This document shows positions 1-64,000 of a stretch of DNA of 64,000 nt, piece after piece. The notes beneath the pieces were generated by a model. The model worked only from the letters and a program-made list of their open reading frames with translations, was not told the origin of the DNA and searched no databases. How positions within the stretch are numbered: the first letter of the stretch is position 1; each line of letters starts with the position of its first letter. The position numbers and the translations under genes were made by a program. The stretch is taken from the NCBI GenBank assembly GCA_964415615.1, contig CAYQAW010000001.1, positions 40,593-104,592 on the forward strand, given 5' to 3'. Source of the stretch: an uncultured Gammaproteobacteria bacterium (GTDB lineage Bacteria; Patescibacteriota; Microgenomatia; Daviesbacterales; UBA10151).

Positions 1-703
1 CATCTCCTACAACTGCCACAACAGCTTGACCAGTTTTGGGATTTACTACTAACATCTTTCTAAACTTAAAAAAATCTCTATACCTTGGATAATTTTCAGC
101 AAAACCTGGAGACAGAAATGTTTGAACTGCTAAATAATAACGTTCTCTTTGTTTATCAATTTCCCTAAAATCTTTCTCATTAGGAACAAAATAACCCCAA
201 GCCCCTAAACCAGGCGCCATACCAGCATCAGAGTATTTCGCAAAATCTAATGTGCTATCTGCATGAGCATATAAATTATCTCCTGGATATCTATATAAAT
301 GTTGCTCTCCACCGATCAAACCATAATTTCTGTTAAGTCTAATACCATCTATTTCTGTTTTCACTTTAAGACCAAAATTACGGGACAGTATATCAACAAT
401 ATTATCTTCCTCTACTGTAGACAATAGTCTTACTTCTCTGGGTACTTTGTCAGACAAAACTTCTGCAAGCAGAACATTTTGATCATAGCCTTCAAGAACA
501 TCATCACGGCTCACAATCAATTCAGGAGAAGACAACTGCTGCTTGTAAGGCGTAGATAATAACATTAGGCCTCCTAATGACCCTAAAGCTAAATGTTTTA
601 CAGCATCGCCATGCTTTTCCCAAAATTTATTTTGAATGGCCCTGTGACGGACAATCCATTTTTTCCTTAAATATTCATAATGCGGATTTTTGCTGGTAAA
701 TTT
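1..703 (-). CDS. DPBB-fold (RlpA/3D-like) domain protein, partial; continues past the window start
   Basis: Manual translation of the minus strand from the ATG at 704-706 gives MKFTSKNPHYEYLRKKWIVRHRAIQNKFWEKHGD...NYGLIGGEQHLYRYPGDNLYAHADS...NPKTGQAVVAVVGD with no stop before position 1. The VVNPKTGxxVVAVVGD motif resembles RlpA/3D double-psi beta-barrel domains. Its start abuts the secD stop. It is absent from the ORF track because it is truncated by the window edge. Confidence 0.4.
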
Positions 704-706
704 CAT

Positions 707-2026
707 CTATTTAATAATCAGTCTAAGTAATGTCCTGGTTACCACATAGCTTGTAAACATAGAAATCATTACCCCAATTGCCAAAGTTATAGCAAAACCT
801 CTGATTAAAGATGTACCAAGAGTATATAAAATAGTGGCAGTAATAAGCGATGAAACATTGGATGCCCAAATTGAAGACCAGGCTCTTTTAAACCCTAAAT
901 CCAGAGCCAAAGTTTTGCTTTTACCCCAACGTATTTCCTCTTTCATTCTCTCAAAAATTAAGATATTGGCATCAACTGCCATACCTATTGACAGAATAAA
1001 TCCAGCAATTCCAGCCAGGGTCAAAGTAAATTGTAATTGTGGAATAAAAAAGCCTGTTTTAAAGATTGCCAACACCAAAAGAGTGTAGGTAATAAGCGCC
1101 ATATCTGCAATTAACCCCAAAAAACCATAATATGCAGCCATATACAAAGCTATTACTGAAAGACCTATTATACCTGCCACCAAACTTTTATTGACAGACT
1201 CCTGACCTAAAGTTGGACCAATAAAATGTTGGCTAATTAACTTGATTGGTACAGGTAATGCTCCGGCATTTAATTCAATAGCTAAATTCTTAGCTTCTTC
1301 TGTTGTAAACTGTCCAGTAATGATAGCATTCCCACCATTAATCTCTTGCTGAACGTTAGGAGTAGAGATAGGTTGATTATCCAAAAAAATTGCCAGGGGT
1401 TTTCCAATGTTTCTTTTGGTAATTTCGGCAAATTTTTTACTTCCTTCAGCAGTAAATTCGATTGCTACTTCTGGTCCTGACTTTATCCCACGACCCGAAC
1501 CAAAAGTGACTTGCGCCTTTTTCAAATCAGCACCAGAAAGCCCAGTTTGTCTGGCAAAATAAATAATCGGCACTCCAGATTTGGTAGCTTCAATTTCCCG
1601 GTCAGATAATTTAGCGGGTAACTCTCTAAAATCTAATTGAGCAGTTTTTCCTACCAAGTTTGCTGCAGAAGAAGCATCTTTAACCCCTGGTAGTTCCACT
1701 AAAATCCTTCTCTGCTGTCCTATCTTCGACGTTTGAACTACAGCCTCTGAAACTCCATATAAATTAACTCTTCGCTCTAAAACTTGTTTTGCAGATTCCA
1801 AAGCGCTATCCCTATTTTGAGAATCAATCTTATCCATTTGAGTCTCTAAGATAAGCTCTGTACCACCCTGCAAATCTAAACCTAATTTTAAAGGAAAAAG
1901 CCCTAATATATCAATGCTCCTACCCAAAATTTTGAGGGAGGGTAATTGTTTAATAGGAGGAATATCAATCCATAAAGCCAGCACAGTTAAGACTAGAATT
2001 ATCCAAACTAAAATTCGTGGCCTCAT
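707..2026 (-). CDS. secD: protein translocase subunit SecD (SecD/SecF family membrane protein)
   Basis: 439 aa. It has an N-terminal TM, a large periplasmic domain and a C-terminal multi-TM bundle (LVAGIIGLSVIALYMAAYYGF...AGIAGFILSIGMAVDANILIFERMKEE) typical of SecD. Confidence 0.8.
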   Translation of the reverse strand: MRPRILVWIILVLTVLALWIDIPPIKQLPSLKILGRSIDILGLFPLKLGLDLQGGTELILETQMDKIDSQNRDSALESAKQVLERRVNLYGVSEAVVQTSKIGQQRRILVELPGVKDASSAANLVGKTAQLDFRELPAKLSDREIEATKSGVPIIYFARQTGLSGADLKKAQVTFGSGRGIKSGPEVAIEFTAEGSKKFAEITKRNIGKPLAIFLDNQPISTPNVQQEINGGNAIITGQFTTEEAKNLAIELNAGALPVPIKLISQHFIGPTLGQESVNKSLVAGIIGLSVIALYMAAYYGFLGLIADMALITYTLLVLAIFKTGFFIPQLQFTLTLAGIAGFILSIGMAVDANILIFERMKEEIRWGKSKTLALDLGFKRAWSSIWASNVSSLITATILYTLGTSLIRGFAITLAIGVMISMFTSYVVTRTLLRLIIK

Positions 2027-2050
2027 TAAAAGATTATACCTAATTATTAG

Positions 2051-2692
2051 TTAAATTACTAAACCAGAAAGTAAATCTTCTTCATCCCCCATAAGCATCA
2101 CCTTAGGTTGCGTTATAACCCGTAAGATAAACGGATCGCGTCTTTTGACCCTAAAGCTAAATTCCGCTTCATCCATAAAAGAATAGTTAATCTCACCTTC
2201 ACGCCTTGCTTGTTCATCAGCAATAATCGCTTGCAACTCAGGTGAAACTATCTGCCCAACCACCAACAGATCAACATCTTCTGTGTGAGAAGATTCGTTC
2301 TTGAGATATCGCGTAGCAATCATCGCGTACTTAATCCGACCCAACTTACCTTTATTTCTAATAATTGCCCCGCCTAACCCGGTTGATTTAGATACCAAAC
2401 CCACTAGTTCCCGATAATAAGTATAATCCTTGCGGAAACGATATAATCTGCGATTCGCCCTCCATTCCGAAGAAACCATCCCAAACTTTTCCATCCTTGC
2501 AAGCTCGCGCCTGACAGCGTTAATCTCCTCACTAACTCTTCTGACTATTTCACGAACATGAAAAAGCGCAACAACAGGTGAAGATAAAAAAAGTTGTAGT
2601 ATTTTTACCCGGACTCTTGAGACAAAAAGTTCCTCAAGCATTTTAAAACCTCCTTTCCGGGCAGAAAGTTTCGCCAACTGGCCCCGATTCAA
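2051..2692 (-). CDS. winged-helix DNA-binding protein with a C-terminal nucleotidyltransferase-like region (predicted regulator)
   Basis: 213 aa. The N-terminal wHTH-like segment is LEELFVSRVRVKILQLFL...REIVRRV. The C-terminal part has an EDVDLLVVG-type motif. The family assignment is tentative. Confidence 0.4.
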   Translation of the reverse strand: MNRGQLAKLSARKGGFKMLEELFVSRVRVKILQLFLSSPVVALFHVREIVRRVSEEINAVRRELARMEKFGMVSSEWRANRRLYRFRKDYTYYRELVGLVSKSTGLGGAIIRNKGKLGRIKYAMIATRYLKNESSHTEDVDLLVVGQIVSPELQAIIADEQARREGEINYSFMDEAEFSFRVKRRDPFILRVITQPKVMLMGDEEDLLSGLVI

Positions 2693-2706
2693 TCGGGGCT
2701 GGCGAA

Positions 2707-3888
2707 TCAGTAATTCACTTTTGACCCTTCAGGAACAGTTTGAATCCAAATTTGTCCCCGATTAAATTCTATCTCTTGACCATTTTTGTCTAAGAATTTG
2801 CTCCTGGCAGTTCTGGAAAGCTTACTCCACTTACCCTCCACTACATTACCATCCTGGAAAATGAGCGCCTTACCATTCCCAATTGTTCCATACAACAAAT
2901 GAACATTACCAGGATAACCATCATTAGCATTTGCTTCTTTTTCAAATTGAACAATTATAACCTTAGGAGCAAGTTGAATATTATTATCCAAATCTATATG
3001 ATCTGAACCACCATTTTTTCTCTTGTAAGAATTTGTAGCAGAATCATATATCCAGACAACCTCGTAACCAGGCTGGGATTCCCAGAAATTAACTTTGATA
3101 TTCCCAGTAGCTCCGTCTTCTTTATCGTCTTTAAACTTCCAAGAAATAAAGTTCTTATCCCACTTTATCCCTGCTGAATCCGTAGCTGTCCAACCTCTTT
3201 TGGCTCCCACTTCCCAAAGTTTTGCAGTAGTGGAATACATTGTATGTTCTGTGGCAACCGAACGACCTAATCTTTGATAATCTCTCCAAAAAATAGGAAA
3301 CCCAATACTAAATTGGTTTAAATCATTTACTTCATACCTGATAATCTGACCTAAGGCATCTGCTGGACCAGGAGTATTTGCTCCTCCTACATGAGCATAA
3401 AGCGCATCATACTCTCCTAACCAATCCAAAAAATAAGTTCTCGCTGATCTAACTGGCCCAACTTGAACATCTGACAAGTTACAATAAAAAACTGCCATAA
3501 ATCTGGTAATTCCACCTTCTGCAACTGCCTCGTATACTACATCTGCTGAAGAAAGTCCTGATTGAGGTCTTGATTCTGTGTGATTTTCAATCATCACAGC
3601 CAAAGGTCTTCTCTTGTTCCAGAAATCTGCAGCTTTTTGAGTATGCTTACTACCATTTAATGGACATTCCTCAGTTTTTGGCTCATTTGGATCCTCAATC
3701 AAAGCATCAGTAGGAGTTGGCAATGAAGATACTAAACCTGCCTTGCCAGAAGAAGATTTACCAACTGCACTAAATAATGAATAAGATATGCTTGTTGAAA
3801 CACCATAAAAAAACACTCCTAGAATTATTAAAACTAAAATTCTCTGTAAGCTGTTTAGACCTTGAAATGTACTTACTACTTTATTCAT
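2707..3888 (-). CDS. DUF3048-family exported protein (YerB-like)
   Basis: 393 aa with an N-terminal TM/signal. The core PLAVMIENHTESRPQSGLSSADVVYEAVAEGGITRFMAVFY matches the DUF3048 signature, recalled from memory. Confidence 0.55.
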   Translation of the reverse strand: MNKVVSTFQGLNSLQRILVLIILGVFFYGVSTSISYSLFSAVGKSSSGKAGLVSSLPTPTDALIEDPNEPKTEECPLNGSKHTQKAADFWNKRRPLAVMIENHTESRPQSGLSSADVVYEAVAEGGITRFMAVFYCNLSDVQVGPVRSARTYFLDWLGEYDALYAHVGGANTPGPADALGQIIRYEVNDLNQFSIGFPIFWRDYQRLGRSVATEHTMYSTTAKLWEVGAKRGWTATDSAGIKWDKNFISWKFKDDKEDGATGNIKVNFWESQPGYEVVWIYDSATNSYKRKNGGSDHIDLDNNIQLAPKVIIVQFEKEANANDGYPGNVHLLYGTIGNGKALIFQDGNVVEGKWSKLSRTARSKFLDKNGQEIEFNRGQIWIQTVPEGSKVNY

Positions 3889-3892
3889 AATT

Positions 3893-4363
3893 TTACTGTT
3901 CTGTCATTGCTTTTTTAATTACTAATTCTTCTTCCTTTGATAATTGATACTTACTGCTTTTACCCAAAACTATTTCTTTACCAAATACTCTGGTCCCTGG
4001 TCTCGCATGCAAACTAGTAATTACCATTCCCGTTCCAAAGCTATCCAAAAGGCAAATTGTAAAACTTTGATCTCCTCCTGTATCATCATAAGGATTATAA
4101 CGCAATAGTTCTACTCTTTGTATATGCTGCAATCCTTGATCTCTAATTTTTTCTATCTGCACTTTCAAATCAGACAATTCACCTTTAAAACCTTCAATTA
4201 TTTCTATAATTTCTTCAAATTTTTTTCTGATATCGCGACTTCCAGATTTTGGAAAAAGCGATATTAAAAATTTATTCTGCTTCCAAACCAAAAAAGTCAA
4301 AATAATCAACCAAAAAACTATTACCGCCTCAACCAAAACAAAGACGGCCCAATCCGGATACAT
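3893..4363 (-). CDS. DUF4446-family membrane protein
   Basis: 156 aa with an N-terminal TM, a coiled coil, and a RYNPYDDTGGDQSFTICLLDSFGTGMVITSLHAR motif typical of DUF4446. Confidence 0.5.
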   Translation of the reverse strand: MYPDWAVFVLVEAVIVFWLIILTFLVWKQNKFLISLFPKSGSRDIRKKFEEIIEIIEGFKGELSDLKVQIEKIRDQGLQHIQRVELLRYNPYDDTGGDQSFTICLLDSFGTGMVITSLHARPGTRVFGKEIVLGKSSKYQLSKEEELVIKKAMTEQ

Positions 4364-4805
4364 ATGTTACTCTTTCAATATACTTTATAAATATTAACGT
4401 TGTCAACTAAAGCTTTCATCTCTCTTGGTGCTTGACAGCCTTATCATATCATGCTAGGCTCAACTGAGGCTAATTTTAAATACCGTCATGGCTATCCAAC
4501 AGACTAAAAAACAATCAGATCTGGAAAAGCGCCTGCAGTTACTGCGTAAACAAGTCTATGGCAATGAGAAGTTCAGAGTTCAGAGTTCCCCGGCCTCGCT
4601 CCGCGAAGCGGGGCGGGCAGAGTTCAGAGTCGAAAACAAAGGAACTGTAAACTCTTCTAATGATCTTACTTATCTAGGTCAGGATTTATTAAAGATTTTA
4701 ATCTTTTCATCCGCAGCTATTGGTATTCAAATTGTCTTATTTATACTACTGAAAACTAATATCTTGAAACTAAATTTATTTTGAAGGGAGGTGAAATTTA
4801 AGTTA

Positions 4806-4945
4806 TGGCACAAATGTATTGTGTTAAATGCCGCCAGAAAAGAGACGCAGAAAACGTACAAGAAGTCACTATGAAAAATGGCAAAAAAGCCTCAAAAGGT
4901 ACTTGTCCAGTCTGTGGTACTTCTATGTTTAGAATTGGTGGCTAG
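4806..4945 (+). CDS. small zinc-ribbon protein (CxxC...CxxC, DUF5679-like), 46 aa
   Basis: Manual ORF MAQMYCVKCRQKRDAENVQEVTMKNGKKASKGTCPVCGTSMFRIGG. A GGGAGGTG Shine-Dalgarno sits 8-12 nt upstream and a terminator follows. It is too short to appear in the ORF track. Confidence 0.6.
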
Positions 4946-4961
4946 TTAGTTCACCATTTTG

Positions 4962-4999
4962 AAAAATCCCACAAAGCCACAAGGTAGAGTGGGATTTTT
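4962..4999. terminator. bidirectional rho-independent terminator between the zinc-ribbon gene and rnpB
   Basis: AAAAATCCCAC-[17 nt loop]-GTGGGATTTTT. The stem is flanked by an A-run on the left and a T-run on the right, so it can terminate transcripts from both strands. Confidence 0.6.
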
Positions 5000-5004
5000 C
5001 GTGT

Positions 5005-5270
5005 GTGCCTAGGAAGTTAGTAAGCCAGATTCTGTTTCTCGATGATCATTTATCTAACGCTCCTTACTTCAACAAATGGGCAAGCAGCCCTGTTGGTTCT
5101 AGGATTGCAGCGGGGAGGATTGCCTCGTTTCACTCCCAATTTTCATCAGGATTCGTCACTGTTGCTCTATACTAGGCCTTACGGCTGTCGCCTTACGGCG
5201 ACCACCCTGCTTTGTGCTGTCTGGACTTTCCTGTCGCCTAAGGCGACCGATCATCCTTCTTCCTAGGCAA
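5005..5270 (-). ncRNA. rnpB: RNase P RNA (bacterial type, reduced size about 265 nt)
   Basis: The minus strand reads GCCTAGGAAG...CGACAGGAAAGTCCAGACAGCAC...ACAGAATCTGGCTTAC...CTTCCTAGGC. Both P4 strands (AGGAAAGUCCxGxC and ACAGAAxCyGGCUUA) and a closing P1 helix (CCUAGGAAG/CUUCCUAGG) are present. The GC content is higher than its surroundings. Confidence 0.75.
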
Positions 5271-5283
5271 GTCTATTATACAA

Positions 5284-6252
5284 TTAAATCCTTTTTCCTT
5301 CAATTACTTCAGCTGCTATGATTTGAAATACCACTGCCATTGGAACTGCCAGCAATGCCCCTGGAATACCAAGTAATCTACTGCCTATAGCAATTGCCAA
5401 AATTACCACCAAAGGATTTAATCCCACTGCCCTCCTCATCACTTGAGGCACAATTAGATGATTTTCCATTTGTTGAATTATCAAATACATTGCAGCTACA
5501 CCAACACTCAAAACAGGAGAAATAGTCAATGCCAAAAAAATAGCCGGAATCGCCGAAATTATTGGTCCCATAACAGGTATTACTTCCATAATCCCAGCTA
5601 TTAAAGCAAGCGGTAAGGCAAAAGGAATGCCTAAAATTGTCAAACCTATATAAGACAATACTCCAATCAACAAAGACAAGATTAATTGACCTTGTAACCA
5701 GGCTCCTAATTTCCCTTCAATTTTAATTATAGATCTCCTAATCCTTTCTTCTCTACTTCCAAATAATGAAGCAAAACGGCTTTCAAGATTATCTTTGTCC
5801 AACAGCATATAAAAAGTCAGCACCAGTAAAAATACTATGGTAAGTATATTATCAAAAATAGAAATGGTGATAGAAAATAAATTTTTTGAAAAAGATGTAA
5901 GTTCTGAGGAAAAAACAGACTTATCAATATTGGTGATATTAAAAAATTGAGCTATCAAAGACGGCGAGGCTACTATCAACCTTGTAGTTTGTTCAATTAA
6001 AGGAGGCGATATACTCACAATCAACCCCGCTATAATTACTATTATAATAATGTAGGTAATTGCAATACTTAATGCTTTCGGTACTTTTAATCTGATCAAT
6101 GCTTCTACCAAAGGAGACAAGGCTGAAACAAAAATCACTGCCACAAATAGAATGATCAGAAGATCACGGATTAAATAAGTAACCCAAAGAGCTAATATAA
6201 AAATTGCTGTAAATATTACTGTCCTATGAGAAATATCAATCTTGTGTGACAT
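5284..6252 (-). CDS. AI-2E family transporter (PerM/YhhT-like, UPF0118)
   Basis: 322 aa with multiple TMs. The N-terminus FVAVIFVSALSPLVEALIRLKVPKALSIAITYIIIIV and the overall topology are typical of AI-2E family permeases. Confidence 0.65.
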   Translation of the reverse strand: MSHKIDISHRTVIFTAIFILALWVTYLIRDLLIILFVAVIFVSALSPLVEALIRLKVPKALSIAITYIIIIVIIAGLIVSISPPLIEQTTRLIVASPSLIAQFFNITNIDKSVFSSELTSFSKNLFSITISIFDNILTIVFLLVLTFYMLLDKDNLESRFASLFGSREERIRRSIIKIEGKLGAWLQGQLILSLLIGVLSYIGLTILGIPFALPLALIAGIMEVIPVMGPIISAIPAIFLALTISPVLSVGVAAMYLIIQQMENHLIVPQVMRRAVGLNPLVVILAIAIGSRLLGIPGALLAVPMAVVFQIIAAEVIEGKRI

Positions 6253-7210
6253 CTGCAGCTTGATGATACCATTTAACTATTACTTTTTCCACATTACCAG
6301 AAAGATATTGATCAGTTATATCAAACCATTCAATATCTTTCTCTTTTTTAAACCAGGTTTGTTGCCTCCGGGCATACCCATGAATTTTTCCTTGCATAAT
6401 CTTAATTAAATCTTCTTTACTAATAATCTTTCCCTCTAAAAAATCAGCCAATATTCCATATTCTAATCCCAACTGCCTCATTCTTCTAAGACTCAAACCT
6501 GCTTTATGTAATCTTTCTGCCTCATGAATCATTCCCTGATTAATCCTAGAAATAACCCGTTCATCAATTCTTCTGTAAAGAATATCCCTGGGAGCATTTA
6601 ACCCAATCTTTAAAAGATTAGCTTGCTTAAATCCTAAATCATAAATCATAAATCTACTCTTTTTCGGTCTTACCATTATCATTTCTATTGCCCTAACAAG
6701 TCTCCTAGGGTTGTGTCTATCAGACCCATTAAGGCTTTCCCATTTATTTTTATCTAGATTTTGTAACTTTTGTTGTAATTGCTCTTTAGAAAGCTCCTGC
6801 AATTCCTTTCTTAAATCTTTATCTACAGGAATAACTAGATTTGGTAAGCCTTCAAGCAATGCTTTTAGATACAAACCAGTTCCACCTACAATAATTGGCA
6901 GTTTCTCTCTACTTAAGATATTATCCACAACTTTGTTTGCATCTTTAACATAATTATAAACTGTATATTGCTGTCTAAAATCCACCACATCATACATCCA
7001 GACTTTTACCCCATCCATCTCCCAAAACCCTTTACCTTTTTCAACTACTACTTGCTTATCTGGAAGCTTACCTGTCCCAATATCTAATTTTTTGTAAACC
7101 TGCCTTGAATCACAACTGACCAACTCTCCATTAAACTTCTTAGCTAACTTTAGAGCTAAATCTGTTTTACCAGTTGAAGTAGGACCCACGATCATCAATA
7201 ATTTATTCAT
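6236..7210 (-). CDS. miaA: tRNA dimethylallyltransferase
   Basis: P-loop N-terminus LLMIVGPTSTGKTDLALKLAKKFNGELVSCDSRQVYKKLDIGTGK. This is the classic MiaA start. Confidence 0.85.
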   Translation of the reverse strand: MNKLLMIVGPTSTGKTDLALKLAKKFNGELVSCDSRQVYKKLDIGTGKLPDKQVVVEKGKGFWEMDGVKVWMYDVVDFRQQYTVYNYVKDANKVVDNILSREKLPIIVGGTGLYLKALLEGLPNLVIPVDKDLRKELQELSKEQLQQKLQNLDKNKWESLNGSDRHNPRRLVRAIEMIMVRPKKSRFMIYDLGFKQANLLKIGLNAPRDILYRRIDERVISRINQGMIHEAERLHKAGLSLRRMRQLGLEYGILADFLEGKIISKEDLIKIMQGKIHGYARRQQTWFKKEKDIEWFDITDQYLSGNVEKVIVKWYHQAADVTQD

Positions 7211-8760
7211 TAGTAATTTCTATAGATATAGAAGCTGGTAGTACCATCAGGTTCTGAGATACTTCTAGCTAACCGCAAGGAGGATATCTGTGTAGATAAA
7301 TTGCCTATATGATCAAAACGGGTAACAACGATGCTATTTGGATTAAACACTGCTTGGCCTAGTGTTAAAGGATCAAAGAAGAAGGTTTTGCTAAAAAGAT
7401 CCTCTCTATTATGTTTTATTAAATTAAACCGCCAATACCTATCCGTATAATAGTAAATTCTATTGTCAAAATAGATGGTCTTTGCAGATTTTATATTCTC
7501 CTCCGACAGTACCGCATCCTGCACCCCTAAAATATCGTAATCAAACCAAACATACGACCTTGTTCTATAATCGTTAAAATAATCATGCAAGAAAAAAGCA
7601 AATTGAATAGGAACTGAGATTATTAATATTAAAACTAAAATTTTAGCTAATTTATTGCGTGAGAATAACAAAAATTTAACTGCTGAGGTGGCCAGCAAAG
7701 CAGCAAAAGGTAAAATAAATAATTCCTTAGAAGCCCTATATTCGTTTCCTACTAAAGCTGCAGCGCTAGGAGCAGTAAAAAAGCCCATTATAAGCAGCAA
7801 ATTAAACCAGCCTCTTCTTTTGAAAGCCTGGTATATACCTAAAGGGAGCAATATCACAAATGGTAATAAGAAAACTCCAATTTTACCTGTAGAATGAATT
7901 AAACTAGAATCCCCTTTAAAAAATAAAAAAATTGGATCGAAATACTTAAGATAAACTACCACCATTTGAGTTATTCTTGCCGGCGTTAATAGCGTTATCA
8001 AACCTTCTAAAGGATTTAATTTTGTATTATATAATCCTGTATAACGTACTTGATCTGTCAAAGTATCAGGATATTGTGACAACCAAGGGATAAGAGGTAA
8101 CAACGGCAGAATAAAAGCCAATAAAGGAATCAATATTAAAGCCTTGCTTTTTTTATATCTAAGCGAAACAAGCCATAAAGTGAATAGTATATAAATTGGC
8201 ATAATCACCTTTGTTGCATGATAGCTATGTATACCTATACCTAATAAAAGTGTAGATAAAAATAAAAACCACAAGTTTTTTTTGGAAAAAAATAGATGAA
8301 TTAATACCATCCATCCTAATACAAAAGGTATGGGAAAAAGATTATCAAGTAAAATTCTACTCTGAATAAAGTGCACCGGGGTTAAGGCAAGAAAAAATGC
8401 GGCCAGTAAACCTAATTTTTCACTATCAAATATCCTCTTTGCTAAAAAATAAATTAGAATTATATTTAAAAGCCCTATCATAATGCTCGGCAATCTAATA
8501 GTTATTTCTGAAAGAGGTAATACTGTTAAAAAAAGGGCTGTTAGATATACAATTATTGGAGTGGCCCACATTACTCCAAGATGCCAAAAATACAGAGGGA
8601 AAAACCGGCCGTTCTCGTCAAAACCAGTTTTTGCAATCGAATAAGCATTTAAAGAAAAACCTAACTCATCCCGGTTAAGATGCACTGGAACTTTATCTAA
8701 AGAATAAGTATAAAAAAAACTAACTATTATCAGCAGTAAGATTATTTTAATTTTGCTCAT
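7210..8760 (-). CDS. GT-C fold membrane glycosyltransferase (GT39/ArnT/PMT-like)
   Basis: 516 aa and polytopic. The N-terminal loop DKVPVHLNRDELGFSLNAYSIAKTGFDENGRFFPLYFWHLG resembles polyprenyl-phosphate-sugar-dependent mannosyltransferases. Confidence 0.6.
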   Translation of the reverse strand: MSKIKIILLLIIVSFFYTYSLDKVPVHLNRDELGFSLNAYSIAKTGFDENGRFFPLYFWHLGVMWATPIIVYLTALFLTVLPLSEITIRLPSIMIGLLNIILIYFLAKRIFDSEKLGLLAAFFLALTPVHFIQSRILLDNLFPIPFVLGWMVLIHLFFSKKNLWFLFLSTLLLGIGIHSYHATKVIMPIYILFTLWLVSLRYKKSKALILIPLLAFILPLLPLIPWLSQYPDTLTDQVRYTGLYNTKLNPLEGLITLLTPARITQMVVVYLKYFDPIFLFFKGDSSLIHSTGKIGVFLLPFVILLPLGIYQAFKRRGWFNLLLIMGFFTAPSAAALVGNEYRASKELFILPFAALLATSAVKFLLFSRNKLAKILVLILIISVPIQFAFFLHDYFNDYRTRSYVWFDYDILGVQDAVLSEENIKSAKTIYFDNRIYYYTDRYWRFNLIKHNREDLFSKTFFFDPLTLGQAVFNPNSIVVTRFDHIGNLSTQISSLRLARSISEPDGTTSFYIYRNY

Positions 8761-11050
8761 TGTATTTTCTTTTTAATAAATTTCTTGACAAGATAAATAA
8801 AACCGCCACCAAGGACATGATTGACAACACAATCGATTCATTAAGATAAGATGGTTTATATTTGAATTCAATAATATTTGAGCCAGCTGGAGCCTTGACC
8901 GCTCTAAATAAATAATTGGCTTGATATATAGATATTTCCTTACCATTCAAGTAAGCTTTCCAACCCGGAAAATTAGTGTCAGTTAGAACCAGTATGCCGT
9001 CATTAGATGAAATATAATCAATCTTTACGTAATCTGACTTATAAGTAGAGATTATCCCGGGTTTGATAGTAGTAGAATTACCTATTCCATTAAATTCTCC
9101 CGTATCTTTAGTTTCTAAAATAACAGTATTGGGATCAAAATTCTCTGCAGTTACTAAACTAAAAGCCTCTGAATCATTTTTTGCTTGAGACCATTGACTT
9201 GTTATATAAACTCTTGGTAAAGGACTATCAACAATTACTAAGCTATTGTTAAAATAAAGATATCTTACTGACCCAATCTTAAACAGATCTGTTTTACCTG
9301 CAAACCATTGCCTCTCTGCTTCATTCTGCCATTTTTCAAATCTCTTTAGCGGTAATGAAGCAAAACCATTAGCCTCCGGTATATGATGGGGTATCAATTG
9401 ATCAGGCATTAATCCGGTCCAGTCATGACTGAATGTATAGACCCGACCCGTGCTGTATGTTAATTCATTTTTCAACTTATTAATAGTAGAATCTTCACTG
9501 TTAATAAGTTCATTGAAATTTTTCCAGATATTTACTTTACTTGCAAAAAAGAATAAATCTGCAATAACAAATATAATAATAGCCATCTTAATGATGAAGG
9601 CCCTAAACCCATTACAAATTAATATAATAATTAATGCTGATAAGCTAATAAAAATTAATCCTATTTTTGTTTGTTCTTGGAAAGAATACAAAACCATCCG
9701 CTGCATAGAAGCAGGATTACCCAAATCTGTCACATAACCTAATTTTGAATAATTTTGTAGGATAAAATCGTAAATCTGTCCCGGATAAAATCTTGCAAAC
9801 GAAAAACCTACTATCACAACAATAAAGATTAAAAAGCTTGCTAAAATAATAGTTCCATTAATTTTAATTCCTTTTAATTCCCTCCGTTGGAATAGTACGG
9901 TGAATCCTAATCCTGCTAAGATTGCCAAGGAAAAATCAACTAGAAAAAGAAACCTTCCGGGAGCTCTTAGACCATCAAAGATCGGAATATGTAATAAAAT
10001 TTTATACAAGGGGGTATTTTTACCAAGAGCTAATATTAAACTAATCAACAAAAGCATAAAGAATAACATTGCCTTTTTTCTTGTTTCTTTTAAAAATGCA
10101 AAAGACGCAAGAAATAACGTTATAATTCCAACGTACCCCGTGGTTTCTATTTGACCCCAATAACCCCAAAAATGCCAAGTCATAGATGCTGTCCAGGGCT
10201 GCAAACTATTGAAATAAAAATTGGGAAAGAAAAAAGTAATAAAATCGAAAAAAGAGAACGATGAATTTGTGGCATCAGCAAAGCTAACACCCTGATTCCT
10301 TATAGATAGAAGGATTAATCCTATTGAATATAAAACATAGGGCAGAGAAATCATGAGGGCTATCCCTAACATGATAAATATCCCTACGATATTAAATATT
10401 TTAGATTGCGACCTTAGAAATAAATATAAGGTTACATAAATTATTGTCATTATGGGAATATTGGGATGACCCGTAAGAAGCTGTAAACCAAATGATGCAC
10501 CAGCTAATATAAAATACTGCTGTTTTTGTCTTGAAATTGCTAACTCTATAAAGAGTAATATTAATGGTAAATAAGCATAGGCATAAATATGACTAAAATA
10601 TTGCATATGGGCGATAATGAAACCATTAAACATAAAGACCACTCCAGCAAATAGAGCTGCAAATCTATTTAGGTTAATTTTCCTTGCAAAAAGATAAGTA
10701 CACATTCCGGCCAAGAAAACATGAAGAAAAGAAAGAATAAATACCGTCAGACGAAGTGGCAAAAAAATATGTATAATACTCAATGGATAAAACCAAGGTA
10801 TTTGTCCATCTCCTCCAATTGGAAATCCAAAATATATATCAGTTGTCCATAATGGCAAATGCAAAGACTTAAATGCTTCATCCATCAAATATATAAATGG
10901 AAGTACTATTTTGGGAGTATCAAAACCCCAAATTATTTGATCGCCAAAAAAACCGTTGAAGAAATATACAAAGCTTAGTAGAAATAGAACTAAAATAACT
11001 GTTAAAGCTTTATAGTTTGCAAAAAGTTTTTTAAATTTATGGATTTCCAT
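8747..11050 (-). CDS. YfhO-family membrane protein (GT-C-like putative glycosyltransferase)
   Basis: 767 aa, with a polytopic N-terminus plus a large C-terminal extracytoplasmic domain. The size and hydropathy pattern fit the YfhO family. Confidence 0.55.
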   Translation of the reverse strand: MEIHKFKKLFANYKALTVILVLFLLSFVYFFNGFFGDQIIWGFDTPKIVLPFIYLMDEAFKSLHLPLWTTDIYFGFPIGGDGQIPWFYPLSIIHIFLPLRLTVFILSFLHVFLAGMCTYLFARKINLNRFAALFAGVVFMFNGFIIAHMQYFSHIYAYAYLPLILLFIELAISRQKQQYFILAGASFGLQLLTGHPNIPIMTIIYVTLYLFLRSQSKIFNIVGIFIMLGIALMISLPYVLYSIGLILLSIRNQGVSFADATNSSFSFFDFITFFFPNFYFNSLQPWTASMTWHFWGYWGQIETTGYVGIITLFLASFAFLKETRKKAMLFFMLLLISLILALGKNTPLYKILLHIPIFDGLRAPGRFLFLVDFSLAILAGLGFTVLFQRRELKGIKINGTIILASFLIFIVVIVGFSFARFYPGQIYDFILQNYSKLGYVTDLGNPASMQRMVLYSFQEQTKIGLIFISLSALIIILICNGFRAFIIKMAIIIFVIADLFFFASKVNIWKNFNELINSEDSTINKLKNELTYSTGRVYTFSHDWTGLMPDQLIPHHIPEANGFASLPLKRFEKWQNEAERQWFAGKTDLFKIGSVRYLYFNNSLVIVDSPLPRVYITSQWSQAKNDSEAFSLVTAENFDPNTVILETKDTGEFNGIGNSTTIKPGIISTYKSDYVKIDYISSNDGILVLTDTNFPGWKAYLNGKEISIYQANYLFRAVKAPAGSNIIEFKYKPSYLNESIVLSIMSLVAVLFILSRNLLKRKYNEQN

Positions 11051-11105
11051 TAAAATGCAGCTACGTAAAGTATATTATAATGAGAATCAATATACTAAAT
11101 AATTT

Positions 11106-12335
11106 ATGATTAAAAGGATTATTTTTTTGATTTCATTATTAAGATTCGCCTTTATTTTAGTTCCTAGTTTCAAAATAGATATGACAGATTGGCAGGCTTG
11201 GAGTGCCAGAATAGCAGAGGTTACTCCACTTCATTTCTACAACCCGAATTATTTCGCTGATTATTTTCCCGGATATCTCTATATGCTTTGGTTCTTAGGT
11301 AAGTCTTTCTATATTCTACTCCCGCATTTATCTGTATTTAGTATCGAATTCGAGATCTACTTAAAATTATTTACTAATCTATTTGATTTAGGAACTGCAT
11401 ACTATATTTATAAGATTGTTTACAGGTATCAACATAAATTTGCATTAATTGCTCCAATTTTTTATCTTGCTAATCCTGCTCTTGTTTTCAATTCTTCTGT
11501 TTGGGGACAAGTCGATGGGATTCTAGCATTTTTCCTAGTTTATTCTGCATATTGTTTAATAGAGCTCAAAAAAGCTTATCGTTCTAATTTCTTTTCGGCT
11601 TTGTCAATTATTATCAAACCTCAAGGATTAGCAATATTTCCAGTTATGATTATTTATCTTCTTTCGAATTTTAACTTCAAAAAGTACTTTAGTTTATTAA
11701 TAATCCCCGCTCTACTGATTCTCCTCTCTTTGCCGTTCTTTCTAAAAGATCCAATACTAGGACTCTTACATCTATTTCAAAAAAGCGCTAATACATATCC
11801 TTATACCTCAATGTTTTCCTATAACTTCTGGTCCTTTGCTGGATGGTGGAAACCAGACTCAACTAGATTTTTAGACCTTACTTTTCAAACCTGGGGAATA
11901 GCATTTTACCTAACATCATTAATCTTTATCTCGCTACCTTTAATTTTTAGAAGGAATCAGGATAACTTTTCTATATATTTTGCCTTGGCTTTAGCAAGCT
12001 TTGCATTTTTTCTATTCTTAACTAGAATTCACCAACGATATCTTTTTCCATTTTTTTCATTTCTATTAATCACCACTTTTATAAAAAACTCCTTGAAACT
12101 AAAAACTATTTATATTGCTCTTTCCTTAATCCATTTCATTAATCTGTGGTACGTTTATTATTACTATAATTATGTATATCTAAATCCTAAATTTTCATCT
12201 CTTTTAATTTACAAATTCTTAAGCGCAAACTATAATTTATTCACCCTGCTTAATTTGTTTGGTTTCGGATTATTGGTCTTGATATATTATAAAGCTGGAT
12301 ATACTAAGAAAAATCATGTTCAAAAAATTTCTTAA
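11106..12335 (+). CDS. membrane glycosyltransferase, DUF2029/GT87-like (mannosyltransferase-like)
   Basis: 409 aa and polytopic. Loop motifs MTDWQAWSARIAE and YNPNYFADYFPGYLY are typical of DUF2029 (PIG-M-like) GT-C enzymes. The family assignment is tentative. Confidence 0.45.
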   Translation: MIKRIIFLISLLRFAFILVPSFKIDMTDWQAWSARIAEVTPLHFYNPNYFADYFPGYLYMLWFLGKSFYILLPHLSVFSIEFEIYLKLFTNLFDLGTAYYIYKIVYRYQHKFALIAPIFYLANPALVFNSSVWGQVDGILAFFLVYSAYCLIELKKAYRSNFFSALSIIIKPQGLAIFPVMIIYLLSNFNFKKYFSLLIIPALLILLSLPFFLKDPILGLLHLFQKSANTYPYTSMFSYNFWSFAGWWKPDSTRFLDLTFQTWGIAFYLTSLIFISLPLIFRRNQDNFSIYFALALASFAFFLFLTRIHQRYLFPFFSFLLITTFIKNSLKLKTIYIALSLIHFINLWYVYYYYNYVYLNPKFSSLLIYKFLSANYNLFTLLNLFGFGLLVLIYYKAGYTKKNHVQKIS

Positions 12336-13530
12336 ACCAAGAAGTATTTTAATTACAATTTTAATTGTAACAGCTTTTCTTCGCTTGTACCGCCTGGATT
12401 ATCCAAATAAATATGTCTTTGATGAAGTTTACCATGCTTATACCGCTAAAGAATATTTAAAGGGTAACAAAGACGCCTGGAGCCCCTGGGGTAAATCACC
12501 GCCAGGCGTGGCTTTTGAATGGCTGCATCCACCTATTGCCAAAGAACTCATGACAGCTTCAATGTTTATCCTGCATAACACTGATGCTTGGGCTTATAGA
12601 TTACCAGGGGCTCTCTTAGGAATCTTATCAGTATTTTTAGTTTATAAATTAGCAATATTGCTTTTAAAAAACGAGACTGCTGCCTTACTGTCTGCTTTTA
12701 TTTTTTCCATTGACGGATTAGTCTTTGTCCAATCTAGAACTGCTATGAATGACGCTTATCTTGTAGCTTTTATTTTACTAAGTGTTATTTTTTTCGTAAA
12801 ACAAAGATATATTTTAGCAGCGGTTTTCATGGGTATATCTATGTCCACAAAGTGGACGGGAGTTTATTTAGTTCTTTTTTATTTACCAATTCTTTTATAT
12901 CAACGCCAGTTCAGTAAACTAAGCTATTTTATACTAATCCCTCCTATCATTTATTTCATAAGCTACATTCATTATTTTTTGATGGGTTATAATTTAAGTG
13001 ATTTACTCGAATTACACAAGCAAATTTGGTGGTATCAAACTCACTTAAAAGCAACACATGCTTATTCTTCTCCCTGGTGGTCATGGCCACTTAATTTATA
13101 TCCAGTTTGGTATTTCGTGGATTATCAAAAAAATAACATTGCTAATATCTTTGCCTCAGGCAATCCTGTTGTTTTTTGGGTAGGTAGCGCTACTGTAATA
13201 CTTACGATGATAGAAGCAATAAAGAAAAAAGCTTTAAATCTATTATTAATTTCATTGGGATTTATTGTCTTCTGGTTACCATGGGCGCTGTCTCCTAGAA
13301 TTATGTTCTTATATCATTTCAGTCCTTCTGTTCCATTTCTATCCCTTGCTTTGGGTCACCAGTTAAATTCAATTTTGAAGAACAAAGAAGAAAGGAAATT
13401 AGCTATAACTATTCTAATCCTGATAATATTAAGTTTTATTTTGCTCTTTCCATTTTTAACAGGAGTACCTATTCCAAGAAGTTTTGTTAAAATATTTTTC
13501 CTCTTTAATTTATCAAAAAATCCTTTTTAA
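12316..13530 (+). CDS. protein O-mannosyltransferase-like GT39 family membrane protein
   Basis: 404 aa. YVFDEVYHAYTAKEYLKG is the PMT/GT39 DE-motif loop (FDEVH). The protein is polytopic. Confidence 0.7.
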   Translation: MFKKFLKPRSILITILIVTAFLRLYRLDYPNKYVFDEVYHAYTAKEYLKGNKDAWSPWGKSPPGVAFEWLHPPIAKELMTASMFILHNTDAWAYRLPGALLGILSVFLVYKLAILLLKNETAALLSAFIFSIDGLVFVQSRTAMNDAYLVAFILLSVIFFVKQRYILAAVFMGISMSTKWTGVYLVLFYLPILLYQRQFSKLSYFILIPPIIYFISYIHYFLMGYNLSDLLELHKQIWWYQTHLKATHAYSSPWWSWPLNLYPVWYFVDYQKNNIANIFASGNPVVFWVGSATVILTMIEAIKKKALNLLLISLGFIVFWLPWALSPRIMFLYHFSPSVPFLSLALGHQLNSILKNKEERKLAITILILIILSFILLFPFLTGVPIPRSFVKIFFLFNLSKNPF

Positions 13531-13535
13531 AAAAA

Positions 13536-13820
13536 TCATTCATTCTTCCCAAAAACCCAAGGTGTCTGAGTTTTAACCTGTTTCTCTTTTTTTCTATTCT
13601 TATTCAATAAATCACTCTTTTCTAACATCCTAGCTACCCTAATAACTGTGTCTGTACCTACTTTCATTTGCTCGGCTATTTTTCTAATAGACAAACCTTT
13701 CTCAAGATACTGAATAATTTGCCAGCGGTTCTTCAACATTCTTATTTCAGACGGCGTGAGTAAATTAGCAATAACATAATCAGGAACAGAAATATTTTTA
13801 ACTTTAAGTGGTTTTGCCAT
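13536..13820 (-). CDS. TrpR-like DNA-binding protein (YerC/YecD family)
   Basis: 94 aa. PSEIRMLKNRWQIIQYLEKGLSIRKIAEQMKVGTDTVIRVAR matches the TrpR-related YerC/YecD family. Confidence 0.6.
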   Translation of the reverse strand: MAKPLKVKNISVPDYVIANLLTPSEIRMLKNRWQIIQYLEKGLSIRKIAEQMKVGTDTVIRVARMLEKSDLLNKNRKKEKQVKTQTPWVFGKNE

Positions 13821-13831
13821 GTATTCTTATT

Positions 13832-14719
13832 TTATATTACCCAATCTTTAAAATTATTGGCAAACTTATAATTAGGTTTTGCAGCCAAGGATTCATCTAA
13901 GAATCCTCCTATTGCCCGTGCTGCCAGTACTACTTTTAATTTATCCTTTTTATATCCTCTCATCAGTAACCTGGAATAAATATCTTGAGCAATTAAGGGA
14001 TTTTTCAAAACACTAAAAACTCTTTGAATAAAATAACAGATATCATAATTTTCAACGCTATTTGGCTTAGCATGCTCCCCATCAATTAACCCTAATCTAC
14101 CTTCTCTTAAATTTAAAATATGCCAAGGCGCAAAATCACCATGCCTAGGATAACCTATTAATTCACCAACTCCTTTTTCAACAATCTCCAAAAGAAGTTC
14201 CAGTTTATACTTTTTGCGGATACCAACTGGGACATCGGCAAACCATAGATTAACCTTATCAATAAATCTTTTCCTATAATCACCTTCTTCGTAAGGCATT
14301 TTTTGTATTAATTCAGCAAGCTCAATCACCTGAGATATATAATCTGTCAGATGAAATGACAGTAATTCTCCATCAAAAAATTCTGTAATTAAATAGAAAT
14401 ATTTCTTTTTATAAAAACCACTGTCATAATTTTTGGGGACATTATATAAAAAACCTGATGGAAAATATTTATTAAAATAATCATTCCAATTATATTCATT
14501 TTTGGTAATAACACTGATTCCCTCACTGGTTGATAATTTTAAAAAATAAGTCTCACTATTTTTTGTAAGAATTCCCAGCACATGCCTGCCCCCATTCCAG
14601 AGCTTTTTGACATAATAATTTTTAGAAAAGAATAATTCTATCTTACCAAGATCTAAATTTTCCCCGAGACGATAATCAAGGATTTTATTTCCAGAAACAA
14701 CCTTAAATGAGTTCAGCAC
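13832..14719 (-). CDS. protein kinase-like / aminoglycoside phosphotransferase (APH) family protein
   Basis: 295 aa. The catalytic-loop-like YPRHGDFAPWHILNLREGRLGLIDGEHA (HGDxxxxN...D) matches the APH/choline-kinase fold. Confidence 0.55.
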   Translation of the reverse strand: MLNSFKVVSGNKILDYRLGENLDLGKIELFFSKNYYVKKLWNGGRHVLGILTKNSETYFLKLSTSEGISVITKNEYNWNDYFNKYFPSGFLYNVPKNYDSGFYKKKYFYLITEFFDGELLSFHLTDYISQVIELAELIQKMPYEEGDYRKRFIDKVNLWFADVPVGIRKKYKLELLLEIVEKGVGELIGYPRHGDFAPWHILNLREGRLGLIDGEHAKPNSVENYDICYFIQRVFSVLKNPLIAQDIYSRLLMRGYKKDKLKVVLAARAIGGFLDESLAAKPNYKFANNFKDWVI

Positions 14720-14991
14720 TATTTAATTAATCTTTTGAGAGTCTTACCAGCAGTAAAGCCAGGAGTCTTTTTACTGGGAATTTGAATATTTTCTCCTGTT
14801 TGAGGATTCCTGCCTCTTCTTGCTGCTCTGGATCTTATCAGAAAAGTTCCAAAACCAGTAATAACCACTTTTTCACCTCTTACTAACCCATCTCTGATTA
14901 AATTAAAGGTAGAATTAACTGCATCAGAGGAGGCTCTTTTTGTTAGATGTGCCTTCTTGGCCACTTTTTCGATTAATTCATTTTTTGTCAT
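14719..14991 (-). CDS. hup: DNA-binding protein HU
   Basis: 90 aa. MTKNELIEKVAKKAHLTKRASSDAVNSTFNLIRDGLVRGEKVVITGFGTF...RNPQTGENIQIP is the HU/IHF signature. Confidence 0.85.
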   Translation of the reverse strand: MTKNELIEKVAKKAHLTKRASSDAVNSTFNLIRDGLVRGEKVVITGFGTFLIRSRAARRGRNPQTGENIQIPSKKTPGFTAGKTLKRLIK

Positions 14992-15045
14992 ATGAATATG
15001 GATAAATTTACCAAATGTTTTGATCTTTGTAAAGCCCCAAAATCA

Positions 15046-16371
15046 TTATGTAGTCATGGTAGTTTCAGATATTCTTGTTTCCCTGATGGCAGTGATCTTG
15101 ACAGCTCCTGGCACCATTACTTCTTTGGAAATTCTTTCAGCTATATCATGGACAAGCTTTGGTAGTTCATCATCTGAAATTCTCTCTGGAACAACAATAA
15201 CTCTAACTTCTCTACCTGCTTGTACTGCAAAAGCTTTCTCCACTGCATCAAAGGAGGTGGCAATTTTTTCTATATCATCCATTCTCTTAATATAATCTCC
15301 AACATTTTCATGCCTGGCTCCAGGTCTTCCTCCAGAAATAGAATCAGAAATATAAACCAAAATTGACTCAACAGCAGAAAAAGGTTTATCTTCGTGATGC
15401 TCTGCAATACAGTTGATAATTTTTTCTGGTAAATTAAACTTTTTAGCAAGAGCAACACCTTTGTCGACATGGGTACCTTCATCTCCTTCTGTAACAACTT
15501 TACCTATGTCATGAAGCAGACATCCTATCCTTACTACATTAACATCTGCTCCAATCTCCCGAGCTAGTGCAATACCAATTTGGGTTTCCTCTTGGGTGTG
15601 TAAAATTAAATTCTGGCCATAAGAGTATCTATATTTAAATCTACCAATAATATCCATCAGTTCTACTGGAAGATTATAAACTCCTACATCATGACAAAGC
15701 TTTTCTCCAGCTGCCCTCATAAGTTTATTAATATCTGCTTCAGTCTTTTCTACAATTTCTTCAATTTTCTGTGGTTGAATCCTACCATCTTCCATTAATC
15801 TTTCCAGAGAGACTTTAGCAATTTCTCTTCTCACTGGATCAAATGAGGAAAGTATCAAAGTATCAGGAATTTCATCATCCATTACTACATCAACACCAGT
15901 GACTTGTTCAAAAGTTCTAACATTTCTACCTTCTTTACCAATAATTCTACCTTTCATTTCCTCATCAGGAAGTTTTACTTTAGAAGTAGTAAATTCAGAA
16001 ATATAGTCTGTTACCCCATGAAGCATGGCATCTGCTAAAATATCTTTTGCTTTTTCATCAGCAGTTATTTTTATTTCTTCCTCAGCTTCTTTAATCTTTT
16101 TGGAAATTTCACCTGCCAACTCTTGATCTAAATTTTCAAGGAGAATTTTTTGAGCTTCATCACGGGATACAGAGGAAACTTTTTCTAACTTAGAGACCAG
16201 ATCCTTTCTAGCCTTCTCTAGCTGCTCAAGTTTTTCATCAACTAATTTTTGCTTCTCAGAAATCTGCCTTTCTCTTTCTTCTAGTATTCCTTCTCTCTTA
16301 GCAAGTTCTGCTGAAGAGTTGGTTTGTTGATATGTCTGATCTGACTTAATAGGACCAAATGTTCTTTGCAT
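15046..16371 (-). CDS. rny: ribonuclease Y (KH + HD domains), N-terminal membrane anchor apparently absent
   Basis: It has a KH-domain segment GRIIGKEGRNVRTFEQVTGVDV and an HD-domain segment LLHDIGKVVTEGDEGTHV. The reading frame is closed by TGA 13 codons upstream of the annotated start, so no N-terminal TM is encoded. Confidence 0.85.
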   Translation of the reverse strand: MQRTFGPIKSDQTYQQTNSSAELAKREGILEERERQISEKQKLVDEKLEQLEKARKDLVSKLEKVSSVSRDEAQKILLENLDQELAGEISKKIKEAEEEIKITADEKAKDILADAMLHGVTDYISEFTTSKVKLPDEEMKGRIIGKEGRNVRTFEQVTGVDVVMDDEIPDTLILSSFDPVRREIAKVSLERLMEDGRIQPQKIEEIVEKTEADINKLMRAAGEKLCHDVGVYNLPVELMDIIGRFKYRYSYGQNLILHTQEETQIGIALAREIGADVNVVRIGCLLHDIGKVVTEGDEGTHVDKGVALAKKFNLPEKIINCIAEHHEDKPFSAVESILVYISDSISGGRPGARHENVGDYIKRMDDIEKIATSFDAVEKAFAVQAGREVRVIVVPERISDDELPKLVHDIAERISKEVMVPGAVKITAIRETRISETTMTT

Positions 16372-16651
16372 ATTAGTTTGAAGATCTGAAAAAATACCTA
16401 AAGTTAATCAGGATTGACAGGGGTATTTAATTTTAGAAAGTTTACTTTCATAAATTTACCTCAATTTTTCAGATTCCATTATTATTTTACTCTTTTCCTA
16501 TCACTTTTTCAACACTCATCACTCTAAAACCAAATTTAATCCTGACGTACCCGTGATTTGAGACGATCGTATAAATATACGGGTATGGTACCCAACAATT
16601 TTTCTAACAATTACTGGTATTCAAGTATTTTTTATATTAATAGATTTACCA

Positions 16652-16686
16652 AGAAAAAATTTTCCAAGCTATCAAGCTTTGGAAGG
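16652..16686. terminator. rho-independent terminator downstream of the coiled-coil gene (usable on both strands)
   Basis: TTCCAAGCT-ATCA-AGCTTTGGAA hairpin, flanked by AAAAAAA on the plus strand (U-run on the minus strand). Confidence 0.5.
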
Positions 16687-16705
16687 AAAACTTAACAAGA
16701 GCATG

Positions 16706-17449
16706 TTATAGGTCATTTGTCAAATTCTGCTGTGGCTTTGTTCCAGATTCAATAACTTTAACTGCTATTTCCTTCACCTGTCTGGTTGCATCTTCCAAAG
16801 CTTTTTTCAAAACTTCAATCTCCGTATTCAACCTGTTATTTTCTGTAGTTAAGTTGTTAATTTTTAAATTTAAAATATCTTTTTCTGACTTTTGTTCCTG
16901 CTCTTTCATTTTCCGTTCTGTTTCAAATTTGGAAACTAATTCTTTTCGCAGAAGTTCTTGAGCTGTAGATACTGCTTTTTCTTTTTCGCCATCAAATCCA
17001 TCTGTTGTCTTGCGCAGTTGAATCAACTCTGCTTTTTCCTGATTCAGGATTTCCTGCTGATCTTTTAGCTGCTTTTCCCATATAGCTTTTTTGTCAGTAA
17101 ATTCATCTTCTGCTATCTTCCTTCTTCTGGCTGTTTCATATTCATAAGTTTCTTTATTCCTTTTTCTCTCCAGTTCTTCCTGAATATTCCGATCCTCAAC
17201 ATCTTTGTCATGATTCTTCTGTTCCAAACTCCAGGATTCTTTGGTCTTGGTAATCTCTTTTTGCAATAGCTCAAATTCAGATTGAAGATCGGAAAAATTT
17301 TTAAGTAAGGCAGCAAACGGATCAATTTTAGTTGTCTTAACAGTTTCCGTCTCTTCAACAGGTTCTTCAATTGTCTTTTTGCTTTTAACAGTTCTAACTG
17401 CCATTGTGCTGATGATTCTATAGGACATCAGTTGGTTTGTCAAGATCAA
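16706..17449 (-). CDS. coiled-coil protein (hypothetical)
   Basis: 247 aa, highly charged with heptad periodicity (EELERKRNKETYEYETARRRKIAEDEF...). I recognise no enzymatic motif. The true start may be the internal M at codon 16. Confidence 0.45.
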   Translation of the reverse strand: MILTNQLMSYRIISTMAVRTVKSKKTIEEPVEETETVKTTKIDPFAALLKNFSDLQSEFELLQKEITKTKESWSLEQKNHDKDVEDRNIQEELERKRNKETYEYETARRRKIAEDEFTDKKAIWEKQLKDQQEILNQEKAELIQLRKTTDGFDGEKEKAVSTAQELLRKELVSKFETERKMKEQEQKSEKDILNLKINNLTTENNRLNTEIEVLKKALEDATRQVKEIAVKVIESGTKPQQNLTNDL

Positions 17450-17473
17450 ATATTTGCAAACAAAATTTTTCTA

Positions 17474-17722
17474 TTATTGATAGTGGTCGTTTATGTCAAT
17501 AATTTCAATTTTTCCGTCTTCTGTTGTACCGAAAATTACCCTATATTTTCTATCAATGCGAAATGAATGCAATTTCGAATGTTGAAGTTTTAAAATTTCC
17601 GTATGAAGTGAGGGATATCTTGGATTTTCTTTAAATAGTCTTAGTTGCTTATTAAACTTTTTGGTTAGATGATGTTTTTCAAGAAATACAACCAGATCTG
17701 CCCGTAATGGCTTAACGTTCAT
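17474..17722 (-). CDS. type II toxin, RelE/ParE superfamily
   Basis: The C-terminus SFRIDRKYRVIFGTTEDGKIEIIDINDHYQ is the RelE/ParE fold signature. The start is taken at the internal MNVKPLRADL, which overlaps the upstream RHH gene by 11 nt. Confidence 0.6.
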   Translation of the reverse strand: MNVKPLRADLVVFLEKHHLTKKFNKQLRLFKENPRYPSLHTEILKLQHSKLHSFRIDRKYRVIFGTTEDGKIEIIDINDHYQ

Positions 17723-17999
17723 AAAAAGAAGACTTACTAAGTCCTTTAATAACGCTATCAATAAATTTCTTATTGTACTTACCTGTTTTTTCAAAATCGG
17801 CTCTGATCTCTTCTAATGGCTTGGGAACAAAAGGCTCAAACCTGAATTCCTCCTTAGGATAAGAGAGATATCTCCTGAGTATGTTTCTAATAAATTCTGA
17901 ACGGGTTGAAAAACCCTGCTTTTTAGCTTCCATATCTACCTTTTTTGCTATTTGGCCTGGTAAAGAAATTGTGATAGTTGACATAACAATATTTAACAA
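17712..17999 (-). CDS. ribbon-helix-helix (CopG/Arc-type) antitoxin
   Basis: STITISLPGQIAKKVDMEAKKQGFSTRSEFIRNILRRYL is a typical RHH beta-strand plus two helices. It sits immediately upstream of the RelE/ParE gene and overlaps it. Confidence 0.6.
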   Translation of the reverse strand: MLNIVMSTITISLPGQIAKKVDMEAKKQGFSTRSEFIRNILRRYLSYPKEEFRFEPFVPKPLEEIRADFEKTGKYNKKFIDSVIKGLSKSSFYER

Positions 18000-18005
18000 T
18001 ATTTC

Positions 18006-18635
18006 TTAATTTTTGTCAATAACTTGTTTGATTATTTCATATTCAAATCCTTTTCTCATTAAAAACTCAAATGCTTTTTTCTTAAATTCTAAGGGGTCTA
18101 AATTTTTCCAAAATCTCATTTTCTTTTCCAAAGCTTGTTTTGCCAGCTCCTCTTCATTGAACTCTTGACTCTCGACTCTAGTCACTTCCTCAATAATTTC
18201 TTTATCAATCCCTTTTTGGAAAAGTTCTGCTTTAATTGCTCTTATTCCTTTTTGTTTACTCTTCCTTCTTGCTTCTACCCAAGCTTTAGCAAACTCTAAA
18301 TCGTGAACCATCCCTTTTTTCTTTAAATTTTCCACCAAAGCATCTACTACCAATTGACTTATTTCTTCTTTTCTTCTGACTCTAAAATAATCCCTAACTT
18401 CTTTTTCCGAATGTTGTCTAATGCCAAACCATCTGTACATCCTCTCCATTAATTTTCCTACTTCTGCCTCAAATAAAATTTTCTCCAGATCTTCTGGGGT
18501 TATAACTTTCCCAACCACCAATCTTCTATTGACTACTAAATCTTCATCTGCTCCAAATGCAAATTCCCCATCCAAAAATACATTAAATCTTCGTGGATTC
18601 TTTTTTTGTGGCTCTACTGAAGTAATCTTAGACAT
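18006..18635 (-). CDS. recX: recombination regulator RecX
   Basis: 209 aa of three-helix repeats (DYFRVRRKEEISQLVVDALVENLKKKGMVHDLEFAKAWVEARRKSKQKGIRAIKAELFQKGI), located near recA. Confidence 0.8.
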   Translation of the reverse strand: MSKITSVEPQKKNPRRFNVFLDGEFAFGADEDLVVNRRLVVGKVITPEDLEKILFEAEVGKLMERMYRWFGIRQHSEKEVRDYFRVRRKEEISQLVVDALVENLKKKGMVHDLEFAKAWVEARRKSKQKGIRAIKAELFQKGIDKEIIEEVTRVESQEFNEEELAKQALEKKMRFWKNLDPLEFKKKAFEFLMRKGFEYEIIKQVIDKN

Positions 18636-18641
18636 TTATAC

Positions 18642-19145
18642 TTAAGGATTTCTATTAGTAGAAAGCGCAGCTCTAATTCTGGAAAGAGCTGGTGGTCTCA
18701 CTTTTACATCATGTTCCCCTAAAGTATTAACAACTGCTTGAACTATTCGACCAGTATTAATATCCGATATAAATTTTCCTTCAATACATTCATCAAATAA
18801 TCTAGTCTCCGGAGAATCAACAGATTTTATGTATTGATCTTCGAGAACTCGAAACTCATCAGCATTCATGGAACCAAGCTCGCATCCATCAACCTTAATC
18901 CTTCTTACACCCTCAATTTCAATCGAGACACCAGTTCTTGCAAAAGAATGCTTTTCGTTTTCTACTACAATGCAACCCTGCTTTTGACAGCCACCACAAA
19001 CCATATCTTCAGGAACTAAAACCTGTTTTGGAGGAGGCATTGTTGCTCTAATTAGAGGATAACCATTATCACCTTTGACAACTTTAAACTTAACTCCCTC
19101 TGCAGCTAATTTTGTCAGTTCATTATTATCTTCACGTTCTGGCAT
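18642..19145 (-). CDS. hypothetical Cys-containing protein encoded between recA and recX
   Basis: 167 aa: MPEREDNNELTKLAAEGVKFKVVKGDNGYPLIRATMPPPKQVLVPEDMVCGGCQKQGC...DGCELGS...DECIEGKF. I recognise no family. Confidence 0.45.
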   Translation of the reverse strand: MPEREDNNELTKLAAEGVKFKVVKGDNGYPLIRATMPPPKQVLVPEDMVCGGCQKQGCIVVENEKHSFARTGVSIEIEGVRRIKVDGCELGSMNADEFRVLEDQYIKSVDSPETRLFDECIEGKFISDINTGRIVQAVVNTLGEHDVKVRPPALSRIRAALSTNRNP

Positions 19146-19162
19146 ATCTTATATTGTAAATA

Positions 19163-20224
19163 TTAGCTTTCTTCTACCGAACCCTCTGCCTCTTCCTGTC
19201 CCACTACAATTTTTTCCTTACCATCTTTTTGTTTACCCCATGCATCTCTAACTTCTTTTTCTAACTTTTCAGCTTCTTTTTTGTTTTCTTTTAGATAAGC
19301 ACTGCTGGCAGCTCTACCTTGACCCAGTAATTTTTCACCCCATTTTATAAATGCTCCAGCTTTAGTTAAAATCTCCAGTTCTATTCCTACATCCAAAAGC
19401 TCTCCTTGATGTGATATACCATCTTCATTCATATCAAATTCTGCAATCCTAAATGGGGGAGCCACTTTATTTTTAACAACTTTTACCCTATGCCTTGAAC
19501 CTACTACCAAATCTCCTTCTTTAATATTTTCAATCTTTCTAATATCTAGTCTAACGGAGGAATAAAATTTCAAAGCCAGTCCTCCTGGAGTAGTCTCAGG
19601 ATTGCCAAACATCACTCCAATTTTTTGCCTTAGTTGATTTGTAAAAATAACAATTGTATTAGTATTAGAAACAGCTCCAGTTAACTTCCTTAGGGCTTGA
19701 GACATTAAACGGGCTTGCATACCCATGACAGAATCACCCATTTCTCCTTCTAACTCAGCTCTAGGAACTAGGGCTGCTACAGAATCTATCACCAAAATAT
19801 CTATTCCACCTGAACGGATTAAAGCCTCTGCAATTTCTAGGGCTTGTTCTCCCGTATCTGGCTGGGAAATAAGTAAATCATCTAAATTAACTCCAATTTT
19901 TTGAGCTCTTTGAGGATCAAGAGCGTGCTCTGCATCAACAAATGCAGCCACGCCACCTTTTTTTTGAGCTTCAGCAATTACATGAAGGCAAACACTGGTC
20001 TTACCGCTTGCTTCAGGACCAAAAATTTCAATAATTCTGCCTTTAGGTAAACCGCCTACACCTAATGCCAAATCTAACGCTATAGAACCTGTAGGAATTA
20101 TCTCTGTGGTAAACTTTTCAACTCTCTCACCCAAACGCATAATAGAACCTGTACCATACTGTTTTTGAATTTGTGCCATGGCTGCGGAGATTGCAGCTTT
20201 TTTAGCGTCATCATTTTGTGCCAT
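19163..20224 (-). CDS. recA: recombinase RecA
   Basis: Walker [36 protein letters not shown] and the L2 loop are present. A C-terminal acidic tail is also present. Confidence 0.95.
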
Positions 20225-20297
20225 ACATTAACAATACCAAATATATCCCAAAGATCAATACCCCAAAATTACTCTGTATCAATGTATGGATACATAG

Positions 20298-20370
20298 TCG
20301 GGGTGACAAGAATTGAACTTGCTACATCCGCGACCCCATCGCGGCGGTCTACCGATGACCTACACCCCGT
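20298..20370 (-). tRNA. tRNA-Pro (anticodon GGG)
   Basis: The minus strand reads CGGGGTG-TA-GGTC-ATCGGTA-GACC-G-CCGCG-AT-GGG-GT-CGCGG-ATGT-GCAAG-TTCAATT-CTTGT-CACCCCG-A, a full cloverleaf with U33 and G37. CCA is not encoded. Confidence 0.8.
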
Positions 20371-20375
20371 AATTG

Positions 20376-20404
20376 TTGTATTTTACCATTCACCTCTTTA
20401 GAAT
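20376..20404 (+). promoter_or_regulatory. sigma-70-type promoter (TTGTAT-17-TAGAAT) for the EEP-family gene, giving a very short or leaderless mRNA
   Basis: The -35 box is at 20376-20381 and the -10 box at 20399-20404. The ATG is at 20414 and there is no Shine-Dalgarno. Confidence 0.4.
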
Positions 20405-20413
20405 ACCATTTAT

Positions 20414-21190
20414 ATGAAAATTATTTCCTTAAATACTTGGGGTGGAAAGATCTATCACCCTTTAATAAATTTTATAAACAAAAACGCAAAAGACACAGAT
20501 ATTTTCTGTTTTCAGGAAATATTTGATACAACCTCTGCCCTTACTGATGTTTTAGGATACAGAGTAAATTTATTCAAAGAAATTACTAAAGTCCTAATAA
20601 ATTACTCAGGATACTTTTTCCCATGTATAGATAATTATTTAGTTGGAAGTTTTCAAAAACATTTTACAGATTTTAACCTCTCTTCAGGGTTGGCAATATT
20701 TGTCAAAAAATCTTTAAAAATAACCTCTTCCGGAGATTTCTTTGTTTATAGAAAGAAAAATGATCACAAGTTGGGAGATTTTAATACAATGCCAAAAAAT
20801 GCACAATATATTAGTTTATCTGCTGCAGGAAAACAATTTGTTATTTGTAATATTCACGGTCTCTGGAGTACTGAGGGAAAATATGATACTCCTTCTCGTA
20901 TTCAACAATCTCAAAAGGTTGAAAAGTTTTTAGATGATCAAAAAGGCGGAAAAATTTTGTGTGGGGATTTGAATTTAGCATTAAATACTCGAAGCTTAAA
21001 AATATTAGAAGAAAATATGACCAATTTAATCAAAAAATATAATATTCCTACAACTAGAAACAAACATTTCCCAGGTATGGAAAAATTTGCAGATTATACT
21101 TTTGTATCTCCCGATGTAAAAGTTATAGACTTTCAAGTACCTGATATTGAAATTTCTGATCATCTACCCATGATTTTGGAGTTTTCTTAA
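20414..21190 (+). CDS. endonuclease/exonuclease/phosphatase (EEP) family protein
   Basis: MKIISLNTWGG...DIFCFQEI N-terminal motif and a C-terminal SDHLP motif, both typical of the EEP fold. Confidence 0.7.
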   Translation: MKIISLNTWGGKIYHPLINFINKNAKDTDIFCFQEIFDTTSALTDVLGYRVNLFKEITKVLINYSGYFFPCIDNYLVGSFQKHFTDFNLSSGLAIFVKKSLKITSSGDFFVYRKKNDHKLGDFNTMPKNAQYISLSAAGKQFVICNIHGLWSTEGKYDTPSRIQQSQKVEKFLDDQKGGKILCGDLNLALNTRSLKILEENMTNLIKKYNIPTTRNKHFPGMEKFADYTFVSPDVKVIDFQVPDIEISDHLPMILEFS

Positions 21191-22302
21191 ACTATTTTTT
21201 CCCAGGGGAATTCATCTCGGCCAAAGTGACCATAAGCTGCTGTTGGCAAATATATCGGCCTTTGCAAATCTAAGCCTTTTAATATTCCTGAAACTGATGT
21301 ATCTAAAATTTTCTGCATAAAAGATAGAATTACTTTGTGTGATTTTTTATTAGTCCCGAAAGTTTCTACATCCTGCATAGTAGGTTTCCTAGCTCCTATA
21401 AAATAGGCAAGTCTTACTTCTGCTTTGTCTGCCAGTTTTGCAGCTACAATATTTTTTGCCAAGAATCTGGCAGCATAAGCACCAGATCTGTCCACTTTTG
21501 TTGGATCCTTCCCGGAAAAAGCTCCTCCACCCACTCTGGCATAACCTCCATAACCATCAACTACTATCTTTCTACCAGTCAGTCCACAATCAGCAGCAGG
21601 ACCACCATGATGCCAAACCCCTGTCCCATTAACAATTATTTTATCCTTTTTGATTTTAAATCCATAAACATCTAAAACAGGTATTACTACTGACTGATAA
21701 ATATCATCTTTAACTTTATTCAAATTAACAGATTCCTCATGTGGAATAGCAATAACAACTTGAGTGACTTTATATGGCTTGCCGTCTCTATACTCAATTG
21801 TTACTTGAGACTTCCCATCAGGCCTTAAATATTTAACAATTTTCTCTTCTCTGGCTTGATCCATTCTTTTAGTTAGAGCGTGAGCCATGGTAATAGGCAG
21901 AGGCATCAGGCAAGTTGTTTCTCTGCAGGCATATCCAAACATCATTCCCTGATCTCCGGCTCCTTTTTTATCAACACCAACTCCAATTTCAGGAGATTGT
22001 TCGTGAATATGAACCTCTATTGATGATTTGTGAGAAAAATCATAAGTTGGATCTGTATAGCCTAATCTTTTAATTTGATCTCTGGCAACCTGCCCGTAAT
22101 CCACCCTGGCATGAGCAGTAATCTCCCCGGAAATTACTACTCTGTTAAACCCTGCCAAGACCTCGCAAGCCACATGACCAAATCTATCCTTAGTTAAAAC
22201 TGCATCAACAACTGCATCAGAGATAGCATCACAAATTTTATCCGGGTGACCAGAACAAACTGATTCTGAAGTAAATGTTGTTACACCGTTAGTTTTAATC
22301 AT
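21187..22302 (-). CDS. metK: S-adenosylmethionine synthetase
   Basis: FTSESVCSGHPDKICDAISDAVVDAVL and GGGAFSGKDPTKVDRSGAYAAR are present. The start is set at MIKTNG because the upstream 21 codons overlap the riboswitch terminator. Confidence 0.9.
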   Translation of the reverse strand: MIKTNGVTTFTSESVCSGHPDKICDAISDAVVDAVLTKDRFGHVACEVLAGFNRVVISGEITAHARVDYGQVARDQIKRLGYTDPTYDFSHKSSIEVHIHEQSPEIGVGVDKKGAGDQGMMFGYACRETTCLMPLPITMAHALTKRMDQAREEKIVKYLRPDGKSQVTIEYRDGKPYKVTQVVIAIPHEESVNLNKVKDDIYQSVVIPVLDVYGFKIKKDKIIVNGTGVWHHGGPAADCGLTGRKIVVDGYGGYARVGGGAFSGKDPTKVDRSGAYAARFLAKNIVAAKLADKAEVRLAYFIGARKPTMQDVETFGTNKKSHKVILSFMQKILDTSVSGILKGLDLQRPIYLPTAAYGHFGRDEFPWEKIV

Positions 22303-22305
22303 AAA

Positions 22306-22435
22306 AAACCTCTCAAAAAAATATGAGAGGTTTACAGTTTGTCCGACATTAAGTCGAGACCACATCTTCCTCTCAGGAATCTGGCACCTTAGGCTTTAAG
22401 GTTGCCGGTCGCCTAGGCGACTCTCTTGATGTATT
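22306..22435 (-). promoter_or_regulatory. SAM-I (S-box) riboswitch with intrinsic terminator, controlling metK
   Basis: The minus strand reads ACATCAAGAGAGTCGCCTAGGCGACCGGCAACCTTAAAGCCTAAGGTGCCAGATTCCTGAGAGGAAGATGT, with AUCAAGAGNGG, GGCAACC and AAGGUGCCAAAUUCC blocks and a closing P1. It is followed by the terminator AACCTCTCA-(9 nt)-TGAGAGGTTTTTT directly before the ATG. Confidence 0.8.
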
Positions 22436-22481
22436 TATTATTTAACCATAACTACTTTATTTTGACAAGTCCTCAAAAATT

Positions 22482-23876
22482 TTAGTGACCACTCATATCC
22501 CAATCTTTACTAACTTTTTCAAATCTATCTAGTTTACCTTTCATAATTTCTTTTAATCTTTCCAACTCACTATCATCTTTAGCTTCAAACCTTAAAACCA
22601 GTGTAGGAGTATTGGAGGAAGCCCTTACTAATGCCCAACCTTTATCTGTATAAACCCTGGCTCCATTAATATCTATTACTTTATAACCTTCTGCTTTAAA
22701 TTCAGAAGTCAGCTCATCAACAATATCATATTTATCTTCATCTGTGGTTTTAACTTGAATAGTAGGAGTAGAAATATAATAAGGCGTACCATCAACAATT
22801 TCTGATAGTGGTTTATTTTGTGTTGCCAAATACTCTAAAAGTTTTAAGGCAGCAATCATGCTGTCATCAAAACCATAATAGCCATCTGCAAAAAAGATGT
22901 GTCCGCTCATCTCTCCCGCCAATGCTGCTTTTTCTTCATGCATTTTGGCTTTAATGTGCGAGTGACCAGTCTTCCACATGATTGGTATTCCACCATGAGC
23001 TTTGATATCCTCCGGTAAGGCCTCTGAAACTTTAACATCAAAAATTATTTTTGCTCCAGGTCTTTTTGACAAAACCAATCTTGATAGTAAAATCATATAA
23101 CGGTCTGGCCAAATAATATTCCCCTTTTCATCAACCAATCCTAACCTGTCTCCGTCACCATCAAAGGCAAACCCTAAATCACACTTATTTTTGATAGTTT
23201 GTTTAGCAGTATCCTCCATCATGGCAGTCCCATCTGGGTTAGGGGTATAGTTTGGGTAAGTTGGGTCAACATTAGTAAAATGCTCAACTACCTCGCATCC
23301 AGCATCTCTTAAGATATCTGGAACAAAAAGTCCAGCAGTACCATTACCGGTATTTACCAAAACTTTAAACTTCTTTTTAATATCAACTTTGGAAACTAAA
23401 TCCTGTTTGTAAGCCTCAGATACATCTTCTTTTCTGATTGTACCTTTACCATCCACAAAATCTTCTTTAGCTATAATATTGTAGACTTCTTGAAGTTCAT
23501 CAGTTAAAAGTGTATAGGAAAAATCTGATCCCAGTTTTACTCCATTCCATCCTGCTGGATTATGAGAAGCTGTTACAGTGAGTAAACCTTTAATTTTTAA
23601 ATGATATTGAGACCAATAGCCCATTGGGGTAGTGACAGTTCCTGTATCAATAACATTGATGCCACTTTCAGTTAAACCTTTAATTACAGCTTTGTGAAAA
23701 CTTTCAGAAGTGCCTCTAGCATCATGTCCTACTACTGCTTCTGCAATGTCCCGCTTTTGCAAAAATGCCCCAAAACCTCTACCGATATAGTACATGGAAT
23801 CTTCATTTAATTCATCAGGTGCTTCGCGACCGCGCATATCATATTCGCGGAACATGGTTTTTTTCAGTATTGGCAT
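22482..23876 (-). CDS. phosphomannomutase/phosphoglucomutase family protein
   Basis: Active-site TASHNPAGWNGVKL, metal loop DGDGDRLGLVD and sugar loop GEMSGH are present. Confidence 0.8.
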   Translation of the reverse strand: MPILKKTMFREYDMRGREAPDELNEDSMYYIGRGFGAFLQKRDIAEAVVGHDARGTSESFHKAVIKGLTESGINVIDTGTVTTPMGYWSQYHLKIKGLLTVTASHNPAGWNGVKLGSDFSYTLLTDELQEVYNIIAKEDFVDGKGTIRKEDVSEAYKQDLVSKVDIKKKFKVLVNTGNGTAGLFVPDILRDAGCEVVEHFTNVDPTYPNYTPNPDGTAMMEDTAKQTIKNKCDLGFAFDGDGDRLGLVDEKGNIIWPDRYMILLSRLVLSKRPGAKIIFDVKVSEALPEDIKAHGGIPIMWKTGHSHIKAKMHEEKAALAGEMSGHIFFADGYYGFDDSMIAALKLLEYLATQNKPLSEIVDGTPYYISTPTIQVKTTDEDKYDIVDELTSEFKAEGYKVIDINGARVYTDKGWALVRASSNTPTLVLRFEAKDDSELERLKEIMKGKLDRFEKVSKDWDMSGH

Positions 23877-23945
23877 ATATTTTGTGAAGAATGTAAATAT
23901 ACCTGACTTTTAATCTAAATTCAACTGTCTGCCTGGCTTTTTAGT

Positions 23946-23988
23946 AAAAAAATCCCTAGGTGTCCTATCTGAACCACACCCCAGGTGG
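23946..23988 (-). terminator. putative rho-independent terminator between the small ORF and the phosphohexomutase gene
   Basis: The minus strand reads CCUGGGGUGUGG-UUCAGAUAGG-ACACCUAGG followed by GAUUUUUUU. Confidence 0.4.
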
Positions 23989-24000
23989 AGTAATGCAGAG

Positions 24001-24195
24001 CTATTTCATTTCCCATTCTGCTAAAACAAGGTCCCATTTCCGTCTATCCAGCATATGAGAACTTGTCAGCACATCTATATCTTCTCCTGTAATATCCTCT
24101 TTTATCCCAGCCTTTTCAAGATCAGCTTTTAATTTCCACAAATTTACCGGTTGGAAAGGTTTTAAATTTGAATATGCTGCTCTAGTAAGCCTCAT
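24001..24195 (-). CDS. small hypothetical protein, possibly the C-terminal part of a frameshifted gene of about 100 aa
   Basis: 64-aa ORF. A 35-aa ORF (MVDILYDSSGRSEEQLRGLNRADM...) lies just upstream in another frame. I recognise no family. Confidence 0.3.
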   Translation of the reverse strand: MRLTRAAYSNLKPFQPVNLWKLKADLEKAGIKEDITGEDIDVLTSSHMLDRRKWDLVLAEWEMK

Positions 24196-24316
24196 AGCTT
24201 CTACTAAAGATTGAGGCTTAATTGCACCAAATAGACGGTCATATCCGCTCTATTAAGCCCTCTTAGTTGCTCCTCACTTCTTCCAGAACTATCGTAAAGT
24301 ATATCTACCATTTAAA

Positions 24317-24706
24317 TTACCTCTTTGGAGATTGCTTCTTCGCTCTCGCTTTTTGGGCATTACCGTATTTTCTTCTCTCTTTAACCCTAGCATCCCTGGT
24401 TAATAATCCTTCTTTTTTCAGAGTAGTCCTTAAATCTGGACTGACCTTGGCAATAGCCCTGGAAATTCCATGAATTACTGCTCCCAGTTGAGAAACCTGC
24501 CCCCCACCTGCTACTTTGACTGAAATTGTATATTTTCCTGCTGTTTTAGTCACATCTAAAGGCCTATTGTAATGTTTTTGTACCACCAGTCCTAGAAAAT
24601 ATTCTGAAATGGGTTTGCCATTAACAGTCATCTGGCCTTTACCGTCTGATAACCTAACCCTTGCTACAGCTTCTTTTCTTCTGCCAACAGTAGAAATAGT
24701 ATTCAT
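24317..24706 (-). CDS. rpsI: 30S ribosomal protein S9
   Basis: [12 protein letters not shown]...[27 protein letters not shown]. Confidence 0.92.
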
Positions 24707-25095
24707 TTAGCTTCTCCTGCAAATACCTTTAATTTTTTGATCATCTGCCTGCCTAATCTATTGCGAGGAAGCATACCTTTGACAGCATGTTCAATAATAT
24801 ATTCCGGTTTACTGGTTAAAACTTTATCAAAAGTTTCTACCCGCAATCCTCCAGGATAACCTGAATGGCGGGTGTAAGTTTTTTCTTTCATCTTTTTACC
24901 TGTTACTTTAACTTGGCTGGCATTGGTTACCACCACAAAGTCTCCTGTATCCAGATATGGCACAAAGCTAGGTTTGTTTTTACCCATTAAAATTTTTGCC
25001 AACTCAGTAGCAAGTCTTCCTAAAACTTTCCCACTAGCATCTATTACATGCTTTTCTCTCTTTATATCTTTAGCTGATATTACATTAGTGCTCAT
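24703..25095 (-). CDS. rplM: 50S ribosomal protein L13
   Basis: [35 protein letters not shown]...[10 protein letters not shown]. Confidence 0.92.
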
Positions 25096-25119
25096 AAATT
25101 AGGGGCTAGTTACTAGAGT

Positions 25120-25575
25120 CTAGTGACTAGGTTTTTTCTCCCTTTTCTTATTAGCAGGTTTCTTTATTTCTGCATTTACTTCTTTTTTATCTTCTTTTCT
25201 TGACTCTAGACTCTTGACTCTAGACTCTTTTTTGGTTGGCTTTAACTGCTCTGCTCCAATTAAGCTCATTTTCACCATAGTAGCCTGATCTCCCTGTCTT
25301 GGCCCCATTCTTACTGTACTAGTAAACCCGGATGTTTTATTTCCTAATTTTGGCAGTATTTCTTTTATCTTTTCTTTTAATTCCTTGTCTGAAGAGAATG
25401 AGTCTTTCTTAACTGAATTGATGATTTTATCAACTAATCCTTTAATTGATTTTGCCTTAGATTCCGAAGTTTGAATAGTACCGTGTAAAAACAGCGACCG
25501 CACCAATGTTTTAAAGAGTGCTTGACGCTGACCTATATCTCTTCCCAGGTGTTTGCCATAAACTCTATGCCTCAC
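25120..25575 (-). CDS. rplQ: 50S ribosomal protein L17 with a Lys/Ser-rich C-terminal extension
   Basis: MRHRVYGKHLGRDIGQRQALFKTLVRSLFLHG. The tail contains a 14-nt tandem duplication (25198-25225). Confidence 0.9.
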   Translation of the reverse strand: MRHRVYGKHLGRDIGQRQALFKTLVRSLFLHGTIQTSESKAKSIKGLVDKIINSVKKDSFSSDKELKEKIKEILPKLGNKTSGFTSTVRMGPRQGDQATMVKMSLIGAEQLKPTKKESRVKSLESRKEDKKEVNAEIKKPANKKREKKPSH

Positions 25576-26470
25576 GAAGAGTCAACCCCCTCTCAGTCAG
25601 CTTCTCTGATATTAAGCTGATAGATTTAGCTCCTAAGTTCTTTGCTTTTAATAACTGTTGTCTTGGAGTATTTATTAAATCCTCTATAGTGTTAATTTCT
25701 ATAGCTTTCAGAGCATTGGTTATTCTGACAGGTAGATCAAGCTCTTCTATAGTCAATTTTAAAGTCTCTTCAGAAATCTTGGGTTCAGTCTCTTCTGTCT
25801 CTTCTTCCAATTCTGGTTCGTAAACTTTACGGAAAGATTCTGACAAAATTTTTGCAGCTGAATTTACCGCTCCCAGAGGAGTCAGCGCTCCAGTAGTTGT
25901 AACATTTAGTATTAATTTATCAAAATCTGTCCTTCTCCCTACTCTGGTCGGTTCAACACTGTAATTTACCGATACAACTGGACTAAACAAAGCATCAATA
26001 GGAATTACACCAATTTCATTTATTTTGCGCTCCTCTGCCACTGAATAACCTTTACCTTGGCAAGCTTCCATTTCAATATTAAGCTTAGATTTTACATCTG
26101 TTAAAGTAGCAATGTGTTGGTCTGGATTTGCAATTTCTCCATCTCCTTCAATTACCAAATCCTTTGCCTTAATCTCTTTTTTACCTGATGTTTTTAAAGA
26201 TAGTTTTATTGGTTTATCCGAATGTACGCTTAAGCGAATTTTTTTAATATTTAGAATAATCTCAATTACATCCTCCAACACTCCATCAATGGTAGAAAAT
26301 TGATGGGCTACCCCATCAATTTTGGCTGAAGTAATTGCAGCTCCTGGCAAAGATGCCAGCAGTACTCGTCTTAGGCCATTGCCTAAAGTATGACCAAAAC
26401 CTGCCTCAAGAGGCTCTATAGAAATAATCGCAAAATTTTCTCTTTCTACTTCTGTTTTTATTTTAAACAT
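25565..26470 (-). CDS. rpoA: DNA-directed RNA polymerase subunit alpha
   Basis: IEPLEAGFGHTLGNGLRRVLLASLPGAAITSAKIDGVAHQFSTIDGV and the C-terminal CTD are present. The start is taken at the internal MFKIK to avoid a 23-nt overlap with rpsD. Confidence 0.9.
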   Translation of the reverse strand: MFKIKTEVERENFAIISIEPLEAGFGHTLGNGLRRVLLASLPGAAITSAKIDGVAHQFSTIDGVLEDVIEIILNIKKIRLSVHSDKPIKLSLKTSGKKEIKAKDLVIEGDGEIANPDQHIATLTDVKSKLNIEMEACQGKGYSVAEERKINEIGVIPIDALFSPVVSVNYSVEPTRVGRRTDFDKLILNVTTTGALTPLGAVNSAAKILSESFRKVYEPELEEETEETEPKISEETLKLTIEELDLPVRITNALKAIEINTIEDLINTPRQQLLKAKNLGAKSISLISEKLTERGLTLREA

Positions 26471-26477
26471 ATCAGTC

Positions 26478-27080
26478 CTATCTGGAATAAAACTCAACAA
26501 TCAATTGTTCGTCAATTGATTTCTCCATCTCGTCTCTATTGGGAATTCTTAAAACCTTGCCTACTGTAGCCTGTCTTTCAAGCCACTCTGGCAAGGTCTG
26601 AGACTCTTCCAAACTCTTTTTAACTTGTGTATTATCTCTCATTTTGGGAGATATTTCAATAGTCTGATTAATACCCACTTTAAAAGATGGTATTGTCACT
26701 TTTTTACCATCTACTTTAACATGGCCATGACTCACCAATTGTCTTGCACCATTACGGCTACTGGCAAACATCAACCGATATACTACATTATCAAGTCTTG
26801 TTTCCAAAGCCTGTAGCAAAACCAAACCTGTTGCGCCTTTAATCCGCGAGGCTTGATCAAAATACCGTCTAAATTGTTTCTCCAGCATACCAAAAATTCT
26901 TTTTGCTTTCTGTTTTTCCCGAAGCTGAACTCCATATTCTGATGTTCTTCGTCTTCTACCCAATCCGTGCTGTCCTGGCGGTATGACCCCTTTTTTTTCT
27001 AATGCTTTTACATCTTTTGCATAAAGAGCAATCCCTTCTCTTCTTGATAATCTTCTTTTCGGTCCGGTATATCTAGCCAT
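26478..27080 (-). CDS. rpsD: 30S ribosomal protein S4
   Basis: [16 protein letters not shown]... Confidence 0.93.
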   Translation of the reverse strand: MARYTGPKRRLSRREGIALYAKDVKALEKKGVIPPGQHGLGRRRRTSEYGVQLREKQKAKRIFGMLEKQFRRYFDQASRIKGATGLVLLQALETRLDNVVYRLMFASSRNGARQLVSHGHVKVDGKKVTIPSFKVGINQTIEISPKMRDNTQVKKSLEESQTLPEWLERQATVGKVLRIPNRDEMEKSIDEQLIVEFYSR

Positions 27081-27475
27081 TAAACCCTTCTCCTTTTTTT
27101 GGGTCTCGGACCATTATGTGGAATTGGGGTCACATCAGCAATCATAGTGATATTAATACCCGAACTTCTCAACGCTTTAATCGTAGCATCTCTACCTGAC
27201 CCAGGTCCTTTAATATATACCTCAACAGCACTAAGTCCCATCTCTTTACCTTTTTGGGCAACTTTTTCCATAGCAGAAATTGCAGCAAATGGTGTGGCTT
27301 TTCTGGCTCCTTTGAAACCTGATGCACCTGAGGTACTCCAAGCCAAAATATTGCCCGAAGGATCTGTTAATGTTACTAGGGTATTATTAAAAGTTGCAGT
27401 CACATATACCCTGCCATTGGTAATTTTTTTCTCTACTTTTTTTACTGCTTTAGTTTTAATCTGTCTTTTAGCCAC
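27080..27475 (-). CDS. rpsK: 30S ribosomal protein S11
   Basis: [22 protein letters not shown]...[13 protein letters not shown]. Confidence 0.93.
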
Positions 27476-27893
27476 CTTTACCTCCTGTACTTGCTGCCAT
27501 TACTGGTCCGCCTGTTTTTGCTACTACTTCTTTTCTAACAGTACCAACAGTCTTTCTCTTGCCTCTTTTAGTTCTAGCATTAGACCTGGTCCTCTGACCT
27601 CTTGATGGTAAACCTTTACGGTGTCTTAATCCCCTATAACTGCCAATTTCTTCCAGTCTTTTAATATTCTGTTCAATTTCTTGTCTTAAATCACCCTCTA
27701 CCTTAAATTTCTCAACAGCTTTTTGTATTTTACCAACCTCTTCCTCAGTAAGATCCTTAATTCTTTTAGCTCCGTCCACTGATGTTTCCTTGATAACTTT
27801 GACTACATTTGATCTGCCTATACCAAAGATATAAGTTAAACCAATATCAACTCTTTTATTTTCCGTTAAATCTACCCCTGCAATACGCGCCAT
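27468..27893 (-). CDS. rpsM: 30S ribosomal protein S13
   Basis: [29 protein letters not shown]. The start is set at MARIAGV. Confidence 0.92.
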
Positions 27894-27947
27894 ATTAAAA
27901 CTTTCTTCCAAATTGTAAATTGTAAATTGTAAATTGTAAATTCATAA

Positions 27948-28064
27948 TTATCCTTGTCTTTGTTTGTGCCTCGGATCACGAGGGCAAATCACATACAACA
28001 TGCCTTCACGCTTAACGATTTTACAAAACTTACACCTTGCTTTAATTGATGCTTGTACTTTCAT
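27948..28064 (-). CDS. rpmJ: 50S ribosomal protein L36 (zinc-binding form)
   Basis: Manual [41 protein letters not shown]. It is too short for the ORF track. Confidence 0.9.
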
Positions 28065-28067
28065 AAA

Positions 28068-28313
28068 TTACTTTAATCTAAAAGTTATTCTGCCTTTATC
28101 CAAATCATATTTTGGACTCATCTCTATCCTCACCCGATCGCCTTCTAAAAGTCTAATATAATGCATCCTCATCTTGCCTGATATATGACATAAAATCACT
28201 CTCCCCAAAAGCTCTGGTAAATCAACGCTTCTATCAATCTCTACTCTAAATAAAGTATTCGGCAAAACCTCTTTGACTTTACCTTCTACTAGAGTAACAT
28301 CTTGTGTCTGCAT
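28068..28313 (-). CDS. infA: translation initiation factor IF-1
   Basis: [51 protein letters not shown]. Confidence 0.93.
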
Positions 28314-28358
28314 AGATAATTTTTTCAGCTAAGCTATTTTAGCAGAACTAGCTTCGTA

Positions 28359-29126
28359 TTACAACCCATAGCAGGTTAAAACCTCAGCTTTCTTTTCTCC
28401 TGCATTTACAGTCATCTCAAAAAGCCCTCCCCAGGATTTATCTAATGCTGAAAAAGTCCAATTATCTTCCCCTAAAACTACATCTGGCCCCCCTTTAGTA
28501 TAAATCACTTCAATTGCCAAAGTCATGCCACTCTTTACTACTGAACCAGTTCCTGGAGACCCAACCCCTGGTATTTCCGGATCTTCATGCAAAGATCTAC
28601 CCACTCCATGTCCTACTAAACTTCTGACTACACTATAACCTGCTCCTTCTACTTTAGTTTGAATTGCATGCGATATGTCCCCAATCCTATTACCGTCTAC
28701 CGCCTGAGCAATTCCCAACCATAACGCTTCCTCTCCCGTTTTCAAAAATTTTATTTTTTCTGACTGTTCACTGTCTACTGTACCCTGTCCACTTACTAAA
28801 ACACTCCAGGCGCAATCCGTATGCCAACCTTTATAGACAACTGCCAAATCTACACTCACTAAATCACCGTTGACAAACTTCCGATCGGTAGGTATTCCGT
28901 GTACTACTTGCTCATTTACTGTAATACATGTGGCATATTTATATCCAGGTACAGTTTTATAAGAGAGATCTCCACCATATTTATAAATCTCTTTTTTAAC
29001 TATCTCATCAACCTCCAACTCTGAGGTACCAACTTTTATAGACTCCATGGCGCGCTTGAGTGCTTTTGCTGCGATCTCGCCCGAATGTCTCATCAACTTT
29101 AGCTCATATTGATTTCTTGATTTCAT
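28359..29126 (-). CDS. map: methionine aminopeptidase type I
   Basis: VVHGIP...DLVSVDLAVVYKGWHTDCAWSV...HGVGRSLHEDP. Confidence 0.9.
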   Translation of the reverse strand: MKSRNQYELKLMRHSGEIAAKALKRAMESIKVGTSELEVDEIVKKEIYKYGGDLSYKTVPGYKYATCITVNEQVVHGIPTDRKFVNGDLVSVDLAVVYKGWHTDCAWSVLVSGQGTVDSEQSEKIKFLKTGEEALWLGIAQAVDGNRIGDISHAIQTKVEGAGYSVVRSLVGHGVGRSLHEDPEIPGVGSPGTGSVVKSGMTLAIEVIYTKGGPDVVLGEDNWTFSALDKSWGGLFEMTVNAGEKKAEVLTCYGL

Positions 29127-29628
29127 CTTGAATATTTTGTATGTCTCCTATTCCACTGATTTCAATTAATTTATTACCTTGTTTGTAATAATCCAAAAGT
29201 GACTGTGTTTGTTGATAATATAAATCTAACCTTTTCTTGATAAGTTCATAAGCATCATCGCTTCTGCCTCTTGCCAAAAGTCTTTTTATTACCTCTTCTT
29301 CTGGAACATCTAAATAAAAAACTTTATCAAAACTAGGATCAAAATTCCGTAGTTGATTCTCAGTTCTGGGATAACCATCAACGACAAAACCATCTTGACA
29401 ATCTTTCTCTTGCAGTCTTTGTTTAACTGTTTCAGAAGTTATCCGATCATCCACTAGTTGGCCACTGTCTAAAATCTCCTTAACACGTCTTCCCAGCTCA
29501 CTATCTTCTGAAGAAATTTTCCTGAATATATCTCCCATGCTTATAAAAGGCACTTTTAAAAATTCTGCTAAAAGTTTTGCCTGAGTAGACTTCCCAGATC
29601 CCTGTGGTCCAATCAGTAATATTTTCAT
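29104..29628 (-). CDS. adk: adenylate kinase (short form, no zinc lid)
   Basis: [36 protein letters not shown]. Confidence 0.9.
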
Positions 29629-30920
29629 GATCTTCTCGCAAATACCTCGTAGCTTCTCTCAATTAACTTACTTTCAAACTGTTTGGCTGTATCTAAAATG
29701 ACTGATACTACAATCAGTAATCCTGTTCCACCCAATACTAGAGTTTTAACTCCTGTTACCTGTGCAGCTATCGAAGGCAAAATCGCAATTGCACCCAAAA
29801 ATATTGCTCCTGCCAATGTGATTCTAACCATAATATAATTCAAAAAAGCTGCTGTTTGAGTACCTGGCCTGATCCCGGGAATAAATCCTCCATATTTTTT
29901 GATCTCATCAGCAACTTTAGTGGGATTAAAAATAACAGCCGTATAAAAAAAGGTAAAACCAACTATCAAAAGAAAATAAATTAAATTATAAGTTACACTG
30001 TCTGGGTTAAAACTTGTTGCCAACATCCTCCCCACAGAAGAGAGTTGTGGATTCGAAAGGCCTGCAAGGTATGATCCAGCAAAAGATGGAACCAACACCA
30101 AAGAAACAGCAAAAATAATAGGAATTACTCCTGCTTGATTTACTCTTAAAGGTAAATAAGTTTGAGCACCTGTTCCCCCTTCTCTGCCACCGGTAAATCT
30201 TCTGGCATATTGGACAGTAATTTGTCTTCTACCCTCATTAATAAATACTACCCCTGCCACCACCAAAACTGATAGTACTGTAAAAATCAAAATATTGATG
30301 ATTTGTGTCTGATCAACCACAGAGGCAGTCTGAGTCAGAACAATTGGTACCCTGGAAACAATCCCTGCAAAGATCAGAAGTGATATTCCATTACCAATAC
30401 CATATTCTGTAATCAGCTCTCCAATCCACATTAAGAAAATAGTGCCTGCAGTCATTCCTACAATAATTGCAGCAACCTGCAGAGGATTTATTTGAGAAAT
30501 TATTCCCTGGTTTTTTAAAAGTACAAACATACCAATTGACTGCAAAATTGCCAAAGGAACAGTCAAATATCTGGTATATTGATTAATCATTTGTCTGCCC
30601 ATTTCGCCTTCTTTAGATAAAGCTTCCAATTTAGGACTAATCATAGTTAGCAGTTGAAATATAATTGAGGCGTTAATATATGGATTAAGACCCAAAGAAA
30701 TAATAGAAAAATTAGCCAGAGTCCCTCCTGAAAAAATATCCAGTAAGCCCAGGAATTGGTTGGAGGAAAAAAGTTGCTGCAATCCCTTCAGATCTACTCC
30801 TGAAACAGGAATATGAGCAGCAATTCTAACTAAAACGACCAAAATTACGGTGATAATGATTTTTCTACGTAGCTCTACAATTTTAAAGGCATTAATAATT
30901 GGAGAAAATATATTAGACAT
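29625..30920 (-). CDS. secY: preprotein translocase subunit SecY
   Basis: 431 aa with 10 TMs. It sits in the conserved position between rplO and adk. Confidence 0.93.
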
Positions 30921-31308
30921 TTTCTATTTTTCCGCCCAATTTTTCTATCTTTTTTTGGGCAGTGGCAGACATAGGGATTTTAATAGTAAGTTTTTTGGTC
31001 AACTCTCCATTATCTAAAAGCTTTACTCCTTTTTTTGCTTCTGTCCCGGAGATAATTTTTGCCTCCAGTAATTTGTTAATATCAACAACTTCTTCGTCTT
31101 TAAAAATATTCAGTTGCGAAAGACTTATTAATTTTGGCTTAATAGACAAATTAGGATTACCTTTTCCTCTTCTTAAAGGTAATTTTTTATATAAAGAAAG
31201 TCCACCTGTAAAAGTGGCAGGAATTTTACCTCTGGCTTTTTGACCTTTAGTCCCTCTACCTGCAGTCTTTCCTTTTCCAGAACCTATACCCCGGCCTAAT
31301 CTTTTCAT
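30913..31308 (-). CDS. rplO: 50S ribosomal protein L15
   Basis: [28 protein letters not shown]. Confidence 0.92.
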
Positions 31309-31793
31309 ACTTTTCCCTCTATTTTCTTAAGCTTACCTAAAGCCTCCAAAGTTGCATAAACATTAGAAGCCTTGTTTTTGGTACCCAAAATTTTGGAAAC
31401 AATATCGTGTATTCCTGCCGCCTCCACTACCACCCTGACTGCTCCTCCGGCAATCACTCCAGTTCCCTCAGGCGCAGGCTTTAAAAGTACCCTTGCCGCG
31501 CCATTTTTTACCACAATTGGATGTGGAATTGTTCTACCTTTTAGAGAAACTTGTATCATGTGCTTTTTTGCATAAGTGGTAGCTTTTCTGACTGCAGATT
31601 GCACTTCAGCTGCCTTACCCAGTCCTACTCCTACTTTACCTTTTTTATCACCAACTACCACCAAAACAGATAATGACCTTTTATCTCCGCCTTTAGTTTT
31701 TTTAGAAACGCGGTTGACCTGAACCACTCTTTCAAAAAATTCAGATTCTGGCTGTTGTGTTTGAGCGCCTCTTTGATTATATTTATTATTCAT
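31305..31793 (-). CDS. rpsE: 30S ribosomal protein S5
   Basis: RVVQVNRVSKKTKGGDKRSLSVLVVVGDKKGKVGVGLGKAAEV... The start is taken at MNNKYNQ to limit overlap with rplR. No rpmD (L30) gene lies between rpsE and rplO. Confidence 0.88.
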   Translation of the reverse strand: MNNKYNQRGAQTQQPESEFFERVVQVNRVSKKTKGGDKRSLSVLVVVGDKKGKVGVGLGKAAEVQSAVRKATTYAKKHMIQVSLKGRTIPHPIVVKNGAARVLLKPAPEGTGVIAGGAVRVVVEAAGIHDIVSKILGTKNKASNVYATLEALGKLKKIEGKV

Positions 31794-31797
31794 ATAG

Positions 31798-32133
31798 TTA
31801 AAATTCCAAACCTCCCTCTCTGGCACCTTTTCCAAGCTCAGCTATCCTACCATGATATAAAAATCCACCTCTGTCAAATACCACTTTTCTAATTTTAATC
31901 TTTAATGCTTTTTTTGCTAAGGTTTTACCCACTTCATACGCTCTTTTCATCTTCTGCTCCTTAGTCATTTTAAAATCGTTACCTGACACTAAAGTTTTAC
32001 CAAGTTTATCGTCTATAATTTGAGCATAAATGTGCTGACTGGAACGAAACACAGCCAGTCTGGGCTTATCTTCAGTACCGTAAATATATTTCCTAATTCT
32101 GAGATGTCTTTTTATTCTAGATTCTTGTTTCAT
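31798..32133 (-). CDS. rplR: 50S ribosomal protein L18
   Basis: PRLAVFRSSQHIYAQIIDD...FDRGGFLYHGRIAELGKGAREGGLEF. Confidence 0.92.
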   Translation of the reverse strand: MKQESRIKRHLRIRKYIYGTEDKPRLAVFRSSQHIYAQIIDDKLGKTLVSGNDFKMTKEQKMKRAYEVGKTLAKKALKIKIRKVVFDRGGFLYHGRIAELGKGAREGGLEF

Positions 32134-32699
32134 ACCTTTCCTCCAGCTGTACCCGTTGCTCCAACTTTGGCACTCTTGCCTACTTTCTTCCTAATATATT
32201 CACCTGCATATCTTATTCCTTTACCCTTATATGCATCTGGAATTCTGACCTTTTTAATATTGGCTGCAACTTGTCCCACCAGTTGCTTATCTATTCCAGA
32301 CACTTTAATCTTTGTATTATCCACTACCTCAAAAGTAACACCCTCTGGAGCAATAATCTCTACAGGATGAGAAAAACCAACATTTAAAGTTAGTTTGTCT
32401 CCGCCTACTTGAGCCCTAAATCCCACACCAATCAGTTCCAAGTTTTTACTCCAAGATTGTGTAACTCCTGTTATCATATTAGCAATTAGACTTCTTGTTA
32501 AACCATGCAATGCTCTAATTTTCTTTTGATCATCTTTCCTTTTAACAGTTAGCTTGTCCCCTGCAATTTCTACTTCTATTGCAGAATCCACGTTTAAACT
32601 CAAGACACCTTTTGGACCAGTCACACGTATCAAACTTCCAGTCTCTTCAACTGTAATTCCTGCAGGTATTATAATAATTGCATTACCAATTCTGCTCAT
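32130..32699 (-). CDS. rplF: 50S ribosomal protein L6
   Basis: MSRIGNAIIIIPAGITVE...GPKGVLSL. Confidence 0.92.
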   Translation of the reverse strand: MSRIGNAIIIIPAGITVEETGSLIRVTGPKGVLSLNVDSAIEVEIAGDKLTVKRKDDQKKIRALHGLTRSLIANMITGVTQSWSKNLELIGVGFRAQVGGDKLTLNVGFSHPVEIIAPEGVTFEVVDNTKIKVSGIDKQLVGQVAANIKKVRIPDAYKGKGIRYAGEYIRKKVGKSAKVGATGTAGGKV

Positions 32700-32704
32700 A
32701 GTTT

Positions 32705-33079
32705 TTACCAGACCAACGCTAGCACTTCTCCACCTACTTTTGATTTACGGGCCTCTCTATCAGTCATCAGGCCCTTTGGTGTGGATATAATAGCTATTCC
32801 CAACCCATTTAAAACTGACGGCAACTCTCTCGCTCCTTTATAAACTCTAAGGCTTGGTTTAGAAACTCTTTTGATATCAGTTAAAACAGGAACTCTCAAG
32901 TTGTATTTAAGTGTCACTATTATTTCCCTATCTTTTTTAGCTACATCAGAAAGGTAGCCTTCTTTTTTAAGCAACTCTGTCATATTCCAAACCAATTTGG
33001 AAGATTTTACAGAAACCGTAATTTTACCTACCTGATAACCATTTTTTATTCTAATTAACGTATCCGCTATGGGATCCAT
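32705..33079 (-). CDS. rpsH: 30S ribosomal protein S8
   Basis: MDPIADTLIRIKNGYQVGK. Confidence 0.93.
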   Translation of the reverse strand: MDPIADTLIRIKNGYQVGKITVSVKSSKLVWNMTELLKKEGYLSDVAKKDREIIVTLKYNLRVPVLTDIKRVSKPSLRVYKGARELPSVLNGLGIAIISTPKGLMTDREARKSKVGGEVLALVW

Positions 33080-33080
33080 G

Positions 33081-33260
33081 TTACCAACTCGCTTTCTTCA
33101 CTCCAGGAAGCATTCCCAGATGTGCTAATTCTCTAAAACAAAGCCTGCAAAGTCCAAATTTTCTAATATATGCCCGTGGCCTTCCACACCGCATACACCG
33201 GTTTGTCTTTTGTACATCATATTTAAATTTAGTTTTTACAATATTACTTACTTTAGCCAT
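33081..33260 (-). CDS. rpsZ: 30S ribosomal protein S14 type Z (zinc-ribbon form)
   Basis: Manual [62 protein letters not shown]. It is not in the ORF track. Confidence 0.9.
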
Positions 33261-33351
33261 ATTAGTCGCTCCGCTCCAATGTATAATTGAAAATGTAAAA
33301 TGGAAAATTATTTTTCATAGTTTTTAATTGTAAATTGTACATTGTAAATTG

Positions 33352-33897
33352 TTAATTTCTAAATGGCATTCCTAAATACTCTAATAATTTCTTACCTTCT
33401 TGTTTGTTTCTTGCAGTAGTGGTGATAGTTACTGCCAAACCTCTGGTTTTATCCACGCTTTTATAATCAACTTCTGGAAAAATAGTTTGCTCTTTCAAAC
33501 CAATATTTAAATTCCCATTTTGATCAAAAGCATCAGCAGATATACCTCTGAAATCTCTCACCTTAGGTAAAACAATACTTACTAACTTATCCAAGAAAGC
33601 ATACATTTTATCACCTCTCAGTGTCACCATCATCCCAATTGGCTGACCCTGTGCAACTTTAAAAGCTGCAATTGATTTTTTGGCCTTTGTTACAACAGGG
33701 TTTTGACCTGCTAGAGCAGATAAATAAACCTTTACCTTATCCAGAATACCGCTATTATCTTTTGCTTCACCCAAACCAATACTAATTACTATTTTTGTAA
33801 CAGAGGGCACTGCCAGCTTGTTTTTAAATCCCAACTCCTGCTGCAATTTTGCTTGTATTTCTTTAAAATATTTTTCTTTAAGCCTTTGCATTTTCAA
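33352..33897 (-). CDS. rplE: 50S ribosomal protein L5
   Basis: MQRLKEKYFKEIQAKLQQELGFKN... Confidence 0.92.
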   Translation of the reverse strand: MKMQRLKEKYFKEIQAKLQQELGFKNKLAVPSVTKIVISIGLGEAKDNSGILDKVKVYLSALAGQNPVVTKAKKSIAAFKVAQGQPIGMMVTLRGDKMYAFLDKLVSIVLPKVRDFRGISADAFDQNGNLNIGLKEQTIFPEVDYKSVDKTRGLAVTITTTARNKQEGKKLLEYLGMPFRN

Positions 33898-34195
33898 TCT
33901 CCTTTTTGCACTTGTGGCAAACTCTCATTTTCTCATTCCCTATCATCTTAAAACCTACTCTAGTCACTTTTTTACAATTAGGACAAATTAAAGCCACATT
34001 AGATGCGTCCAAAGATTTAGGAATATCGACAATCCCACCCTGCATATCTTTGTACTTTTTTACGTGTCTTTTATAGAGATTTACACCGCTCACAAAAACT
34101 CTTCCGTCCTTACCTTTCACATACTCAACCTTACCTTCTTTACCACGATCTTTACCTAATAGAACTTTTACTTGATCTCCTTTTTTAATCTTCAT
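33878..34195 (-). CDS. rplX: 50S ribosomal protein L24 with a Cys4 (zinc-ribbon-like) C-terminal region
   Basis: [26 protein letters not shown] motif. The C-terminus reads CPNCKKVTRVGFKMIGNEKMRVCHKCKKE. Confidence 0.88.
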   Translation of the reverse strand: MKIKKGDQVKVLLGKDRGKEGKVEYVKGKDGRVFVSGVNLYKRHVKKYKDMQGGIVDIPKSLDASNVALICPNCKKVTRVGFKMIGNEKMRVCHKCKKEIENAKA

Positions 34196-34563
34196 TACCA
34201 TACCTCCTGCGCAAGTGAAATAATCTTCGTGTATCCTGCATCCCGAACTTCTCTGGCAATCGGCCCAAAGATACGGGTGGCCCGCAAATTACCATCGTTA
34301 TCTATAACTACCCCAGCATTATCATCAAATTTTATATATGAACCATCATCACGTCTAACTTCTTTTTTAGTTCTGACTATGACTACCTTTATAACTTCAT
34401 GGTTTTTAACTTGTCCATTAGGATCTGCTCCTTTAACGACTGCTACCACCTTCTGCCCTAAAGTAGCCTTTCTTTTACCTGAACCACCCAAAGGTTGAAT
34501 AACCTGTATAGATTTTGCTCCGCTGTTGTCTGCCACTGTTAATATTGTTCTATGTTGTACCAT
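34195..34563 (-). CDS. rplN: 50S ribosomal protein L14
   Basis: [23 protein letters not shown]. Confidence 0.93.
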
Positions 34564-34588
34564 AAAATTAGCTATCAGTCTTCAGCTT

Positions 34589-34969
34589 TCAGCTGTCAGA
34601 CTTCTCCTTCCTTTTAGCCTTTTTTTCTGCTTTTTCAGTCTGATGACTGACAGCTGATGACTCTTCAGTCTTTTCTTCTTCTGGCATTACTTCAGCTATC
34701 GCCTGCTCTGCTGCCATTTTCTGTTCTGCCTCCACAATTTCTGCTAAATTCTTCCCTATTACCTTTACAACTCTCCAGTGTTTATTTTTAGAAACTGGTT
34801 TTACTTTAATAATTTCTACTATATCCCCCAGCTTTACTCCAATAGGATCATCCACTAAAATATTTTTAGATCTTAAAAAAGTCTTTCTATATAAAGGATG
34901 CATGGCTGTCCTTTCTATAAGCACTGTTGCAGTTTTACTCATTTTTGCTGATATTACTCTGCCTTTCAT
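34589..34969 (-). CDS. rpsQ: 30S ribosomal protein S17 with a repeat-encoded Lys-rich C-terminal tail
   Basis: GRVISAKMSKTATVLIERTAMHPLYRKT. The tail ...SHQTEKAEKKAKRKEKSDS is encoded by repeat module A. Confidence 0.9.
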   Translation of the reverse strand: MKGRVISAKMSKTATVLIERTAMHPLYRKTFLRSKNILVDDPIGVKLGDIVEIIKVKPVSKNKHWRVVKVIGKNLAEIVEAEQKMAAEQAIAEVMPEEEKTEESSAVSHQTEKAEKKAKRKEKSDS

Positions 34970-34994
34970 GAAATTAGCTATCAGTCTTCAGCTT

Positions 34995-35291
34995 TCAGCT
35001 ATCAGACTTTTCCTTTCTTTTGTTTGACTTCTTTGGCTTTTCTTCTTTTTCATCTGTTTTTTCAGTCTGGAGACTTATTGACTCTAACTCTACCATCAAT
35101 TCTTTCTGTTTGATCAGTGTCAAGATTTGAGCCACTTCTTTTTTCCTTTTTGAAATCGTTTTTAAATCTTTTAATTTCTTCATATTTTTATCCAAAGTCA
35201 AACTAACAATTTCTTCAGTTAAAGTCTTTACTTTAAGTTTTAGTTCTTTTAAATCTAATCCTTTAATTTGTACAAACTCGTTTTTTTTCAT
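34995..35291 (-). CDS. rpmC: 50S ribosomal protein L29 with a repeat-encoded C-terminal tail
   Basis: MKKNEFVQIKGLDLKELKLKVKTLTEEIVSL... The tail ...EKPKKSNKRKEKSDS comes from repeat module B. The start is set at MKKNEF. Confidence 0.85.
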   Translation of the reverse strand: MKKNEFVQIKGLDLKELKLKVKTLTEEIVSLTLDKNMKKLKDLKTISKRKKEVAQILTLIKQKELMVELESISLQTEKTDEKEEKPKKSNKRKEKSDS

Positions 35292-35370
35292 GTTTTTGAT
35301 CCTTTCAAAAAGACAAGGTTCTGATGACTGAGCAATATAATATTTCCAAATTGCGAAGTCATCATGGTCC

Positions 35371-35784
35371 TTATGTTTTCTCCACAAATTTAGTATCCAT
35401 AGGCAGTTTATGAGAAGCCAACCTTAATGCTTCTTCTGCTATTTCCTTGCTGACAGCTCCCATTTCAAAAATTAAATTGCCTGGTTTTACCACTGCTACA
35501 TATCCTTCCACATCACCCTTACCAGAACCCATTCTGGATTCTGCTGGGTGCTTAGTAATTGGCTTATCAGGAAAAACCCTCATCCAAATACGTCCACCTC
35601 TTTGGGTAAAGTGAGCCATGGCTCTTCTTGCTGATTCCAACTGTCTTGCTGTAATAAATCCCGCTTCCATAACCTTGATCCCAAAAGTCCCAAAAGACAA
35701 ACTATTACCCCTGGTGGCCACACCACTTCTTTTACCTTTAAAAACTTTTCTATGTTTAGTTCTTTTCGGTTGTAACAGGGCCAT
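35371..35784 (-). CDS. rplP: 50S ribosomal protein L16
   Basis: [21 protein letters not shown]. Confidence 0.93.
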
Positions 35785-36425
35785 TAAATTTTTACCTCCC
35801 CTTTATTAATCCACACTTTTACCCCTACATATCCTGATTTTGTCAAAGCTGGGTATGAAGCAAAATCTATATCCGCTCTTAAAGTATGTAAAGGCATCGT
35901 TCCCGAGGCTTTCCATTCACGTCTCGCAATCTCTGCTCCACCAATTCTACCAGACAAAACAACTCTGACCCCTTTTGCGCCAGATCTCATCGCTCTTTCG
36001 ATTGCCTGATTCATCACTCTTTGCGCAGGAAGTCTTCTGGCAAGCTGTTCAGCCACAGATTGAGCAACCAAGTAAGCTACGGAATCTGCTGATTTTATTT
36101 CCATTGGCGCCACTTCTAAAGTGTTATCGTTTTTAATCTTTAATTCTACCATTAGAAACTTTTTAATTTCAGTTAAACCTGTTCCACCTCGTCCGATCAA
36201 AACTCCAGGGCGCGAAACAAAGATTATAACTTTTAATTTATTCACCGCTCTCTCAATCTCTACAGCAGCTACCCCTGCTTTTGAGAGCTTCTTCATCAGC
36301 AGATCACGGATTTTCAAATCTTCTAAGACATTTTCTCTATATTTAATTCCATGAGCAAACCAACGTGACTTCCAAGTTGACCCAATACCCATTCTAAAAC
36401 CTACCGGATGTATTTTTTGTCCCAT
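35784..36425 (-). CDS. rpsC: 30S ribosomal protein S3
   Basis: [15 protein letters not shown]... Confidence 0.93.
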
Positions 36426-36455
36426 AAAAAGTCATCAGTCTTCAGCTTTCAGCTA

Positions 36456-36875
36456 TCAGACTTTTCCTTTCTTTTGTTCAACTTTTTCTGTTTCTGTCTG
36501 CTTTGTTTTCAGTCTGATGACTGATGACTGATGACTGATGACTATTGGCTCATCACTTAGCACTATTTTTATATGTGCCATCCTCTTTTTATATGGTCTC
36601 ACTCTTCCTCTGGTACCTGCCCTGAAACGGCGCATCTTTGTGCTTTCATTTATCTCAATTGTCTTAAAACTTGCTTTTTGGGAATCTAAACCTTTCCCCT
36701 TAGCATTAGCAAGCACTGTTTTAATGGCTTTCTGAAAATCTAAAGCAGCAGACTTGGGTGTAACTTCCAAAACAGCAATGGCTTGATCAGGAGTCATTTT
36801 TCTCACCATATCAGCTACTAATCTCAATTTTCTTGGACTTGTATGTATATATTTTTGTATCGTTGTTATTTCCAT
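36456..36875 (-). CDS. rplV: 50S ribosomal protein L22 with a repeat-encoded C-terminal tail that contains a heptanucleotide tandem repeat
   Basis: METTIQKYIHTSPRKLRLVADMVRKM... The tail VISHQSSVIRLKTKQTETEKVEQKKGKV is encoded by repeat module C and includes (CTGATGA)4. Confidence 0.9.
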   Translation of the reverse strand: MEITTIQKYIHTSPRKLRLVADMVRKMTPDQAIAVLEVTPKSAALDFQKAIKTVLANAKGKGLDSQKASFKTIEINESTKMRRFRAGTRGRVRPYKKRMAHIKIVLSDEPIVISHQSSVIRLKTKQTETEKVEQKKGKV

Positions 36876-36876
36876 A

Positions 36877-37161
36877 TTATGTCTTTGCCACAGATTTTTC
36901 TGTTACTTTTCCATGACCTCTAAAGATTCTAGTCGGAGCAAATTCACCTAATCTTTGTCCTACCATTGATTCAGTGACAAATACAGTCACAAAATTTTTA
37001 CCCTGATGAACTAAAAAAGTCTGACCTACAAACTCAGGTGGAATTTGTGATCTTCTAGCCCAAGTTTTAATTGGGTTTTTAGGACCACCAGCCTTTTGAA
37101 CCATGACTTTTTTCATTAACTTTTCATCAATATATGGTCCTTTTTTTGTTGATCTACTCAT
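36877..37161 (-). CDS. rpsS: 30S ribosomal protein S19
   Basis: [19 protein letters not shown]. Confidence 0.93.
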
Positions 37162-37898
37162 GGTCTTCTCCTTTTGACAATATATCTACTTGTCTGCTTT
37201 TTCTTATTCCTGGTTTTACCAACAGCAGGACGGCCATATTTAGTCATTGGTGTTTTTCTACCGATTCCAGATCTGCCTTCTCCTCCGCCGTGAGGATGAG
37301 AATCAGGATCTTGAGCCACACCTCTGACTGTTGGCCTGATCCCCATATGACGTGATCTTCCAGCTTTACCTATTACTCTTTGTCTCATCTCTTCATTTCC
37401 CAAACTACCAATTGTGGCCAGCGATTCCAAAGGTATCATTCTAATCTCTCCTGAGGGTAATTTCAAATGTGCAAATTCACCCTCTTTGGCTAAAAGCTGC
37501 AAGGCAGTACCGGCACTGCGCCCAAGTTGTCCACCTTTTCCAGGCTTCATCTCTACATTATGAAGTAAAGTACCCACTGTAATATTTTTAAGCTTGCACG
37601 CATTGCCATCTTTTATTTCTACTTTTTCTCCTGATATGACTTCGCTACCAACTGCTATTCCTTTTGGTGCCAAGATATATCTATATTCACCATCCGCATA
37701 TTTAACCAATGCAATACCAACATTCCTGTTTGGATCATAATCTAAAGAGACTATCTCACCAGAAACTCCAAATTTATCTCTTTTAAAATCAATCTCCCTA
37801 TAATATCTTTTATGTCTGCCTCCCTGACCTCTCACAGTCACCATACCGCCTGTTGATCTGCCGGAGTGTTTCTTAAGTAATGTTTTTAGATTTTTCAC
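37158..37898 (-). CDS. rplB: 50S ribosomal protein L2
   Basis: ...[15 protein letters not shown]...HGGGEGRS... Confidence 0.93.
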
Positions 37899-38323
37899 TT
37901 TCCTGTAATCACCTTTCTCTGTGTTGTTGGCGCAGCGCCAACTGCGCTTCTTTCTACTTTAACTTTAGTTCTGCCTAAAATATCTTTCTTTTCTCTTAGC
38001 TTTATAGGTTCACCTTCCACTGTTGTGACTACTGCCTCTTCTTTAGGAGTTTCAAAGATAGTAATTTTGTCTCCTTTTTTAACTTGCACATAAGCCTTTT
38101 TAACTCCAGCGAGCATATAACTCTTTCTGACTCTTTTTTGGGATTTTACTTTACCTTTGATATTTATTATCTTAACTTGTAAGACTTTAACATTAAATCT
38201 TTGAGCTATTTTTTTGGCAACTTGTGGTTTTGTAGCATTTTTGTCAACCTCAAAAGCATACAACCCATTTTGAGCCAGCTTCATAGATTTTTCAGTAATA
38301 ATTGGTTGTTTAATTATAATCAT
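37895..38323 (-). CDS. rplW: 50S ribosomal protein L23 with a C-terminal extension
   Basis: MIIIKQPIITEKSMKLAQNGLYAFEVDKNATKPQVAKKIAQRFNVKV. Confidence 0.9.
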   Translation of the reverse strand: MIIIKQPIITEKSMKLAQNGLYAFEVDKNATKPQVAKKIAQRFNVKVLQVKIINIKGKVKSQKRVRKSYMLAGVKKAYVQVKKGDKITIFETPKEEAVVTTVEGEPIKLREKKDILGRTKVKVERSAVGAAPTTQRKVITGK

Positions 38324-38994
38324 TTCAACCTTTCTACTGCTTCTTTGGTAACAAAAAGTAATTCATGTTTTACAATCTCATAGGCATTAATGAGGCTGAC
38401 CGGCAAAATATCTGCTTCCGGGATATTTCTGATAGCCCTGACTACATTATCCTGCTTTTCTCCAGTCACAATCAGTAAACTTTTAGCTTTTAGCTTTTTA
38501 AAAAGCTTTACCATTTCTTTGGTTTTACCTGAAGATTTTTCCAACCCTGATAATCCTATTATTTTCTTGTCAGCTGCTTTTTCAGAAAGAGCTGAAAGTA
38601 GGGCTGCTTTTTTCATCTTTCTTGGTAAATCTAATCTAATTTTGCGGGGTTTAGGACCAAAGGTTATTCCCCCACCCACAAAAATAGGTGCCCTTACTGC
38701 GCCATGCCTGGCTCTACCTGTTCCTTTTTGTCTATAAATTTTAGCAGTTGACCCTTCAACTTCTCCTCTGGTTTTAGTCGAACCTGGCAAATTCTTTTGA
38801 TTAGTAGTATAAACTTTGACTGCTTGTGCCAAAAGGCTTTTGCTTACTTTTTGACCAAAGATTTCCTTTGGCAAAGCTAAAGTTCCATCCTCTTTACCTG
38901 CTAAAGAATAAACAGGAATAGAAAGACTAGATCCTTCGACTCGCTTTGCTCGCTCAGGATGACTCGCTTTGCTCGTCACTTTCTTAACTGGCAT
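38320..38994 (-). CDS. rplD: 50S ribosomal protein L4
   Basis: 224 aa. ...IYRQKGTGRARHGAVRAPIFVGGG... Confidence 0.92.
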   Translation of the reverse strand: MPVKKVTSKASHPERAKRVEGSSLSIPVYSLAGKEDGTLALPKEIFGQKVSKSLLAQAVKVYTTNQKNLPGSTKTRGEVEGSTAKIYRQKGTGRARHGAVRAPIFVGGGITFGPKPRKIRLDLPRKMKKAALLSALSEKAADKKIIGLSGLEKSSGKTKEMVKLFKKLKAKSLLIVTGEKQDNVVRAIRNIPEADILPVSLINAYEIVKHELLFVTKEAVERLK

Positions 38995-39748
38995 TTTCTG
39001 TTCCTTCTTTTAGTGCTTCTTCAGTTGGCTGTTGGACCACTGTTTCTTGTTGATTTTCTGTCTTCTCTTCACCCTTTACGCTTTCCCCTTCGCCCTCTTC
39101 TTCTAGTTTTTCCTCTGGTGGAGGGGTGTAACCTTTAACCCTACCTAGCTTTGTCACAGTTATTAGTCCGCCGATAGGTCCTGGCACTGCACCTTTTATT
39201 ACAAGTAAATTGTTTATTTTATCAATTCCTACTACCTCTAAGTTCTTCACGCTAACTTGAACATATCCCATATGCCCTGCCATTCTTTTACCTTTATATA
39301 CTCTGCCTGGAGTTGTACCTGAACCAATTGCACCTGGTGCACGCAGTCTATCAGACTGACCGTGAGTCTTGGGACCACCATGAAAGCCATGGCGCCTTAC
39401 TCCGCCTTGGAATCCTTTACCTTTAGAAACTCCACTTACCTTTACTGCATCTCCCCTTGAAAAAACCTGGTCCAGTTTAATCTCTGTTCCAGGCTTTAAA
39501 TCTTGTTGCTCTGTTGTTTTAACCTCCCTAAACCATTTAATCTTTTGGTCAAGACCAGCTTTTTTGGCGTGTCCAATTTGGGGTTTTTTAACAGACTTTT
39601 TGGTACCAAACCCAAGTTGGACAGAAGCTGAATTAAGTTGGGTCACAAAATTAGGGGAAATTTCCACTACAGTTACCCCCACCCTTCTACCGCGGGAGTC
39701 ATATGTTGCTGTCATTTCTTTTTTAATACCCAGTAAACTGTTTATCAT
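38984..39748 (-). CDS. rplC: 50S ribosomal protein L3
   Basis: MINSLLGIKKEMTATYDSRGRRVGVTVVE. The start is taken at the ATG. The ORF track extends to a GTG at 39778. Confidence 0.88.
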   Translation of the reverse strand: MINSLLGIKKEMTATYDSRGRRVGVTVVEISPNFVTQLNSASVQLGFGTKKSVKKPQIGHAKKAGLDQKIKWFREVKTTEQQDLKPGTEIKLDQVFSRGDAVKVSGVSKGKGFQGGVRRHGFHGGPKTHGQSDRLRAPGAIGSGTTPGRVYKGKRMAGHMGYVQVSVKNLEVVGIDKINNLLVIKGAVPGPIGGLITVTKLGRVKGYTPPPEEKLEEEGEGESVKGEEKTENQQETVVQQPTEEALKEGTENAS

Positions 39749-39945
39749 ATTTAACCCAATAAAAAGAGTGACCTCCACCTTTGGCGGATGGTCACTCAGT
39801 ATCTCGCCTAGACTCGCCGTATCGACAACCGACGCACGATCTACTGAAAATTTAACAATTTAAATTTAACCTGACAGTAATGTCATGCTCTCAAGAGATT
39901 CTAACACGAACTCATGCCTAAATGCAAGCTAGCTTAAATAAGGGC

Positions 39946-39974
39946 TTGACATTCGGCTTTTATTGGGGTATAAA
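39946..39974 (+). promoter_or_regulatory. near-consensus sigma-70 promoter (TTGACA-17-TATAAA) for the PUR-alpha-like gene
   Basis: The -35 box TTGACA is at 39946-39951, followed by a 17-nt spacer and the -10 box TATAAA at 39969-39974. The RBS GGGAAGGGGGTGAG is at 39996-40009 and the ATG at 40019. Confidence 0.55.
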
Positions 39975-40018
39975 TATTTTAGGTACGAGTAATTTGGGAA
40001 GGGGGTGAGAATTAAGAG

Positions 40019-40252
40019 ATGGAAAAGAGTATTAAACAAACTGTTAAATCCTCAATGCTTAGGGCTGGCAAAAGAACATTTTTCTTTGATGTCAAAGTAG
40101 CTTCTAATAACAAGAAGTATCTAAAAATTACTGAGTCAGCTTTTGAGGGAGAAGGTAAGGAAAGAAGATATAATTCTTTTTTGCTTTGGCCTGAAAATTT
40201 AACTGATTTTCAACAAAGATTAACAGAAATCAATAATTTCCTAGCACAGTAA
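40019..40252 (+). CDS. PUR-alpha-like (DUF3276) small nucleic-acid-binding protein
   Basis: 77 aa. GKRTFFFDVKVASNNKKYLKITES...FLLWPENLTDFQQRL matches the bacterial PurA-like repeat (GKRTYFFDVK / YLKITES). Confidence 0.6.
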   Translation: MEKSIKQTVKSSMLRAGKRTFFFDVKVASNNKKYLKITESAFEGEGKERRYNSFLLWPENLTDFQQRLTEINNFLAQ

Positions 40253-40391
40253 ATAAAAGGTCTCTGACTACACTCAGGATAAACATGCCAGCTAAATTTA
40301 ATCTCCACAAAACAATCATATCATGGACAAAAATTTCTCGATCGGAAACAAATTGCCACAATATAACCTATTAAAACAAAAGGATAAATGA

Positions 40392-40703
40392 TTATTTAGA
40401 AGAAGGATCAGGCATAAAAGGATGTCGAAGGTTGTATAAAGCCCTAGCTTCAGTTTGTCTCATCCATCCAATTGAGTAAGGTCTCCCTCTTAATTCCATT
40501 CCTACTATTTCTCCAACTTCAGCAAATGACTTAGATCTACCATCATCTAAACCAAATCTTAATTGAAGCACTCTTCTTTCCCTATGAGTAAGCCCATTTA
40601 AAACTTCCTCTACTTCTCGCATTGACTCTTCTATGCTTTTTATAGTAAGGCTCGAAAACGATGCTGCTAATTCTGATTCATTTATATTTGGATTTTCTAC
40701 CAT
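40392..40703 (-). CDS. stand-alone sigma-70 region-4 (sigma 4.1/4.2 HTH) domain protein
   Basis: 103 aa. LNGLTHRERRVLQLRFGLDDGRSKSFAEVGEIVGMELRGRPYSIGWMRQTEARALYNLRHP aligns with RpoD region 4 (LTxRExxVLxxRFGLxDG...EVG...RQIEAKALRKLRHP). It carries a 7-aa insertion in the recognition helix. The gene starts 17 nt downstream of the rpsJ stop. Confidence 0.6.
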   Translation of the reverse strand: MVENPNINESELAASFSSLTIKSIEESMREVEEVLNGLTHRERRVLQLRFGLDDGRSKSFAEVGEIVGMELRGRPYSIGWMRQTEARALYNLRHPFMPDPSSK

Positions 40704-40720
40704 ATGAGTTTTGATTTATT

Positions 40721-41029
40721 CTACATTTTCACCTCAATGTCAACTCCAGCTGGAATTTCAAGATGCATTAGGGAATCTATAGTTTTAGGGGTAGGTTCTA
40801 TAATATCAATCATTCTTTTGTGGGTTTTTATTTCAAAAGCTTCTCTGGAATCTTTATCTGTATGGGGTGAGGCTAATACTGTAATTCTTTCAGTTTTTGT
40901 AGGAAGGGGTATTGGACCAACTATTTTTGCTCCAGTGCGAAGGGCTGTATCCAAAAGGGATTCACAGGTATTATCCAGTACCCTGTGATCATAACTTTTC
41001 AATTTGACACGAATACGTCCCCTCGGCAT
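40721..41029 (-). CDS. rpsJ: 30S ribosomal protein S10
   Basis: [40 protein letters not shown]. Confidence 0.93.
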
Positions 41030-41062
41030 AGTTTTTATTCCCCTTTAAAAGTGCATAATAGC

Positions 41063-42247
41063 TTAAGCTATTATCTTAGTAATAACTCCAGCACCAACTG
41101 TTTTTCCACCTTCTCTGATAGCAAAGCGGAGACCATCTTCCATAGCAACCGGTGTAATAAGCTTGCCTGTTACTTTAACTGTATCTCCAGGCATAGCCAT
41201 TTCCACACCTTCTGGAAGAGTGACTTCACCAGTCACGTCAGTAGTTCTGATATAAAATTGTGGTCTGTAACCTTTGAAAAATGGGGTGTGTCTTCCGCCT
41301 TCTTCTTTAGAAAGAATATAAACCTCAGCTTCAAATTCAGAATGTGGGGTAATGGATCCTGGTTTTGCCAATACTTGCCCTCTTTCTACATCATCTTTTT
41401 CAACACCTCTAAGGAGTATTCCAGCGTTGTCTCCAGCCTGACCTTCATCTAGCATCTTATGGAACATCTCAATACCTGTTACAACACTCTTTTTTGTAGG
41501 TCTAATACCGACAATTTCTATTTCCTCATTAACTTTAACCTTACCTCTTTCAATTCTTCCAGTAACAACTGTTCCTCTACCTTTAATAGAGAAAACATCT
41601 TCAACTGCCATTAAAAATGGTTTATCAGTATCTCTGACTGGAGTTGGAATCCATTCATCAACTTTATTCATCAATTCTTCTACTGCCTTTATGCTTTCTG
41701 GATCACCTTCTAAAGCTTTTTTAGCAGAACCTCGGATTATTGGAGACTGAGGGTCATATTCATATTTTTTAAGCAGATCTCTTACTTCTTCTTCAACTAA
41801 ATCCAAAAGCTCCGGGTCATCTACCATATCTACTTTATTTAGAAATACTACAATTGCTGGAACTCCTACCTGACGAGCCAAAAGCAAATGCTCTCTGGTT
41901 TGAGGCATTGGACCATCTGGAGCAGAAACAACTAGAATTGCTCCATCAGTTTGAGCAGCACCAGTGATCATGTTTTTGATGTAATCTGCATGGCCTGGCA
42001 TATCAATATGGGCGTAGTGTCTTTTTTCAGTTTCGTATTCTTGGTGGGAAATATTAATAGTAATACCGCGGGCTTTTTCCTCAGGAGCGTTGTCAATCTG
42101 ATCTACCGACCTTTTTTCTGCAAAACCTTTAGCAGCCAGTACATTGGTAATTGCTGCAGTTAAGGTGGTCTTACCATGGTCAACATGACCCATGGTTCCA
42201 ACATTAACGTGTGGTTTACTTCTATCAAATTTTTTTACGTCTGCCAT
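41063..42247 (-). CDS. tuf: elongation factor Tu
   Basis: [15 protein letters not shown]...DMPGHADY...NKVDMVDD. Confidence 0.97.
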
Positions 42248-42292
42248 AATTTTACCTTTAAAATCCAGCTCTCTTTAGCTGGAACATTTATA

Positions 42293-42321
42293 AATATAAC
42301 GTATTTGCAAAATAAATGCAA
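42293..42321 (-). promoter_or_regulatory. candidate sigma-70 promoter (TTGCAT-17-TATATT) upstream of tuf, preceded by a short hairpin
   Basis: The minus strand reads TTGCAT-ttattttgcaaatacgt-TATATT. The hairpin CCAGCTaaagagAGCTGG lies at 42265-42282. Confidence 0.3.
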
Positions 42322-42337
42322 TAGTTAAATTTGAAAG

Positions 42338-42685
42338 CTACTTTGTACACCCATCTGGATAATTTCCTTCAAAACCAGGTCTACACAAAGAAGAACCTCC
42401 ATGGTAATTAGAGCAAAAGTTATTACCTGCATTACCTTCAAAACCTGTTGTACAACTTACATCCTGAGGAAATTGAGTACTAGAAACAGATGATTTAAAA
42501 ATTTTATCTTTAAAAATAAAAACTGCTACCCCTATAATTAAAAATATAACTATTATAACCACTGGTAGCAAAAAATTCTTTTTAGCTCCAGGTACATTTG
42601 GAACTATTTTAGGGTCAGCTATAATTACCTGAGGCTGCGGAGCAATTGGTGATTGAGTAGGTGCTTGAGATTGTGTCGGCTCCAT
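42338..42685 (-). CDS. small membrane protein with a Cys-rich extracytoplasmic tail (hypothetical)
   Basis: 115 aa. Pro/Gln-rich N-terminus, one TM (LLPVVIIVIFLIIGVAVFIF), then CTTGFEGNAGNNFCSNYHGGSSLCRPGFEGNYPDGC with a GFEGN repeat. Confidence 0.45.
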   Translation of the reverse strand: MEPTQSQAPTQSPIAPQPQVIIADPKIVPNVPGAKKNFLLPVVIIVIFLIIGVAVFIFKDKIFKSSVSSTQFPQDVSCTTGFEGNAGNNFCSNYHGGSSLCRPGFEGNYPDGCTK

Positions 42686-42740
42686 ATCATATTTTGCTCA
42701 TGAATTATCTTTTCTGTCAAATTTTAGATTTAAACCAGTG

Positions 42741-42774
42741 ACAAAATACCCTACGGCCGTATGCAAAATTGTCA
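42741..42774. repeat. direct repeat copy 1 (34 nt) containing the palindrome TACGGCCGTA, flanking the PIN/HTH cassette
   Basis: ACAAAATACCCTACGGCCGTATGCAAAATTGTCA. The second copy at 43514-43547 differs at 4 positions. Confidence 0.7.
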
Positions 42775-42788
42775 AAACTTTTTGGTAA

Positions 42789-43205
42789 TTATTGCAAGCT
42801 TCTTAAATACTGTAAAAATCTTGCCGGAGTTGTTACTACGATCTTCAATTCTTGGATAATTTTATCAATCTTAAAATCCTTTGTATTATACGAAAGAAGG
42901 TATTTTGCCTTTGCTTTCTTCACACCAGCAATTATGTGAACATCGTCTAAATCCAAAGTATAATTTTTGAAGCTTTTTTTTACTTCTTTTAATTGAACAA
43001 CATTTAATTTTTCTTTGACTACTTCTGCTAATTTATCTTTATTAAGCCCTAACCGGTCGCATACCTGCTCTAATTCTTCTATGGATTTATTTGAAACAAA
43101 AGATTGTAGATCAGTTTCATGGATAATGAAATATGCTGCACCTTTATCAGATATCAACGAAGAGATGATCACATCGGAGTCTAGAAAAACTTTTTTTCTT
43201 TTCAC
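42789..43205 (-). CDS. PIN-domain toxin (VapC-like)
   Basis: 138 aa. N-terminus KVFLDSDVIISSL and C-terminus DLDDVHIIAGVKKAKAKYLLSYNTKDF are present. The acidic-residue layout fits a PIN fold. Confidence 0.6.
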   Translation of the reverse strand: MKRKKVFLDSDVIISSLISDKGAAYFIIHETDLQSFVSNKSIEELEQVCDRLGLNKDKLAEVVKEKLNVVQLKEVKKSFKNYTLDLDDVHIIAGVKKAKAKYLLSYNTKDFKIDKIIQELKIVVTTPARFLQYLRSLQ

Positions 43206-43468
43206 AGCTTTGATCTTACTCGGGAGAGTTCTCTGTGTATTTTAGGAATTTTTTTTAAATCTTCTTTCTCTGCTTTTTGCAAATCTTCATCCAGTCCACT
43301 AAAAATAAAGGATATCGAGCTTTGGGGAATACGGTAAACTTTACCGATTTTTTTAGCCACGATTTCACCACGGCTGATCAAATCATAAACCGTATTTTTA
43401 CTAAGCTGCAACATTTCAGCCACTTGCTCAGGAGTATATACTCTAGGCAAATTTTGATTACTAAACAT
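43202..43468 (-). CDS. helix-turn-helix (excisionase/MerR-like) antitoxin partner of the PIN toxin
   Basis: 88 aa. YTPEQVAEMLQLSKNTVYDLISRGEIVAKKIGKVYRI is an excisionase-type HTH. Its last codons overlap the toxin gene by 4 nt. Confidence 0.55.
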   Translation of the reverse strand: MFSNQNLPRVYTPEQVAEMLQLSKNTVYDLISRGEIVAKKIGKVYRIPQSSISFIFSGLDEDLQKAEKEDLKKIPKIHRELSRVRSKL

Positions 43469-43474
43469 GTCTAA

Positions 43475-43503
43475 ATTGTACTAAACACTATAAAACATGT
43501 CAA
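43475..43503 (-). promoter_or_regulatory. sigma-70 promoter (TTGACA-17-TACAAT) for the antitoxin-toxin operon, apparently leaderless
   Basis: The minus strand reads TTGACA-tgttttatagtgtttag-TACAAT-ttagac-ATG. The imperfect palindrome TTTGCATACGGCCGTAGCAAA (candidate operator) lies about 20 nt upstream of the -35 box. Confidence 0.5.
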
Positions 43504-43513
43504 TAGACCAATT

Positions 43514-43547
43514 ACAAAATTTGCTACGGCCGTATGCAAAACTGTCA
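43514..43547. repeat. direct repeat copy 2 (34 nt) containing TACGGCCGTA
   Basis: ACAAAATTTGCTACGGCCGTATGCAAAACTGTCA. Confidence 0.7.
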
Positions 43548-43598
43548 CAGGTTGCTCTCCTCACAGCAAAAAGATAGAATAAGCATGAGACTTACTAA

Positions 43599-43913
43599 AT
43601 GAAAAAAGTTATACTGGTTATTTTCATTATTTTACTAGTTGGATACCTCTGCACTCAAAAAGAGGATATACAATCTTTGTGTAATTTACCTTACCATACC
43701 ACCGTAGAACAATGTTCAAATGGTGATATAATTATTGATCGTGGAGCTATTAATTATGATGGCACTGAAACTTATTTAGATAAAAATGGATTTTTTCTTT
43801 ACTCACGAGGTGGCTGGGGAGCATACCGGGAAAGTATATTATATAAGCTTAGAAAATCATTTAATAATCCGATCGGATGCGATACTAAAGAATTAACAAA
43901 TAAATGTAGTTAA
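43599..43913 (+). CDS. small exported Cys-containing protein (hypothetical)
   Basis: 104 aa with an N-terminal signal/TM ([15 protein letters not shown]) and 5 further Cys. Its 3' end overlaps the fusA stop by 4 nt on the opposite strand. Confidence 0.45.
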
Positions 43914-46048
43914 TGTTCTACTCTACCAGTAAAGCCTGAGGTTTCTATAATCTTTTGAGTAATATTACTTGGAACTGGTTCATAATGATCTGCTTCCATA
44001 TAATAAGTGGCTCTACCCTGAGACATACTTCTTATAGCTGTTGCATATCCATGCATTTCTGCTAGTGGCACTAAAGCCAAAACCACTCTGGCATTTCCAC
44101 TGGTTTCGGAAGAAAGGATTTGAGCTCTTTTTGAAGACAAATCACCAATAATCTCTCCTAAAAATTCCTCAGGGGTGGTAACCTCCACCTTCATTATTGG
44201 CTCAAGCAAAATCATATCTGCTTTTTTGGCTGCCTCAGACAAGCCTAAAGAAGCTGCAATTTTAAATGCTATCTCAGATGAATCAACATCATGGAATGAT
44301 CCATCATAAACTGTAACTTTAATATCTGTCACAGGGAATCCAGCCAAAATTCCAGTATCTTCTTTTTCAATAACTCCTTTTTCAATGGGAGGAATAAATT
44401 CTCTAGGAATTGCTCCACCCACAATTGCTGAGACAAATTCCCTACCCTGTCCGCGGGGCAAAGGTTCAATCTTGAGCAAACAATGGCCATATTGACCACG
44501 TCCACCTGTTTGTCTAATGTATTTACCCTCACCCTCTGCATATTTGGTAATAGTTTCTTTATAGGCAACTTGTGGTTGACCAACATTTGCCTCCAACTTA
44601 AACTCTCTTTTCATCCTATCTACCAGGATTTCAAGCTGCAGCTCACCCATACCGGCAATAATAGTTTGTCCTGTATCAGCGTCAGATCTAACTCTAAAAG
44701 TTGGATCTTCCTCAGCTAGTCTTTGCAGGGCAAACCCCAATTTTTCCTGATCAGATTTTGTTTTTGGCTCAATTGCCAAAGAAATAACTGGATCAGGAAA
44801 AGAGATAGATTCTAAAATAACAGGAGCAGTTCCATCACATAAGGTATTCCCAGTTATAGTATCTTTAAGTCCTACTGCAGCCACAATTTCCCCAGCCAAA
44901 GCCTGATCAATCTCTTCCCTGTCATTGGCATGCATCAAAAGAAGCCTCCCTACTCTTTCATTTAATTGCTTGGTGGAATTATAAACATAAGAACCACTCT
45001 TTAAAGTTCCTGAATAAACCCTAATGTAAGTTAATTTTCCAACATGAGGATCAACTTGAATTTTAAATGCTAAAGCAGCTAAAGGCGCAGCAGGATCACC
45101 CTTTCTTTCTTCAGCTTCCCCTGTTTGCGGATTTATTCCACTTGTAACATACACATCCTGAGGTGAAGGAAGATATTCAACAACAGCATCAAGCATTGGT
45201 TGAACACCTTTGTTTCTAAGAGAAGATCCAGCAAAAACTGGCACAATTTTACTCCCAATCACAGCCTTTCTTAAAGCTTTTTTGAGTTCTGTGACTGTAA
45301 TTTCAGTTCCGTTGAGATACTTTTCCATCAACACATCATCAGAACCTGCAATTTCCTCTACCAGTTTTTCCCTGGCAACTTTAACCTCATCTGCCATATC
45401 AGCAGGAACTTCTGTCTCACTGAATTTAGCGCCTGTTTGATCGCCTTCCCAAATTAGAGCCTTTTGAGTTAGTAAATCTACTACTCCTTTAAAATCATTT
45501 TCTTTGCCAATAGGTAAGTTATAAGCTATAGCATTAGCGCCTAGCCTGTCTCGAGCAGACTGAATAGTAGTGGCAAAATCTGCTCCCACCACATCCATTT
45601 TGTTGGAAAAAGCGATTAAAGGAACGCTATATTTATTGGCTTGTCTCCACACTGTTTCTGTTTGAGATTGTACCCCAGAGGAGGAATCTAAAACAATTAC
45701 TGCTCCATCCAAAACCCGCAGGGATCTTTCTACTTCTGCAGTAAAATCAACATGCCCTGGGGTATCAATTAAATTAATTCTTATTTCATTTCCTTCAAAA
45801 AGTCCTTTTTTAACTGTCCAAAAAGCAGTAATGGCTGCAGAAACAATGGTAATCCCACGTTCGCGCTCCTGCTCCATCCAGTCAGTAACAGTAGTTCCCT
45901 CATCAATATTTCCAATTTTATAAGTTCTACCTGTATAAAACAGGATTCTTTCTGTAGTAGTTGTTTTACCAGCATCAATATGGGCTATTATGCCTATATT
46001 ACGGATTCTATCAAGTGGGAAGTCCCTTTTAGTCTTTTGTATTGCCAT
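43910..46048 (-). CDS. fusA: elongation factor G
   Basis: 712 aa. [26 protein letters not shown]... Confidence 0.97.
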
Positions 46049-46049
46049 T

Positions 46050-46271
46050 TTATCTTTTTTCTAAATCTCTTATTATCTTTTTTACCTCTTCAATTCTAAC
46101 TCTGGTTGTATCTGCATCTTCTATAGCCATAGTATAAGCTGCATTCTCGGATAAATCACCTTCAGCAGCAGCAGCGCCCTTTTTCGCCAAAATAATCTTC
46201 AGATCTTCTTCAAGCTGCGCTAGATTATCTTTCCACATCTTCAATTTTTCTTCTCTTAATTTATTATTCAT
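46050..46271 (-). CDS. GreA/GreB N-terminal coiled-coil domain-only protein (73 aa)
   Basis: [73 protein letters not shown] aligns with the GreA N-terminal domain, including the tip motif GDLSENAAY (GreA GDLKENAEY). The FKBP-like C-terminal domain is not encoded. The GGGGAGGGG Shine-Dalgarno sits 4 nt upstream of the ATG. The ORF track extends 26 codons further upstream into hairpin sequence. Confidence 0.55.
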
Positions 46272-46313
46272 AATGAACCCCTCCCCGCAGCAAGCTGACG
46301 GGGTATTCTGGTT

Positions 46314-46346
46314 CAAAAATAAAAAACCTCCCTCAAGCTGGGAGGC
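46314..46346 (-). terminator. rho-independent terminator upstream of the GreA-N gene
   Basis: The minus strand reads CCUCCC-AGCUUGA-GGGAGG followed by UUUUUUAUUUUU. Confidence 0.55.
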
Positions 46347-46370
46347 CACAAGCAGATATTATACAATGAA

Positions 46371-46574
46371 TCAGTCTACATTTCCAGCAGCAATAGCAAT
46401 ACGGTCAGCTCTGATTATATTTACAGGATCTATTGCTCTAGATAAAATTGCCGCTGAAATAGGATCCATGCGATTAAAAGCATCAAGTCTATCTCCAACA
46501 TCAGGTCCGCTCAGTTTTCCCACTACTTTTACTAGATCTATTACTGGTCTGAAAACAAGATTTTCTACTGTCAT
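46371..46574 (-). CDS. small hypothetical protein (67 aa)
   Basis: The ORF has non-repetitive composition and is followed by the terminator at 46314-46346. There is no clear RBS and I recognise no family. Confidence 0.3.
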   Translation of the reverse strand: MTVENLVFRPVIDLVKVVGKLSGPDVGDRLDAFNRMDPISAAILSRAIDPVNIIRADRIAIAAGNVD

Positions 46575-46667
46575 ATATTAATATTACCACTTCTGTTCTA
46601 CTGGATTACCGCTATCTACATATTCCATACTATATATTATATACTATTAGGCCTATTCTTAAACTAA

Positions 46668-46961
46668 TTATCTTGGGGTAAAATGGAGCTCGACTTTTAG
46701 ATCTAATGCGTCTGCCAGTCTTTTGATAAGTGATAAAGAAGGTCTGGCATTAGCATTTTCTAACCTGGAAATAACTGCTTGGCCAGTACCCATTCTTTTG
46801 GCCAACTCTTCCTGAGAAATTTTCTTCTTAACCCTGGCATCAATTATGGCTTGTATAATAGCAAATTCAGGCTGTAAATCCTCATAAGCTTTTTTCACCT
46901 TTGGATTTTGAAAGAGTTCTCGTTTCAATTCTTCAGTTGTATAATACCTTGGTTTGTTCAT
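46668..46961 (-). CDS. XRE-family HTH antitoxin (HigA-like)
   Basis: 97 aa. ISQEELAKRMGTGQAVISRLENANARPSLSLIKRLADALDLKVELHF is a Cro/C1-type HTH. It overlaps the upstream toxin-like ORF by 4 nt. Confidence 0.65.
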   Translation of the reverse strand: MNKPRYYTTEELKRELFQNPKVKKAYEDLQPEFAIIQAIIDARVKKKISQEELAKRMGTGQAVISRLENANARPSLSLIKRLADALDLKVELHFTPR

Positions 46962-47259
46962 ATTTTATATTCCTCCAAACGCTTCCTTGCAGTTTTTATC
47001 TCCTGTCGAGGAGTTTTCTGACTTTTTTTCTTAAATGCACACACTACAATCATAGCCGACTCGGCTTTACCTAAAAGTAATCGAATAGATCCAGGTCGCA
47101 GTTCCCATAAATTACTATCTAGCTTCTTTAAATATTGACTTGGCAACCTAAACCCATTCTCCTCAAATAACTCAATATACCCTTGAGCTCGTCCTTGATC
47201 TATTTCAGACAGGATGCTAAAAATTCCTTAACTCTCTTATCAGTAATTACTTTCAACAT
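46958..47259 (-). pseudogene. Gp49-like (HigB/RelE-superfamily) toxin gene disrupted by a frameshift in a T5 run
   Basis: Frame 1 reads MLKVITDKRVKEFLASCLK*. A second frame continues ...SILSEIDQGRAQGYIELFEENGFRLPSQYLKKLDSNLWELRPGSIRLLLGKAESAMIVVCAFKKKSQKTPRQEIKTARKRLEEYKI. Joined, the two frames match the Gp49-like toxin family (YIDLLEEFGPRL...LYELR...IVLLHGFxKKTQKTPxxEI). The shift maps to the AAAAA run at 47219-47223 (T5 on the coding strand). Confidence 0.55.
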
Positions 47260-47351
47260 AATTTTATGACAAATTTATCATAATTACAAGTGGTAAAATC
47301 GTTATCTAATTAGAGGGTAACCCAAATATATACCGAAGTCAAGAGAGAAAT

Positions 47352-47828
47352 TTACCAACGGAAGTGACTGAAGGCCCTATTGGCTTGGGCTGTTTTTTGA
47401 GTATCGTCTTTCTTCTTAATAGCAAGTCCTGTACCATTTGCAGCATCCATCAGCTCTGCTGCCAGTTTTTTATCAAATGAATGATATTCTTTATTGGATT
47501 TGGATTTTGCCCCAGCTAAAATCCACCTTATAGCCAAGGCTTCTTTTCTGTCACCACGGACTTCAACTGGTACCTGATATGATGCTCCTCCAACCCTCCT
47601 AGGTCTTACCTCCATTTTGGGAACAACATTTGCTATGGCTTTTTCAAAAACAGACAAAGGCTCCTGCTTGCTTTGCTCTTTTATTGTCTCAAGAGCTTGA
47701 TAAACTACTTTTTCTGCAATGGTTTTTTTGCCGGAAATCATTAGTTTATTAATAAATCTAGTTATTATCTTTGATCCATAAATTGGATCTGGGGCTAAAA
47801 TTTTTTTTGAGGCTTTTTTGCTTCTCAT
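47352..47828 (-). CDS. rpsG: 30S ribosomal protein S7
   Basis: 158 aa. MRSKKASKKILAPDPIYGSKIITRFINKLMISGKKTIAEK. Confidence 0.93.
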   Translation of the reverse strand: MRSKKASKKILAPDPIYGSKIITRFINKLMISGKKTIAEKVVYQALETIKEQSKQEPLSVFEKAIANVVPKMEVRPRRVGGASYQVPVEVRGDRKEALAIRWILAGAKSKSNKEYHSFDKKLAAELMDAANGTGLAIKKKDDTQKTAQANRAFSHFRW

Positions 47829-47830
47829 AT

Positions 47831-48307
47831 TTATGCTGCTCCTACAGCTGGGGCTGATGCAGTTGCTTTAGGTGCTGCTGCCCTAGGTACGGGTCCGCCT
47901 CCTCCTGCCTTTGTACCATATCTGGATCTTCCTTGTTTTCTGCCTACTACCCCTGCTAAATCATACTTTCCTCTGACTAAATGATATTTCACTCCTGGTA
48001 AATCTTTTACCCTTCCACCTCTAACCAGTACTATACCATGCTCTGCCAAAGAATGTCCCTCTCCTTGAATATATGCTGTCACTTCAGTTCTGTTGGAAAG
48101 CCTTACTCTGGCTACTTTTCGGAGAGCCGAGTTAGGTTTTTTAGGAGTCATGGTTTTAACTAAAGTCACCACTCCTCTTTTTTGAGGGTTAAAATCTTGA
48201 GTGTATCTTCGATCTTTGGCATTAAAACCACGCCTTAAGGCTGTTGCTTTAATCTTTCTGGCAGTATTTTTTCGTCCTTTTCTTACTAATTGATTGACTG
48301 TCGGCAT
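47831..48307 (-). CDS. rpsL: 30S ribosomal protein S12 with a 30-aa Gly/Ala/Pro-rich C-terminal extension
   Basis: [56 protein letters not shown]. The tail reads [28 protein letters not shown]. Confidence 0.93.
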
Positions 48308-48309
48308 TT

Positions 48310-51300
48310 CTAATTATCTACCTTTGCCCTCTCGTAACTTGTTGGAATCAAACGCCCAATTATAACATTTTCTTTGAGTCCTATTAATTTGTCATCTTTA
48401 CCAGACATCGCAGCATCTGAAAGTATTGATGTAGTTTCTTGGAATGAAGCTGCAGATAAGAAACTTTCTGTTTGCAAAGAAGCTCTAGTTATTCCTAATA
48501 TAACCACCTCTGCTGTGGCTGGTTCACCACCGCTTGCCAAAACCCGTCTATTTTCCTCTTCAAAACGGAGTTTGTCAATAATTTCACCAGGAAGCAAGTT
48601 AGTATCACCCTGGGTTTCTACTCTGACTTTATCAGACATCTTCCTGACAATCACCTCAAAATACTTCTCATTAATAGGCACACCCTGAGATTCATAAACA
48701 GATCTTACTTCATCAACTATGTAGCGTTGTGCAGCCTTCAAACCTTGAATTCTCAAAATTTCTTTGACATCCACATGCCCTGAAGCCAGCACTGTCCCAG
48801 CATCAATCAGTTGTCCTTCTTCTACTAGAAGGGCTGCAGTAGCAGGAATAATGTATTCCCTTTCTTCGTGTGGCTTTTGGGTAGTTTTAACCCTAACCCT
48901 TATCCCCAATTCAGTCTCAACGACTGAAACTTTACCAGCAATCTCAGACATTGGTGATGCAACTTTAGGGGTCCTGGCTTCAAATAACTCTTCTACTCTT
49001 GGTAAACCTTGGGTAATATCTAATCCGATAATCCCTCCTGTGTGGAAAGTACGCATAGTAAGCTGTGTGCCTGGCTCACCGATAGCTTGAGCAGCCACTA
49101 CTCCAACAGGGGTGCCAATTTTAACCAGTTGTCTAGTAGTCAAATCAAAACCATAACAAGCACTACAAATTCCATAACGGGCCTCACAAGTCAAAGGAGA
49201 ACGAGCTGATACTTTTACTACCCCTGCTTTTAGAATTTGAGTTATCGCCACTTCTGCTAGGATCGCACCCTTTTTGATAATTACTTTCCTGCTTTTAGGC
49301 TCTAATATATTCTCTGCAACAACTCTTCCCAGTAGCTTCTCTCTGGCGGTGGTAAAAACATCCTTTAAGATATCAAATTCCAAAAACAGTTCAGTTGCGC
49401 AATCTTCCATCCTGATAATAACATCATGAGCAACATCTACCAACCTTCTGGTCAAGTATCCTGCATCAGCTGTTTTCAAGGCTTTATCTGCTACACCTTT
49501 TCTGGCACCTCTGGCTGAAGTGAAGTATTCAAACACAGATAAACCTTGTCTGTAATTGGATTTCGTAGGCAATTCCACAATCTTACCGGTTGGATCAGTA
49601 GACAAACCCCGCATGGCAGAAAGTTGCTTTGCCTGATCTCTTGAACCTCTAGCGCCTGCTTCAACCATCATTCTGATAGGGTTTTTCATACCCAGATATT
49701 CCCAGGTAGCATTTGCCAACTCTTCTGTCACTTTAATCCAGACCATTTGTGAAAGCTGTGATTTTTCTTGTGGAGTAATTAAACCTTTGGCAGTATTTGC
49801 TTCAATTTTCTCGATTTCCTTTATAGCTCTATCCAAATAAGCCTGTTTATCAGATACAACTTTTGCATCAAAGATAGAAATTGAAATACCGGCAATAGTT
49901 GCCCCCCAGAAGCCAATAGTCTTAATATTATCTATCAGCTCTGTTGCCTTTTCCTTACCTAAAGTTTCCATTGCCCGCAGGATGATGTCACGGATAGTAA
50001 GCCCTTTAATAACTGAATTTATAAATTGCATCTCAGTAGGCAAAACTTGATTAAAAAGTATTCTACCTACCGATGTTTCTATAACTTCACCATTAATCCT
50101 GGTTTGGATTTTTTGTTGAATCCCAATTTTGCCTAAAGTATAAGCCCTAACTGCATCTTCTATGGGTGCAAAGAAGTGCAGTTTCTCACCTTCTGCAACA
50201 TCCTCAAACGAAGTCAAAAAATAACATCCCAAAGCCATTTCCCTATTTGGCACAGTCACTGGCTGAGCATTGGCTGGACTAAAAATATTTTCTCTTGCCA
50301 TCATTAAATTCTTTGCTTCCTCTTGGGCTTTCCCAGATAAAGGCACATGAACTGCCATCTGATCTCCATCAAAATCAGCATTAAATCCTGCGCAAATACA
50401 AGGATGAATAGCAATGGCATTACCATCAACCAGTATTGGGAAAAATGCTTGAATCCCTAATCTATGCAGTGTAGGAGCCCTGTTGATCAGAATTGGATGC
50501 CCTGTAATGATTTCCTCTAAAATATCCCAAACCTCAGAAGACCGAAGCTCCAAAACATTTTTTGCGCCTTTAACATTAGATGCCAAACCTCTGGCAATAA
50601 CTTCCCGCAAAACAAACGGCTTGAACATTTCAAGAGCCATTTCTTTTGGTAACCCGACTTGATCTAGTTTTAATTTTGATCCAACCACGATAACTGATCT
50701 TCCAGAATAATCTACCCTTTTGCCCAATAAATTCTGTCTGAATCTTCCCTGCTTACCCCGTAACATATCTGAGAGGGAACGGAGAATATGAGTAGTAGCA
50801 GGACCTCCCCGTCTTGAAGTCCTGGATGATGCATCTATCAAGCTATCAACAGCTTCTTGTAGCATTCTTTTTTCATTCCGCAAAATTATTTCTGGAGCAC
50901 CCAGATTAATTAGCCTGTTTAAGCGGTTATTTCTATTAATTACTCTTCTGTAAAGATCGTTTAAATCTGAGGTAGCAAATCTTCCTCCTGGCAGTTGCAC
51001 CATAGGTCGAAGGTCTGGGGGTAAAACTGGTAAAACCCGCAGTACTAACCATGCAGCAGAGATGCCAGAAGAACGCATTCCTTCAATCACCCGAAGTCTT
51101 TTTGTAGCCTTGATATGTTTTTGCCCTGTGGACTTTCTGACCTCTTCCCTCAAAGCTGCAGCCATTTTATCCAAATCTAGCTTTTGTAGAACTTCCAAAA
51201 ATGCTTCTGCTCCCATTCCTACCTGAAGAAAATCTGAAACTCCATATTCGAAAAGCTTTGAATATTCATCCTCTGATAGAAGTTTTAAAGCCACAACAGA

Positions 51301-52002
51301 TTTAACTAAATCAGATACAGCTTTAAAAATTCCTTCCAACTGACCAATTTCTACAACTAAATTATCTCTCAACTTTTGGATTTCATGTCTACCTTTTAAC
51401 TCTTTTTCCTGTGCCTCAAGTTCAAATTTTTCCTTTTCCAGTTTCTTTTTAAGACCAGTTACGTCCTTTTTGAGCTGACTTTCAAAATCTTTGATCGTCT
51501 TTTCCAAATTTTCTTTTGCTTGGGAAATTTTTGTTTGTAAATCTTTCTCTAATTTTTCCAGAGCTGCAGTTTTACCAGAGGGATCAATACTAATCACAAT
51601 ATAGGAAGCAAAATATATTACTGCTTCCAAATTTTTGGGTGAAATATCCAGTATCAGGGATAATTTGGAAGGCGCACCTTTGACAAACCAGCTATGAGCC
51701 ACAGGAGAGGCAAGATTAATATGGCCCATTCTTTCTCTTCTGACCTTGCTTTGGGTAACCTCAACTCCGCACTTATCACAAATTACTCCCCGGAATCTAA
51801 TTCTTTTATATTTACCGCAGTAACATTCATAATCTTTAGTAGGCCCAAAGATATTTTCAGAAAACAGTCCATCTTTTTCAGCTTTTAAAGTTCTATAATT
51901 GATAGTTTCTGGTTTTGTAACCTCACCAAAAGACCAATTCCTTATTTGCTCAGGAGAAGCAACTGTGAGTCTTAAACTTTCAAAATCTACTAAATCGTTC
52001 AT
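48310..52002 (-). CDS. rpoC: DNA-directed RNA polymerase subunit beta'
   Basis: 1230 aa. An N-terminal zinc finger and NADFDGDQM catalytic loop are present. Confidence 0.97.
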
Positions 52003-55000
52003 TCTGCCTCCTTTACTTCAAAAGAACTGTCAGGAGCTCCCAGCTCTTCTATACTAGCAGTTGATTTCATATCTAGTGCTTCTTCAAGCTGCGCTATTTC
52101 AGTAGTCACTTCTTTACTCTTCTCAGCCTCAGCGACCTCAGTCACTATTTTTGCTCCCAGTGTTTCAACATAAAGTCCCAAGGCTTGCAATTCTTTAACC
52201 AACACCTTAAAAGATTCAGGAATTAAAGCCTGGGGAATATCAATTCCCTTAACAATTGCCTCAAAAGCTTTAGCCCGTCCTACTACATCATCAGATTTTA
52301 TAGTTAACATTTCTTGTAAGATATGCGCAGCTCCATATGCCTCCAAAGCCCACACTTCCATCTCTCCTAATCTTTGCCCTCCCATTTGAGCTTTTCCTCC
52401 CAAAGGCTGTTGAGTAACCAACGAATAAGGACCGGTGGAACGGGCATGAATTTTTTCCTCCACCATGTGAATTAATTTCAGGATATAATTTATACCCACC
52501 ACTACACTGCTTCCAAAAGGTTCCCCTGTTCTTCCGTCAAAAAGTTGTGTCTTACCGTCAGTTGAATACCCTGCTCTTTTTAATTCTTCCATTAATCTCT
52601 CTTCAGGAATCTTTTCAAAAACTGGCGCAGCTATTTTATAACCCAATTGCTTAGCCGCAAATGCCCAGTGTGTTTCTAGTAATTGTCCTAAGTTCATCCT
52701 GGAAAGAACTGATAGAGGAGAGATAATAATATCTATCGGAGTTCCATCAGCCATGTGTGGCATATCTGCAATCGGCACAATTTTGGAAATAACTCCTTTA
52801 TTACCATGGCGGCCTGCCAGTTTATCTCCGGCAGTCACTTTTCGGAGTTGAGCAACTTTTACTTTAATTCTCTGAAGAGTTCCTGTATCAAGCTCGTCTC
52901 CGTCATCTCGGGAAAGTATCTGCACTCCAATGACAGTACCCCGCTCACCATGAGGAATACGTAATGATGTATCTCTGACTTCCTTGGCTTTTTCTCCAAA
53001 AATAGCCCTAAGTAATCTTTCTTCAGCAGTCAACTCTGTTTCACCTTTGGGCTGAACTTTACCAATCAATATATCATTTGGCCTCACTTCTGCCCCAACT
53101 CTAACAATTCCTTTCTCGTCCAAATTAACTAGCGCTTCTTCAGACACATTAGGAATATCCGAAGTTAACTCTTCTGGTCCAAGCTTGGTTTCTACAACAT
53201 CGACTTCATATTCTTCAATATGAATTGAAGTTAACGCATCATCTTTTACTAACCTGTCTGAGATAACAATAGCATCTTCATAACCTAAACCATCAAAGCT
53301 CATATAGGCAATAAGTAAATTTTGACCTAAAGCCAACTCCCCGTTCTCACAAGCTGCGCCATCAATCAAAAGATCGCCTTTTTTCACCTTTTCATCTACC
53401 CCAACTACTGGTGTTTGCGAATAACAAGTTCCTTGAGGAGAGTGGACAAATTTCTTGATTTCGTACTTGATTTCATCCTGCTTAGTTTTCAAAATGAGCT
53501 TTTTCCCATCTACATATTTTATAGTTCCATCTTCCGGAGCTCTAACAACCCTACCCATATTATCAGCTACAATTCTCTCCATACCTGTACCTGAAATTGG
53601 AGCTGTAGGTCTGAGTAAAGGCACTGCCTGACACTGCATTTGGCTACCCATCAAAGCTCTGTTTGCATCATCATTGGCCAAAAATGGAATCAAAGAGGCA
53701 GATGTACCAAAAATCTGCTGGGGTGAAATATCAATTAAGGAAATATCTTTTGCTGTTCCTTCAAAGAAATTACCCTGATATCGGGTTGGCACTCTTTCAT
53801 CTAGAATGAAACCCTTCTCATCGGTATTTACAGTAGCCTCAGTAATATGAAAGTCTTCCTCATCATCGCCTGTAAAATAAATAACTTCATCAGTCACTTG
53901 TGGCTTACCTTTTTGTAGAACTACTTTTCTATAAGGAGTCTCTAAAAACCCATACTCATTTATCCTGGCATAAAGCGCCAGATATGTAACTAGTCCAATA
54001 TTTTGACCTTCAGGAGACCTGATAGGATCAATCCTGCCATATTGAGAGTGATTAATATCGCGTACAGAAAAAGATGCCCTATCTCTGGTAATACCGCCTG
54101 CTCCCATCACAGAAAGTCTCCTTAAATGATCAAGTTCAGATAAAGGATTTACTTGATCTAAAATAGAAGACAGTTGAGAGGAACGGAAAAATTCATTAAT
54201 AGCAGCAATCACTGGCTTGGCATTAATTAAACCACCTGGAGTGACTTCCTGATCAGCTGCTGTCAAACTCATTCTTTCTTTAATAATACGCTCAAGTCTT
54301 AAAACTCCAATTCTGAAAGCATTTTGCTGAACCAACTCACCGGCGCATCTAACACGGCGGTTTGCCAAATGATCTATATCATCCAGTTTACCCTCACCTT
54401 TACTTAATTTAATTAAATATTTTAAAGTAGCAATAATATCTTCTTTGGTTAAAATCCAATTATCGGGGGTATTTGGTATATTCAGACCAAGCCTTTTATT
54501 TATTTTATATCTGCCTACTTTAATTAAGTTGTAACGCCTGGAATTAAAAAACATTCCATCAAGTAGAGCTTTTGCATTATCTAATACTACCGGATCTCCT
54601 GGACGCATCTTTCTAAAAATCTCCAGAAGCGCCTCGTCAGTGTTGGCAGTTGGATCTTTGACTAGAGTTGCATCGATAAATTTGTCTTCTCCATTATCAA
54701 CGTCTTTGAAAAGCTCTACGATTGATTCATTGTCAGAAAATCCTAGAGCCCGGAGTAATGTGGTTGCAGCGAATTTTCTTCTCCTGTCAATCTTAGCTGT
54801 CAAAACTCCACCGCGGGTTATAGAAAACTCCAGCCATGAACCACGGTAAGGACGGATCTCTGCAGAAAATAATCTCCTTCCGGTAATTGGATCATCAGAG
54901 GCTTGGAAAAACACTCCAGGAGAACGGACTAACTGATTAATGATAACTCTCTCAACCCCATTTACGATAAAAGTACCTTTATCTGTCATTTGGGGAATAT

Positions 55001-55340
55001 CACCCAGAAACACATCCTGTTTATATCTTTGTCCTGTTTGCTTATTAATCAGGATTGCTTCAATTTTTAGAGGAGCATCATAAGTAACGCCTTTTTCACG
55101 GGCGATTTCTGCTGTATTTTTAGATTTACCAAAATAAAAGGACCCTAGCTGCAGGGTCCAATTCTTTCCTGTAAAATCTTCCACTGGGGAGATTTCTTCA
55201 AGGACTTCACCAATTCCAGTTTTAAGAAACCAATTATATGAATCAAGTTGAATTTGAATTAAATTAAGTTCTGGAACCAACGCTGGTGCTTTGCTCCAAT
55301 ATTTACGGTTATCTTTTGTATTAGATACGTTCAGTGACAT
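51999..55340 (-). CDS. rpoB: DNA-directed RNA polymerase subunit beta
   Basis: 1113 aa with conserved beta-subunit motifs throughout. It overlaps rpoC by 4 nt. Confidence 0.97.
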   Translation of the reverse strand: MSLNVSNTKDNRKYWSKAPALVPELNLIQIQLDSYNWFLKTGIGEVLEEISPVEDFTGKNWTLQLGSFYFGKSKNTAEIAREKGVTYDAPLKIEAILINKQTGQRYKQDVFLGDIPQMTDKGTFIVNGVERVIINQLVRSPGVFFQASDDPITGRRLFSAEIRPYRGSWLEFSITRGGVLTAKIDRRRKFAATTLLRALGFSDNESIVELFKDVDNGEDKFIDATLVKDPTANTDEALLEIFRKMRPGDPVVLDNAKALLDGMFFNSRRYNLIKVGRYKINKRLGLNIPNTPDNWILTKEDIIATLKYLIKLSKGEGKLDDIDHLANRRVRCAGELVQQNAFRIGVLRLERIIKERMSLTAADQEVTPGGLINAKPVIAAINEFFRSSQLSSILDQVNPLSELDHLRRLSVMGAGGITRDRASFSVRDINHSQYGRIDPIRSPEGQNIGLVTYLALYARINEYGFLETPYRKVVLQKGKPQVTDEVIYFTGDDEEDFHITEATVNTDEKGFILDERVPTRYQGNFFEGTAKDISLIDISPQQIFGTSASLIPFLANDDANRALMGSQMQCQAVPLLRPTAPISGTGMERIVADNMGRVVRAPEDGTIKYVDGKKLILKTKQDEIKYEIKKFVHSPQGTCYSQTPVVGVDEKVKKGDLLIDGAACENGELALGQNLLIAYMSFDGLGYEDAIVISDRLVKDDALTSIHIEEYEVDVVETKLGPEELTSDIPNVSEEALVNLDEKGIVRVGAEVRPNDILIGKVQPKGETELTAEERLLRAIFGEKAKEVRDTSLRIPHGERGTVIGVQILSRDDGDELDTGTLQRIKVKVAQLRKVTAGDKLAGRHGNKGVISKIVPIADMPHMADGTPIDIIISPLSVLSRMNLGQLLETHWAFAAKQLGYKIAAPVFEKIPEERLMEELKRAGYSTDGKTQLFDGRTGEPFGSSVVVGINYILKLIHMVEEKIHARSTGPYSLVTQQPLGGKAQMGGQRLGEMEVWALEAYGAAHILQEMLTIKSDDVVGRAKAFEAIVKGIDIPQALIPESFKVLVKELQALGLYVETLGAKIVTEVAEAEKSKEVTTEIAQLEEALDMKSTASIEELGAPDSSFEVKEAE

Positions 55341-55369
55341 TTGTAGATGGCCTATGGGACAGACTCAAC

Positions 55370-55409
55370 AAAAGGAAGCATACGTTATCGTACGCCTCCG
55401 TTTTTTTTA
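55370..55409. terminator. hairpin plus U-run immediately upstream of rpoB (candidate terminator or attenuator)
   Basis: GGAAGCATACG-TTATC-GTACGCCTCC-GTTTTTTTT on the plus strand. The complementary hairpin on the minus strand (GGAGGCGUACG/CGUAUGCUUCC) is followed by UUUUGUUG. Confidence 0.4.
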
Positions 55410-55477
55410 TTGAATTAAACTTAATTTACCACAAGTTTGGTAGCACGTCAAGAGGTCAGTTAAAAAAATTTTGATAT

Positions 55478-55801
55478 TTACTGAGTAAATTTAAAAGTGG
55501 AGAGAATTTGATCAATATATGGCTCACTCTTATCTGAAATTTCTAAATGAAGTATTTTCTTATTAACTAAAATATCTATCTGAGCTTTACTTCTTAAAGC
55601 TGGTTTTCCACTCACAGTAATAGATTTAGGTGCTGGAACTAAACTTTTTAAATTTTCATAAATATTTTCATCACCATATATCATAATTCTAAAAACTTCA
55701 TTACCTTCAGTATGCATATTTGTTGTAGGCACTTGTGTTACTCCTGCTTCAAAGAAATTAATATAACTACCCAAAGTATTATCAGGTATTTGATCTATCA
55801 A
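55478..55801 (-). CDS. hypothetical protein, paralog of the exported protein at 62148-62876, lacking a signal peptide (possible remnant)
   Basis: It shares ...YPPNW / ...IYGDENI and the C-terminal PYIDQILSTFKFTQ with the 62148-62876 product (QFDQILSTFKFTD). The frame opens only 23 codons upstream of the TTG start, after a TAA. Confidence 0.4.
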   Translation of the reverse strand: MIDQIPDNTLGSYINFFEAGVTQVPTTNMHTEGNEVFRIMIYGDENIYENLKSLVPAPKSITVSGKPALRSKAQIDILVNKKILHLEISDKSEPYIDQILSTFKFTQ

Positions 55802-55929
55802 CCAATTAGGAGGATATTTAAAACTAAATCTAAAAGTATTATCAGTATATGTTTTCCATTTTTATCTTCAAGATACCATACCCATACATGTGTACGATCG
55901 TCTTAATGTATGTCCATTCAAAATGGAAA

Positions 55930-56292
55930 TTAAATTAGTCCAAAATATTTTTTGGCTTCCTGCTCATCTTTTTTCATTTGTTTTATTAACTCCTCAGCAG
56001 AATTAAATTTTTGATTGTTTCTGATTTTTTTTATTAGACTAACAGAAATCCATTTACCATAGATATCTTTATTAAAATCCAATATAAAAGTTTCTGCAAG
56101 GAATTTTTTCTCATTAAAAGTTTTAGCCATGCCAATAAAAGTAAGTGAAGGGTATAAAACACCGTTTAGTTTAGTTTTGGAAATATATATTCCTACAGAA
56201 ATATCTTTTGTTAAATTAACATTAGCTGTAGGAAACCCTAATTTTTTTCCCCTCTGATTATGTTTTCTTACCTTCCCCCAAAATTTATTCAT
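55930..56292 (-). CDS. riboflavin kinase domain protein (stand-alone RFK, RibF C-terminal-like)
   Basis: 120 aa. GKKLGFPTANVNL is the RFK PTAN motif. Confidence 0.7.
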   Translation of the reverse strand: MNKFWGKVRKHNQRGKKLGFPTANVNLTKDISVGIYISKTKLNGVLYPSLTFIGMAKTFNEKKFLAETFILDFNKDIYGKWISVSLIKKIRNNQKFNSAEELIKQMKKDEQEAKKYFGLI

Positions 56293-57254
56293 GGGTTATT
56301 GGCTACATTTTGATTATGTTCTTCTAAAGTTTTGCCGTAATATGAGTTGCCTTTTGAGTCATGGTAATAATATAAATAAGGGGTGTTTAAATCAGCATTG
56401 GCCACAGCTTCAAGCGAGGCTAAACCAGGATTGGAAATTGGGGTTGGAGGCAAACCAGCATGCAAGTAAGTATTATATGGCGAGTCAACTTGAAAATCAT
56501 CTTTACTCAAATTCCTTTTCCACCAGCTTTTTTCCTGAAGTTGATACCCTAAAGCATATTGAATTGTAGCATCTGCATTCAGTCCCATATCTATTTTTAA
56601 TCTTTTAAGCAGAATGCTTGCTATTTCTGTTCTTACCTTTGCAGACCTTGCTTCCCGTTCAACAATAGAAGCTAAAATAATCCCTTGAGTCTCAGTAAGC
56701 CCTTTGGAACGGATTTGGGAACGCAAAGCGTCTGTAAAACGGTTATCAAAAGTTTTTCTCAAAGTATCAGTTATATATCCTACTGAAGCCTCTTTAGGAA
56801 AAAGGTATGTATCAGGAAACATGTAACCTTCTTTTGCCAATTCCAAAAATTTTGAATTTTGAATTTTGAATTTTGAATTTAATTCTTCTGCCATTTCTTC
56901 AACACGCCAACCCTCTATTAAAGTAACCCAAATATCCTCACTGCCTGTTTTCAAAGTTTTTACCAATTCCTGCACAGACATAGAAGGAGAAAGCTTAAAT
57001 GAACCTGCCTGAAGCTTATCTGTCAAATTATTTTGTTTGATATAAATCTTAAAAGCTAATTCTGATTTGATAAGATTATCTTCCTTTAACTTTTTAGCAA
57101 TTCCAGATACCCCGGTGCCTTTTTCAATTACAAAAACCTTAGTTGATTTATCAGAAGATACAGATCCCAATTGGCCATTCCACCAATTTTTACTTAAAAA
57201 AAATATAGCCATCAAAAAAATAAAAAACCAGATTATCCTTTTCATTTTTTTCAT
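56289..57254 (-). CDS. mltG: endolytic murein transglycosylase MltG (YceG family)
   Basis: N-terminal TM, then the EGYMFPDTYLFPKEAS (YceG) motif and C-terminal YYYHDSKGNSYYGKTLEEH. It contains a (TTTGAAT)4 tandem repeat. Confidence 0.8.
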   Translation of the reverse strand: MKKMKRIIWFFIFLMAIFFLSKNWWNGQLGSVSSDKSTKVFVIEKGTGVSGIAKKLKEDNLIKSELAFKIYIKQNNLTDKLQAGSFKLSPSMSVQELVKTLKTGSEDIWVTLIEGWRVEEMAEELNSKFKIQNSKFLELAKEGYMFPDTYLFPKEASVGYITDTLRKTFDNRFTDALRSQIRSKGLTETQGIILASIVEREARSAKVRTEIASILLKRLKIDMGLNADATIQYALGYQLQEKSWWKRNLSKDDFQVDSPYNTYLHAGLPPTPISNPGLASLEAVANADLNTPYLYYYHDSKGNSYYGKTLEEHNQNVANNP

Positions 57255-57628
57255 ATATTATCTAAATAATTTTGTAATATTTCTGCAGCTGAAAAATCAT
57301 CTTCATAACGGCGTTTTTTTCTTCCTCTGCCTTGGTCAATCATTGCCTGTAAAGCTTTTTTACTAGATAATGTCTCATCAGCAGTTACTACATCAAATCT
57401 CATTTTTTTTAAGGCATTAATAAATCCAGTCACATTTTTGCCCATTTTTCCTTCTGGTAAACCTACAACTATTTTTTGAAATCCACCATCTTTTATCACT
57501 TGTGAAGTTTTTTCTACAGCATCAGAAAAATTTTTAACCTCTATAATCTGCCAGGGGGAAACAAATTCACCTTCTGATATAGCCAAACCAATTCTTCTTT
57601 GACCAAAATCTACTCCTAAATACTTCAT
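57251..57628 (-). CDS. ruvX: putative pre-16S rRNA nuclease / Holliday junction resolvase-like RuvX (YqgF)
   Basis: MKYLGVDFGQRRIGLAISEGEFVSPWQIIEV. Confidence 0.85.
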   Translation of the reverse strand: MKYLGVDFGQRRIGLAISEGEFVSPWQIIEVKNFSDAVEKTSQVIKDGGFQKIVVGLPEGKMGKNVTGFINALKKMRFDVVTADETLSSKKALQAMIDQGRGRKKRRYEDDFSAAEILQNYLDNI

Positions 57629-58266
57629 ATCATCTTACCCAAAACTACTAATCTCTTAAGATTTAAACCAGGTGGCACACAAGTCATCAAAGAAATATAT
57701 CTTCCCTGATCTTCTGGTGATTGCAATACTGATAAATCTGAAGGATCAACTATTTTAAATCCAACAACTTCATAAATAAATTTTGTTCCAGGAGTTTCGA
57801 TAATTATTTGATCTCCTTTTTTTAAATCAGGTAATTTAGAAAAAGGCACACTCTTTACTGCAAGAAATTGGCTTAAAGCAGAATGACCGGAAATAAATAA
57901 ATTACCCTTTTCTCCTGGCAAAGCAGAACCAGGAAGTTGGGCTAAGCCTTTTGATAAATCGTTAGTATCCACAAAGACATCTGTTTTATTTATTTTAAGA
58001 GCTGGAATAGACAAGTTAAACCTATCATAATTAGGCTGAGTTTCGCGTTTAAGAGAAGAAATAAATGCAGAAAAACTATCTTTATTTTGAACTGAAATCC
58101 CTAAAACTTCTTTCGTTGATTTTATAGGACTGATTAAAATCTGGTTCTGATATTGTTGTCCTAGCTGCCAAATTTGGAATGATATTACTGGTAAAATTAC
58201 CTGCATCAGAATAAAAACCCCAATCGCTAAAAATCCTACAGAGATAAATTTTGAGATGGCTATCAT
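57625..58266 (-). CDS. sortase family transpeptidase
   Basis: N-terminal TM, an active-site-like His (ISGHSALSQF) and the TLxTC catalytic Cys motif (ISLMTCVPPG). Confidence 0.7.
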   Translation of the reverse strand: MIAISKFISVGFLAIGVFILMQVILPVISFQIWQLGQQYQNQILISPIKSTKEVLGISVQNKDSFSAFISSLKRETQPNYDRFNLSIPALKINKTDVFVDTNDLSKGLAQLPGSALPGEKGNLFISGHSALSQFLAVKSVPFSKLPDLKKGDQIIIETPGTKFIYEVVGFKIVDPSDLSVLQSPEDQGRYISLMTCVPPGLNLKRLVVLGKMI

Positions 58267-60431
58267 TTCAATCCTACCTCAATTTTGATGTTTTTTATCA
58301 AAAGAGGCAGACGCGATAAAGGTTTTGGCAAATTTGGAGTCAAACTGATTTCAGAACTTAAAATATTATCCATACCTTTTAATATGTCCGTAACCTGATC
58401 CGGAGTCTTAAATTTAATTTGATTTTTAATCTTATCTGTATCAATCTTAGGTATAAACTTTGCTTTGAATTTTGCTAAAAATATTAATTTCCCATCCTTC
58501 TCTAGTTTAGAAATATCTGCTTGTGTCTCAGTTGCTGAAAGGTCAAGCGTAAAACCATCAGGTACTTGCAAATTAACTAGCTTTGAAACAATAGTTCGCA
58601 GATCAGTGTCATCAAAAGCTGTTCCTTTATAATCTACAGCTAGATTAAGAGAAAACTCACTTGCCTGGTCATTAATATTTTTGCTGTAACTCTTTCTAGT
58701 AATACTCTCTAATAAAGCCTCCTCCAGAATTTTTTTGTTAGGATATTTATCCTGTAATTTTTGCTGTGCTTGTTGTCTTAAGTCAGAAGATAATTTAGCA
58801 AGAAGTTTTTGCTGATCTTCGCTTGATACAACAGTAACATCTTTCGAGGTGCCTCCAGAAAAATTACCCTGGGTCTTACCAACAAACTGATCAGCTGTAA
58901 ATTTACCAATTGTTAATTTAGTCTCAGAGGGAATATTACCGTCAGCTCCAATCGCAACTGCAGTTGCTTGCGCTGTCACTGTACTCTTTGAAGCAGAGTC
59001 TGAAAGTGTTGCTGAAACAGAAGCAGTATTATCTAATTTGAACTTAATACCCCCTGAAGAGATCAATGTTGTCCCTGCTGAAAAATTTTGCCCTTGGGCA
59101 GTATTGTTGATAATTACTACTGTTCCTTTAGCAGGATCACCAATTTGTCTTTTGCCAGAAGCTGTATCTTTTGCCGATCCTGATACTTCTATCTCTACCA
59201 TCTGTCCCGGGATTATCTTATTATTCTCATCCACCGTCTTTTGACCCGGATCTGCCACCACCTGGGCATCTTTTTCTATAATCTTTGGCTCAACAAATAT
59301 TTTGATATCTGCTTTAACCAGTAAAAAATAGGCGATTGCAAATAAAACAACTACACCAAACACAACAATTGGAATTAGTTTTCTAAAACTAAATTTTGGT
59401 TTCAGTTTTTTTTCATTAGCAACTGGTTGCCCCAAATCCCTTTCAAAATCATCAATTTCTAAAGGAGGCTGCTGGAAAGATGCAATGTTTGATTCTTCTG
59501 GTATAACCTCATCTTCAGAAACTTCATCTTTCTCTACATCGCCAACTACAAATCCAAAATTATCTTCTGTTTCTAGCACTTGTTCCTTTGGGGTATCTTT
59601 TTCTACTTCCGTTTCCTCTATGGCTACTTTCTCTATATGTTTTTCTACTTCGTGGTCCGAATATGAAATATTTCCATTTATTTCTGACCCCCCAGCCAAA
59701 CAAATACTTTTAATTTCCAAATCCTGACCTAATTCATCTATTTTAGGAAGATGCAAAAAAGAGAGTTTTGACATCCAGGCAAAGGATGATAGTTGGCTTT
59801 TTAATCCGCCAGTCCCGATTGAATCGGGGCCAGCTGACGGACCATAGATTAAAATCTTAGAAGGCAAAGTCTCAATATCTGTAAAAGTAAGCAAAGCTTT
59901 CTCAATGTCTGTTCCAGAACTTTCGCCTCTTTTGATTACTTTTACCCCGTCCAATTTACCAGCCCTTACTATTGTCACTGTCAAGTGTAGTTTTTGAAAA
60001 CCTACTAATATTGCAGTTGTGGGAATACCATCTTGTTTTTCTAAAAAGTGAATTAATGCATTACTAGTTGACACATAAGCCATCGGAGTAAGCTCTAATT
60101 CTTTAACAAAACTACGCAGTATTTTTAAATATTCATCTTTTAGGCTATCATCGGATAACCAGGAAGCAGGCACCCCAAAAAGAATTTTTTGAGGCTCAAT
60201 CTCTTTTAACCCCAAGACCTGATCAAGTAATTTATCAGACACAGCAATAATCTCATCATTTGATGAGTAGGCCTCGGAAGCTGTACTCAAAATCTTAAGC
60301 TGTCTGCCTTCAACAGTCCACAGAGCTGCTGTTAAACTGTCTGTTCCAATGTTAATGGCAAAAAAATATTCTAACTCTTGCGCCTTTTTTCCAAACGGCA
60401 AAAAGGCAGTCACTTTGTCAAGGAAACTCAT
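58263..60431 (-). CDS. bitopic membrane protein with an N-terminal actin-like ATPase (FtsA/PilM-like) domain, one TM and a large extracytoplasmic C-terminal domain
   Basis: 722 aa. FAINIGTDSLTAALWTVEG (phosphate-1-like) and ICLAGGSE (adenosine-motif-like) are present, then an acidic linker, a TM (LIPIVVFGVVVLFAIAYFLLV) and about 350 aa of Ser/Thr-rich extracytoplasmic sequence. There is a 4-nt overlap with the sortase gene. Confidence 0.45.
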   Translation of the reverse strand: MSFLDKVTAFLPFGKKAQELEYFFAINIGTDSLTAALWTVEGRQLKILSTASEAYSSNDEIIAVSDKLLDQVLGLKEIEPQKILFGVPASWLSDDSLKDEYLKILRSFVKELELTPMAYVSTSNALIHFLEKQDGIPTTAILVGFQKLHLTVTIVRAGKLDGVKVIKRGESSGTDIEKALLTFTDIETLPSKILIYGPSAGPDSIGTGGLKSQLSSFAWMSKLSFLHLPKIDELGQDLEIKSICLAGGSEINGNISYSDHEVEKHIEKVAIEETEVEKDTPKEQVLETEDNFGFVVGDVEKDEVSEDEVIPEESNIASFQQPPLEIDDFERDLGQPVANEKKLKPKFSFRKLIPIVVFGVVVLFAIAYFLLVKADIKIFVEPKIIEKDAQVVADPGQKTVDENNKIIPGQMVEIEVSGSAKDTASGKRQIGDPAKGTVVIINNTAQGQNFSAGTTLISSGGIKFKLDNTASVSATLSDSASKSTVTAQATAVAIGADGNIPSETKLTIGKFTADQFVGKTQGNFSGGTSKDVTVVSSEDQQKLLAKLSSDLRQQAQQKLQDKYPNKKILEEALLESITRKSYSKNINDQASEFSLNLAVDYKGTAFDDTDLRTIVSKLVNLQVPDGFTLDLSATETQADISKLEKDGKLIFLAKFKAKFIPKIDTDKIKNQIKFKTPDQVTDILKGMDNILSSEISLTPNLPKPLSRLPLLIKNIKIEVGLK

Positions 60432-60439
60432 ATGAGTTG

Positions 60440-62116
60440 TTATCGTACTACAATTTCCGCTCTAATTCTACGGATACCAGCAGAAACCGCTTCTTCTTTA
60501 GTAATTGTTATCCTATCAATCACGCCAGTATGCTCAACATGTGGTCCGCCACAAAACTCCAAAGAATAATATCCACCATCTCTTGGTCCTATTCCATAAA
60601 TACTTACCTCAATACCATATTTCTCATTAAACAAACCAATAGCGCCCATTTCTTTTGCTTCTTCTAAGGAGACTATTTTATGCTCAACTGTCAGATCTTC
60701 TTTTATTTTTTTATTAACAATATCTTCCACTTGTTTTATTTCTTCAGGGGTCATTTTTCTATCAAAGGAAAAATCAAATCTAAGTCTTTCAGCGGTGATA
60801 TTGGATCCTTTTTGGAAAACCTGTGGACCTAAAACATCCCTTAAAGCCTGATGCAATAGGTGAGTAGCTGTGTGATATTTGGTTACTATTTCAGAATGAT
60901 CTGCCAGCCCCCCTTTGAACATCCCAGCAGAAGCTGTTCTAGACAACTCCCTGTGTTTCTCAAATTCTAGTCTAAATTGCTCCTTGTTAATCTCTTGTCC
61001 TTTTTGTCTAAATAATTCTTCTGTTACCTCATAAGGAAAACCAAAAGTCTGATACAGGTCAAAAGCCTTTTTCCCATCAATAGCAGCAATTTTCTCAATC
61101 TCCCTAAACCCACGATCTAAAGTTTTACCAAACTTTCGCGTCTCATCTTGAACTTCCTTCACAGCAATAATTGAACCTAAAGCCACATTTTTATTAAGCA
61201 TCCGCAGTTTTACAGCCGATCTTCTTAATAACCTTCTTAAGGTATATCCTTGTAATTTGTTAGAGGGAATAACCCCGTCTGCTATCAAAGCAACCGAAGC
61301 CCTCATATGATCAGCGATGACTTGCATGGGTGCTTTATATTCTTCATAGCCTTTATCGGTCACTTCTTCTATGGTGTGAATAATTTCTGTATATAAATCT
61401 GTTTTAAAAATATCCTGCTGGTTTAATGTTGCAGCTGTTAATCTTTCTAAACCTCCACCAAAATCTACATTTTTTTGAGCCAATTCTTTTAAAGATCCGT
61501 CTTCCTGCTTTTGATATTGAATAAAAACAGAATTACCAATTTCCAATAAATTCCCGTTGTCAAATTTATAGAAGACTTCCGAATCTGGACCGCCAATTTC
61601 ACCAACCGGCATCTTATCTGGAAGGCCTGAACGGGACCACCAATTTTCATTGACCCCATTAAAGAAAATCTGATCCTCTGCTACCCCTAAACTCTTCCAT
61701 ATTTCATAAGATTCAGTGTCCTTTGGTACATCTTCACTGCCTTCAAATACAGATACATATAATTTCTCTTTGGGTAGTCCTAGTTCTTTTGTAAAGAATT
61801 CCCATATCCAGGGTAATTGCTCTTTTTTAAAATAATCTCCCAAAGACCAGTTGCCTAACATTTCAAAAAAAGTAGTATGTCTGCTGTCTCCCACTTCTTC
61901 AATATCTTCTGCCCTAAAAGAAGGTTGAGAATCAACTAATCTCTTACCAGCAGGGTGGGTTTGCCCTAAAAGATAGGGGACTAAAGGCTGCATCCCAGAG
62001 GAAGTAAAAAGGGTAGAAGGATCATTTTCCGGCACCAATTTAGCTGGAGCAATTTCCTTATGTCCGCGACTTACAAAAAACTTAATATATTTTTCTCTAA
62101 TATCTTTAGAAGTCAT
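60440..62116 (-). CDS. alaS: alanine--tRNA ligase, short form (catalytic, tRNA-recognition and editing domains; no C-Ala domain)
   Basis: 558 aa. IREKYIKFFVSRGHKEIAPAKLVPENDPSTLFTSSGMQPL and the editing-domain HTATHLLHQALRDVLG...CGGPHVEHTG are present. Confidence 0.85.
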   Translation of the reverse strand: MTSKDIREKYIKFFVSRGHKEIAPAKLVPENDPSTLFTSSGMQPLVPYLLGQTHPAGKRLVDSQPSFRAEDIEEVGDSRHTTFFEMLGNWSLGDYFKKEQLPWIWEFFTKELGLPKEKLYVSVFEGSEDVPKDTESYEIWKSLGVAEDQIFFNGVNENWWSRSGLPDKMPVGEIGGPDSEVFYKFDNGNLLEIGNSVFIQYQKQEDGSLKELAQKNVDFGGGLERLTAATLNQQDIFKTDLYTEIIHTIEEVTDKGYEEYKAPMQVIADHMRASVALIADGVIPSNKLQGYTLRRLLRRSAVKLRMLNKNVALGSIIAVKEVQDETRKFGKTLDRGFREIEKIAAIDGKKAFDLYQTFGFPYEVTEELFRQKGQEINKEQFRLEFEKHRELSRTASAGMFKGGLADHSEIVTKYHTATHLLHQALRDVLGPQVFQKGSNITAERLRFDFSFDRKMTPEEIKQVEDIVNKKIKEDLTVEHKIVSLEEAKEMGAIGLFNEKYGIEVSIYGIGPRDGGYYSLEFCGGPHVEHTGVIDRITITKEEAVSAGIRRIRAEIVVR

Positions 62117-62147
62117 GAAGCTATTTTAACAGGAAAACTCTAGCTTG

Positions 62148-62876
62148 TCATTGCTCCTTAACACATTTACCCCCAGCATCAGGATAGCTACCATCCATCT
62201 GACATGTATATCCTTTAGGACATTGATTCTCTGGTAAATTAGCAGCTATTCCTCCACAAAACTTCCCTTCAGGACTTTCAACTTGATCTGTAAATTTAAA
62301 GGTGGAGAGAATCTGATCAAACTGTTCAAACTGCCCTGGATAAAGTTGTGGTGCAAAATATACAAAGGTGTAATTATATCTCCCCTTGTCTAGCGGTCCA
62401 ATGGAAAAGAAATTCTTGTCGAAGGTAGTTTTCTTTACTTTTTGATTCAGCATTATTATCGATTCCTCTGTAATATTTTTAAAAGTATAATTTGAGACAA
62501 AATCAGTAGTTTTTAGATCAAGATTTATAGAGTTATCATATGAGTAGATATAAAACAGAGTTGGCTTACTTGTATAATTCTCTGCCCACATATCAATATT
62601 AATTGTTTTCCCATCTTTATTAGTAGTTTTATTTTTATGACTAAAAGTCACCGGATATTTAATTGTAAAGTTATATTTTTGATCAGCATGTGTCTTCCAA
62701 TTAGCAAATTCCGTAGAAACAAAGGATTCAGGATTAGAGCTTGGAGTAGGTATTGATTGAGTTACTTGTTGAGGTGCAGCAACTGGTTTGATTTGCTTTT
62801 GATAAGTTAAATATCCACCAATTCCTAAGGCTATTAATAAAACTATTAATATTGGAGCTAAGCCTTTTTGCTTCAT
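62148..62876 (-). CDS. exported hypothetical protein with a Cys-rich C-terminus
   Basis: 242 aa with a signal/TM (LAPILIVLLIALGIGGYL). The C-terminus reads CGGIAANLPENQCPKGYTCQMDGSYPDAGGKC. It is paralogous to 55478-55801. Confidence 0.5.
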   Translation of the reverse strand: MKQKGLAPILIVLLIALGIGGYLTYQKQIKPVAAPQQVTQSIPTPSSNPESFVSTEFANWKTHADQKYNFTIKYPVTFSHKNKTTNKDGKTINIDMWAENYTSKPTLFYIYSYDNSINLDLKTTDFVSNYTFKNITEESIIMLNQKVKKTTFDKNFFSIGPLDKGRYNYTFVYFAPQLYPGQFEQFDQILSTFKFTDQVESPEGKFCGGIAANLPENQCPKGYTCQMDGSYPDAGGKCVKEQ

Positions 62877-63166
62877 TTAAGAACTTTTTTATAAAACCTC
62901 TTCTGCTTGGGTTTAAGGATATTTCTTAGTACTGCAACTGCCCCTGTGGCAACTTGCACCTCAGCACTGGTTACTAAATTACTGGCTGTTTGGACTGGTC
63001 TTTCAATATCCTGGGCAATATTTTCACCTGTTTGTAAAATAGTATTGAATTTATCTAAACCTTTCTTTAAATCTCTTAATATAAAAAATACTTGAATACC
63101 AGTAATTGCTAGAAAAATTGACAGAAGTAAAATCAGAAAAATTAATGCCACTTGTAAAAAATCCAT
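62873..63166 (-). CDS. small membrane protein (hypothetical)
   Basis: 97 aa with an N-terminal TM and a basic C-terminus. The 4-nt overlaps suggest an operon with rodZ. Confidence 0.45.
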   Translation of the reverse strand: MDFLQVALIFLILLLSIFLAITGIQVFFILRDLKKGLDKFNTILQTGENIAQDIERPVQTASNLVTSAEVQVATGAVAVLRNILKPKQKRFYKKVLK

Positions 63167-63191
63167 AGAATTCAGTTTAACACAAAGAGCA

Positions 63192-63830
63192 TCATTTCTT
63201 CAAAAATACTGTTCTTTCAATCTTGGTCACTTTACCACTTTTGGTAGTTGCAGTAATAACTAAAGTATTCATATTGTCAGAAAGTTTAATCTCCTGGGAA
63301 AACTTACCAGATGGATCTACTCCAATTTCCTGATCATTAATAGCCAACTTTGCCTCAGGATCAGTCCTGCCAACAACCTGAACCGCAACAGAATTAGTAC
63401 TTAGCTGATTACTTGGTTGATCAACTTCCAAAAATGGCCCCCCTACCAAAAAACGGTACTCAAACCAAAGATAAACAAAAAAGATAATAATCAGACCCAA
63501 AACTATGCTTCCCAATACCCTGCCAGGAGTTAGTCTAAATTTTTTATCATCAACTGGATGACTAAAGGTTTCTAAAACTCTGGGTGGATGCGCCCTGTCA
63601 GAAAATTCTCTTCTAAAAATTGCCAAAAGCTTTTCTTGATCTAATTTTAAAAATTTACCATAATTTTTAATAAATCCTTGAATAAAAGTTGGGGGAGGCA
63701 ATTGTTGATATTGCCCAGCTTCTAAGGCTTCCAGTAACTCTTTACGGATTTTAGTAGCTTTTTCAATCTCCTCCAGGGTATAAAACTTTCTTTCTCTTTC
63801 TTCTTTTAATACTTGTCCAACTGTTCTCAT
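63192..63830 (-). CDS. rodZ: RodZ-like cytoskeleton protein (XRE HTH + TM + C-terminal domain)
   Basis: MRTVGQVLKEERERKFYTLEEIEKATKIRKELLEALEAG HTH, followed by a TM (VLGSIVLGLIIIFFVYLWF). Confidence 0.7.
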   Translation of the reverse strand: MRTVGQVLKEERERKFYTLEEIEKATKIRKELLEALEAGQYQQLPPPTFIQGFIKNYGKFLKLDQEKLLAIFRREFSDRAHPPRVLETFSHPVDDKKFRLTPGRVLGSIVLGLIIIFFVYLWFEYRFLVGGPFLEVDQPSNQLSTNSVAVQVVGRTDPEAKLAINDQEIGVDPSGKFSQEIKLSDNMNTLVITATTKSGKVTKIERTVFLKK

Positions 63831-63839
63831 GATTTTGTA

Positions 63840-64000
63840 TTATACTCTGTAAACACCCTCTCTTAATACTATGTGTGTACCATCTTTAAAAAGCTGCACA
63901 ATTGTTGAGGGCCTTGACTTCAATTTCCCTCCATCCACATAAAAATCAATTGTATTACCAAAGTATTTTTTGGCCTGATTGATACTCTCAGCAACTTTTT
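63840..64000 (-). CDS. tsaC: L-threonylcarbamoyladenylate synthase TsaC/Sua5 family, C-terminal fragment (the gene continues beyond the window)
   Basis: Manual translation gives ...KVAESINQAKKYFGNTIDFYVDGGKLKSRPSTIVQLFKDGTHIVLREGVYRV*. This matches the YrdC/Sua5 C-terminal consensus (DGG...PSTIV...R.G). Confidence 0.6.
   Translation of the reverse strand, partial: KVAESINQAKKYFGNTIDFYVDGGKLKSRPSTIVQLFKDGTHIVLREGVYRV

Follow-up and report, generated by a model that had tools for sequence, protein, structure and literature searches.

A 30-nt GC-rich hairpin inside a Daviesbacteria gene is one copy of a sequence family spread over several bacterial phyla

A distinctive 30-nt hairpin, here called H, lies in a small gene of the window (the whole 64-kb stretch of DNA analysed). 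H belongs to a multi-copy family that extends across several phyla and follows one junction rule, and at this locus it constitutes a 30-nt presence/absence difference against alleles that are otherwise 95-97% identical. The hairpin is probably an intact copy of a dispersed 30-nt element, placed in-frame at the centre of a (CAGAGTT)x4 array in the variable linker of a real gene. It is also likely that H is a non-autonomous, selfish mobile element.

The hairpin, its heptamer array and its host gene

A sequence-only reading of this DNA had described, at about 4570-4640, a GC-rich hairpin bracketed by direct repeats. The sequence it quoted, GAGAAGTTCAGAGTTCAGAGTTCCCCGGCCTCGCTCCGCGAAGCGGGGCGGGCAGAGTTCAGAGTCG, is present at 4566-4632 when read directly from the window. 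Within it, H (CCCCGGCCTCGCTCCGCGAAGCGGGGCGGG) occupies 4588-4617 on the + strand, flanked by T4587 on the left and C4618 on the right; its 30 nt are the exact gap relative to the 88-aa alleles discussed below (L002-L004). H is laid out as CCCCGG-CCTCGCTCCGCGAAGCGGGGCG-GG and amounts to 10 codons, translated as part of SPASLREAGRA. The hairpin core (4597-4615, + strand) is likewise read directly from the sequence, and its apex includes GCGAAGC. As had been described, the stem has 8 pairs, one of them T-G, formed by the arms CGCTCCGC (4597-4604) and GCGGGGCG (4608-4615) around a GAA loop (4605-4607). Beyond a bulged T the stem is extended by CC (4594-4595) pairing with GG (4616-4617), and CAGAGTTCAG follows directly 3' of the stem. 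With DNA parameters, ViennaRNA favours a register-shifted fold in which the whole 30-mer is paired end to end (-11.2 kcal/mol).

The patch is as strikingly GC-rich as first reported: its GC content of 0.87 is the highest of all 30-mers in the window (99.9th percentile 0.667; median 0.37). The other GC-rich patch of the window is a tRNA-Pro gene. Compared with shuffles, the folding energy of H gives z = -0.9 (81-nt RNA) and z = -1.8 to -2.1 (DNA), which is not significant alone. The z-scores are weak because GC-rich shuffles fold too, and they were left out of the evidence. It is the exact recurrence of the hairpin elsewhere, together with its absence from near-identical alleles, that shows it not to be a chance structure.

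H splits an array of heptamers. The left half of the array (4569-4587, + strand) begins with an incomplete unit, AAGTT, and continues with two full ones, CAGAGTT (4574-4580) and CAGAGTT (4581-4587); the right half (4618-4631, + strand) has CAGAGTT (4618-4624) and CAGAGTC (4625-4631). Removal of H in silico leaves (CAGAGTT)x4, in register. TRF reports a period of 7 at 4570-4588 (2.7 copies, 100% matches), and the GC patch lies between the two copies of a 13-nt direct repeat, CAGAGTTCAGAGT (4574 and 4618). The three or four flanking copies counted earlier are there for the heptamer CAGAGTT but not for the exact 9-mer AGAGTTCAG, which occurs only twice (4575 and 4619). Two or more matches of this 9-mer arise in 12 of 100 shuffles, and the 9-mer repeat alone is not significant.

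Short arrays of this period are widespread. The window holds 15 period-7 arrays vs 2.2 in dinucleotide shuffles, and 11 vs 0.13 when at least 3.3 units are required; most have 3.9-4.9 units, and the arrays are located in ORFs and in the spacers of the ribosomal-protein operon. Over 1.66 Mb of H-bearing loci there are 365 period-7 arrays, while periods 6, 8, 9 and 10 have 48-139 each. In this 1.66 Mb the distribution of array copy number shows another maximum at 4-5 units and falls steeply above 5, in ORFs and outside them. Some units are shared across loci, for example CAAAATT (window position 56848, L027 and L112) and CTGACTT (four loci). Cyanobacteria, Beggiatoaceae and Xanthomonas are known to have heptanucleotide arrays, whose function is not established, and the excess of heptanucleotide repeats in bacteria, noted in 2007, is still without an explanation (PMC4679880, PMC4692102).

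The hairpin is enclosed, as had been recorded, by the ORF at 4488-4784 (+ strand). This ORF encodes a small membrane-anchored protein of 98 aa (NCBI HYT74_00305; 100% match to P0001). An annotated Candidatus Daviesbacteria protein has the identical sequence, two contigs carry the protein in the records, and its homologues number more than 120. The family alignment consists of an invariant N-terminus, MAIQQTKKQSDLEKRLQLLRKQVYG, a middle linker of variable length and sequence, and, at the C-terminus, a hydrophobic transmembrane helix that is conserved. Judged by this protein-level conservation the ORF is a genuine gene, conserved in Daviesbacteria, and the doubt that had been cast on it falls away. 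The linker is an accumulation zone: there, other lineages have four-unit heptamer arrays, a degenerate antisense H, and a perfect palindrome whose core (CTCGCTTCGCGAAGCGAG) resembles H. Relatives keep the gene order: an opposite-strand DUF4446 gene precedes the 98-aa gene, which is followed by a DUF5679 gene. The last, which lies outside the element and is given here as context only, encodes a 46-aa zinc-ribbon protein (4805-4945, + strand; Pfam PF18930, E = 8.9e-18). It has its own strong Shine-Dalgarno sequence, GGGAGGTG, and is found likewise downstream of hairpin-free alleles. Pfam searches on all 59 large ORFs of the window returned core genes among the 25 families listed.

The closest relatives of the 98-aa protein have 88 or 81 residues. 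Between the window and these alleles the DNA flanks are 95.3-96.7% identical, and the only internal gaps are 30 nt vs the 88-aa alleles and 51 nt vs the 81-aa alleles. The 81-aa alleles have a single heptamer (...AAGTT CAGAGTT GAAAGC), and the 88-aa alleles have four heptamers and no hairpin, with the junction ...TT|CAG.... The window has the four heptamers of the 88-aa alleles plus 30 nt between the second and third unit, between T and C; the insertion keeps the frame and leaves no duplication at the junction relative to L002-L004. The array looks older than the hairpin, because a more distant relative (L011, 57% protein identity) has (CAGAGTT)x4 without H and because the heptamers of the 88-aa alleles are mutually diverged. 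By parsimony, the hairpin would be a gain in the lineage of the window; the empty sites could instead be precise deletions, the polarity of filled and empty sites being judged by parsimony. The sequence-only reading had named, as evidence against its own interpretation, a conserved ORF with synonymous drift across the hairpin. The ORF is indeed conserved, and the second half does not apply because the relatives have no hairpin at all.

A family of near-identical copies and its junction rule

H has no further copy in the 64-kb window, even at 3 mismatches or with a degenerate core pattern. Outside the window, a scan of the GTDB species genomes (one per species) with the exact 22-nt core finds 104 matching stretches, contributed by about 33 MAGs that represent at least 8 phylum-level lineages; a metagenome collection holds at least 120 further stretches with this core. 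The search for other hairpin copies that had been recommended finds none in the window and hundreds in other genomes and metagenomes. The hosts include Patescibacteria (Daviesbacteria, Levybacteria, Komeilibacteria, Saccharibacteria and others) and, outside that group, Nitrospirota/Thermodesulfovibrionia, Chloroflexota (Chloroflexia), Desulfobacterota (Thermodesulfobacteriota), Cloacimonadota, Stahlbacteria and a few proteobacterial MAGs. The carriers are groundwater and sediment bacteria. Some genomes have a single copy and others more than 20; one MAG contributes as many as 21 loci. Each of 224 loci (genome matches plus the metagenome matches listed) has a single 22-mer match, and the spaced repeat copies of a CRISPR-like layout are not seen among them. 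Because the host loci are mostly 30-50% GC, the matches cannot be put down to chance in GC-rich DNA. Binning errors could underlie some of the MAG assignments; the H-bearing contigs of Daviesbacteria and Levybacteria are long and syntenic.

The copies are highly uniform. All 30 nt are identical in 91 of 105 genome instances and, among the matches listed, in 98 of 119 metagenome instances, figures that carry an ascertainment bias, the copies having been found via the exact 22-mer, so that the real uniformity of the family may differ. In the aligned genome instances the 5' end is CCCCGG in 93/105 and the 3' end GG in 102/105. Six bystander copies that lie outside the 22-mer selection differ at 1-3 of 30 positions. 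A sibling of 25 nt, H2 (CCCCGGCCCGACCTGCCGGGGCGGG), has the same CCCCGG...GGGGCGGG ends and the same outer stem as H. The copy in the window (4588-4617) agrees with the family consensus at 30/30 positions. The earlier suggestion of a remnant of a small repeat element was thus right in kind, but the copy is intact and no remnant.

Position -1 is T in 82/105 copies of the genome set and in 81/111 of the metagenome matches listed; position +1 is C in 95/105 and 101/111, respectively. In the genome-set copies C recurs at -7 and +8. The flanks of 103 genome-set copies fall into several kinds: 14-nt direct repeats, i.e., two heptamers on each side, in 25; a 7-nt direct repeat only in 9; and palindromic flanks, which place H at the tip of a longer hairpin, in 24. 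Flanking direct repeats of 21 nt or 28 nt occur at none of these 103. The heptamer unit is locus-specific (CTGACTT, CGGTTCA, CTGACAA, CGTCACT, CAAAATT and others), and H sits near the centre of the array, with left and right units of (2,2) in 15 cases, (2,3) in 7 and (3,2) in 4; off-centre positions are rarer, with (1,3) in 5 cases and (3,1) in 1. The window copy fits these sites, having the T/C junction, no duplication and two heptamers per side. In an HdrA-like case (L016/L111), H has a single 7-nt flanking repeat and lies within an open frame.

Four comparisons of filled and empty sites are at hand: the window vs L002-L004, L065 vs L101, L076 vs L110, and a case in which H2 is present in 2 of 7 copies of a Chloroflexia repeat. 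All four differ by the element alone, with no target-site duplication. Three of them involve sibling copies of larger repeats, and the clean difference falls between T and C. A target-site duplication model, which the flanking 7-nt and 14-nt direct repeats suggest, is ruled out by all four pairs.

H is translatable in every frame, and many of its copies lie within housekeeping genes. The 30-mer is free of stop codons in all six frames, and 45 copies, using six of the six frames, are inside open frames of at least 220 aa; about 40% of the genome-set copies are within long ORFs. The host genes include those for GlmS, DnaX, FolD, GatB, RibE (riboflavin synthase), RecJ and a heptosyltransferase. 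For example, Daviesbacteria GlmS is exactly 17 aa longer at the site than the four closest of 12 homologues, which corresponds to H plus three heptamers, a net 51 nt, like 98 vs 81 aa at the window locus. Elsewhere H occupies, in either orientation, spacers, the insides of other repeats and the linkers that belong to unrelated proteins.

Possible modes of movement and competing explanations

At the window locus H is presumably tolerated because the linker is unconstrained, and it would not affect how the downstream zinc-ribbon gene is expressed. As to how it moves, single-strand transposition by HUH enzymes (IS200/IS605, RAYT-REP, IS91/Helitron) provides the template for a proposed mechanism. 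By this analogy, H would travel as folded single-stranded DNA. Recognition of the hairpin and its unpaired 5' CCCCGG tag would fall to a structure-specific HUH/Y1-type enzyme encoded in trans, and the element would be joined at a T^C step laid open by non-B DNA, for instance in slipped heptamer arrays or in the loops of hairpins. Joining would take place without target-site duplication, and precise loss would be permitted. The analogy is drawn from the strong hairpin with an unpaired 5' tag, the fixed dinucleotide target, the lack of duplication and the apparently precise loss, and from the preference for DNA that extrudes single strands. We regard this mechanism as possible, with the balance tilted against it.

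Several searches bear on an enzyme or a vehicle. No gene family recurs beside H in about 1.6 Mb of neighbourhoods (104, then 224 loci; all-against-all ORF clustering), where the clusters are housekeeping families only (ABC/UvrA-type ATPases, EF-G, TPR proteins, FolD). An approximate query sequence for IS200 TnpA has no match among 4311 ORFs around H. PLSDB (plasmids), INPHARED (phages) and IMG/VR (viruses) contain no match to H, which leaves its spread across phyla unexplained. The orientation of H relative to local GC skew is unbiased (81:75); a mechanism that uses lagging-strand single-stranded DNA might give an orientation bias, and its absence counts against such a mechanism. The single H copy in the 64-kb window counts against the reading of H as a mobile element, and its central position in the arrays is something that simple insertion does not predict.

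The central position is one reason to consider that a single process makes array and hairpin together. In one step, X -> XX-H-XX, it would add 51 nt or 17 codons and always keep the frame. The H-free four-unit arrays would then be leftovers of precise H loss, and the difference from insertion of H into an existing array would concern only the origin of the array. This coupled origin is kept alive, as a rather unlikely one, by the central position of H in the arrays, the recurrent +51 nt and the five-unit ceiling. In its favour, flanking direct repeats reach 14 nt but in no case 21 or 28 nt; at L080 and L087 the 14-nt repeat consists of two different heptamers, duplicated exactly across H; and a net +17 aa is found in two independent genes. 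The strong enrichment of period-7 arrays (15 in the window vs 2.2 in shuffles), the peak of array copy number at 4-5 units with its sharp fall above 5, and the same heptamer units at different loci (CAAAATT, CTGACTT) point the same way. However, there are H-free four-unit alleles with diverged heptamers, and the 57%-identical relative also has four units without H. Moreover, four of four filled/empty pairs differ by H alone, and about one quarter of the copies are in palindromes, where heptamers are absent. In coding DNA, frame selection alone would favour a three-unit gain. It is similarly doubtful that an undescribed cross-phylum insertion system is at work, in which a trans-acting enzyme, or a templated polymerase with its own H template, writes a 51-nt module. 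If it were, the frame-neutral module of two heptamers, hairpin and two heptamers would target genes and spacers, and the short 4-5-unit heptamer arrays would be footprints of that system.

Usefulness to the host is an improbable alternative to the preferred reading of H as a selfish element. As a DNA or RNA structure comparable to REP/BIME, H might bind gyrase or a nucleoid protein, stabilise mRNA, or serve as a signal for recombination or uptake. Consistent with this, copies with 0-1 mismatches predominate, and in ORFs the sense orientation is somewhat commoner (46:26, p = 0.024). At the orthologous filled sites L015 and L058, H is 30/30 identical in flanks that are 75% identical; yet this test is biased, since both members of each pair were picked by the exact 22-mer and the 8 free positions give P ~0.1, and orthologous-site conservation was dropped as evidence. 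A useful structure also fits poorly with near-identical strains that lack H, with haphazard sites (unrelated linkers, spacers, repeat interiors) in both orientations, and with a copy number that varies from 1 to more than 20 per genome. The sequence-only reading had preferred a cis-regulatory RNA, for example an attenuator, processing site or protein-binding hairpin, serving the downstream zinc-ribbon gene from within a doubtful ORF. The hairpin does lie 188 nt upstream of the DUF5679 start codon on the same strand. But the ORF is conserved, and relatives with the same operon, at 95-97% identity, are without the hairpin. A terminator scan of 4300-5050 finds no terminator-like site, and there is no U-tract 3' of the hairpin. 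The Rfam search that had been advised gives no match overlapping 4540-4700 at E <= 10 (3800-5600 searched), and at gathering thresholds the whole window yields only RNase P RNA, a tRNA and a SAM-I/IV riboswitch, with the hairpin unmatched. With the identical 30-mer also present in unrelated genes and contexts, in both orientations and in other phyla, we consider this function very unlikely. Least credible of all is an artefact or a local accident, i.e., an assembly chimera, an adapter, foreign DNA or a template-switch palindrome. A single copy in the window, and 87% GC foreign to a 35% GC genome, could be read in this way. Against it, the insertion measures exactly 30 nt, preserves the reading frame and respects the register of the array, and the protein occurs on two contigs. 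The same 30-mer with its T^C junction recurs at more than 200 loci in data that many laboratories produced with many assemblers, long-read MAGs included, and a palindrome made locally would not recur identically elsewhere.

At 30 nt, H would rank among the smallest elements with hallmarks of mobility. Its near-identity in groups as distant as the Candidate Phyla Radiation, Nitrospirota and Chloroflexota, whose members live in the same groundwater and sediment habitats, implies an unknown exchange route or a portable 'writer'. Very reduced genomes still accept insertions of 10-17 residues in the essential GlmS, DnaX, FolD and GatB. H also connects a hairpin element with heptanucleotide tandem repeats. 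In practical terms, it breaks assemblies (many copies are at contig ends), puts spurious low-complexity peptides into protein databases, and is a sharp marker at strain level.

Comparison with known systems

The sequence of H has no match in the literature searched, and its relation to known systems is one of kind. The small dispersed repeats (SDR4-6) of Nostocaceae, described by Elhai et al. in 2008, are reportedly associated with tandem heptamer repeats. SDRs and H are alike in being tens of nt long, capable of forming hairpins and dispersed in many copies, with clean presence/absence in conserved sequence and precise insertion within a short target; both have no coding capacity and no known enzyme. 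For example, SDR5 inserts between nucleotides 3 and 4 of HIP1 (PMC4390886, PMC5861425, PMC3116915). SDRs are 21-27 nt long, whereas H has 30 nt and H2 25 nt. SDRs are reported from Nostocaceae only, in contrast to H, which is nearly letter-identical in Patescibacteria, Nitrospirota, Chloroflexota, Desulfobacterota and others. The hosts of H are not cyanobacteria, and H is set beside the SDRs by description, not by sequence. Unlike SDRs, H is GC-rich in AT-rich hosts and often in-frame in housekeeping genes.

REP/REPIN-RAYT systems share with H an imperfect palindrome (20-40 nt in REPs) and an unpaired conserved tag at one end (PMC3116915, PMC3733652). Both are non-autonomous, some copies of both are intragenic, and target-site duplication is not expected; both are also multi-copy, H reaching 21 loci in one MAG but having a single copy in the 64-kb window. 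The REP tag is GTAG or CGTC (PMC3733652), whereas H ends in CCCCGG and GCGGG and so lacks this tag. The inverted doublets of REPINs are not seen, the only close pair of H (L067) being a direct pair, and no RAYT gene was found near any H copy in the neighbourhoods searched. REPs are defined as extragenic, but about 40% of genome-set H copies are in long ORFs; REP copies number hundreds per genome and H copies tens at most; REPs are lineage-specific, and the H sequence is shared across phyla. Rickettsia palindromic elements resemble H as palindromic selfish DNA placed in-frame in genes that stay functional (PMC3733652). They have about 100-150 bp, a CGTC tag and a distribution limited to Rickettsia (PMC3733652), which separates them from the 30-nt, cross-phylum H.

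The AGAGTTCAG flanks form the same kind of array as the known heptanucleotide repeats (cyanobacterial STRR; TAACTGA of Beggiatoaceae, PMC4679880; those of Xanthomonas and Nostoc, PMC4692102). Like the arrays at H, the known ones lie in ribosomal-protein operon spacers and ORF interiors and have no known function. The arrays at H differ in that they are short (4-5 units), have a locus-specific unit and are in some cases split by a hairpin.

Two further systems can be set beside H. The GC clusters of yeast mitochondria are GC-rich palindromes of about 30-50 nt in a very AT-rich genome, which, like H, are strain-polymorphic and occasionally inside coding sequence. They differ from H in being organellar and fungal, in belonging to other sequence families with another reported flanking dinucleotide, and in having no link to heptamer arrays. 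IS200/IS605, IS91 and Helitron elements share with the mechanism proposed for H the recognition guided by a hairpin, insertion at a fixed short target that is not duplicated, and excision without a trace. They are unlike H in that they carry or need an identified transposase and have two distinct ends. Among the IS200/IS605-type features, H shares the absence of target-site duplication, while it consists of a single hairpin and has no tnpA nearby (approximate query). Taken by analogy, the nearest described things to H appear to be the SDRs of Nostocaceae, followed by REP/REPIN, and H seems to stand outside both definitions.

Structured RNAs in the window

Three structured RNAs, all on the minus strand, were found in the window. 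A class A bacterial RNase P RNA (5005-5266, 112 bits) lies immediately 3' of the zinc-ribbon gene, on the other strand, and is without some of the peripheral helices. A tRNA-Pro(GGG) at 20297-20369 explains the second GC-rich patch of the window. A SAM-I/IV riboswitch (22325-22437) is located upstream of the SAM synthetase-like ORF 21190-22395.

GC-rich hairpins besides H

H, the 30-nt GC-rich hairpin element that recurs in many genomes, has a 25-nt sibling, H2, with the sequence CCCCGGCCCGACC(T/C)GCCGGGGCGGG and with ends identical to those of H. H2 occurs at L057 5555-5579 and, in reverse orientation, at L093 2417-2441. Of the seven copies of a MITE-like repeat in Chloroflexia, two have H2 inserted at T^C; this repeat carries H too.

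In the relatives L005 (about 5075-5135) and L006 (about 4994-5054), miaA contains another GC-rich hairpin, CACCTCGGACGGTGGCCCGAAGGGACTCCTCCGAGGTG; the orthologous stretch of the window miaA (6610-6680) holds a TAAATCA x3.9 array in its place. The GC-rich hairpin GGCCCCGATTCAATCGGGGCT (window 2680-2700) is unrelated to H in sequence. Of two minus-strand ORFs at this site, it overlaps the start of 2051-2692 and is immediately downstream of 2707-3888. The GlmS gene of L112 (reverse strand), which bears H, has two further GC-rich inserts, both in-frame (coding-sequence nt 471-515 and 640-665). One is 45 nt long and contains TCGAAGGCCTTCGGCCGTGAGCCTCAGGCCGAATC bracketed by GCAACC/GGTTGC, and the other is 21 nt long; a 14-mer array is also present. 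Because this single gene holds H, two more GC-rich inserts and a 14-mer array, such genes seem to be colonised by several hairpin families.

Habitats of H-bearing genomes

The project name 'NC_groundwater' is common to both H-bearing Daviesbacteria MAGs from the scan and the Nitrospirae MAGs richest in H (comparison based on L015, L023, L027, L029, L037, L059, L067, L077, L079, L080, L095, L099, L103, L107, L108 and L112). The Hainich and Rifle aquifers, too, are sources both of H-bearing Patescibacteria and of H-bearing members of other phyla. These origins hint at exchange within communities.

Heptamer arrays and their copy number

The window holds short tandem arrays of heptamers, each with about 4-5 units, at 6628-6654, 25198-25228, 27910-27942, 28763-28793, 33285-33357, 34570-34599, 34976-35010, 36441-36543 and 56848-56880, some of them within ORFs and some in spacers of the ribosomal-protein operon. 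They are about seven-fold commoner than in shuffles. The array at 56848 is CAAAATT x4.7, and its unit is identical to that of the H-carrying arrays in two other Daviesbacteria genes, DnaX of L027 and GlmS of L112.

In homologues of the 98-aa small membrane protein that hosts H in the window (genes at L236 301-693, L237 301-567, L238 301-603 and L011 1501-1788), the linkers are made up of four-unit heptamer arrays with the units AATCAGA, CTACCAA, CTACAAA and CAGAGTT. H-like hairpins also occur in these linkers, namely CTCGCTTCGCGAAGCGAG, which is a perfect palindrome, and a degenerate H in antisense orientation. One MAG carries H in HdrA-like genes (L016 and L111), where just one 7-nt direct repeat, cttgcat, flanks it; H and this repeat together make 37 nt, not a multiple of three, within a long open frame.

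Across all H-bearing loci (L012-L235) and the window, the unit counts of period-7 arrays show a peak at 4-5 and a steep drop beyond 5, whether the DNA is coding or non-coding. Such a distribution is odd for a microsatellite driven by slippage.

Follow-up and report, generated by a model that had tools for sequence, protein, structure and literature searches.

A conserved and often fused pair of GT-C membrane glycosyltransferases at a variable locus of Candidatus Daviesbacteria

Results

A recurrent two-enzyme module

Comparative analysis of four adjacent genes for GT-C-fold membrane glycosyltransferases (A to D; Table 1) indicates that only two of them, C and D, form a conserved module, in which a PMT-type enzyme (D) is coupled to a partner (C) that lacks a Pfam assignment. 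This partnership recurs in very distant bacteria and some archaea and is so far unstudied: literature searches on Patescibacteria GT39, on Gpi18-like/COG5542 proteins and on the pairing of GT39 with GT87 yielded no account of the module, and the C partner had previously been annotated only as a 'hypothetical protein'. As a tentative reading, to which we give slightly less than an even chance, the C-D core would carry out protein O-glycan initiation (D) and extension (C), with A and B as variable extras.

Table 1. Positions of the glycosyltransferase genes, the gap between the two divergent units and the mutase discussed in the text
Feature	Coordinates	Strand	Length	Description
Gene A	7210-8760	-	516 aa	PMT_2/ArnT-like GT-C glycosyltransferase
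Gene B	8747-11050	-	767 aa	YfhO-family GT-C; opens the minus-strand unit
B/C gap	11051-11105		55 bp	Divergent intergenic region, AT-rich; sequence read directly
Gene C	11106-12335	+	409 aa	GT-C without Pfam assignment; ALG6/ALG3/PIG-M/PimE structural neighborhood
Gene D	12316-13530	+	404 aa	PMT-type (GT39-like) GT-C without MIR domain
Mutase	22482-23876			PGM/PMM-type enzyme

Surveying 80 C-containing species genomes/loci, we found a D homolog at 57, with the combination occurring in CPR, Clostridia, Armatimonadota-like, Eremiobacterota-like and Bathyarchaeia representatives. The two are adjacent (within 300 nt) in 25 of the 80 loci and are fused in one ORF at 17, including that of the cultured isolate Clostridium sp. 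AF37-5. C-D fusions make up 53 of the best 150 family representatives; in these as at the 17 loci C invariably precedes D, and some fusions accommodate an F5/8 type C sugar-binding domain between the two. Within CPR, C and D are adjacent in 20 of 23 cases, mostly sharing the overlap of about 20 nt seen here, and the pair is kept in one relative (L006) despite wholly different surrounding genes. C and D are translationally coupled in the present locus and correspond to a widespread two-domain C-D protein that is here divided in two; they therefore very probably function as a single physical unit, the putative complex being suggested by the fusion and coupling.

Organization of the locus

The window, as we term the whole 64-kb stretch of DNA analyzed here, belongs to a Candidatus Daviesbacteria member, a groundwater bacterium with a tiny genome. 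The ORF list, in conjunction with Pfam and structure comparisons, yielded four adjacent ORFs at 7210-13530, all coding for GT-C-fold glycosyltransferases; in coordinates and strands (7210-11050 on the minus strand, 11106-13530 on the plus strand), as in the recognition of four polytopic GT-C enzymes, this agrees fully with the initial annotation of the region. A transporter identity was ruled out, as profile searches gave no transporter assignment for any of the four proteins and all matched GT-C only. We likewise ruled out recent paralogy among them (hhalign probabilities <=8%). The reading frames of B and A overlap by 14 nt, D begins within the last 20 nt of C, and the start of miaA coincides with the stop codon of gene A. 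Both divergent promoters presumably sit in the B/C gap; a consensus promoter scan was uninformative (32 sites versus 35 expected in such AT-rich DNA), and a promoter and terminator scan gave no gain over shuffled sequence. Horizontal transfer was rejected as the source of the low GC of the region because its GC3 (0.26-0.275) is like that of the rest of the window (0.21-0.30); the low GC is a product of amino-acid composition and not of foreign origin.

The interval between miaA and HU differs in gene content in every Daviesbacteria genome examined, with A-type, YfhO, X411, PIG-V-like, DUF2079 and extra PMT_2 genes being found there. This variability, along with the lack of recent paralogy within the set of four, would fit a scenario in which functionally unrelated enzymes, having only the donor type in common, were gathered at a recombination-prone spot between miaA and the HU/RNase Y/recA block. 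We consider such an origin improbable: the linkage and fusion of C and D across phyla exclude it for the core pair, the frame overlaps of B-A and C-D are typical of co-translation, and every insert at this position is a GT-C gene, a pattern that favors a functional island over a neutral hot spot. The arrangement is not due to chance, given that C-D adjacency is kept across phyla and that YfhO is also divergent from C-D in a second Daviesbacteria contig.

D is a PMT family member

D combines an N-terminal PMT module (PF02366; 85 bits, cut-off 22.7, E 8e-24) with a C-terminal four-helix PMT_4TMC module (PF16192; 75.8 bits, cut-off 32.4, 4.3e-21). The yeast Pmt1 structure 6p25 matches D at 2e-13, with FDEV pairing with FDEV, and the PMT_4TMC part aligns to Pmt1 residues 534-702. 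The initial identification of a PMT-type enzyme with an FDEVH loop is thus borne out, the loop being the peptide YVFDEVYHAYTAKEY (D residues 33-47), which includes D36-E37. Across 29 family members from several phyla, R23, D36-E37, H71-P72-P73, R95, R141 and R328-x2-F331 are invariant, and D133 is conserved in 28. D accordingly displays three features of PMTs, namely an Asp-Glu in the first outer loop, a second Asp, and an Rx2[Y/F] motif in loop 5; its D36-E37, D133 and R328-x2-F331 correspond to D74, D176 and R441-x2-Y444 (the Rx2Y motif), which are essential in the M. tuberculosis PMT (PMC12331936). D, named 'phospholipid carrier-dependent glycosyltransferase' by NCBI, is much shorter than characterized PMTs, and with 60.8 bits against the NCBIfam model for the actinobacterial Pmt equivalog (PrMnsylTfPmt, cut-off 800) it does not reach the equivalog level. 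Judged by these profiles, it is a member of the PMT family but no ortholog of the actinobacterial enzyme.

C lies near the ALG6/PIG-M/PimE branch

As a single sequence, C gave no Pfam match at E<=10 and none in NCBIfam or PDB sequence searches; a narrow C-family profile also had no Pfam, NCBIfam or PDB matches, and the tandem relative P0506 had no PDB sequence match. The only profile to recover a relationship was a phylum-spanning one, which reached GPI-MT-I at 5.5e-11. GT87 (PF09594) was reached by just two of 31 close family members (best E 4.4e-6) and PMT_2 by seven, and weak GT87 matches also came from some C-D fusion proteins; the label DUF2029 (Pfam GT87), which C had initially received, has no match in C itself and was abandoned. 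An assignment to class GT-C_B was similarly dropped, as ALG6, ArnT, PglB and PimE are all GT-C_A (PMC12041525). Structurally, C resembles the ALG6/ALG3/PIG-M/PimE branch over the TM1-7 module and the juxtamembrane helices, at 15-19% identity to the eukaryotic ALG6, ALG3 and PIG-M enzymes. D25, which is invariant in close homologs and at least 90% conserved across phyla, marks the start of a helix (residues 23-39) directly after TM1 and, together with K87, Q135, D137, K171, H309 and R311, belongs to a set of near-universal polar residues at the expected GT-C active-site positions. In PimE, D58 is at the tip of JM1, and K195 and H322 bind phosphate (PMC12041525); matched by position and conservation rather than by superposition, D25, K171, H309 and R311 of C would parallel these catalytic and phosphate sites.

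The obligatory pairing and fusion with D, taken with the dimeric action of eukaryotic PMTs (6p25/6p2r), would also fit a C that has the GT-C fold but no catalytic role and serves as a scaffold or substrate carrier for D, comparable to PIG-U in GPI transamidase or to the two-subunit Pmt1-Pmt2 dimer, with a single sugar being transferred. This is very improbable in view of the near-universal retention of the above polar residues, the existence of C-C tandem proteins, and the Bacteroidota homologs of C, which have D in 0 of 14 loci and GT2 in 5 of 14. These homologs, with GT2 and without D, suggest therefore that C can act on its own.

A and B as strain-variable accessories

Comparison with close Daviesbacteria relatives marks A and B as strain-variable accessories: in L001, L003 and L005 they are absent or swapped for other GT-C families, with B missing from all three and found in L089. 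The single dedicated four-enzyme pathway envisaged by the initial annotation is not upheld, since only C and D are conserved and A and B come and go.

B matches Pfam YfhO (PF09586; 58.3 bits, cut-off 28.5, E 6.6e-16) in two stretches, the membrane and C-terminal regions, and most of the 120 homologs listed bear PF09586; this is in line with its original YfhO label and with the name 'YfhO family protein' given by NCBI to an identical protein. Its D44, in the first outer loop, is the same in all of 29 diverse homologs. A matches PMT_2 (PF13231; 48.8 bits, cut-off 26.1) and, marginally, Pfam PMT (25.3 versus a cut-off of 22.7); Pfam detected no PMT_4TMC in it, so that A does not have the PMT plus PMT_4TMC architecture. 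D31-E32, an acidic pair in its first outer loop, does not vary across 34 sequences; the fold of A resembles ArnT, AglB, ALG12 and Pmt4 to an equal degree, and the protein carries a small C-terminal α/β outer domain (about residues 425-516). Of the two GT39 enzymes originally proposed, D hence stands and A does not. Neither A nor B had matches in PDB sequence searches.

Supply of the lipid-linked sugar

A gene for a GT2 polyprenyl-phosphate sugar synthase of the GtrB/PgfS/ArnC type lies beside C in 33 of the 80 related loci; the GT2 next to C in relatives matches PgfS over its full length (3.3e-84) and ArnC at 1.2e-51. A polyprenyl synthetase is encoded upstream of the C-D fusion in seven loci, the position being directly upstream in Eremiobacterota-like genomes. 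These associations give comparative support to the use of polyprenyl-phosphate-linked sugars, as originally suggested. The synthase whose presence the initial annotation had proposed to check was found neither in the 64-kb window nor within 10 kb past either end, as judged by Pfam searches of the ORFs in the window, a GT2 HMM made from the relatives and run against all of these ORFs, and 10-kb walks past both ends. No GtrA/GtcA-type flippase was found among the window ORFs scanned, in the 10-kb flanks or among the small neighboring ORFs sampled in relatives. The mutase nominated as a precursor supplier is a genuine PGM/PMM-type enzyme (best match PgmG, 419 bits, under the equivalog cut-off of 600), but nothing links it to the cluster; 9 kb separates the two, with recA, recX, RNase Y, a tRNA gene and metK in between.

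Discussion

Protein or polymer as acceptor

We propose that each of the four enzymes works at the outer face of the cytoplasmic membrane, moving one sugar from a polyprenyl-phosphate carrier to an acceptor on that side. D, which retains the catalytic Asp-Glu together with residues for positioning phosphate and acceptor, would attach the initial sugar to Ser/Thr residues of exported proteins. C, which is ALG6/PIG-M/PimE-like and has both a conserved Asp where its first outer helix has its tip and a conserved Lys/His/Arg set, would add the next. We infer the order of action, the protein acceptor and the sugar identity; the division of labor follows by analogy the actinobacterial pathway, in which O-mannose chains are started by Pmt (GT39) and lengthened by PimE (GT87), with polyprenyl-P-mannose as donor (PMC12757957). 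A and B may elaborate this glycan, or else a wall polymer, with additional sugars and, being variable extras, may thereby cause related strains to display different surfaces. The donor would be made by a cytoplasmic GT2 and then flipped across the membrane, both functions presumably being encoded outside the window.

Several associations point in a different direction. In 10 CPR relatives an LCP (LytR-CpsA-Psr) gene immediately precedes C-D on the same strand, and in L006 one adjoins D; this position, like the F5/8 type C carbohydrate-binding domains of some fusions, suggests a glycan or wall polymer as the acceptor. In two Daviesbacteria relatives D is flanked by genes for ABC-2 exporters, the YfhO enzymes characterized so far add sugars to lipoteichoic and wall teichoic acids (PMC5836110, PMC8035078), and ALG6, ALG3, PIG-M and PimE, the structural neighbors of C, act on lipid-linked glycans and not on proteins. 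C-D might then, together with A and B, build or decorate a non-protein surface glycopolymer (a wall polysaccharide, teichoic-acid-like polymer or lipoglycan), to which sugars are added singly from polyprenyl-P-sugars, with an LCP enzyme finally linking the product to peptidoglycan, on the model of the mycobacterial GT-C enzymes for lipomannan, LAM and arabinogalactan. We regard this as a real possibility, albeit well short of an even chance. Protein Ser/Thr is the acceptor of every characterized PMT-family enzyme, and D keeps the acceptor-side motifs, Rx2[F/Y] and the H-x-Y-x-S...W-P loop; no LCP or polymer-synthesis gene is present in the 64-kb window; and the LCP adjacency is limited to one CPR lineage, where it may be inherited synteny.

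Implications

To our knowledge, bacterial protein O-mannosylation has been characterized almost wholly in Actinobacteria. The coupling of a PMT-type enzyme to an ALG6/PIG-M-like partner in many other phyla would broaden the known range of this modification; about a third of the sampled family representatives carry the fused pair, and the fusion in cultured Clostridia offers a tractable entry point. CPR bacteria live attached to other cells, and in them a glycan island that varies between strains around a constant core could plausibly determine recognition by host or phage. The C family also provides candidate prokaryotic relatives of ER-lumen glycosyltransferases.

More speculatively, and in our estimation rather unlikely, C-D could be an ancient two-enzyme GT-C machine of a PMT-type initiator and a PIG-M/ALG6-like extender, commonly accompanied by a Dol-P-sugar-synthase-like GT2 and in Bathyarchaeia also by a PIG-V-like enzyme. 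It would effect protein O-glycosylation far beyond the Actinobacteria, in CPR, Clostridia, Armatimonadota-like and Eremiobacterota-like bacteria and some archaea, perhaps with type IV pilus proteins among its targets, and no prokaryotic family would then be closer than C to the eukaryotic ER-lumen ALG and GPI mannosyl/glucosyltransferases, a group hitherto held to be eukaryote-specific (PMC4973528).

Comparison with known systems

Actinobacterial O-mannosylation relies on polyprenyl-P-mannose from Ppm1 (GT2), with Pmt (GT39) as the initiating enzyme and PimE or another GT87 member as the elongating one. The present system resembles it in that D has the PMT and PMT_4TMC modules and the DE motif without a MIR domain, in the partnering of a PMT with a short, all-membrane GT-C of the ALG6/PimE branch (C), and, by analogy, in the probable use by both enzymes of a lipid-phosphate sugar donor outside the membrane. 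It differs in that the C and D genes overlap or fuse, no such actinobacterial pairing being indicated in the cited literature; C, unlike PimE, is not GT87 by profile; D, besides its low equivalog score (60.8 versus 800 bits), is about 100 residues shorter than Pmt; there is no donor synthase nearby; and the host is a CPR bacterium.

Among three-component systems (GtrA/GtrB/Gtr*, CsbB/GtcA/YfhO and PgfS/PgfM1/PgfM2), parallels are seen in the YfhO family membership of B, in the full-length PgfS/ArnC-like GT2 of the relatives, and in the logic of a cytoplasmic lipid-sugar synthase serving an outer-face GT-C. Unlike these, the window has four GT-C genes with no GT2 or GtrA-type flippase found, and the core consists of two GT-C enzymes, not one. 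A differs from ArnT (GT83) and other PMT_2 enzymes in being equally similar to AglB, ALG12 and Pmt4; lipid A is not an expected acceptor in a CPR bacterium. C is set apart from the eukaryotic ER-lumen enzymes ALG6 (GT57), ALG3 (GT58) and GPI mannosyltransferase I/PIG-M (GT50) by its low identity and prokaryotic occurrence, and its acceptors cannot be Dol-PP-oligosaccharide or GPI. Finally, as in the yeast Pmt1-Pmt2 heterodimer, two GT-C modules, one of them a PMT, appear to be obligatorily associated; here, however, the fusions suggest an association of D with a partner from another GT-C family rather than with a PMT paralog.

Two divergent gene pairs coding for GT-C membrane enzymes

The proteins encoded in the window are 100% identical to those of a contig from a Candidatus Daviesbacteria MAG (GCA_016180885.1; Microgenomates group, Patescibacteria/CPR). 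Our ORF list exactly reproduced the coordinates that the initial annotation gave for four adjacent genes, A (PMT_2/ArnT-like), B (YfhO), C (GT-C without a Pfam family) and D (PMT-type; see table), and its recognition, from sequence alone, of a cluster of four predicted GT-C membrane glycosyltransferases was correct and is usefully refined here. The genes form two divergent units, B-A and C-D, on either side of a 55-bp AT-rich gap, with an overlap of 14 nt between B and A and of 20 nt between C and D. The low GC of the region stems from the first and second codon positions and reflects how hydrophobic the encoded proteins are in amino-acid composition, whereas its GC3 matches the remainder of the window and gives no sign of recent transfer. 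Pairwise hhalign comparisons ruled out recent paralogy among A, B, C and D.

The remaining genes of the window are of the housekeeping type (HU, RNase Y, recX, recA, metK, ribosomal protein operons, rpoB/C and alaS). In addition, a short ORF and a PIN_3-domain gene between fusA and tuf coincide with a local GC dip and look like a toxin-antitoxin pair inserted in the str operon; a second PIN/RHH pair lies just past the window end (L008). Elsewhere in the window, a sortase gene directly downstream of that for a 722-aa protein, whose only match is a weak one to Baseplate_J-like, suggests that the latter may be a sortase-anchored surface protein, and a further protein unites HTH_25 and Glucodextran_B domains in an unusual combination.

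Positions of the GT-C genes, their neighbors and related features in the window and in loci of relatives (L)
Feature	Sequence	Positions	Strand	Remarks
A	window	7210-8760	-	516 aa (ORF list)
B	window	8747-11050	-	767 aa (ORF list)
C	window	11106-12335	+	409 aa (ORF list)
D	window	12316-13530	+	404 aa (ORF list)
miaA	window	6236-7210		start touched by the stop codon of A
AI-2E family permease	window	5284-6252		overlapped by miaA
TrpR-like gene	window	13536-13820		convergent with D
ORF without family match	window	13832-14719	-	295 aa, GTG start; between TrpR-like gene and HU
ABC-2 exporter (ABC_tran, two ABC2_membrane_6 genes)	L001	12428-14980		in the place of the 295-aa ORF, beside D
ABC-2 exporter (same genes)	L089	686-3550		as in L001
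Mutase	window	22482-23876
ORF and PIN_3 gene	window	42338-43205	-	ORF of 115 aa without Pfam match
722-aa protein and sortase	window	57625-60431	-
HTH_25 + Glucodextran_B protein	window	63192-63830	-
Variable-island genes	L005	7588-9996, 12882-14279
Variable-island genes	L003	8751-9914, 12821-14203
Bathyarchaeia gene run	L040	6562-11766
LCP gene	L017	6858-7988
LCP gene	L006	12440-13483
Levybacteria-type pilus neighbors	L017-L027, L036	e.g. L017 10442-13234		PilN, PilO, Big_13/fn3 surface protein
Armatimonadota-like pilus neighbors	L034, L037, L046	e.g. L046, upstream of D		prepilin N-methylation-motif proteins, DUF4900, TgpA transglutaminase

Three known families and a candidate prokaryotic relative of the ER-lumen ALG enzymes

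Of the four genes, three are unremarkable representatives of known families, and NCBI had already named them. B belongs to the YfhO family (Pfam, 6.6e-16), with homologues that are nearly all PF09586 and an invariant D44. D, named 'phospholipid carrier-dependent glycosyltransferase' by NCBI, is by its sequence clearly a PMT-family enzyme: it matches Pfam PMT (8e-24) and PMT_4TMC (4.3e-21), and aligns with the yeast Pmt1 structure (2e-13) such that FDEV falls on FDEV and HPP-AK on HPPLAK. Across 29 family members from several phyla, R23, D36-E37, H71-P72-P73, R95, R141 and R328-x2-F331 are invariant and D133 is retained in 28; D74, D176 and R441-x2-Y444, which are essential in the M. tuberculosis PMT, are counterparts of conserved residues of D (PMC12331936). 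Orthology of D to the actinobacterial Pmt was ruled out with the equivalog model (60.8 bits vs a cut-off of 800).

C, a 'hypothetical protein' in NCBI, returned no match in Pfam, NCBIfam or PDB sequence searches. The structure modelled with 31 homologues has high confidence (pLDDT 92, pTM 0.92), a phylum-spanning C profile recovered GPI mannosyltransferase I by sequence (E 5.5e-11), and some C relatives match Pfam GT87, Alg6_Alg8 or ALG3. The first label for C, 'DUF2029', was hence in the right neighborhood, but membership in that family did not hold, as C itself lacks a Pfam match. Matched by position, without superposition, the conserved polar residues of C (D25, with which the first outer helix starts, K87, Q135, D137, K171, H309 and R311) would fall at the sites occupied in PimE by the catalytic D58 and by K195 and H322, which bind phosphate (PMC12041525). 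That C is non-catalytic is unlikely given this conservation, and the Bacteroidota, in which C is found with a GT2 but without D, also argue against it. In an earlier survey, the ER-lumen ALG enzymes were taken to be specific to eukaryotes, with prokaryotic matches that were very distant and PMT- or DUF2029-containing (PMC4973528); the C family is a candidate for a concrete and much closer prokaryotic relative of these enzymes, and we found no earlier placement of C in the ALG6/ALG3/PIG-M/PimE branch in the literature searched. Two C-family domains occur in tandem in the representatives P0431, P0448 and P0506; in the last, the N-terminal half matches Pfam Alg6_Alg8 (4.8e-12) and the C-terminal half GT87 (3.5e-19).

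C and D are linked and often fused across distant phyla

A scan at one genome per species provided 80 loci with a C relative, which were then analyzed by HMM and tblastn; a D-family gene was counted if inside the fetched flank (≤8 kb), and the group labels are our reading of the record titles. A D-family gene was thus found near C in 57/80 loci: 21/23 in CPR, 8/9 in Clostridia, 10/13 in Armatimonadota-like, 7/7 in Eremiobacterota-like, 2/2 in Bathyarchaeia, 9/12 in unclassified and 0/14 in Bacteroidota genomes. The two genes are adjacent in 20 of the 23 CPR loci, mostly with an overlap of ~19-20 nt as in the window, and the pair is intact in a CPR relative with wholly different surroundings (L006). 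In 17 loci, including that of the cultured isolate Clostridium sp. AF37-5, C and D constitute a single ORF of roughly 800-1333 aa; the AF37-5 fusion, at L029 7770-11771, is the one of 1333 aa. An exhaustive search with the C-family profile retrieved 8613 representatives at E≤1e-3, of which 1684 also reached E≤1e-30; both domains are present in 53 of the best 150, with C preceding D in every case (PMT and PMT_4TMC were confirmed by Pfam in 6 of 9 representatives scanned), and C-C tandems in 3. Together, gene order, overlap and fusion argue that C and D work together; no such unit of C with a PMT-type enzyme, conserved and often fused across distant phyla, was found in the literature searched. 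Seven of the loci (L009, L010, L015, L016, L018, L023 and L024) bear 'uncultured Gammaproteobacteria bacterium isolate binchicken...' titles; being syntenic to Daviesbacteria and Levybacteria loci at 40-70% identity, these records look mislabelled.

The surroundings of C-D are variable. Around C homologues in other Daviesbacteria, the frame miaA ... C-D ... HU/RNase Y/recX/recA is retained and all else differs: L001 has an A-type gene without YfhO, L003 and L005 have Pfam-less membrane proteins in place of A and B along with extra PMT_2 or DUF2079 genes, and in L089 YfhO is again divergent from C-D. Two of the families replacing A/B are themselves GT-C-like; one, X411, is a distant C relative (hhalign probability 89-93%), and the other groups with a Bathyarchaeia protein matching PIG-V/Mannosyl_trans2 (4.4e-12). 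The miaA-HU space in Daviesbacteria is a variable GT-C island, with X411, PIG-V-like, DUF2079 and extra PMT_2 genes instead of A/B. In the Bathyarchaeia locus L040, that PIG-V-like gene is followed by C, D (PMT-type, 619 aa) and a short DPM1/AglJ-like GT2; in L067, C, D (557 aa) and a GT2 are preceded by a different 639-aa gene. These runs resemble an ER-lumen toolkit.

Donor, acceptor and a proposed division of labor

A GT2 protein of 240-470 aa adjoins C in 33/80 loci. A representative with C-terminal membrane helices matches Glycos_transf_2 (2.4e-31), S. mutans PgfS over its full length (3.3e-84) and ArnC (1.2e-51), and is of the GtrB/CsbB type, which puts sugar onto polyprenyl phosphate (PMC11127046). 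In Eremiobacterota-like genomes, a polyprenyl synthetase gene directly precedes the C-D fusion. Neither the window nor the 10 kb past each of its ends encodes a GT2 of that type. The window's mutase is a true PGM/PMM type (best match PgmG at 419 bits, cut-off 600, vs 153 bits for bacterial GlmM); the initial annotation had offered it as a possible supplier of sugar-1-phosphate precursors, but nothing connects it to A-D.

The established GT-C mechanism predicts that A-D work at the membrane's outer face and draw on polyprenyl-phosphate monosaccharide donors (PMC12041525, PMC11127046). We propose that D would initiate a glycan and C would extend it, both acting as one complex, with A and B as possible strain-specific decorators; this would account for a constant C-D core amid changing GT-C genes. 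The main alternative to a protein acceptor would be a glycopolymer of the wall or a lipoglycan, consistent with the modification of teichoic acids by characterized YfhO enzymes (PMC5836110), an F5/8 type C domain in some C-D fusions, and ABC-2 exporters flanking D in two relatives. Moreover, in 10 CPR loci (L017 and nine others) C-D is directly preceded by an LCP (LytR-CpsA-Psr) gene in the same orientation, and in L006 such a gene lies beside D, a placement that hints at wall-polymer attachment. Type IV pilus genes, in turn, adjoin C-D in two unrelated lineages, Levybacteria-type CPR and Armatimonadota-like bacteria, and pilins could be acceptors. The sequence data do not separate the protein from the glycopolymer or lipoglycan acceptor. 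Our reading of C-D as a putative initiator/extender complex draws on the actinobacteria, where Pmt (GT39) starts O-mannose chains on exported proteins and PimE (GT87) lengthens them from the same lipid donor (PMC12757957); this Pmt/PimE pathway is the closest worked example for the C-D core.

Follow-up and report, generated by a model that had tools for sequence, protein, structure and literature searches.

To our knowledge, the regulation of RecA by small proteins such as RecX, DinI, PsiB and RdgC has been characterized almost entirely in cultured model bacteria, and we know of nothing comparable in the ultra-small bacteria of the CPR/Patescibacteria. In E. coli, DinI antagonises RecX. RecX and DinI are both small, non-enzymatic and expressed with or alongside recA, properties that the protein described here appears to share, and neither is, as far as we know, a Cys4 zinc protein. 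The CinA C-terminal domain (PF02464) is likewise encoded next to recA in many bacteria; the CinA gene, however, is found upstream of recA, not downstream. The recX gene of model bacteria immediately follows recA, and its product works through binding to the filament (PMC9252578, PMC2500204). A possible structural likeness is offered by MqsA, in the N-terminal domain of which a structural zinc, ligated by two CxxC pairs (C3, C6, C37 and C40), is positioned at the loops of a pair of long, twisted strands with a helix behind them; this domain binds the partner toxin (PMC2791442).

The locus analyzed here lies in a stretch of 64,000 nucleotides, referred to below as the window. A first-pass annotation had pointed to a 167-aa ORF between recA and recX, separated from them by 17 nt and 6 nt, respectively, and containing the cysteine-bearing peptides CGGCQKQGC, DGCELGS and DECIEGKF. 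The ORF listing and domain searches agree with this arrangement, and all three peptides are present in the translation, as C50/C53/C58, C88 and C120, respectively. A conserved gene in the recA-recX junction, which is otherwise translationally coupled, would be a natural candidate for a new modulator of RecA or RecX. The features of the locus are the following.

18006..18635, minus strand: recX, 209 aa, the downstream gene of the presumed operon (RecX_HTH2/HTH3 E 2e-13 and 4e-13, NCBIfam RecX E 1e-41)
18636..18641, minus strand: 6-nt spacer from the stop of the 167-aa ORF to the recX start
18642..19145 (stop codon included), minus strand: 167-aa ORF with an ATG start, equal to the NCBI hypothetical protein HYT74_00385 / MBI2085777.1
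19146..19162, minus strand: 17-nt spacer from the recA stop to the start of the 167-aa ORF, without a promoter-like or terminator-like site
19163..20224, minus strand: recA, 353 aa, the upstream gene of the presumed operon (Pfam RecA E 1e-129, TIGR02012 E 1e-150)

A protein-coding gene between recA and recX

The 167-aa ORF genuinely encodes a protein. In frame 0, its codon log-likelihood amounts to 0.33 per codon, compared with 0.29 +/- 0.08 for the long ORFs of the window (n = 33), the remaining coding-strand frames are at -0.39 and -0.81, the opposite strand reaches 0.10 in its best frame, and the GC content by codon position is similar to that of recA. The identical protein HYT74_00385 belongs to a Candidatus Daviesbacteria MAG (Patescibacteria/Microgenomates group). 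Of the co-expression with a recombination/SOS-like module that the first-pass annotation had deduced from the position, the part that concerns recA and recX appears likely: because the genes share a strand, the gaps are short and no terminator-like site was found between recA, the ORF and recX in the window, the ORF is likely to be co-transcribed with both neighbors and probably is translationally coupled to them. The 17-nt and 6-nt gaps leave too little room for separate transcription signals.

A small family with four invariant cysteines

An exhaustive phmmer search of 1.84 billion cluster representatives (E <= 1e-3) returned 15 matches, namely the query itself, 11 family proteins and 3 giant repeat proteins. 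The 11 homologues are 157-202 aa long and align end to end at 21-33% identity, and the family comprises 12 clusters at 50% identity. The giant repeat proteins (P0005, P0009 and P0011), with 4-8 weak stretches each, are highly repetitive and were judged spurious, their scores being sums of many weak repeat matches. A word-indexed homology search retrieved only the protein itself and, with a profile, 3 members. Thus delineated, this is a small, previously undescribed protein family, with the 167-aa protein as its founding member, confined to Daviesbacteria-like CPR bacteria; it is rare, and all lineages carrying it are uncultured.

The failure of the first-pass annotation to assign the protein to a family is borne out by the curated libraries: the 167-aa protein has no match in Pfam, NCBIfam, PHROGs, PADLOC or PDB sequences. 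A Pfam search with all 12 members gave no consistent family, and neither CinA_C nor the NCBIfam CinA models matched any of them. In a PDB profile search, matches were obtained only at the level of the cysteine knuckle and were not significant (C-terminal segment of prolyl-tRNA synthetase, E 0.04; L32, E 0.45). When helix-turn-helix (HTH) domains were sought in the 12 members at E <= 1, the single hit was PF19575 HTH_58 in one member (E 0.18), and HTH-XRE was not found. The literature, searched for a gene lying between recA and recX in Daviesbacteria as well as for LexA and SOS in CPR, yielded nothing relevant.

In the alignment of the 12 sequences, the only invariant columns are M1, C50, C53, V85, C88, C120 and L161, so that 4 of the 7 coincide with cysteines of the query, which has five (hypergeometric P = 5.5e-6). 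The conserved set consists of C50-x2-C53, C88 and C120. Accordingly, the CGGCQKQGC cluster noted in the first pass stands as far as its invariant CxxC knuckle, C50/C53, is concerned; its third cysteine, C58, is found in the window copy alone. The codons of the conserved cysteines are located as follows.

18987..18998, minus strand: codons for C50-G-G-C53, the invariant CxxC knuckle (family consensus C-P-G-C-G-K)
18882..18884, minus strand: codon for the invariant C88 (motif V-x-G-C), three residues past the end of the long hairpin
18786..18788, minus strand: codon for the invariant C120 (motif C-I/L), directly after helix 112-119

Apart from the cysteines, the family is characterized by an N-terminal motif, M-x-E-x-x-I-G-D-P-x-L-Q-x-L-F-E, by F-P-x-P preceding the C-P-G-C-G-K knuckle and by a conserved P-x3-K-x3-A-L in the C-terminal helix. 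Ten of the 12 members are acidic (pI 4.7-5.5). The generic signature of Cys4 zinc proteins, four invariant cysteines including a CxxC knuckle, is present in 12 sequences that are 21-33% identical, and this pattern suggests a single structural zinc ion bound by all four.

Predicted fold and structural likenesses

AlphaFold prediction from the single sequence reached pLDDT 35, and the structural reading rests on the model built from the 12-sequence alignment (pLDDT 84.3, pTM 0.68; 79-84 across five models). This model predicts two parts.

18870..19145, minus strand: residues 1-92, with helix 9-15, a short hairpin 19-24 / 30-35, the FPxP linker, the CxxC knuckle and a long hairpin 56-68 / 73-85
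18645..18869, minus strand: residues 93-167, with predicted helices 95-106, 112-119, 131-144 and 154-163, the last of which carries P-x3-K-x3-A-L and L161

The predicted register of the hairpin would bring C53 and C88 close together. The zinc would tie the long hairpin at its open end, with C50/C53 before strand 1 and C88 after strand 2, to the helical half, which contributes C120.

A fold and profile search had been proposed in the first-pass annotation; Foldseek against the PDB placed MqsA nearest (E 0.17), and no match at E <= 1e-3 was obtained. Against the viral BFVD, there was no meaningful match. In the model, residues 1-92 resemble the N-domain of MqsA (YgiT; PDB 3GN5/3HI2) in topology and appear to follow the same zinc-hairpin architecture principle. 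In an hhalign comparison with MqsA, the probability was insignificant (1.7%), with C50/C53 aligned on MqsA C3/C6 and C88 on C40. The differences are substantial: the family has one CxxC instead of two, its other ligands, C88 and C120, are single and 32 residues apart, C120 comes from the helical half, and an extra 48-residue alpha/beta element is present at the N-terminus, whereas the C-terminal HTH-XRE domain that mediates DNA binding and dimerisation in MqsA is absent. Moreover, the family gene is flanked by recA and recX rather than by an adjacent gene for the MqsR (RelE-like) toxin. Small zinc-finger and zinc-ribbon proteins (ZifS TTHA0897, ribosomal protein L32 and HVO_2753-like proteins) match only at the knuckle and differ from the family in its second half-site and its 160-170-aa two-part architecture. 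Altogether, the family is most readily placed among the small Cys4 zinc proteins, with a hairpin like that of MqsA-N, and would provide a new context for the MqsA-type zinc hairpin.

Genomic context of the carriers

The contexts of the family members are listed below, each in the order recA, family gene, recX unless stated otherwise.

P0001 (window), window / L001: recA, family gene, recX
P0015, L005 and L006: recA, family gene, recX
P0002, L007: recA, family gene, recX
P0003, L008: recA, family gene, recX
P0012, L137 and L138: recA, family gene, recX
P0004, L009: RecA C-terminal tail, family gene, recX
P0010, L136: RecA tail, family gene, 52-aa ORF, recX
P0013, L139: RecA tail, family gene (contig ends)
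P0014, L140 and L141: recA, family gene, 88-aa ORF, recX
P0008, L004: RecA tail, 89-aa ORF, family gene, 153-aa Cys-rich ORF, recX
P0007, L010 (short contig): upstream ORF not RecA

The family gene lies between recA and recX, or beside either of them, in 10 of the 12 clusters, a count that leaves out P0007 (short contig L010) and P0006 (protein only). It is on the strand of recA and recX at all checkable loci; the gap from recA to the family gene is 0-17 nt in nine loci, and that from the family gene to recX is -14 to 18 nt in 5 of 6. As for conservation of the position in related genomes, which the first-pass annotation had suggested checking, the recA/recX arrangement recurs in at least nine other divergent lineages. 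L002 and L003 are nucleotide-identical to the window and so represent the same organism in other runs; they add no evolutionary information.

Some carriers contain extra small ORFs. The 88-aa ORF of L140 (2732-2998) and the 89-aa ORF of L004 (83-352) are homologous (BLASTP E 3e-9), representing a second small family at the recA-recX junction, and have in common the motif PG-x-[IV]-x-G-[ST]...V-[IL]-DFD-x-RD, being located downstream of the Cys4 gene in L140 and upstream of it in L004. The extra small ORFs of L004, L140 and L136 have no Pfam match at the curated cut-off, the only hit being DA_N for the L140 ORF (E 0.11). The 153-aa Cys-rich ORF of L004 (906-1367; CDERCSC ... YCCEC), between the family member and recX, has no Pfam match and is not detectable as a Cys4 family member (E 0.28).

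Absence from close relatives and a variable junction

A RecX-anchored scan covered GTDB species genomes (45 loci) and JGI metagenome contigs (80 loci), among which 56 Daviesbacteria-like loci have both recA and recX. The Cys4 family was found in none of these 56 loci. In 36 of them recA and recX are adjacent or overlapping, 7 have a recA-recX gap of 31-160 nt (the four inspected hold no ORF >= 40 aa), and in 13 the junction is occupied by other, mutually unrelated inserts, some on the opposite strand. The closest relatives of the window, with RecX 79-81% identical, are among the loci lacking the gene; in two of them, L012 and L057, the stop codon of recA and the start codon of recX overlap (ATGCCTAA). 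The first-pass annotation had named two observations that would count against it, namely absence from close relatives and a clear match to a factor such as CinA_C. The former was made, in all 56 loci, the closest relatives included, and the latter was not. The Cys4 gene is dispensable, given its absence from 56/56 anchored loci, including the closest relatives.

Among the genes found in the longer gaps are a HAD hydrolase on the opposite strand, a PMT_2 glycosyltransferase and several unknown ORFs. A search of the gap ORFs of non-carriers for cryptic family members (hmmsearch with filters off) gave E >= 0.28, and this possibility was rejected. In L021 (4438-4941, minus strand) and L027 (4431-4943, minus strand), a hydrophobic ORF of 167-170 aa, probably a membrane protein and without a Pfam match, lies between recA and recX on the opposite strand. 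L028 and L063 have a 556-nt gap at the same spot; as no ORF >= 40 aa is listed in the L028 gap, it may hold a degraded copy of the hydrophobic ORF. On the metagenome contigs L077 and L078 (3499-3774), the junction contains a free-standing 91-aa GIY-YIG nuclease (PF01541 E 7e-16). The RecA ORF of L019 (2563-5001, ~812 aa) contains an intein (Intein_splicing E 6e-11, LAGLIDADG_3 E 1e-23), and the RecA ORF of L022 (2305-4716) is similarly long. A relation of the Cys4 family to the RecA intein was rejected, the family HMM missing the long RecA ORFs of both loci. The recA-recX junction is thus a variable slot that collects unrelated and selfish genes, and this case illustrates how little guilt by association can prove: since unrelated genes occupy the junction in other lineages, position alone does not imply function.

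Evolution of the family

The RecX proteins of the other carriers are 63-71% identical to that of the window, and in a neighbour-joining tree of RecX the carriers appear in at least three separate places among non-carriers, which implies frequent loss. Between carriers, the family proteins are 23-38% identical, compared with 53-73% for RecX and 66-92% for RecA; the Cys4 family evolves much faster than its neighbors, with the four cysteines still invariant. Divergence of the family correlates with that of RecX (Spearman 0.55, P = 0.01, 21 pairs). No family match was found in phage records, plasmid records or IMG/VR, and no terminal repeats flank the gene. Together, the correlation with RecX and the lack of phage or plasmid matches and of flanking repeats indicate vertical descent inside the operon. 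An origin from a mobile element was rejected on the same grounds, the only flanking repeats being chance-level ones of 10-16 nt. The simplest scenario is an old acquisition in an ancestor within the Daviesbacteria, followed by vertical descent in the operon, rapid change and frequent loss.

Possible functions and alternative explanations

The interpretation that we favor, tentatively, is that the Cys4 protein is a putative zinc-stabilized, protein-binding accessory factor of the RecA-RecX module. A mostly acidic, non-enzymatic Cys4 protein would act by protein-protein contact, as a dispensable modulator of the balance between the RecA filament and RecX; speculatively, it could be a DinI-like counterweight to RecX or a zinc- or thiol-dependent switch. 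The acidic pI and the lack of a significant HTH match favor protein binding over DNA binding, and the protein probably is not a DNA-binding regulator. A more specific version, in which the protein is a third component of the RecA-RecX module of some CPR bacteria that binds RecA filaments or RecX in a zinc- or thiol-dependent manner and tunes recombination, appears rather unlikely; such tuning could consist in antagonism of RecX or in coupling of filament stability to redox or metal status. The modulator interpretation is countered by the absence of the gene from 56/56 anchored loci, and the junction may be merely permissive. When carriers and non-carriers were compared for carrier-specific columns in RecX and RecA, only RecX residue 2 emerged, at a borderline level, because the overlap of the recA stop with the recX start constrains this residue in non-carriers; no signal of co-adaptation was detected. 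Direct kinship with the known modulators was also considered. The three tandem three-helix repeats of RecX (PF21982, PF02631, PF21981) were not found in the Cys4 protein by Pfam, and both a diverged duplicate of RecX and a homologue of DinI were rejected, each with an hhalign probability of 0.2% (against the RecX alignment and against a DinI sequence, respectively).

It is almost equally probable that the junction is simply a permissive, well-expressed slot and the Cys4 gene a cargo unrelated to recombination (for example, a stress, defence or antitoxin-like gene) that is kept by descent. The other unrelated inserts in 13/56 loci, some of them on the opposite strand, are consistent with such a slot, as are the selfish elements at the locus (the GIY-YIG gene of L077/L078 and the LAGLIDADG intein of the L019 RecA), the extra small ORFs beside the family gene in L004, L136 and L140, the dispersal of carriers over at least three places of the RecX tree among non-carriers, and the fast evolution of the family (23-38% identity against 53-73% for RecX). 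Furthermore, the synteny of RNase Y, HU and TrpR is conserved locally anyway, so that positional fidelity is weak evidence for function. Against a mere cargo, the family gene keeps to the recA/recX strand with very short gaps at all checkable loci, whereas other cargo is in part encoded on the opposite strand; it was found outside the recA-recX junction in 0/10 clusters with identified flanks, and it shows neither a mobility signature nor a phage or plasmid homologue. We consider it improbable that the protein is a DNA-damage-induced effector, co-induced with a recA that is assumed to be damage-inducible and inhibiting division or replication at a checkpoint in a role like that of SulA, YneA or ChiZ. 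Its place in an operon with recA, its small size, rapid divergence and lineage restriction, and its cytoplasmic, acidic character without an enzymatic signature would all suit such an effector, but it is similar to no known checkpoint protein. Checkpoint effectors are typically small, lineage-specific and fast-evolving, and are usually non-homologous between phyla.

An MqsA-like antitoxin or regulator, with a zinc N-domain binding a toxin and a helical C-domain binding DNA and possibly autoregulating the recA operon, is highly improbable. The C-terminal half does form a helical bundle in the model, and toxin-antitoxin genes occur nearby (RHH and YoeB/ParE-like in the window, HicA in L009), but the hhalign probability of 1.7%, the single CxxC pair, the acidic nature of most members and the lone HTH match (PF19575 HTH_58 in 1/12 members, E 0.18, with no HTH-XRE) argue against it, and in most loci neither an MqsR-like nor any other toxin gene is adjacent, the flanks being recA and recX. 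Finally, the annotation as merely a 'hypothetical protein' and the lack of an obvious Shine-Dalgarno sequence in the 17-nt spacer could suggest a spurious ORF or an annotation artefact in an AT-rich genome. This is effectively refuted by the frame-specific coding signal, by 11 homologues that keep the start, length and motifs, and by the confident predicted fold; an obvious Shine-Dalgarno sequence is also missing at other genes of the operon. The accessory-factor interpretation remains the one that we tentatively prefer, with the passenger gene as its main rival.

Surroundings of the operon and record titles

Upstream of the operon, a tRNA-Pro (GGG) gene (20297-20369, minus strand) lies 72 nt from the recA start on the same strand. 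The sole promoter-like site upstream of recA (20309-20281) overlaps this gene, and recA and the tRNA may therefore share a transcript. Immediately 3' of recX, a type II toxin-antitoxin-like pair is encoded: the gene of an RHH/CopG protein (17712-17999, minus strand; PF01402 E 4e-7) overlaps that of a weak YoeB/ParE-like toxin (17474-17794, minus strand; E 1e-4, below the Pfam cut-off). In the relative L009, recX is instead followed by a HicA toxin, so that the variability extends to the region downstream of recX. Between the toxin-antitoxin pair and RNase Y there is a 247-aa ORF (16706-17449, minus strand) with many charged residues, possibly coiled-coil and with no significant Pfam match.

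Many third-party MAG records of the anchored set, including L011, L014, L015, L023 and L030, are titled 'uncultured Gammaproteobacteria bacterium', and L040 is titled 'Candidatus Woesearchaeota archaeon'. The RecX proteins of these records are 55-79% identical to Daviesbacteria RecX and the synteny is the same; the record titles are unreliable as taxonomy.

Follow-up and report, generated by a model that had tools for sequence, protein, structure and literature searches.

Inverted heptanucleotide-repeat cassettes at ribosomal-protein gene junctions of a Candidatus Daviesbacteria genome

Introduction

Why do three neighbouring ribosomal-protein genes of a Candidatus Daviesbacteria genome end in nearly the same nucleotides, and what would such a shared ending do? 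The window analysed here is a 64-kb stretch of that genome, in which a module of roughly 100-120 nt occurs in three copies, at the rpsQ/rplN, rpmC/rpsQ and rplV/rpsC junctions. An initial annotation, made from the letters of the window, saw in this module either a small repetitive element or the outcome of gene conversion among junctions, co-opted to extend proteins L22, L29 and S17 by Lys-rich C-terminal tails. We report here on the structure of the copies, their fate among relatives and their predicted folding, and weigh the explanations that these suggest.

Results

Three copies of a cassette read on the coding strand

The 29-mer AGTCTGATAGCTGAAAGCTGAAGACTGAT, searched with up to 3 mismatches, was found exactly three times in the 64 kb (34574-34602, 34980-35008 and 36434-36462), and so was its 20-nt core. 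All matches were on the minus, coding strand, and the chance expectation for either sequence was 0 (100 shuffles), which bears out the presence of three repeat copies at three ribosomal-protein junctions. A repeat search of the window returned an ungapped family of 55 nt (34561-34615, 34967-35021 and 36421-36475; identity 82-93%), and a further 31-nt piece upstream is common to the copies (34632-62, 35059-89 and 36506-36; identity 68-90%). The ORFs and tails of L22, L29 and S17 are as first described. In a scan of representative genomes, among which the source genome does not figure, the 770-kb scaffold of a sister genome contained only two exact matches to the 20-mer.

The cassette consists of two arms and a loop. 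The 5′ arm, made of the TCAG-type heptamers AGTCATC and AGCTGTC, lies inside the upstream ORF, at its 3′ end. The loop, 33-54 nt long, is rich in purines and poor in stops, and has a Shine-Dalgarno (SD)-like AAAGGAG at its end. The 3′ arm is made of the CTGA-type heptamers TAGCTGA, AAGCTGA and AGACTGA, with a CAGCTGA unit also present. The copies have a common end, (C)TAATTTy-ATG, the ATG being that of the next gene. A fourth cassette of the same architecture, and a spacer hairpin with the same heptamer in the opposite order, complete the list of features:

36426..36543, minus strand: cassette copy C, from the rplV (L22) 3′ end to rpsC (S3), with 5′ arm, loop and 3′ array; it encodes L22 residues about 111-139
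36510..36543, minus strand: copy C 5′ arm, (AGTCATC)x4 then AGACTG, translated ISHQSSVIRL; period 7, 4.3 copies, 100% matches (TRF); pairs with 36430-36462 on folding
36461-36470, minus strand: SD-like AAAGGAAAAG, preceding the copy C 3′ array
36430..36462, minus strand: copy C 3′ CTGA-type array, AGTCTGA TAGCTGA AAGCTGA AGACTGA TGACT
36456-36458, minus strand: L22 stop TGA, inside the copy C 3′ array
36423-36425, minus strand: rpsC ATG, which follows the copy C array and TTTT
34970..35090, minus strand: cassette copy B, from the rpmC (L29) 3′ end to rpsQ (S17)
35063-35090, minus strand: copy B degenerate 5′ arm
35009-35062, minus strand: copy B purine-rich loop
34976-35008, minus strand: copy B 3′ array, with stop TGA at 34995-34997
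34967-34969, minus strand: rpsQ ATG, which follows the copy B end, AATTTC
34564..34662, minus strand: cassette copy A, from the rpsQ (S17) 3′ end to rplN (L14)
34636-34662, minus strand: copy A 5′ arm, AGTCATC AGCTGTC AGTCATC AGACTG
34603-34635, minus strand: copy A loop
34570-34602, minus strand: copy A 3′ array, with stop TGA at 34589-34591
34561-34563, minus strand: rplN ATG, which follows the copy A end, AATTTT
25093..25229, minus strand: fourth cassette, of CTAG-type heptamers, from the rplQ (L17) 3′ end to rplM (L13); its loop is Lys-rich with AAAGGGAG at its 3′ end
25198-25229, minus strand: fourth cassette 5′ arm, (AGAGTCT/AGAGTCA)n
25106-25130, minus strand: fourth cassette 3′ array, CCTAGTCACTAGACTCTAGTAACTAG, with stop TAG at 25120-25122
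25093-25095, minus strand: ATG, which follows the fourth cassette end, CCCCTAATTT
35322..35364, minus strand: rplP/rpmC spacer hairpin, TGATGACT..GCAAT-loop-ATTGC..AGTCATCA (-23.2 kcal/mol, z = -3.65), with CAGTCATCAG at 35321-35330

The 3′ arrays stop about 4-10 nt before the ATG of rpsC, rpsQ and rplN, and the SD-like run nearest to these ATGs lies 40-48 nt upstream. The spacers after the L22, L29 and S17 stops, initially given as 25-30 nt, proved to be 30, 25 and 25 nt long, and none has an SD.

Stops in every frame

Within a 3′ array a TGA recurs every 7 nt, and because 7 = 1 mod 3, frames 0, 1 and 2 are all covered within 21 nt; the upstream ORF is therefore terminated whatever its frame of arrival. 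The stops of the upstream ORFs indeed fall inside the 3′ arrays, that of L22 at the first of the 7-nt-spaced TGAs and those of S17 and L29 at the second. The earlier L22 stop had been ascribed to a 1-nt indel within the module. This was wrong, as the shared 3′ core aligns free of gaps. Instead, L22 reads the module in another frame than S17 and L29, as every additional heptamer displaces the frame by +1. In the frame that L22 does not use, its copy still encodes the L29 tail, KKLNKRKEKSDS and a stop. One of the three frames is closed across the 5′ arm and loop of the S17 copy, and the cassette is thus not wholly frame-agnostic.

The tails as protein features

Pfam domains end at residue 107 of 139 in L22, 63 of 98 in L29 and 69 of 126 in S17, and what follows might be a selected extension, the module giving the three proteins Lys-rich tails for binding to rRNA or for a role on the surface of the ribosome. 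Basic extensions are common among ribosomal proteins, a frequency which we counted in favour of this explanation; nearly all close relatives bear Lys/Glu-rich tails on L22, L29 and S17, and the long ORFs are annotated in GenBank. However, tail sequence and length are unconserved even at about 97% nucleotide identity of the L22 core (90-94% in protein): across this cluster the tails are wholly different, and those of L22 are 32, 14 or 6 aa long. The same nucleotides are moreover read in two frames, and the purine-rich loop encodes a Lys-rich peptide whichever of its open frames is read. A tail of identical style (..SRQPSERKADS, then a stop) terminates a luciferase-like monooxygenase in a Blastocatellia (acidobacterium) MAG. 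We therefore find co-option to extend ribosomal proteins unsupported, and selected extensions quite unlikely. Relatives with the same tails and no repeat structure, which would have pointed to ancient extensions, were not found either: the relatives have different tails, and most have period-7 repeats of their own. The Lys-rich tails are best read as by-products, namely the 5′ arm and loop translated in whichever frame is used, and the comparison largely establishes that the cassette is a nucleotide-level element rather than a conserved peptide, present as paralogous inverted heptanucleotide-repeat copies at the junctions.

Fast turnover of the cassettes among relatives

Relatives whose S3 genes are 94-95% identical in nucleotides carry other cassettes or none at the same junctions. 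Three different states of the L22/S3 junction were found among such genomes, and the S17/L14 junction of a relative with a 95% identical S3 gene holds an entirely different cassette. Heptamers of the CTGA, CTAG, CTTTACC and ACGCTGA types were found at one and the same junction across close relatives. In the locus L111, copy A is absent from the S17/L14 junction, with sharp boundaries; the replacement boundaries have no target-site duplications. Where the 3′ array is lacking, relatives have AAGGAG at the tail end, directly before the next ATG, so that the arrays lie between the old SD and the start codon.

The cassette of L111 orthologous to copy B is 92% identical to it. Over 45 nt the L29 copy of the window is identical to the L22 copy, and it shows three differing sites with its orthologue in L111; CAGACTGAAAAA, present in all three window copies, is absent from L111. 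Since the paralogues of the window are closer to each other than the orthologues are, we conclude that the copies spread by intragenomic conversion, with fast turnover. This identity, together with the reading in two frames and the swapped S17/L14 cassette, supports the original proposal of a small repetitive element or of gene conversion among junctions.

Such turnover would also be expected of a neutral or selfish by-product, in which heptamer slippage and fold-back or template switching seed inverted 7-nt arrays, without function, at tolerated sites, which in a compact genome are confined to gene ends and junctions. Of the 16 tandem arrays of the window 12 have period 7, and the density of period-7 arrays is 1.9-3.3 per 10 kb in the clade vs 0.23 per 10 kb in distant relatives, an excess of tenfold. 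In-frame heptamer arrays are also found inside MiaA, RecX, Map, YceG and L4, and the variety of junction states at 94-95% S3 identity fits as well. Among the long simple repeats of prokaryotes, heptamers are moreover reported to be the commonest (Mrazek 2007, cited by PMC4679880), and this prevalence points the same way. Against a by-product stand four observations: complementarity of the arms is kept through complete exchange of their sequence; the distance from array to ATG is short and fixed, with the common end CTAATTTyATG; at the L22/S3 junction of L021 the 3′ core is nearly identical between species although the flanking genes have diverged; and the same placement is met again in phages and other phyla. 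We regard this neutral origin as possible, if on the unlikely side.

The exchange of heptamers bears also on a trans-acting factor, for instance ribosomal protein S1, a cold-shock protein, CsrA or some autoregulatory ribosomal protein, that would read the CTGA array and recruit or block ribosomes in place of an SD. Both here and in other phyla, the arrays take the place of the SD and lie directly against start codons; TAACTGA arrays have been given the same explanation (PMC4679880), and for Nostoc a partner that binds the heptamers has been put forward (bioRxiv 10.1101/2022.06.06.494920). A sequence-specific reader is nevertheless very unlikely, because unrelated heptamers occupy one junction in close relatives and complementarity is what persists. 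No candidate protein was identified.

Predicted folding of the junction RNA

A long-range helix was predicted for the L22 copy (-44.8 kcal/mol, z = -6.7) and for the S17 copy (-32.7 kcal/mol, z = -3.8). UCAGACU and AGUCUGA, picked out at the outset as reverse complements, do pair, and form the inner part of this longer helix in the two copies. The L29 copy, with its degenerate 5′ arm, gave a local 3′ hairpin and no long-range helix (z = -0.6). The fourth cassette at L17/L13 (z = -3.3) gave a local hairpin and the CTAG-type S17/L14 cassette of L021 local hairpins only, neither with a tail-to-spacer helix. The long helix is thus not universal, as the L29 copy and the CTAG-type cassettes show local hairpins only.

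Among relatives, the S17/L14 junction of L111 has unrelated heptamers, GGGAGAA.../CTTTACC..., which are again paired (-39.3 kcal/mol, z = -3.8), and that of L042 has a helix of the CTGA type (z = -4.25). A masking-type geometry of the helix was predicted also in the cassettes of L111, L041 and L042. The predicted helices span the stop codon and leave the next AUG itself unpaired, 5-10 nt 3′ of the helix. Junctions with spacers of at least 18 nt mostly have tail-to-spacer helices, vs none for abutting stop/start junctions.

A split ribosome-binding site of the T4 gene 38 kind, in which the local 3′ hairpin would draw the upstream AAGGAG close to the AUG, was considered and not adopted: even then the effective spacing would come to about 14 nt, and L111 has a CTTTACC-type array, which is unable to form a local hairpin.

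A hairpin with inverted arms could also denote a mobile element of the MITE or REP type, or a site of intrinsic termination or attenuation within the operon, and some phages do have many copies per genome. In the window, however, the only three CTGA arrays in 64 kb are confined to ribosomal-protein operons, and the copies are alike mainly over the 3′ 55 nt and the short 5′ piece, loops and 5′ arms being different. Such partial similarity, the number of copies and the lack of duplications at sharp boundaries do not fit a REP, a REPIN or a MITE. As for termination, UUUUU follows the helix of the L22 copy, and of that copy only. An intrinsic terminator has a short GC-rich stem, a loop of 3-8 nt and a U-tract, whereas the loops here are 33-54 nt, and termination between L22 and S3 would separate essential genes from their promoter. 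A consensus scan of the coding strand for terminators and promoters flagged none of the three modules, and its terminator-like sites were not above shuffle expectation. We hold a mobile element or terminator to be highly improbable.

An Rfam scan (E <= 1) of the window from 27 to 42 kb gave no meaningful match overlapping the modules, the nearest hits being sub-threshold and on the opposite strand (NEAT1_2, P26). Searches of the literature on heptamer hairpins, ribosomal-protein extensions of CPR bacteria and small dispersed repeats turned up no account of this element.

Discussion

A model for the cassette

The explanation that we favour, and think reasonably probable as a whole, is that of a homogenised, frame-independent stop cassette with structure-dependent coupling or processing. 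As the comparisons largely establish, the cassette is maintained at the nucleotide level, the tails following from the frame in use. Gene conversion or template switching homogenises the copies or spreads them within the genome, and across the Daviesbacteria one cassette rapidly gives way to another, on a background of period-7 repeats that are in excess throughout the lineage.

Structure-dependent translational coupling or mRNA processing appears the likeliest role. The initial suggestion of a shared coupling or processing signal is plausible: the predicted helices cross the stop codon and finish close to the next AUG, and no such structure was found at junctions that lack a spacer. We infer coupling from the geometry of the predicted helices alone. 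The 5′ and 3′ arms would pair into a helix over the stop codon, ending 5-10 nt before the next AUG, and this helix may occlude the initiation region of a downstream gene that has no nearby SD. A ribosome on the upstream cistron would melt the helix and reach its stop within the 3′ arm, 25-30 nt short of the AUG, and termination-reinitiation would then couple S3, S17 and L14 to L22, L29 and S17, respectively. Alternatively, or in addition, a helix of 20-30 bp may serve for RNase III-type processing or for stabilisation.

Relation to known systems

Coupling through long-range mRNA pairing is known from the MS2 coat-replicase 'Min Jou' interaction and from E. coli rpmI-rplT (L35-L20). The cassettes would work likewise, downstream initiation being masked by a segment of the upstream ORF and opened by its translation. 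The MS2 and rpmI-rplT structures are, however, single, sequence-specific and conserved, whereas the cassettes use interchangeable heptamers in several copies that are rapidly replaced. Phage T7 has intercistronic RNase III sites, and the PeSLs of T4-type phages were reportedly described as 'mobile regulatory cassettes' by Arbiol and colleagues in 2010. These too are repeated stem-loops between co-transcribed genes, and heptamer hairpins are numerous in some phage contigs. T7 and PeSL stem-loops process or stabilise mRNA and can be recombination substrates that shuffle junctions; unlike the cassettes they have no 7-nt periodicity, and PeSLs carry promoters.

The STRR sequences of cyanobacteria are said to be heptamer repeats as well (Mazel and colleagues, in 1990). 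Heptamer repeats lie near start codons in Nostoc (bioRxiv 10.1101/2022.06.06.494920). As with the cassettes, these cyanobacterial repeats are lineage-abundant tandem heptamers, often beside start codons or promoters, for which a regulatory role is suspected. They differ in their units (e.g. TTTTGAA, CCCCAGT) and, by their description, form direct arrays and not hairpins across a stop codon, with no reported link to protein tails or to homogenisation of copies.

The closest described case is that of the TAACTGA heptanucleotide direct repeats of marine Beggiatoaceae, some Cyanobacteria and Bacteroidetes (MacGregor 2015, PMC4679880). These lie just upstream of SD-less start codons, overlap upstream stops, provide stops in all frames and occur also inside ribosomal-protein operons (PMC4679880). 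The cassettes share with them tandem units of 7 nt built on a CTGA core, forward arrays a few nt upstream of the start with no SD between, the overlap with the upstream stop, the three-frame stops, the position in the interior of a ribosomal-protein operon, and reverse copies that are translated, as LSVISYQ there and SHQSSVI in the cassettes (PMC4679880). On the other hand, cassette units are of the form NRRCTGA (TAGCTGA, AAGCTGA, AGACTGA, CAGCTGA), none being TAACTGA, and they pair as a hairpin with an inverted TCAG-type array, whereas only one indirect repeat was reported in BOGUAY (PMC4679880). The host is here a CPR bacterium, 5′ arm and loop are inside essential ribosomal-protein ORFs, and the cassettes show near-identical paralogues and very fast replacement among close relatives, in all of which they depart from the TAACTGA repeats (PMC4679880).

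A broader class

The class to which the cassette belongs is broad and has hardly been described: hairpins of CTGA heptamers are present in many phyla and in phages, often abutting a start codon, and no Rfam family matches those at nine loci from other phyla. A statistic of ORF context proved too crude to rely on, barely exceeding its random control: 148 phage hairpins had a start codon within 30 nt in 79% of cases vs 59% at random positions, and the 'junction' measure gave 45% vs 44%. A bolder generalisation, which we advance as doubtful, is that inverted heptamer hairpins are widespread, unrecognised and self-renewing junction cassettes, written at gene ends by heptamer-biased copying, that replace SD or overlap coupling and continually rewrite C-termini, those of essential ribosomal proteins included. 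If true, the class would comprise a TCAG-N3 arm, a loop and a CTGA-N3 arm, with analogues made of other units, in bacteria and phages, and would combine three-frame stops with an ORF-compatible partner arm through the 7 = 1 mod 3 periodicity. This rule gives a simple reason for the dominance of heptamers in such repeats, and connects the 2015 TAACTGA observation, the cyanobacterial heptamers and the abundant phage and MAG hairpins absent from Rfam.

For annotation, the C-terminal 'extensions' recorded for CPR ribosomal proteins are not to be taken as conserved protein features. Junctions and C-termini of L22, L29, S17 and L17 are the fastest-evolving sequence of the locus, and the cassette junctions make good strain-level markers. 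Few gene arrays are known to be as conserved as ribosomal-protein operons, yet the junctions of these operons are rewritten here by interchangeable hairpins of seven-base repeats. If coupling or processing is their true role, these hairpins would represent an alternative to the logic of stop/start overlap and Shine-Dalgarno sequences in setting the stoichiometry of ribosomal proteins.

Cassettes at ribosomal-protein gene junctions

The S10-spc-alpha ribosomal-protein gene array lies on the minus strand of the window, with L30 missing from the S5-L15 interval (ORFs and Pfam), and its L22, S17 and S3 proteins are identical to the Candidatus Daviesbacteria GenBank proteins MBI2085808.1, MBI2085804.1 and MBI2085807.1. 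Between rpsJ (S10) and rplC (L3), at 40392-40703 on the minus strand, is a 103-residue protein whose sole domain is a sigma-70 region-4; this interval also includes a 613-nt gap, and its plus strand carries a DUF3276 ORF (40019-40252). In the close relative L111, a GIY-YIG gene occupies the same place; this junction, too, is variable. At nearly all junctions of the array, stop and start overlap or are 1-5 nt apart, with six exceptions:

rplV/rpsC, spacer of 30 nt
rpmC/rpsQ, spacer of 25 nt
rpsQ/rplN, spacer of 25 nt
rplP/rpmC, spacer of 79 nt
rplE/rpsN, spacer of 91 nt
rplQ/rplM, spacer of 24 nt

The initial annotation had reported copies of one repeat module at the first three (hereafter the L22, L29 and S17 copies). 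These were confirmed: exactly three occurrences of a 29-mer (up to 3 mismatches), and likewise of a 20-mer core, were counted in the 64 kb, with none expected from 100 shuffles. A repeat search of the window recovered a 55-nt ungapped family, 82-93% identical, plus a second, 31-nt family upstream. The L22, L29 and S17 tails and the junction spacers were also as described (ORF and spacer check), and the conserved Pfam domain of each tailed protein stops well ahead of the module.

On the coding strand, each copy is made of a 5′ arm, CAGACTGAAAA followed by a purine-rich loop, a 3′ array, and 4-6 A/T-rich nucleotides before the ATG. The 5′ arm is built of AG(T/C)(C/T)(A/G)TC heptamers: the L22 copy has four of them, all perfect AGTCATC, the S17 copy has three, and in the L29 copy the arm is degenerate. 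The loop (33-54 nt) ends in AAAGGA(A/G)AAG, and the 3′ array reads AGTCTGA (T/C)AGCTGA AAGCTGA AGACTGA T(A/G)(G/A)CT. Runs of at least three period-7 CTGA units were absent from the window outside the three copies.

A fourth cassette has the same layout built from other units:

25093-25229, minus strand, CTAG-type cassette at the rplQ (L17) to rplM (L13) junction

It consists, in order, of (AGAGTCT/AGAGTCA)n, a Lys-rich loop with AAAGGGAG at its end, CCTAGTCACTAGACTCTAGTAACTAG, CCCCTAATTT and ATG. All three frames are covered by TAG codons, and the L17 tail that it encodes is 46 residues long (...ESRVKSLESRKEDKK...KKPSH-stop). In the sister genome L021, the AGAGTCN unit makes up the tails of L22, S17 and S5.

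Reading frames and protein tails

The cassette is used in two reading frames, that of L22 being offset by one from that of S17 and L29 throughout the module. An unused frame of the L22 copy encodes KKLNKRKEKSDS-stop, which is the L29 tail, and one unused frame of the S17 copy encodes SHQLSVIRLKKQKK, similar to the L22 tail. As TGA recurs at 7-nt steps in the 3′ array, 21 nt suffice to close frames 0, 1 and 2; L22 uses the first TGA, S17 and L29 the second. The earlier stop of L22 had been ascribed to a 1-nt indel. Given the 7-nt spacing of the TGAs and the stops used, the offset arises instead from the number of upstream heptamers. Since all open frames of the purine-rich loop are basic, the Lys-richness of the tails follows from composition. 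Judged from its sequence, the module is an element at the nucleotide level rather than at that of the peptide.

Lys/Glu-rich tails on L22, L29 and S17 were found in nearly all of 13 close relatives (S3 protein identity 66-84%; S3-anchored metagenome loci and one genome hit, L021). They differ in sequence, most having their own period-7 unit (AAAWAYC, AAAAGTC, GAAAAGT, GTNACAA, AAATCTC and others). Relatives lacking the 3′ array have tails that finish on AAGGAG, with a stop codon touching or overlapping the ATG that follows. L041 and L042 again have CTGA-type cassettes at S17/L14, as L021 has at L22/S3; those at S17/L14 in L021 and L040 are of the CTAG type. Within the 90% protein cluster of L22, near-identical cores carry tails of 14 or 6 residues, versus 32 in the window. 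Selection of the tails as a protein feature, in line with the co-option to extend ribosomal proteins that had been proposed, is thus the least supported reading.

Turnover of the cassettes

DNA of members of this L22 cluster was compared with the window at two loci, L111 (GCA_001779745.1) and L115, whose S3 genes are 95% and 94% identical in nucleotide sequence to that of the window. Among the three junctions, L115 covers L22/S3 only.

Junction cassettes in the window and in loci L111 and L115
L22/S3, window: four AGTCATC, long loop, CTGA array
L22/S3, L111: single TCAG unit, AAAGGAGAT, short CTGA array
L22/S3, L115: tail KGAKST-stop, then a 67-nt spacer hairpin of TAGCNNN/ACGCTRA heptamers
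L29/S17, window: CTGA cassette, 5′ arm altered to CCAGACTGAAAAAACAG
L29/S17, L111: orthologous cassette (92% identity) with a better 5′ arm, AAGTCGTCAGTCTTCAG
S17/L14, window: CTGA cassette
S17/L14, L111: unrelated cassette, GGGAGAA GGGGAAA GCGGTAA GGGTGAA ... Lys-rich ... CTTTACC CTTTACG CTTCTCG CTTTACC CTAATTT-ATG

At S17/L14, the window and L111 are ~97% identical up to ...CCAGAAGAAGA and from TAATTT-ATG onward, with nothing alignable between. The altered 5′ arm of the window L29 copy holds a motif common to the other two window copies. In the 3′ core, this copy equals the window L22 copy across 45 nt and differs from its L111 orthologue at three sites (GAT/GAC, GAA/GAT, C/T before ATG); the window S17 copy and the L111 orthologue of the L29 copy have GAC and TTTTATG in common. 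CTGA cassettes number two in L111 and three in the window. Paralogues closer than orthologues, a derived 5′ motif found only within the window genome and unequal cassette numbers together point to conversion or copying within the genome since a divergence of about 5%, as the initial annotation had suggested in proposing a small repetitive element or gene conversion among junctions. The alignments show paralogue homogenisation and a fast turnover of cassettes.

Heptamer arrays across the lineage

Heptamers are in excess across the lineage. Of the 16 tandem arrays that the window contains, 12 have period 7 (1.9 per 10 kb); the corresponding figures are 23 of 39 (3.3 per 10 kb) for close relatives and 7 of 62 (0.23 per 10 kb) for distant ones. 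The main rival to a function of the cassettes is that a mutational process with a heptamer bias produced them as a neutral by-product. Five arrays of the window lie in frame within genes:

6628-6654, in-frame period-7 array in MiaA
18161-18179, in-frame period-7 array in RecX
28763-28793, in-frame period-7 array in Map
38480-38498, in-frame period-7 array in L4
56848-56880, in-frame period-7 array in YceG, (AAATTCA)x4.7, giving NSKFKIQNSKF

This suggests that heptamer arrays in this lineage also make insertions inside proteins. The L4 N-terminus (~38925-38975, minus strand) has a GC-rich palindromic insert (..gtcatcctgagcgagcaaagcgagtcgaaggatc..) coding for SHPERAKRVEGSS; a second GC-rich hairpin (cccgccccgcttcgcggagcgaggccgggg) at ~4570-4640 has (CTCTGAA)n heptamers on either side, and comparable GC hairpins occur in the L22 and S17 tails of the relatives L031, L041 and L045.

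On the minus strand, (AATTTAC)n arrays lie immediately 5′ of rpsM (rpmJ/rpsM spacer, 27910-27949) and rpsN (rplE/rpsN spacer, 33278-33357). Because of their 7-nt period they contain sigma-70-like TTTACA-N17-TACAAT pairs (10/12 matches), and may be internal promoters made of heptamer repeats, located where E. coli has its alpha-operon promoter.

Predicted RNA structure

Predicted folds of the three window copies
L22 copy: MFE -44.8 kcal/mol, z -6.7, 5′ arm paired with the entire 3′ array
S17 copy: MFE -32.7 kcal/mol, z -3.8, 5′ arm paired with the entire 3′ array
L29 copy: MFE -19.3 kcal/mol, z -0.6, local hairpin AGUCU-GAU-AGCU-GAA-AGCU-GA-AGACU

Long pairing within the module RNA was therefore predicted for the L22 and S17 copies, but the L29 copy gave a local hairpin only. 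The rplP/rpmC spacer contains a hairpin built of the same heptamer as the cassettes (z = -3.65). The arms of the unrelated S17/L14 cassette of L111 also pair (-39.3 kcal/mol, z = -3.8), and the fold of L042 has z = -4.25. When the junctions were folded in bulk, tail-to-spacer helices (z <= -4) appeared at most of those whose spacer is at least 18 nt long and at none of those without a spacer. The predicted helices show arm sequence swapped with complementarity kept; as exchanged arms still pair, and helices are found at spacer junctions, it is the stop-spanning helix that appears conserved, not its sequence.

Occurrence in other phyla and in phages

The exact 20-mer was found in 30 loci of Omnitrophota, Acidobacteriota, Bacteroidota (Niabella isolates included), Chloroflexota, Gammaproteobacteria, Planctomycetota and Patescibacteria. 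Of these loci, 17 have a period-7 TCAG array no more than 200 nt upstream and were accordingly read as hairpins of the form (AGCTATC-like)n, loop, (GATAGCT-like)n. In about half, the end of the array lies no more than 30 nt from the start of a long ORF. In other phyla, ORFs run through the open arm and end in ...DS-stop or ...ES-stop inside the CTGA array. One such ORF, in the Blastocatellia MAG locus L027 (JAKEHD010000387.1, minus strand, ~3028-3129), is that of a luciferase-like monooxygenase: its tail, AVSRQPSALSRQPSALSRQPSERKADS-stop, comes from a 15-unit CTGA array after (AGCCGTC)n, and its Pfam domain stops at residue 326 of 386. In the 770-kb Daviesbacteria sister scaffold L005 (JACPDA010000004.1), the sole other exact 20-mer match is in an intergenic hairpin of heptamers, its 3′ array directly adjoining an ATG (..GACTGATgactATG), ~500 nt from a tmRNA gene (2810-3224) and with two tRNA genes near.

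A gapped search pattern for the inverted arrangement matched at least 120 viral stretches. One 34-kb phage contig has at least 14 hairpins, many ending in ...gctgaaagctATG, and many intergenic inverted heptamer hairpins, with AGCNNTC/GCTGANN or TTTTCAG/CTGAAAA units, occur in phage contigs L143, L162, L163 (IMGVR_UViG_3300045936_000120) and L158 (IMGVR_UViG_3300045947_000060). Many stop a few nt short of an ATG, which gives them the look of these phages' standard intercistronic element; a crude gene-context statistic for the viral hairpins gave no discrimination. No Rfam family was matched by the three copies, in a scan covering 27-42 kb of the window, or by nine heptamer hairpin loci of other phyla.

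Possible function

MacGregor (2015; PMC4679880) described TAACTGA direct repeats just 5′ of start codons without Shine-Dalgarno (SD), found within ribosomal-protein operons, overlapping upstream stops and providing stops in every frame; copies in reverse orientation are translated, giving LSVISYQ. As candidate readers the paper put forward S1, Csp or CsrA. A preprint on Nostoc attributes a regulatory effect to heptamer repeats near start codons and proposes a partner that binds them (bioRxiv 10.1101/2022.06.06.494920). We found no account in the literature of the inverted stop-spanning form, of its occurrence in CPR bacteria, or of an effect on ribosomal-protein C-termini.

From the predicted folds we infer termination-reinitiation coupling via the stop-spanning helix, the alternative being that the helix would serve as an RNase III-type processing or stabilising site. 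Under termination-reinitiation coupling, the helix would mask the initiation region of the downstream gene, which lacks an SD, and the upstream ribosome, terminating 25-30 nt from the AUG, would open it. The proposed coupling by the cassette helix would be analogous to that of MS2 coat-replicase and of rpmI-rplT.
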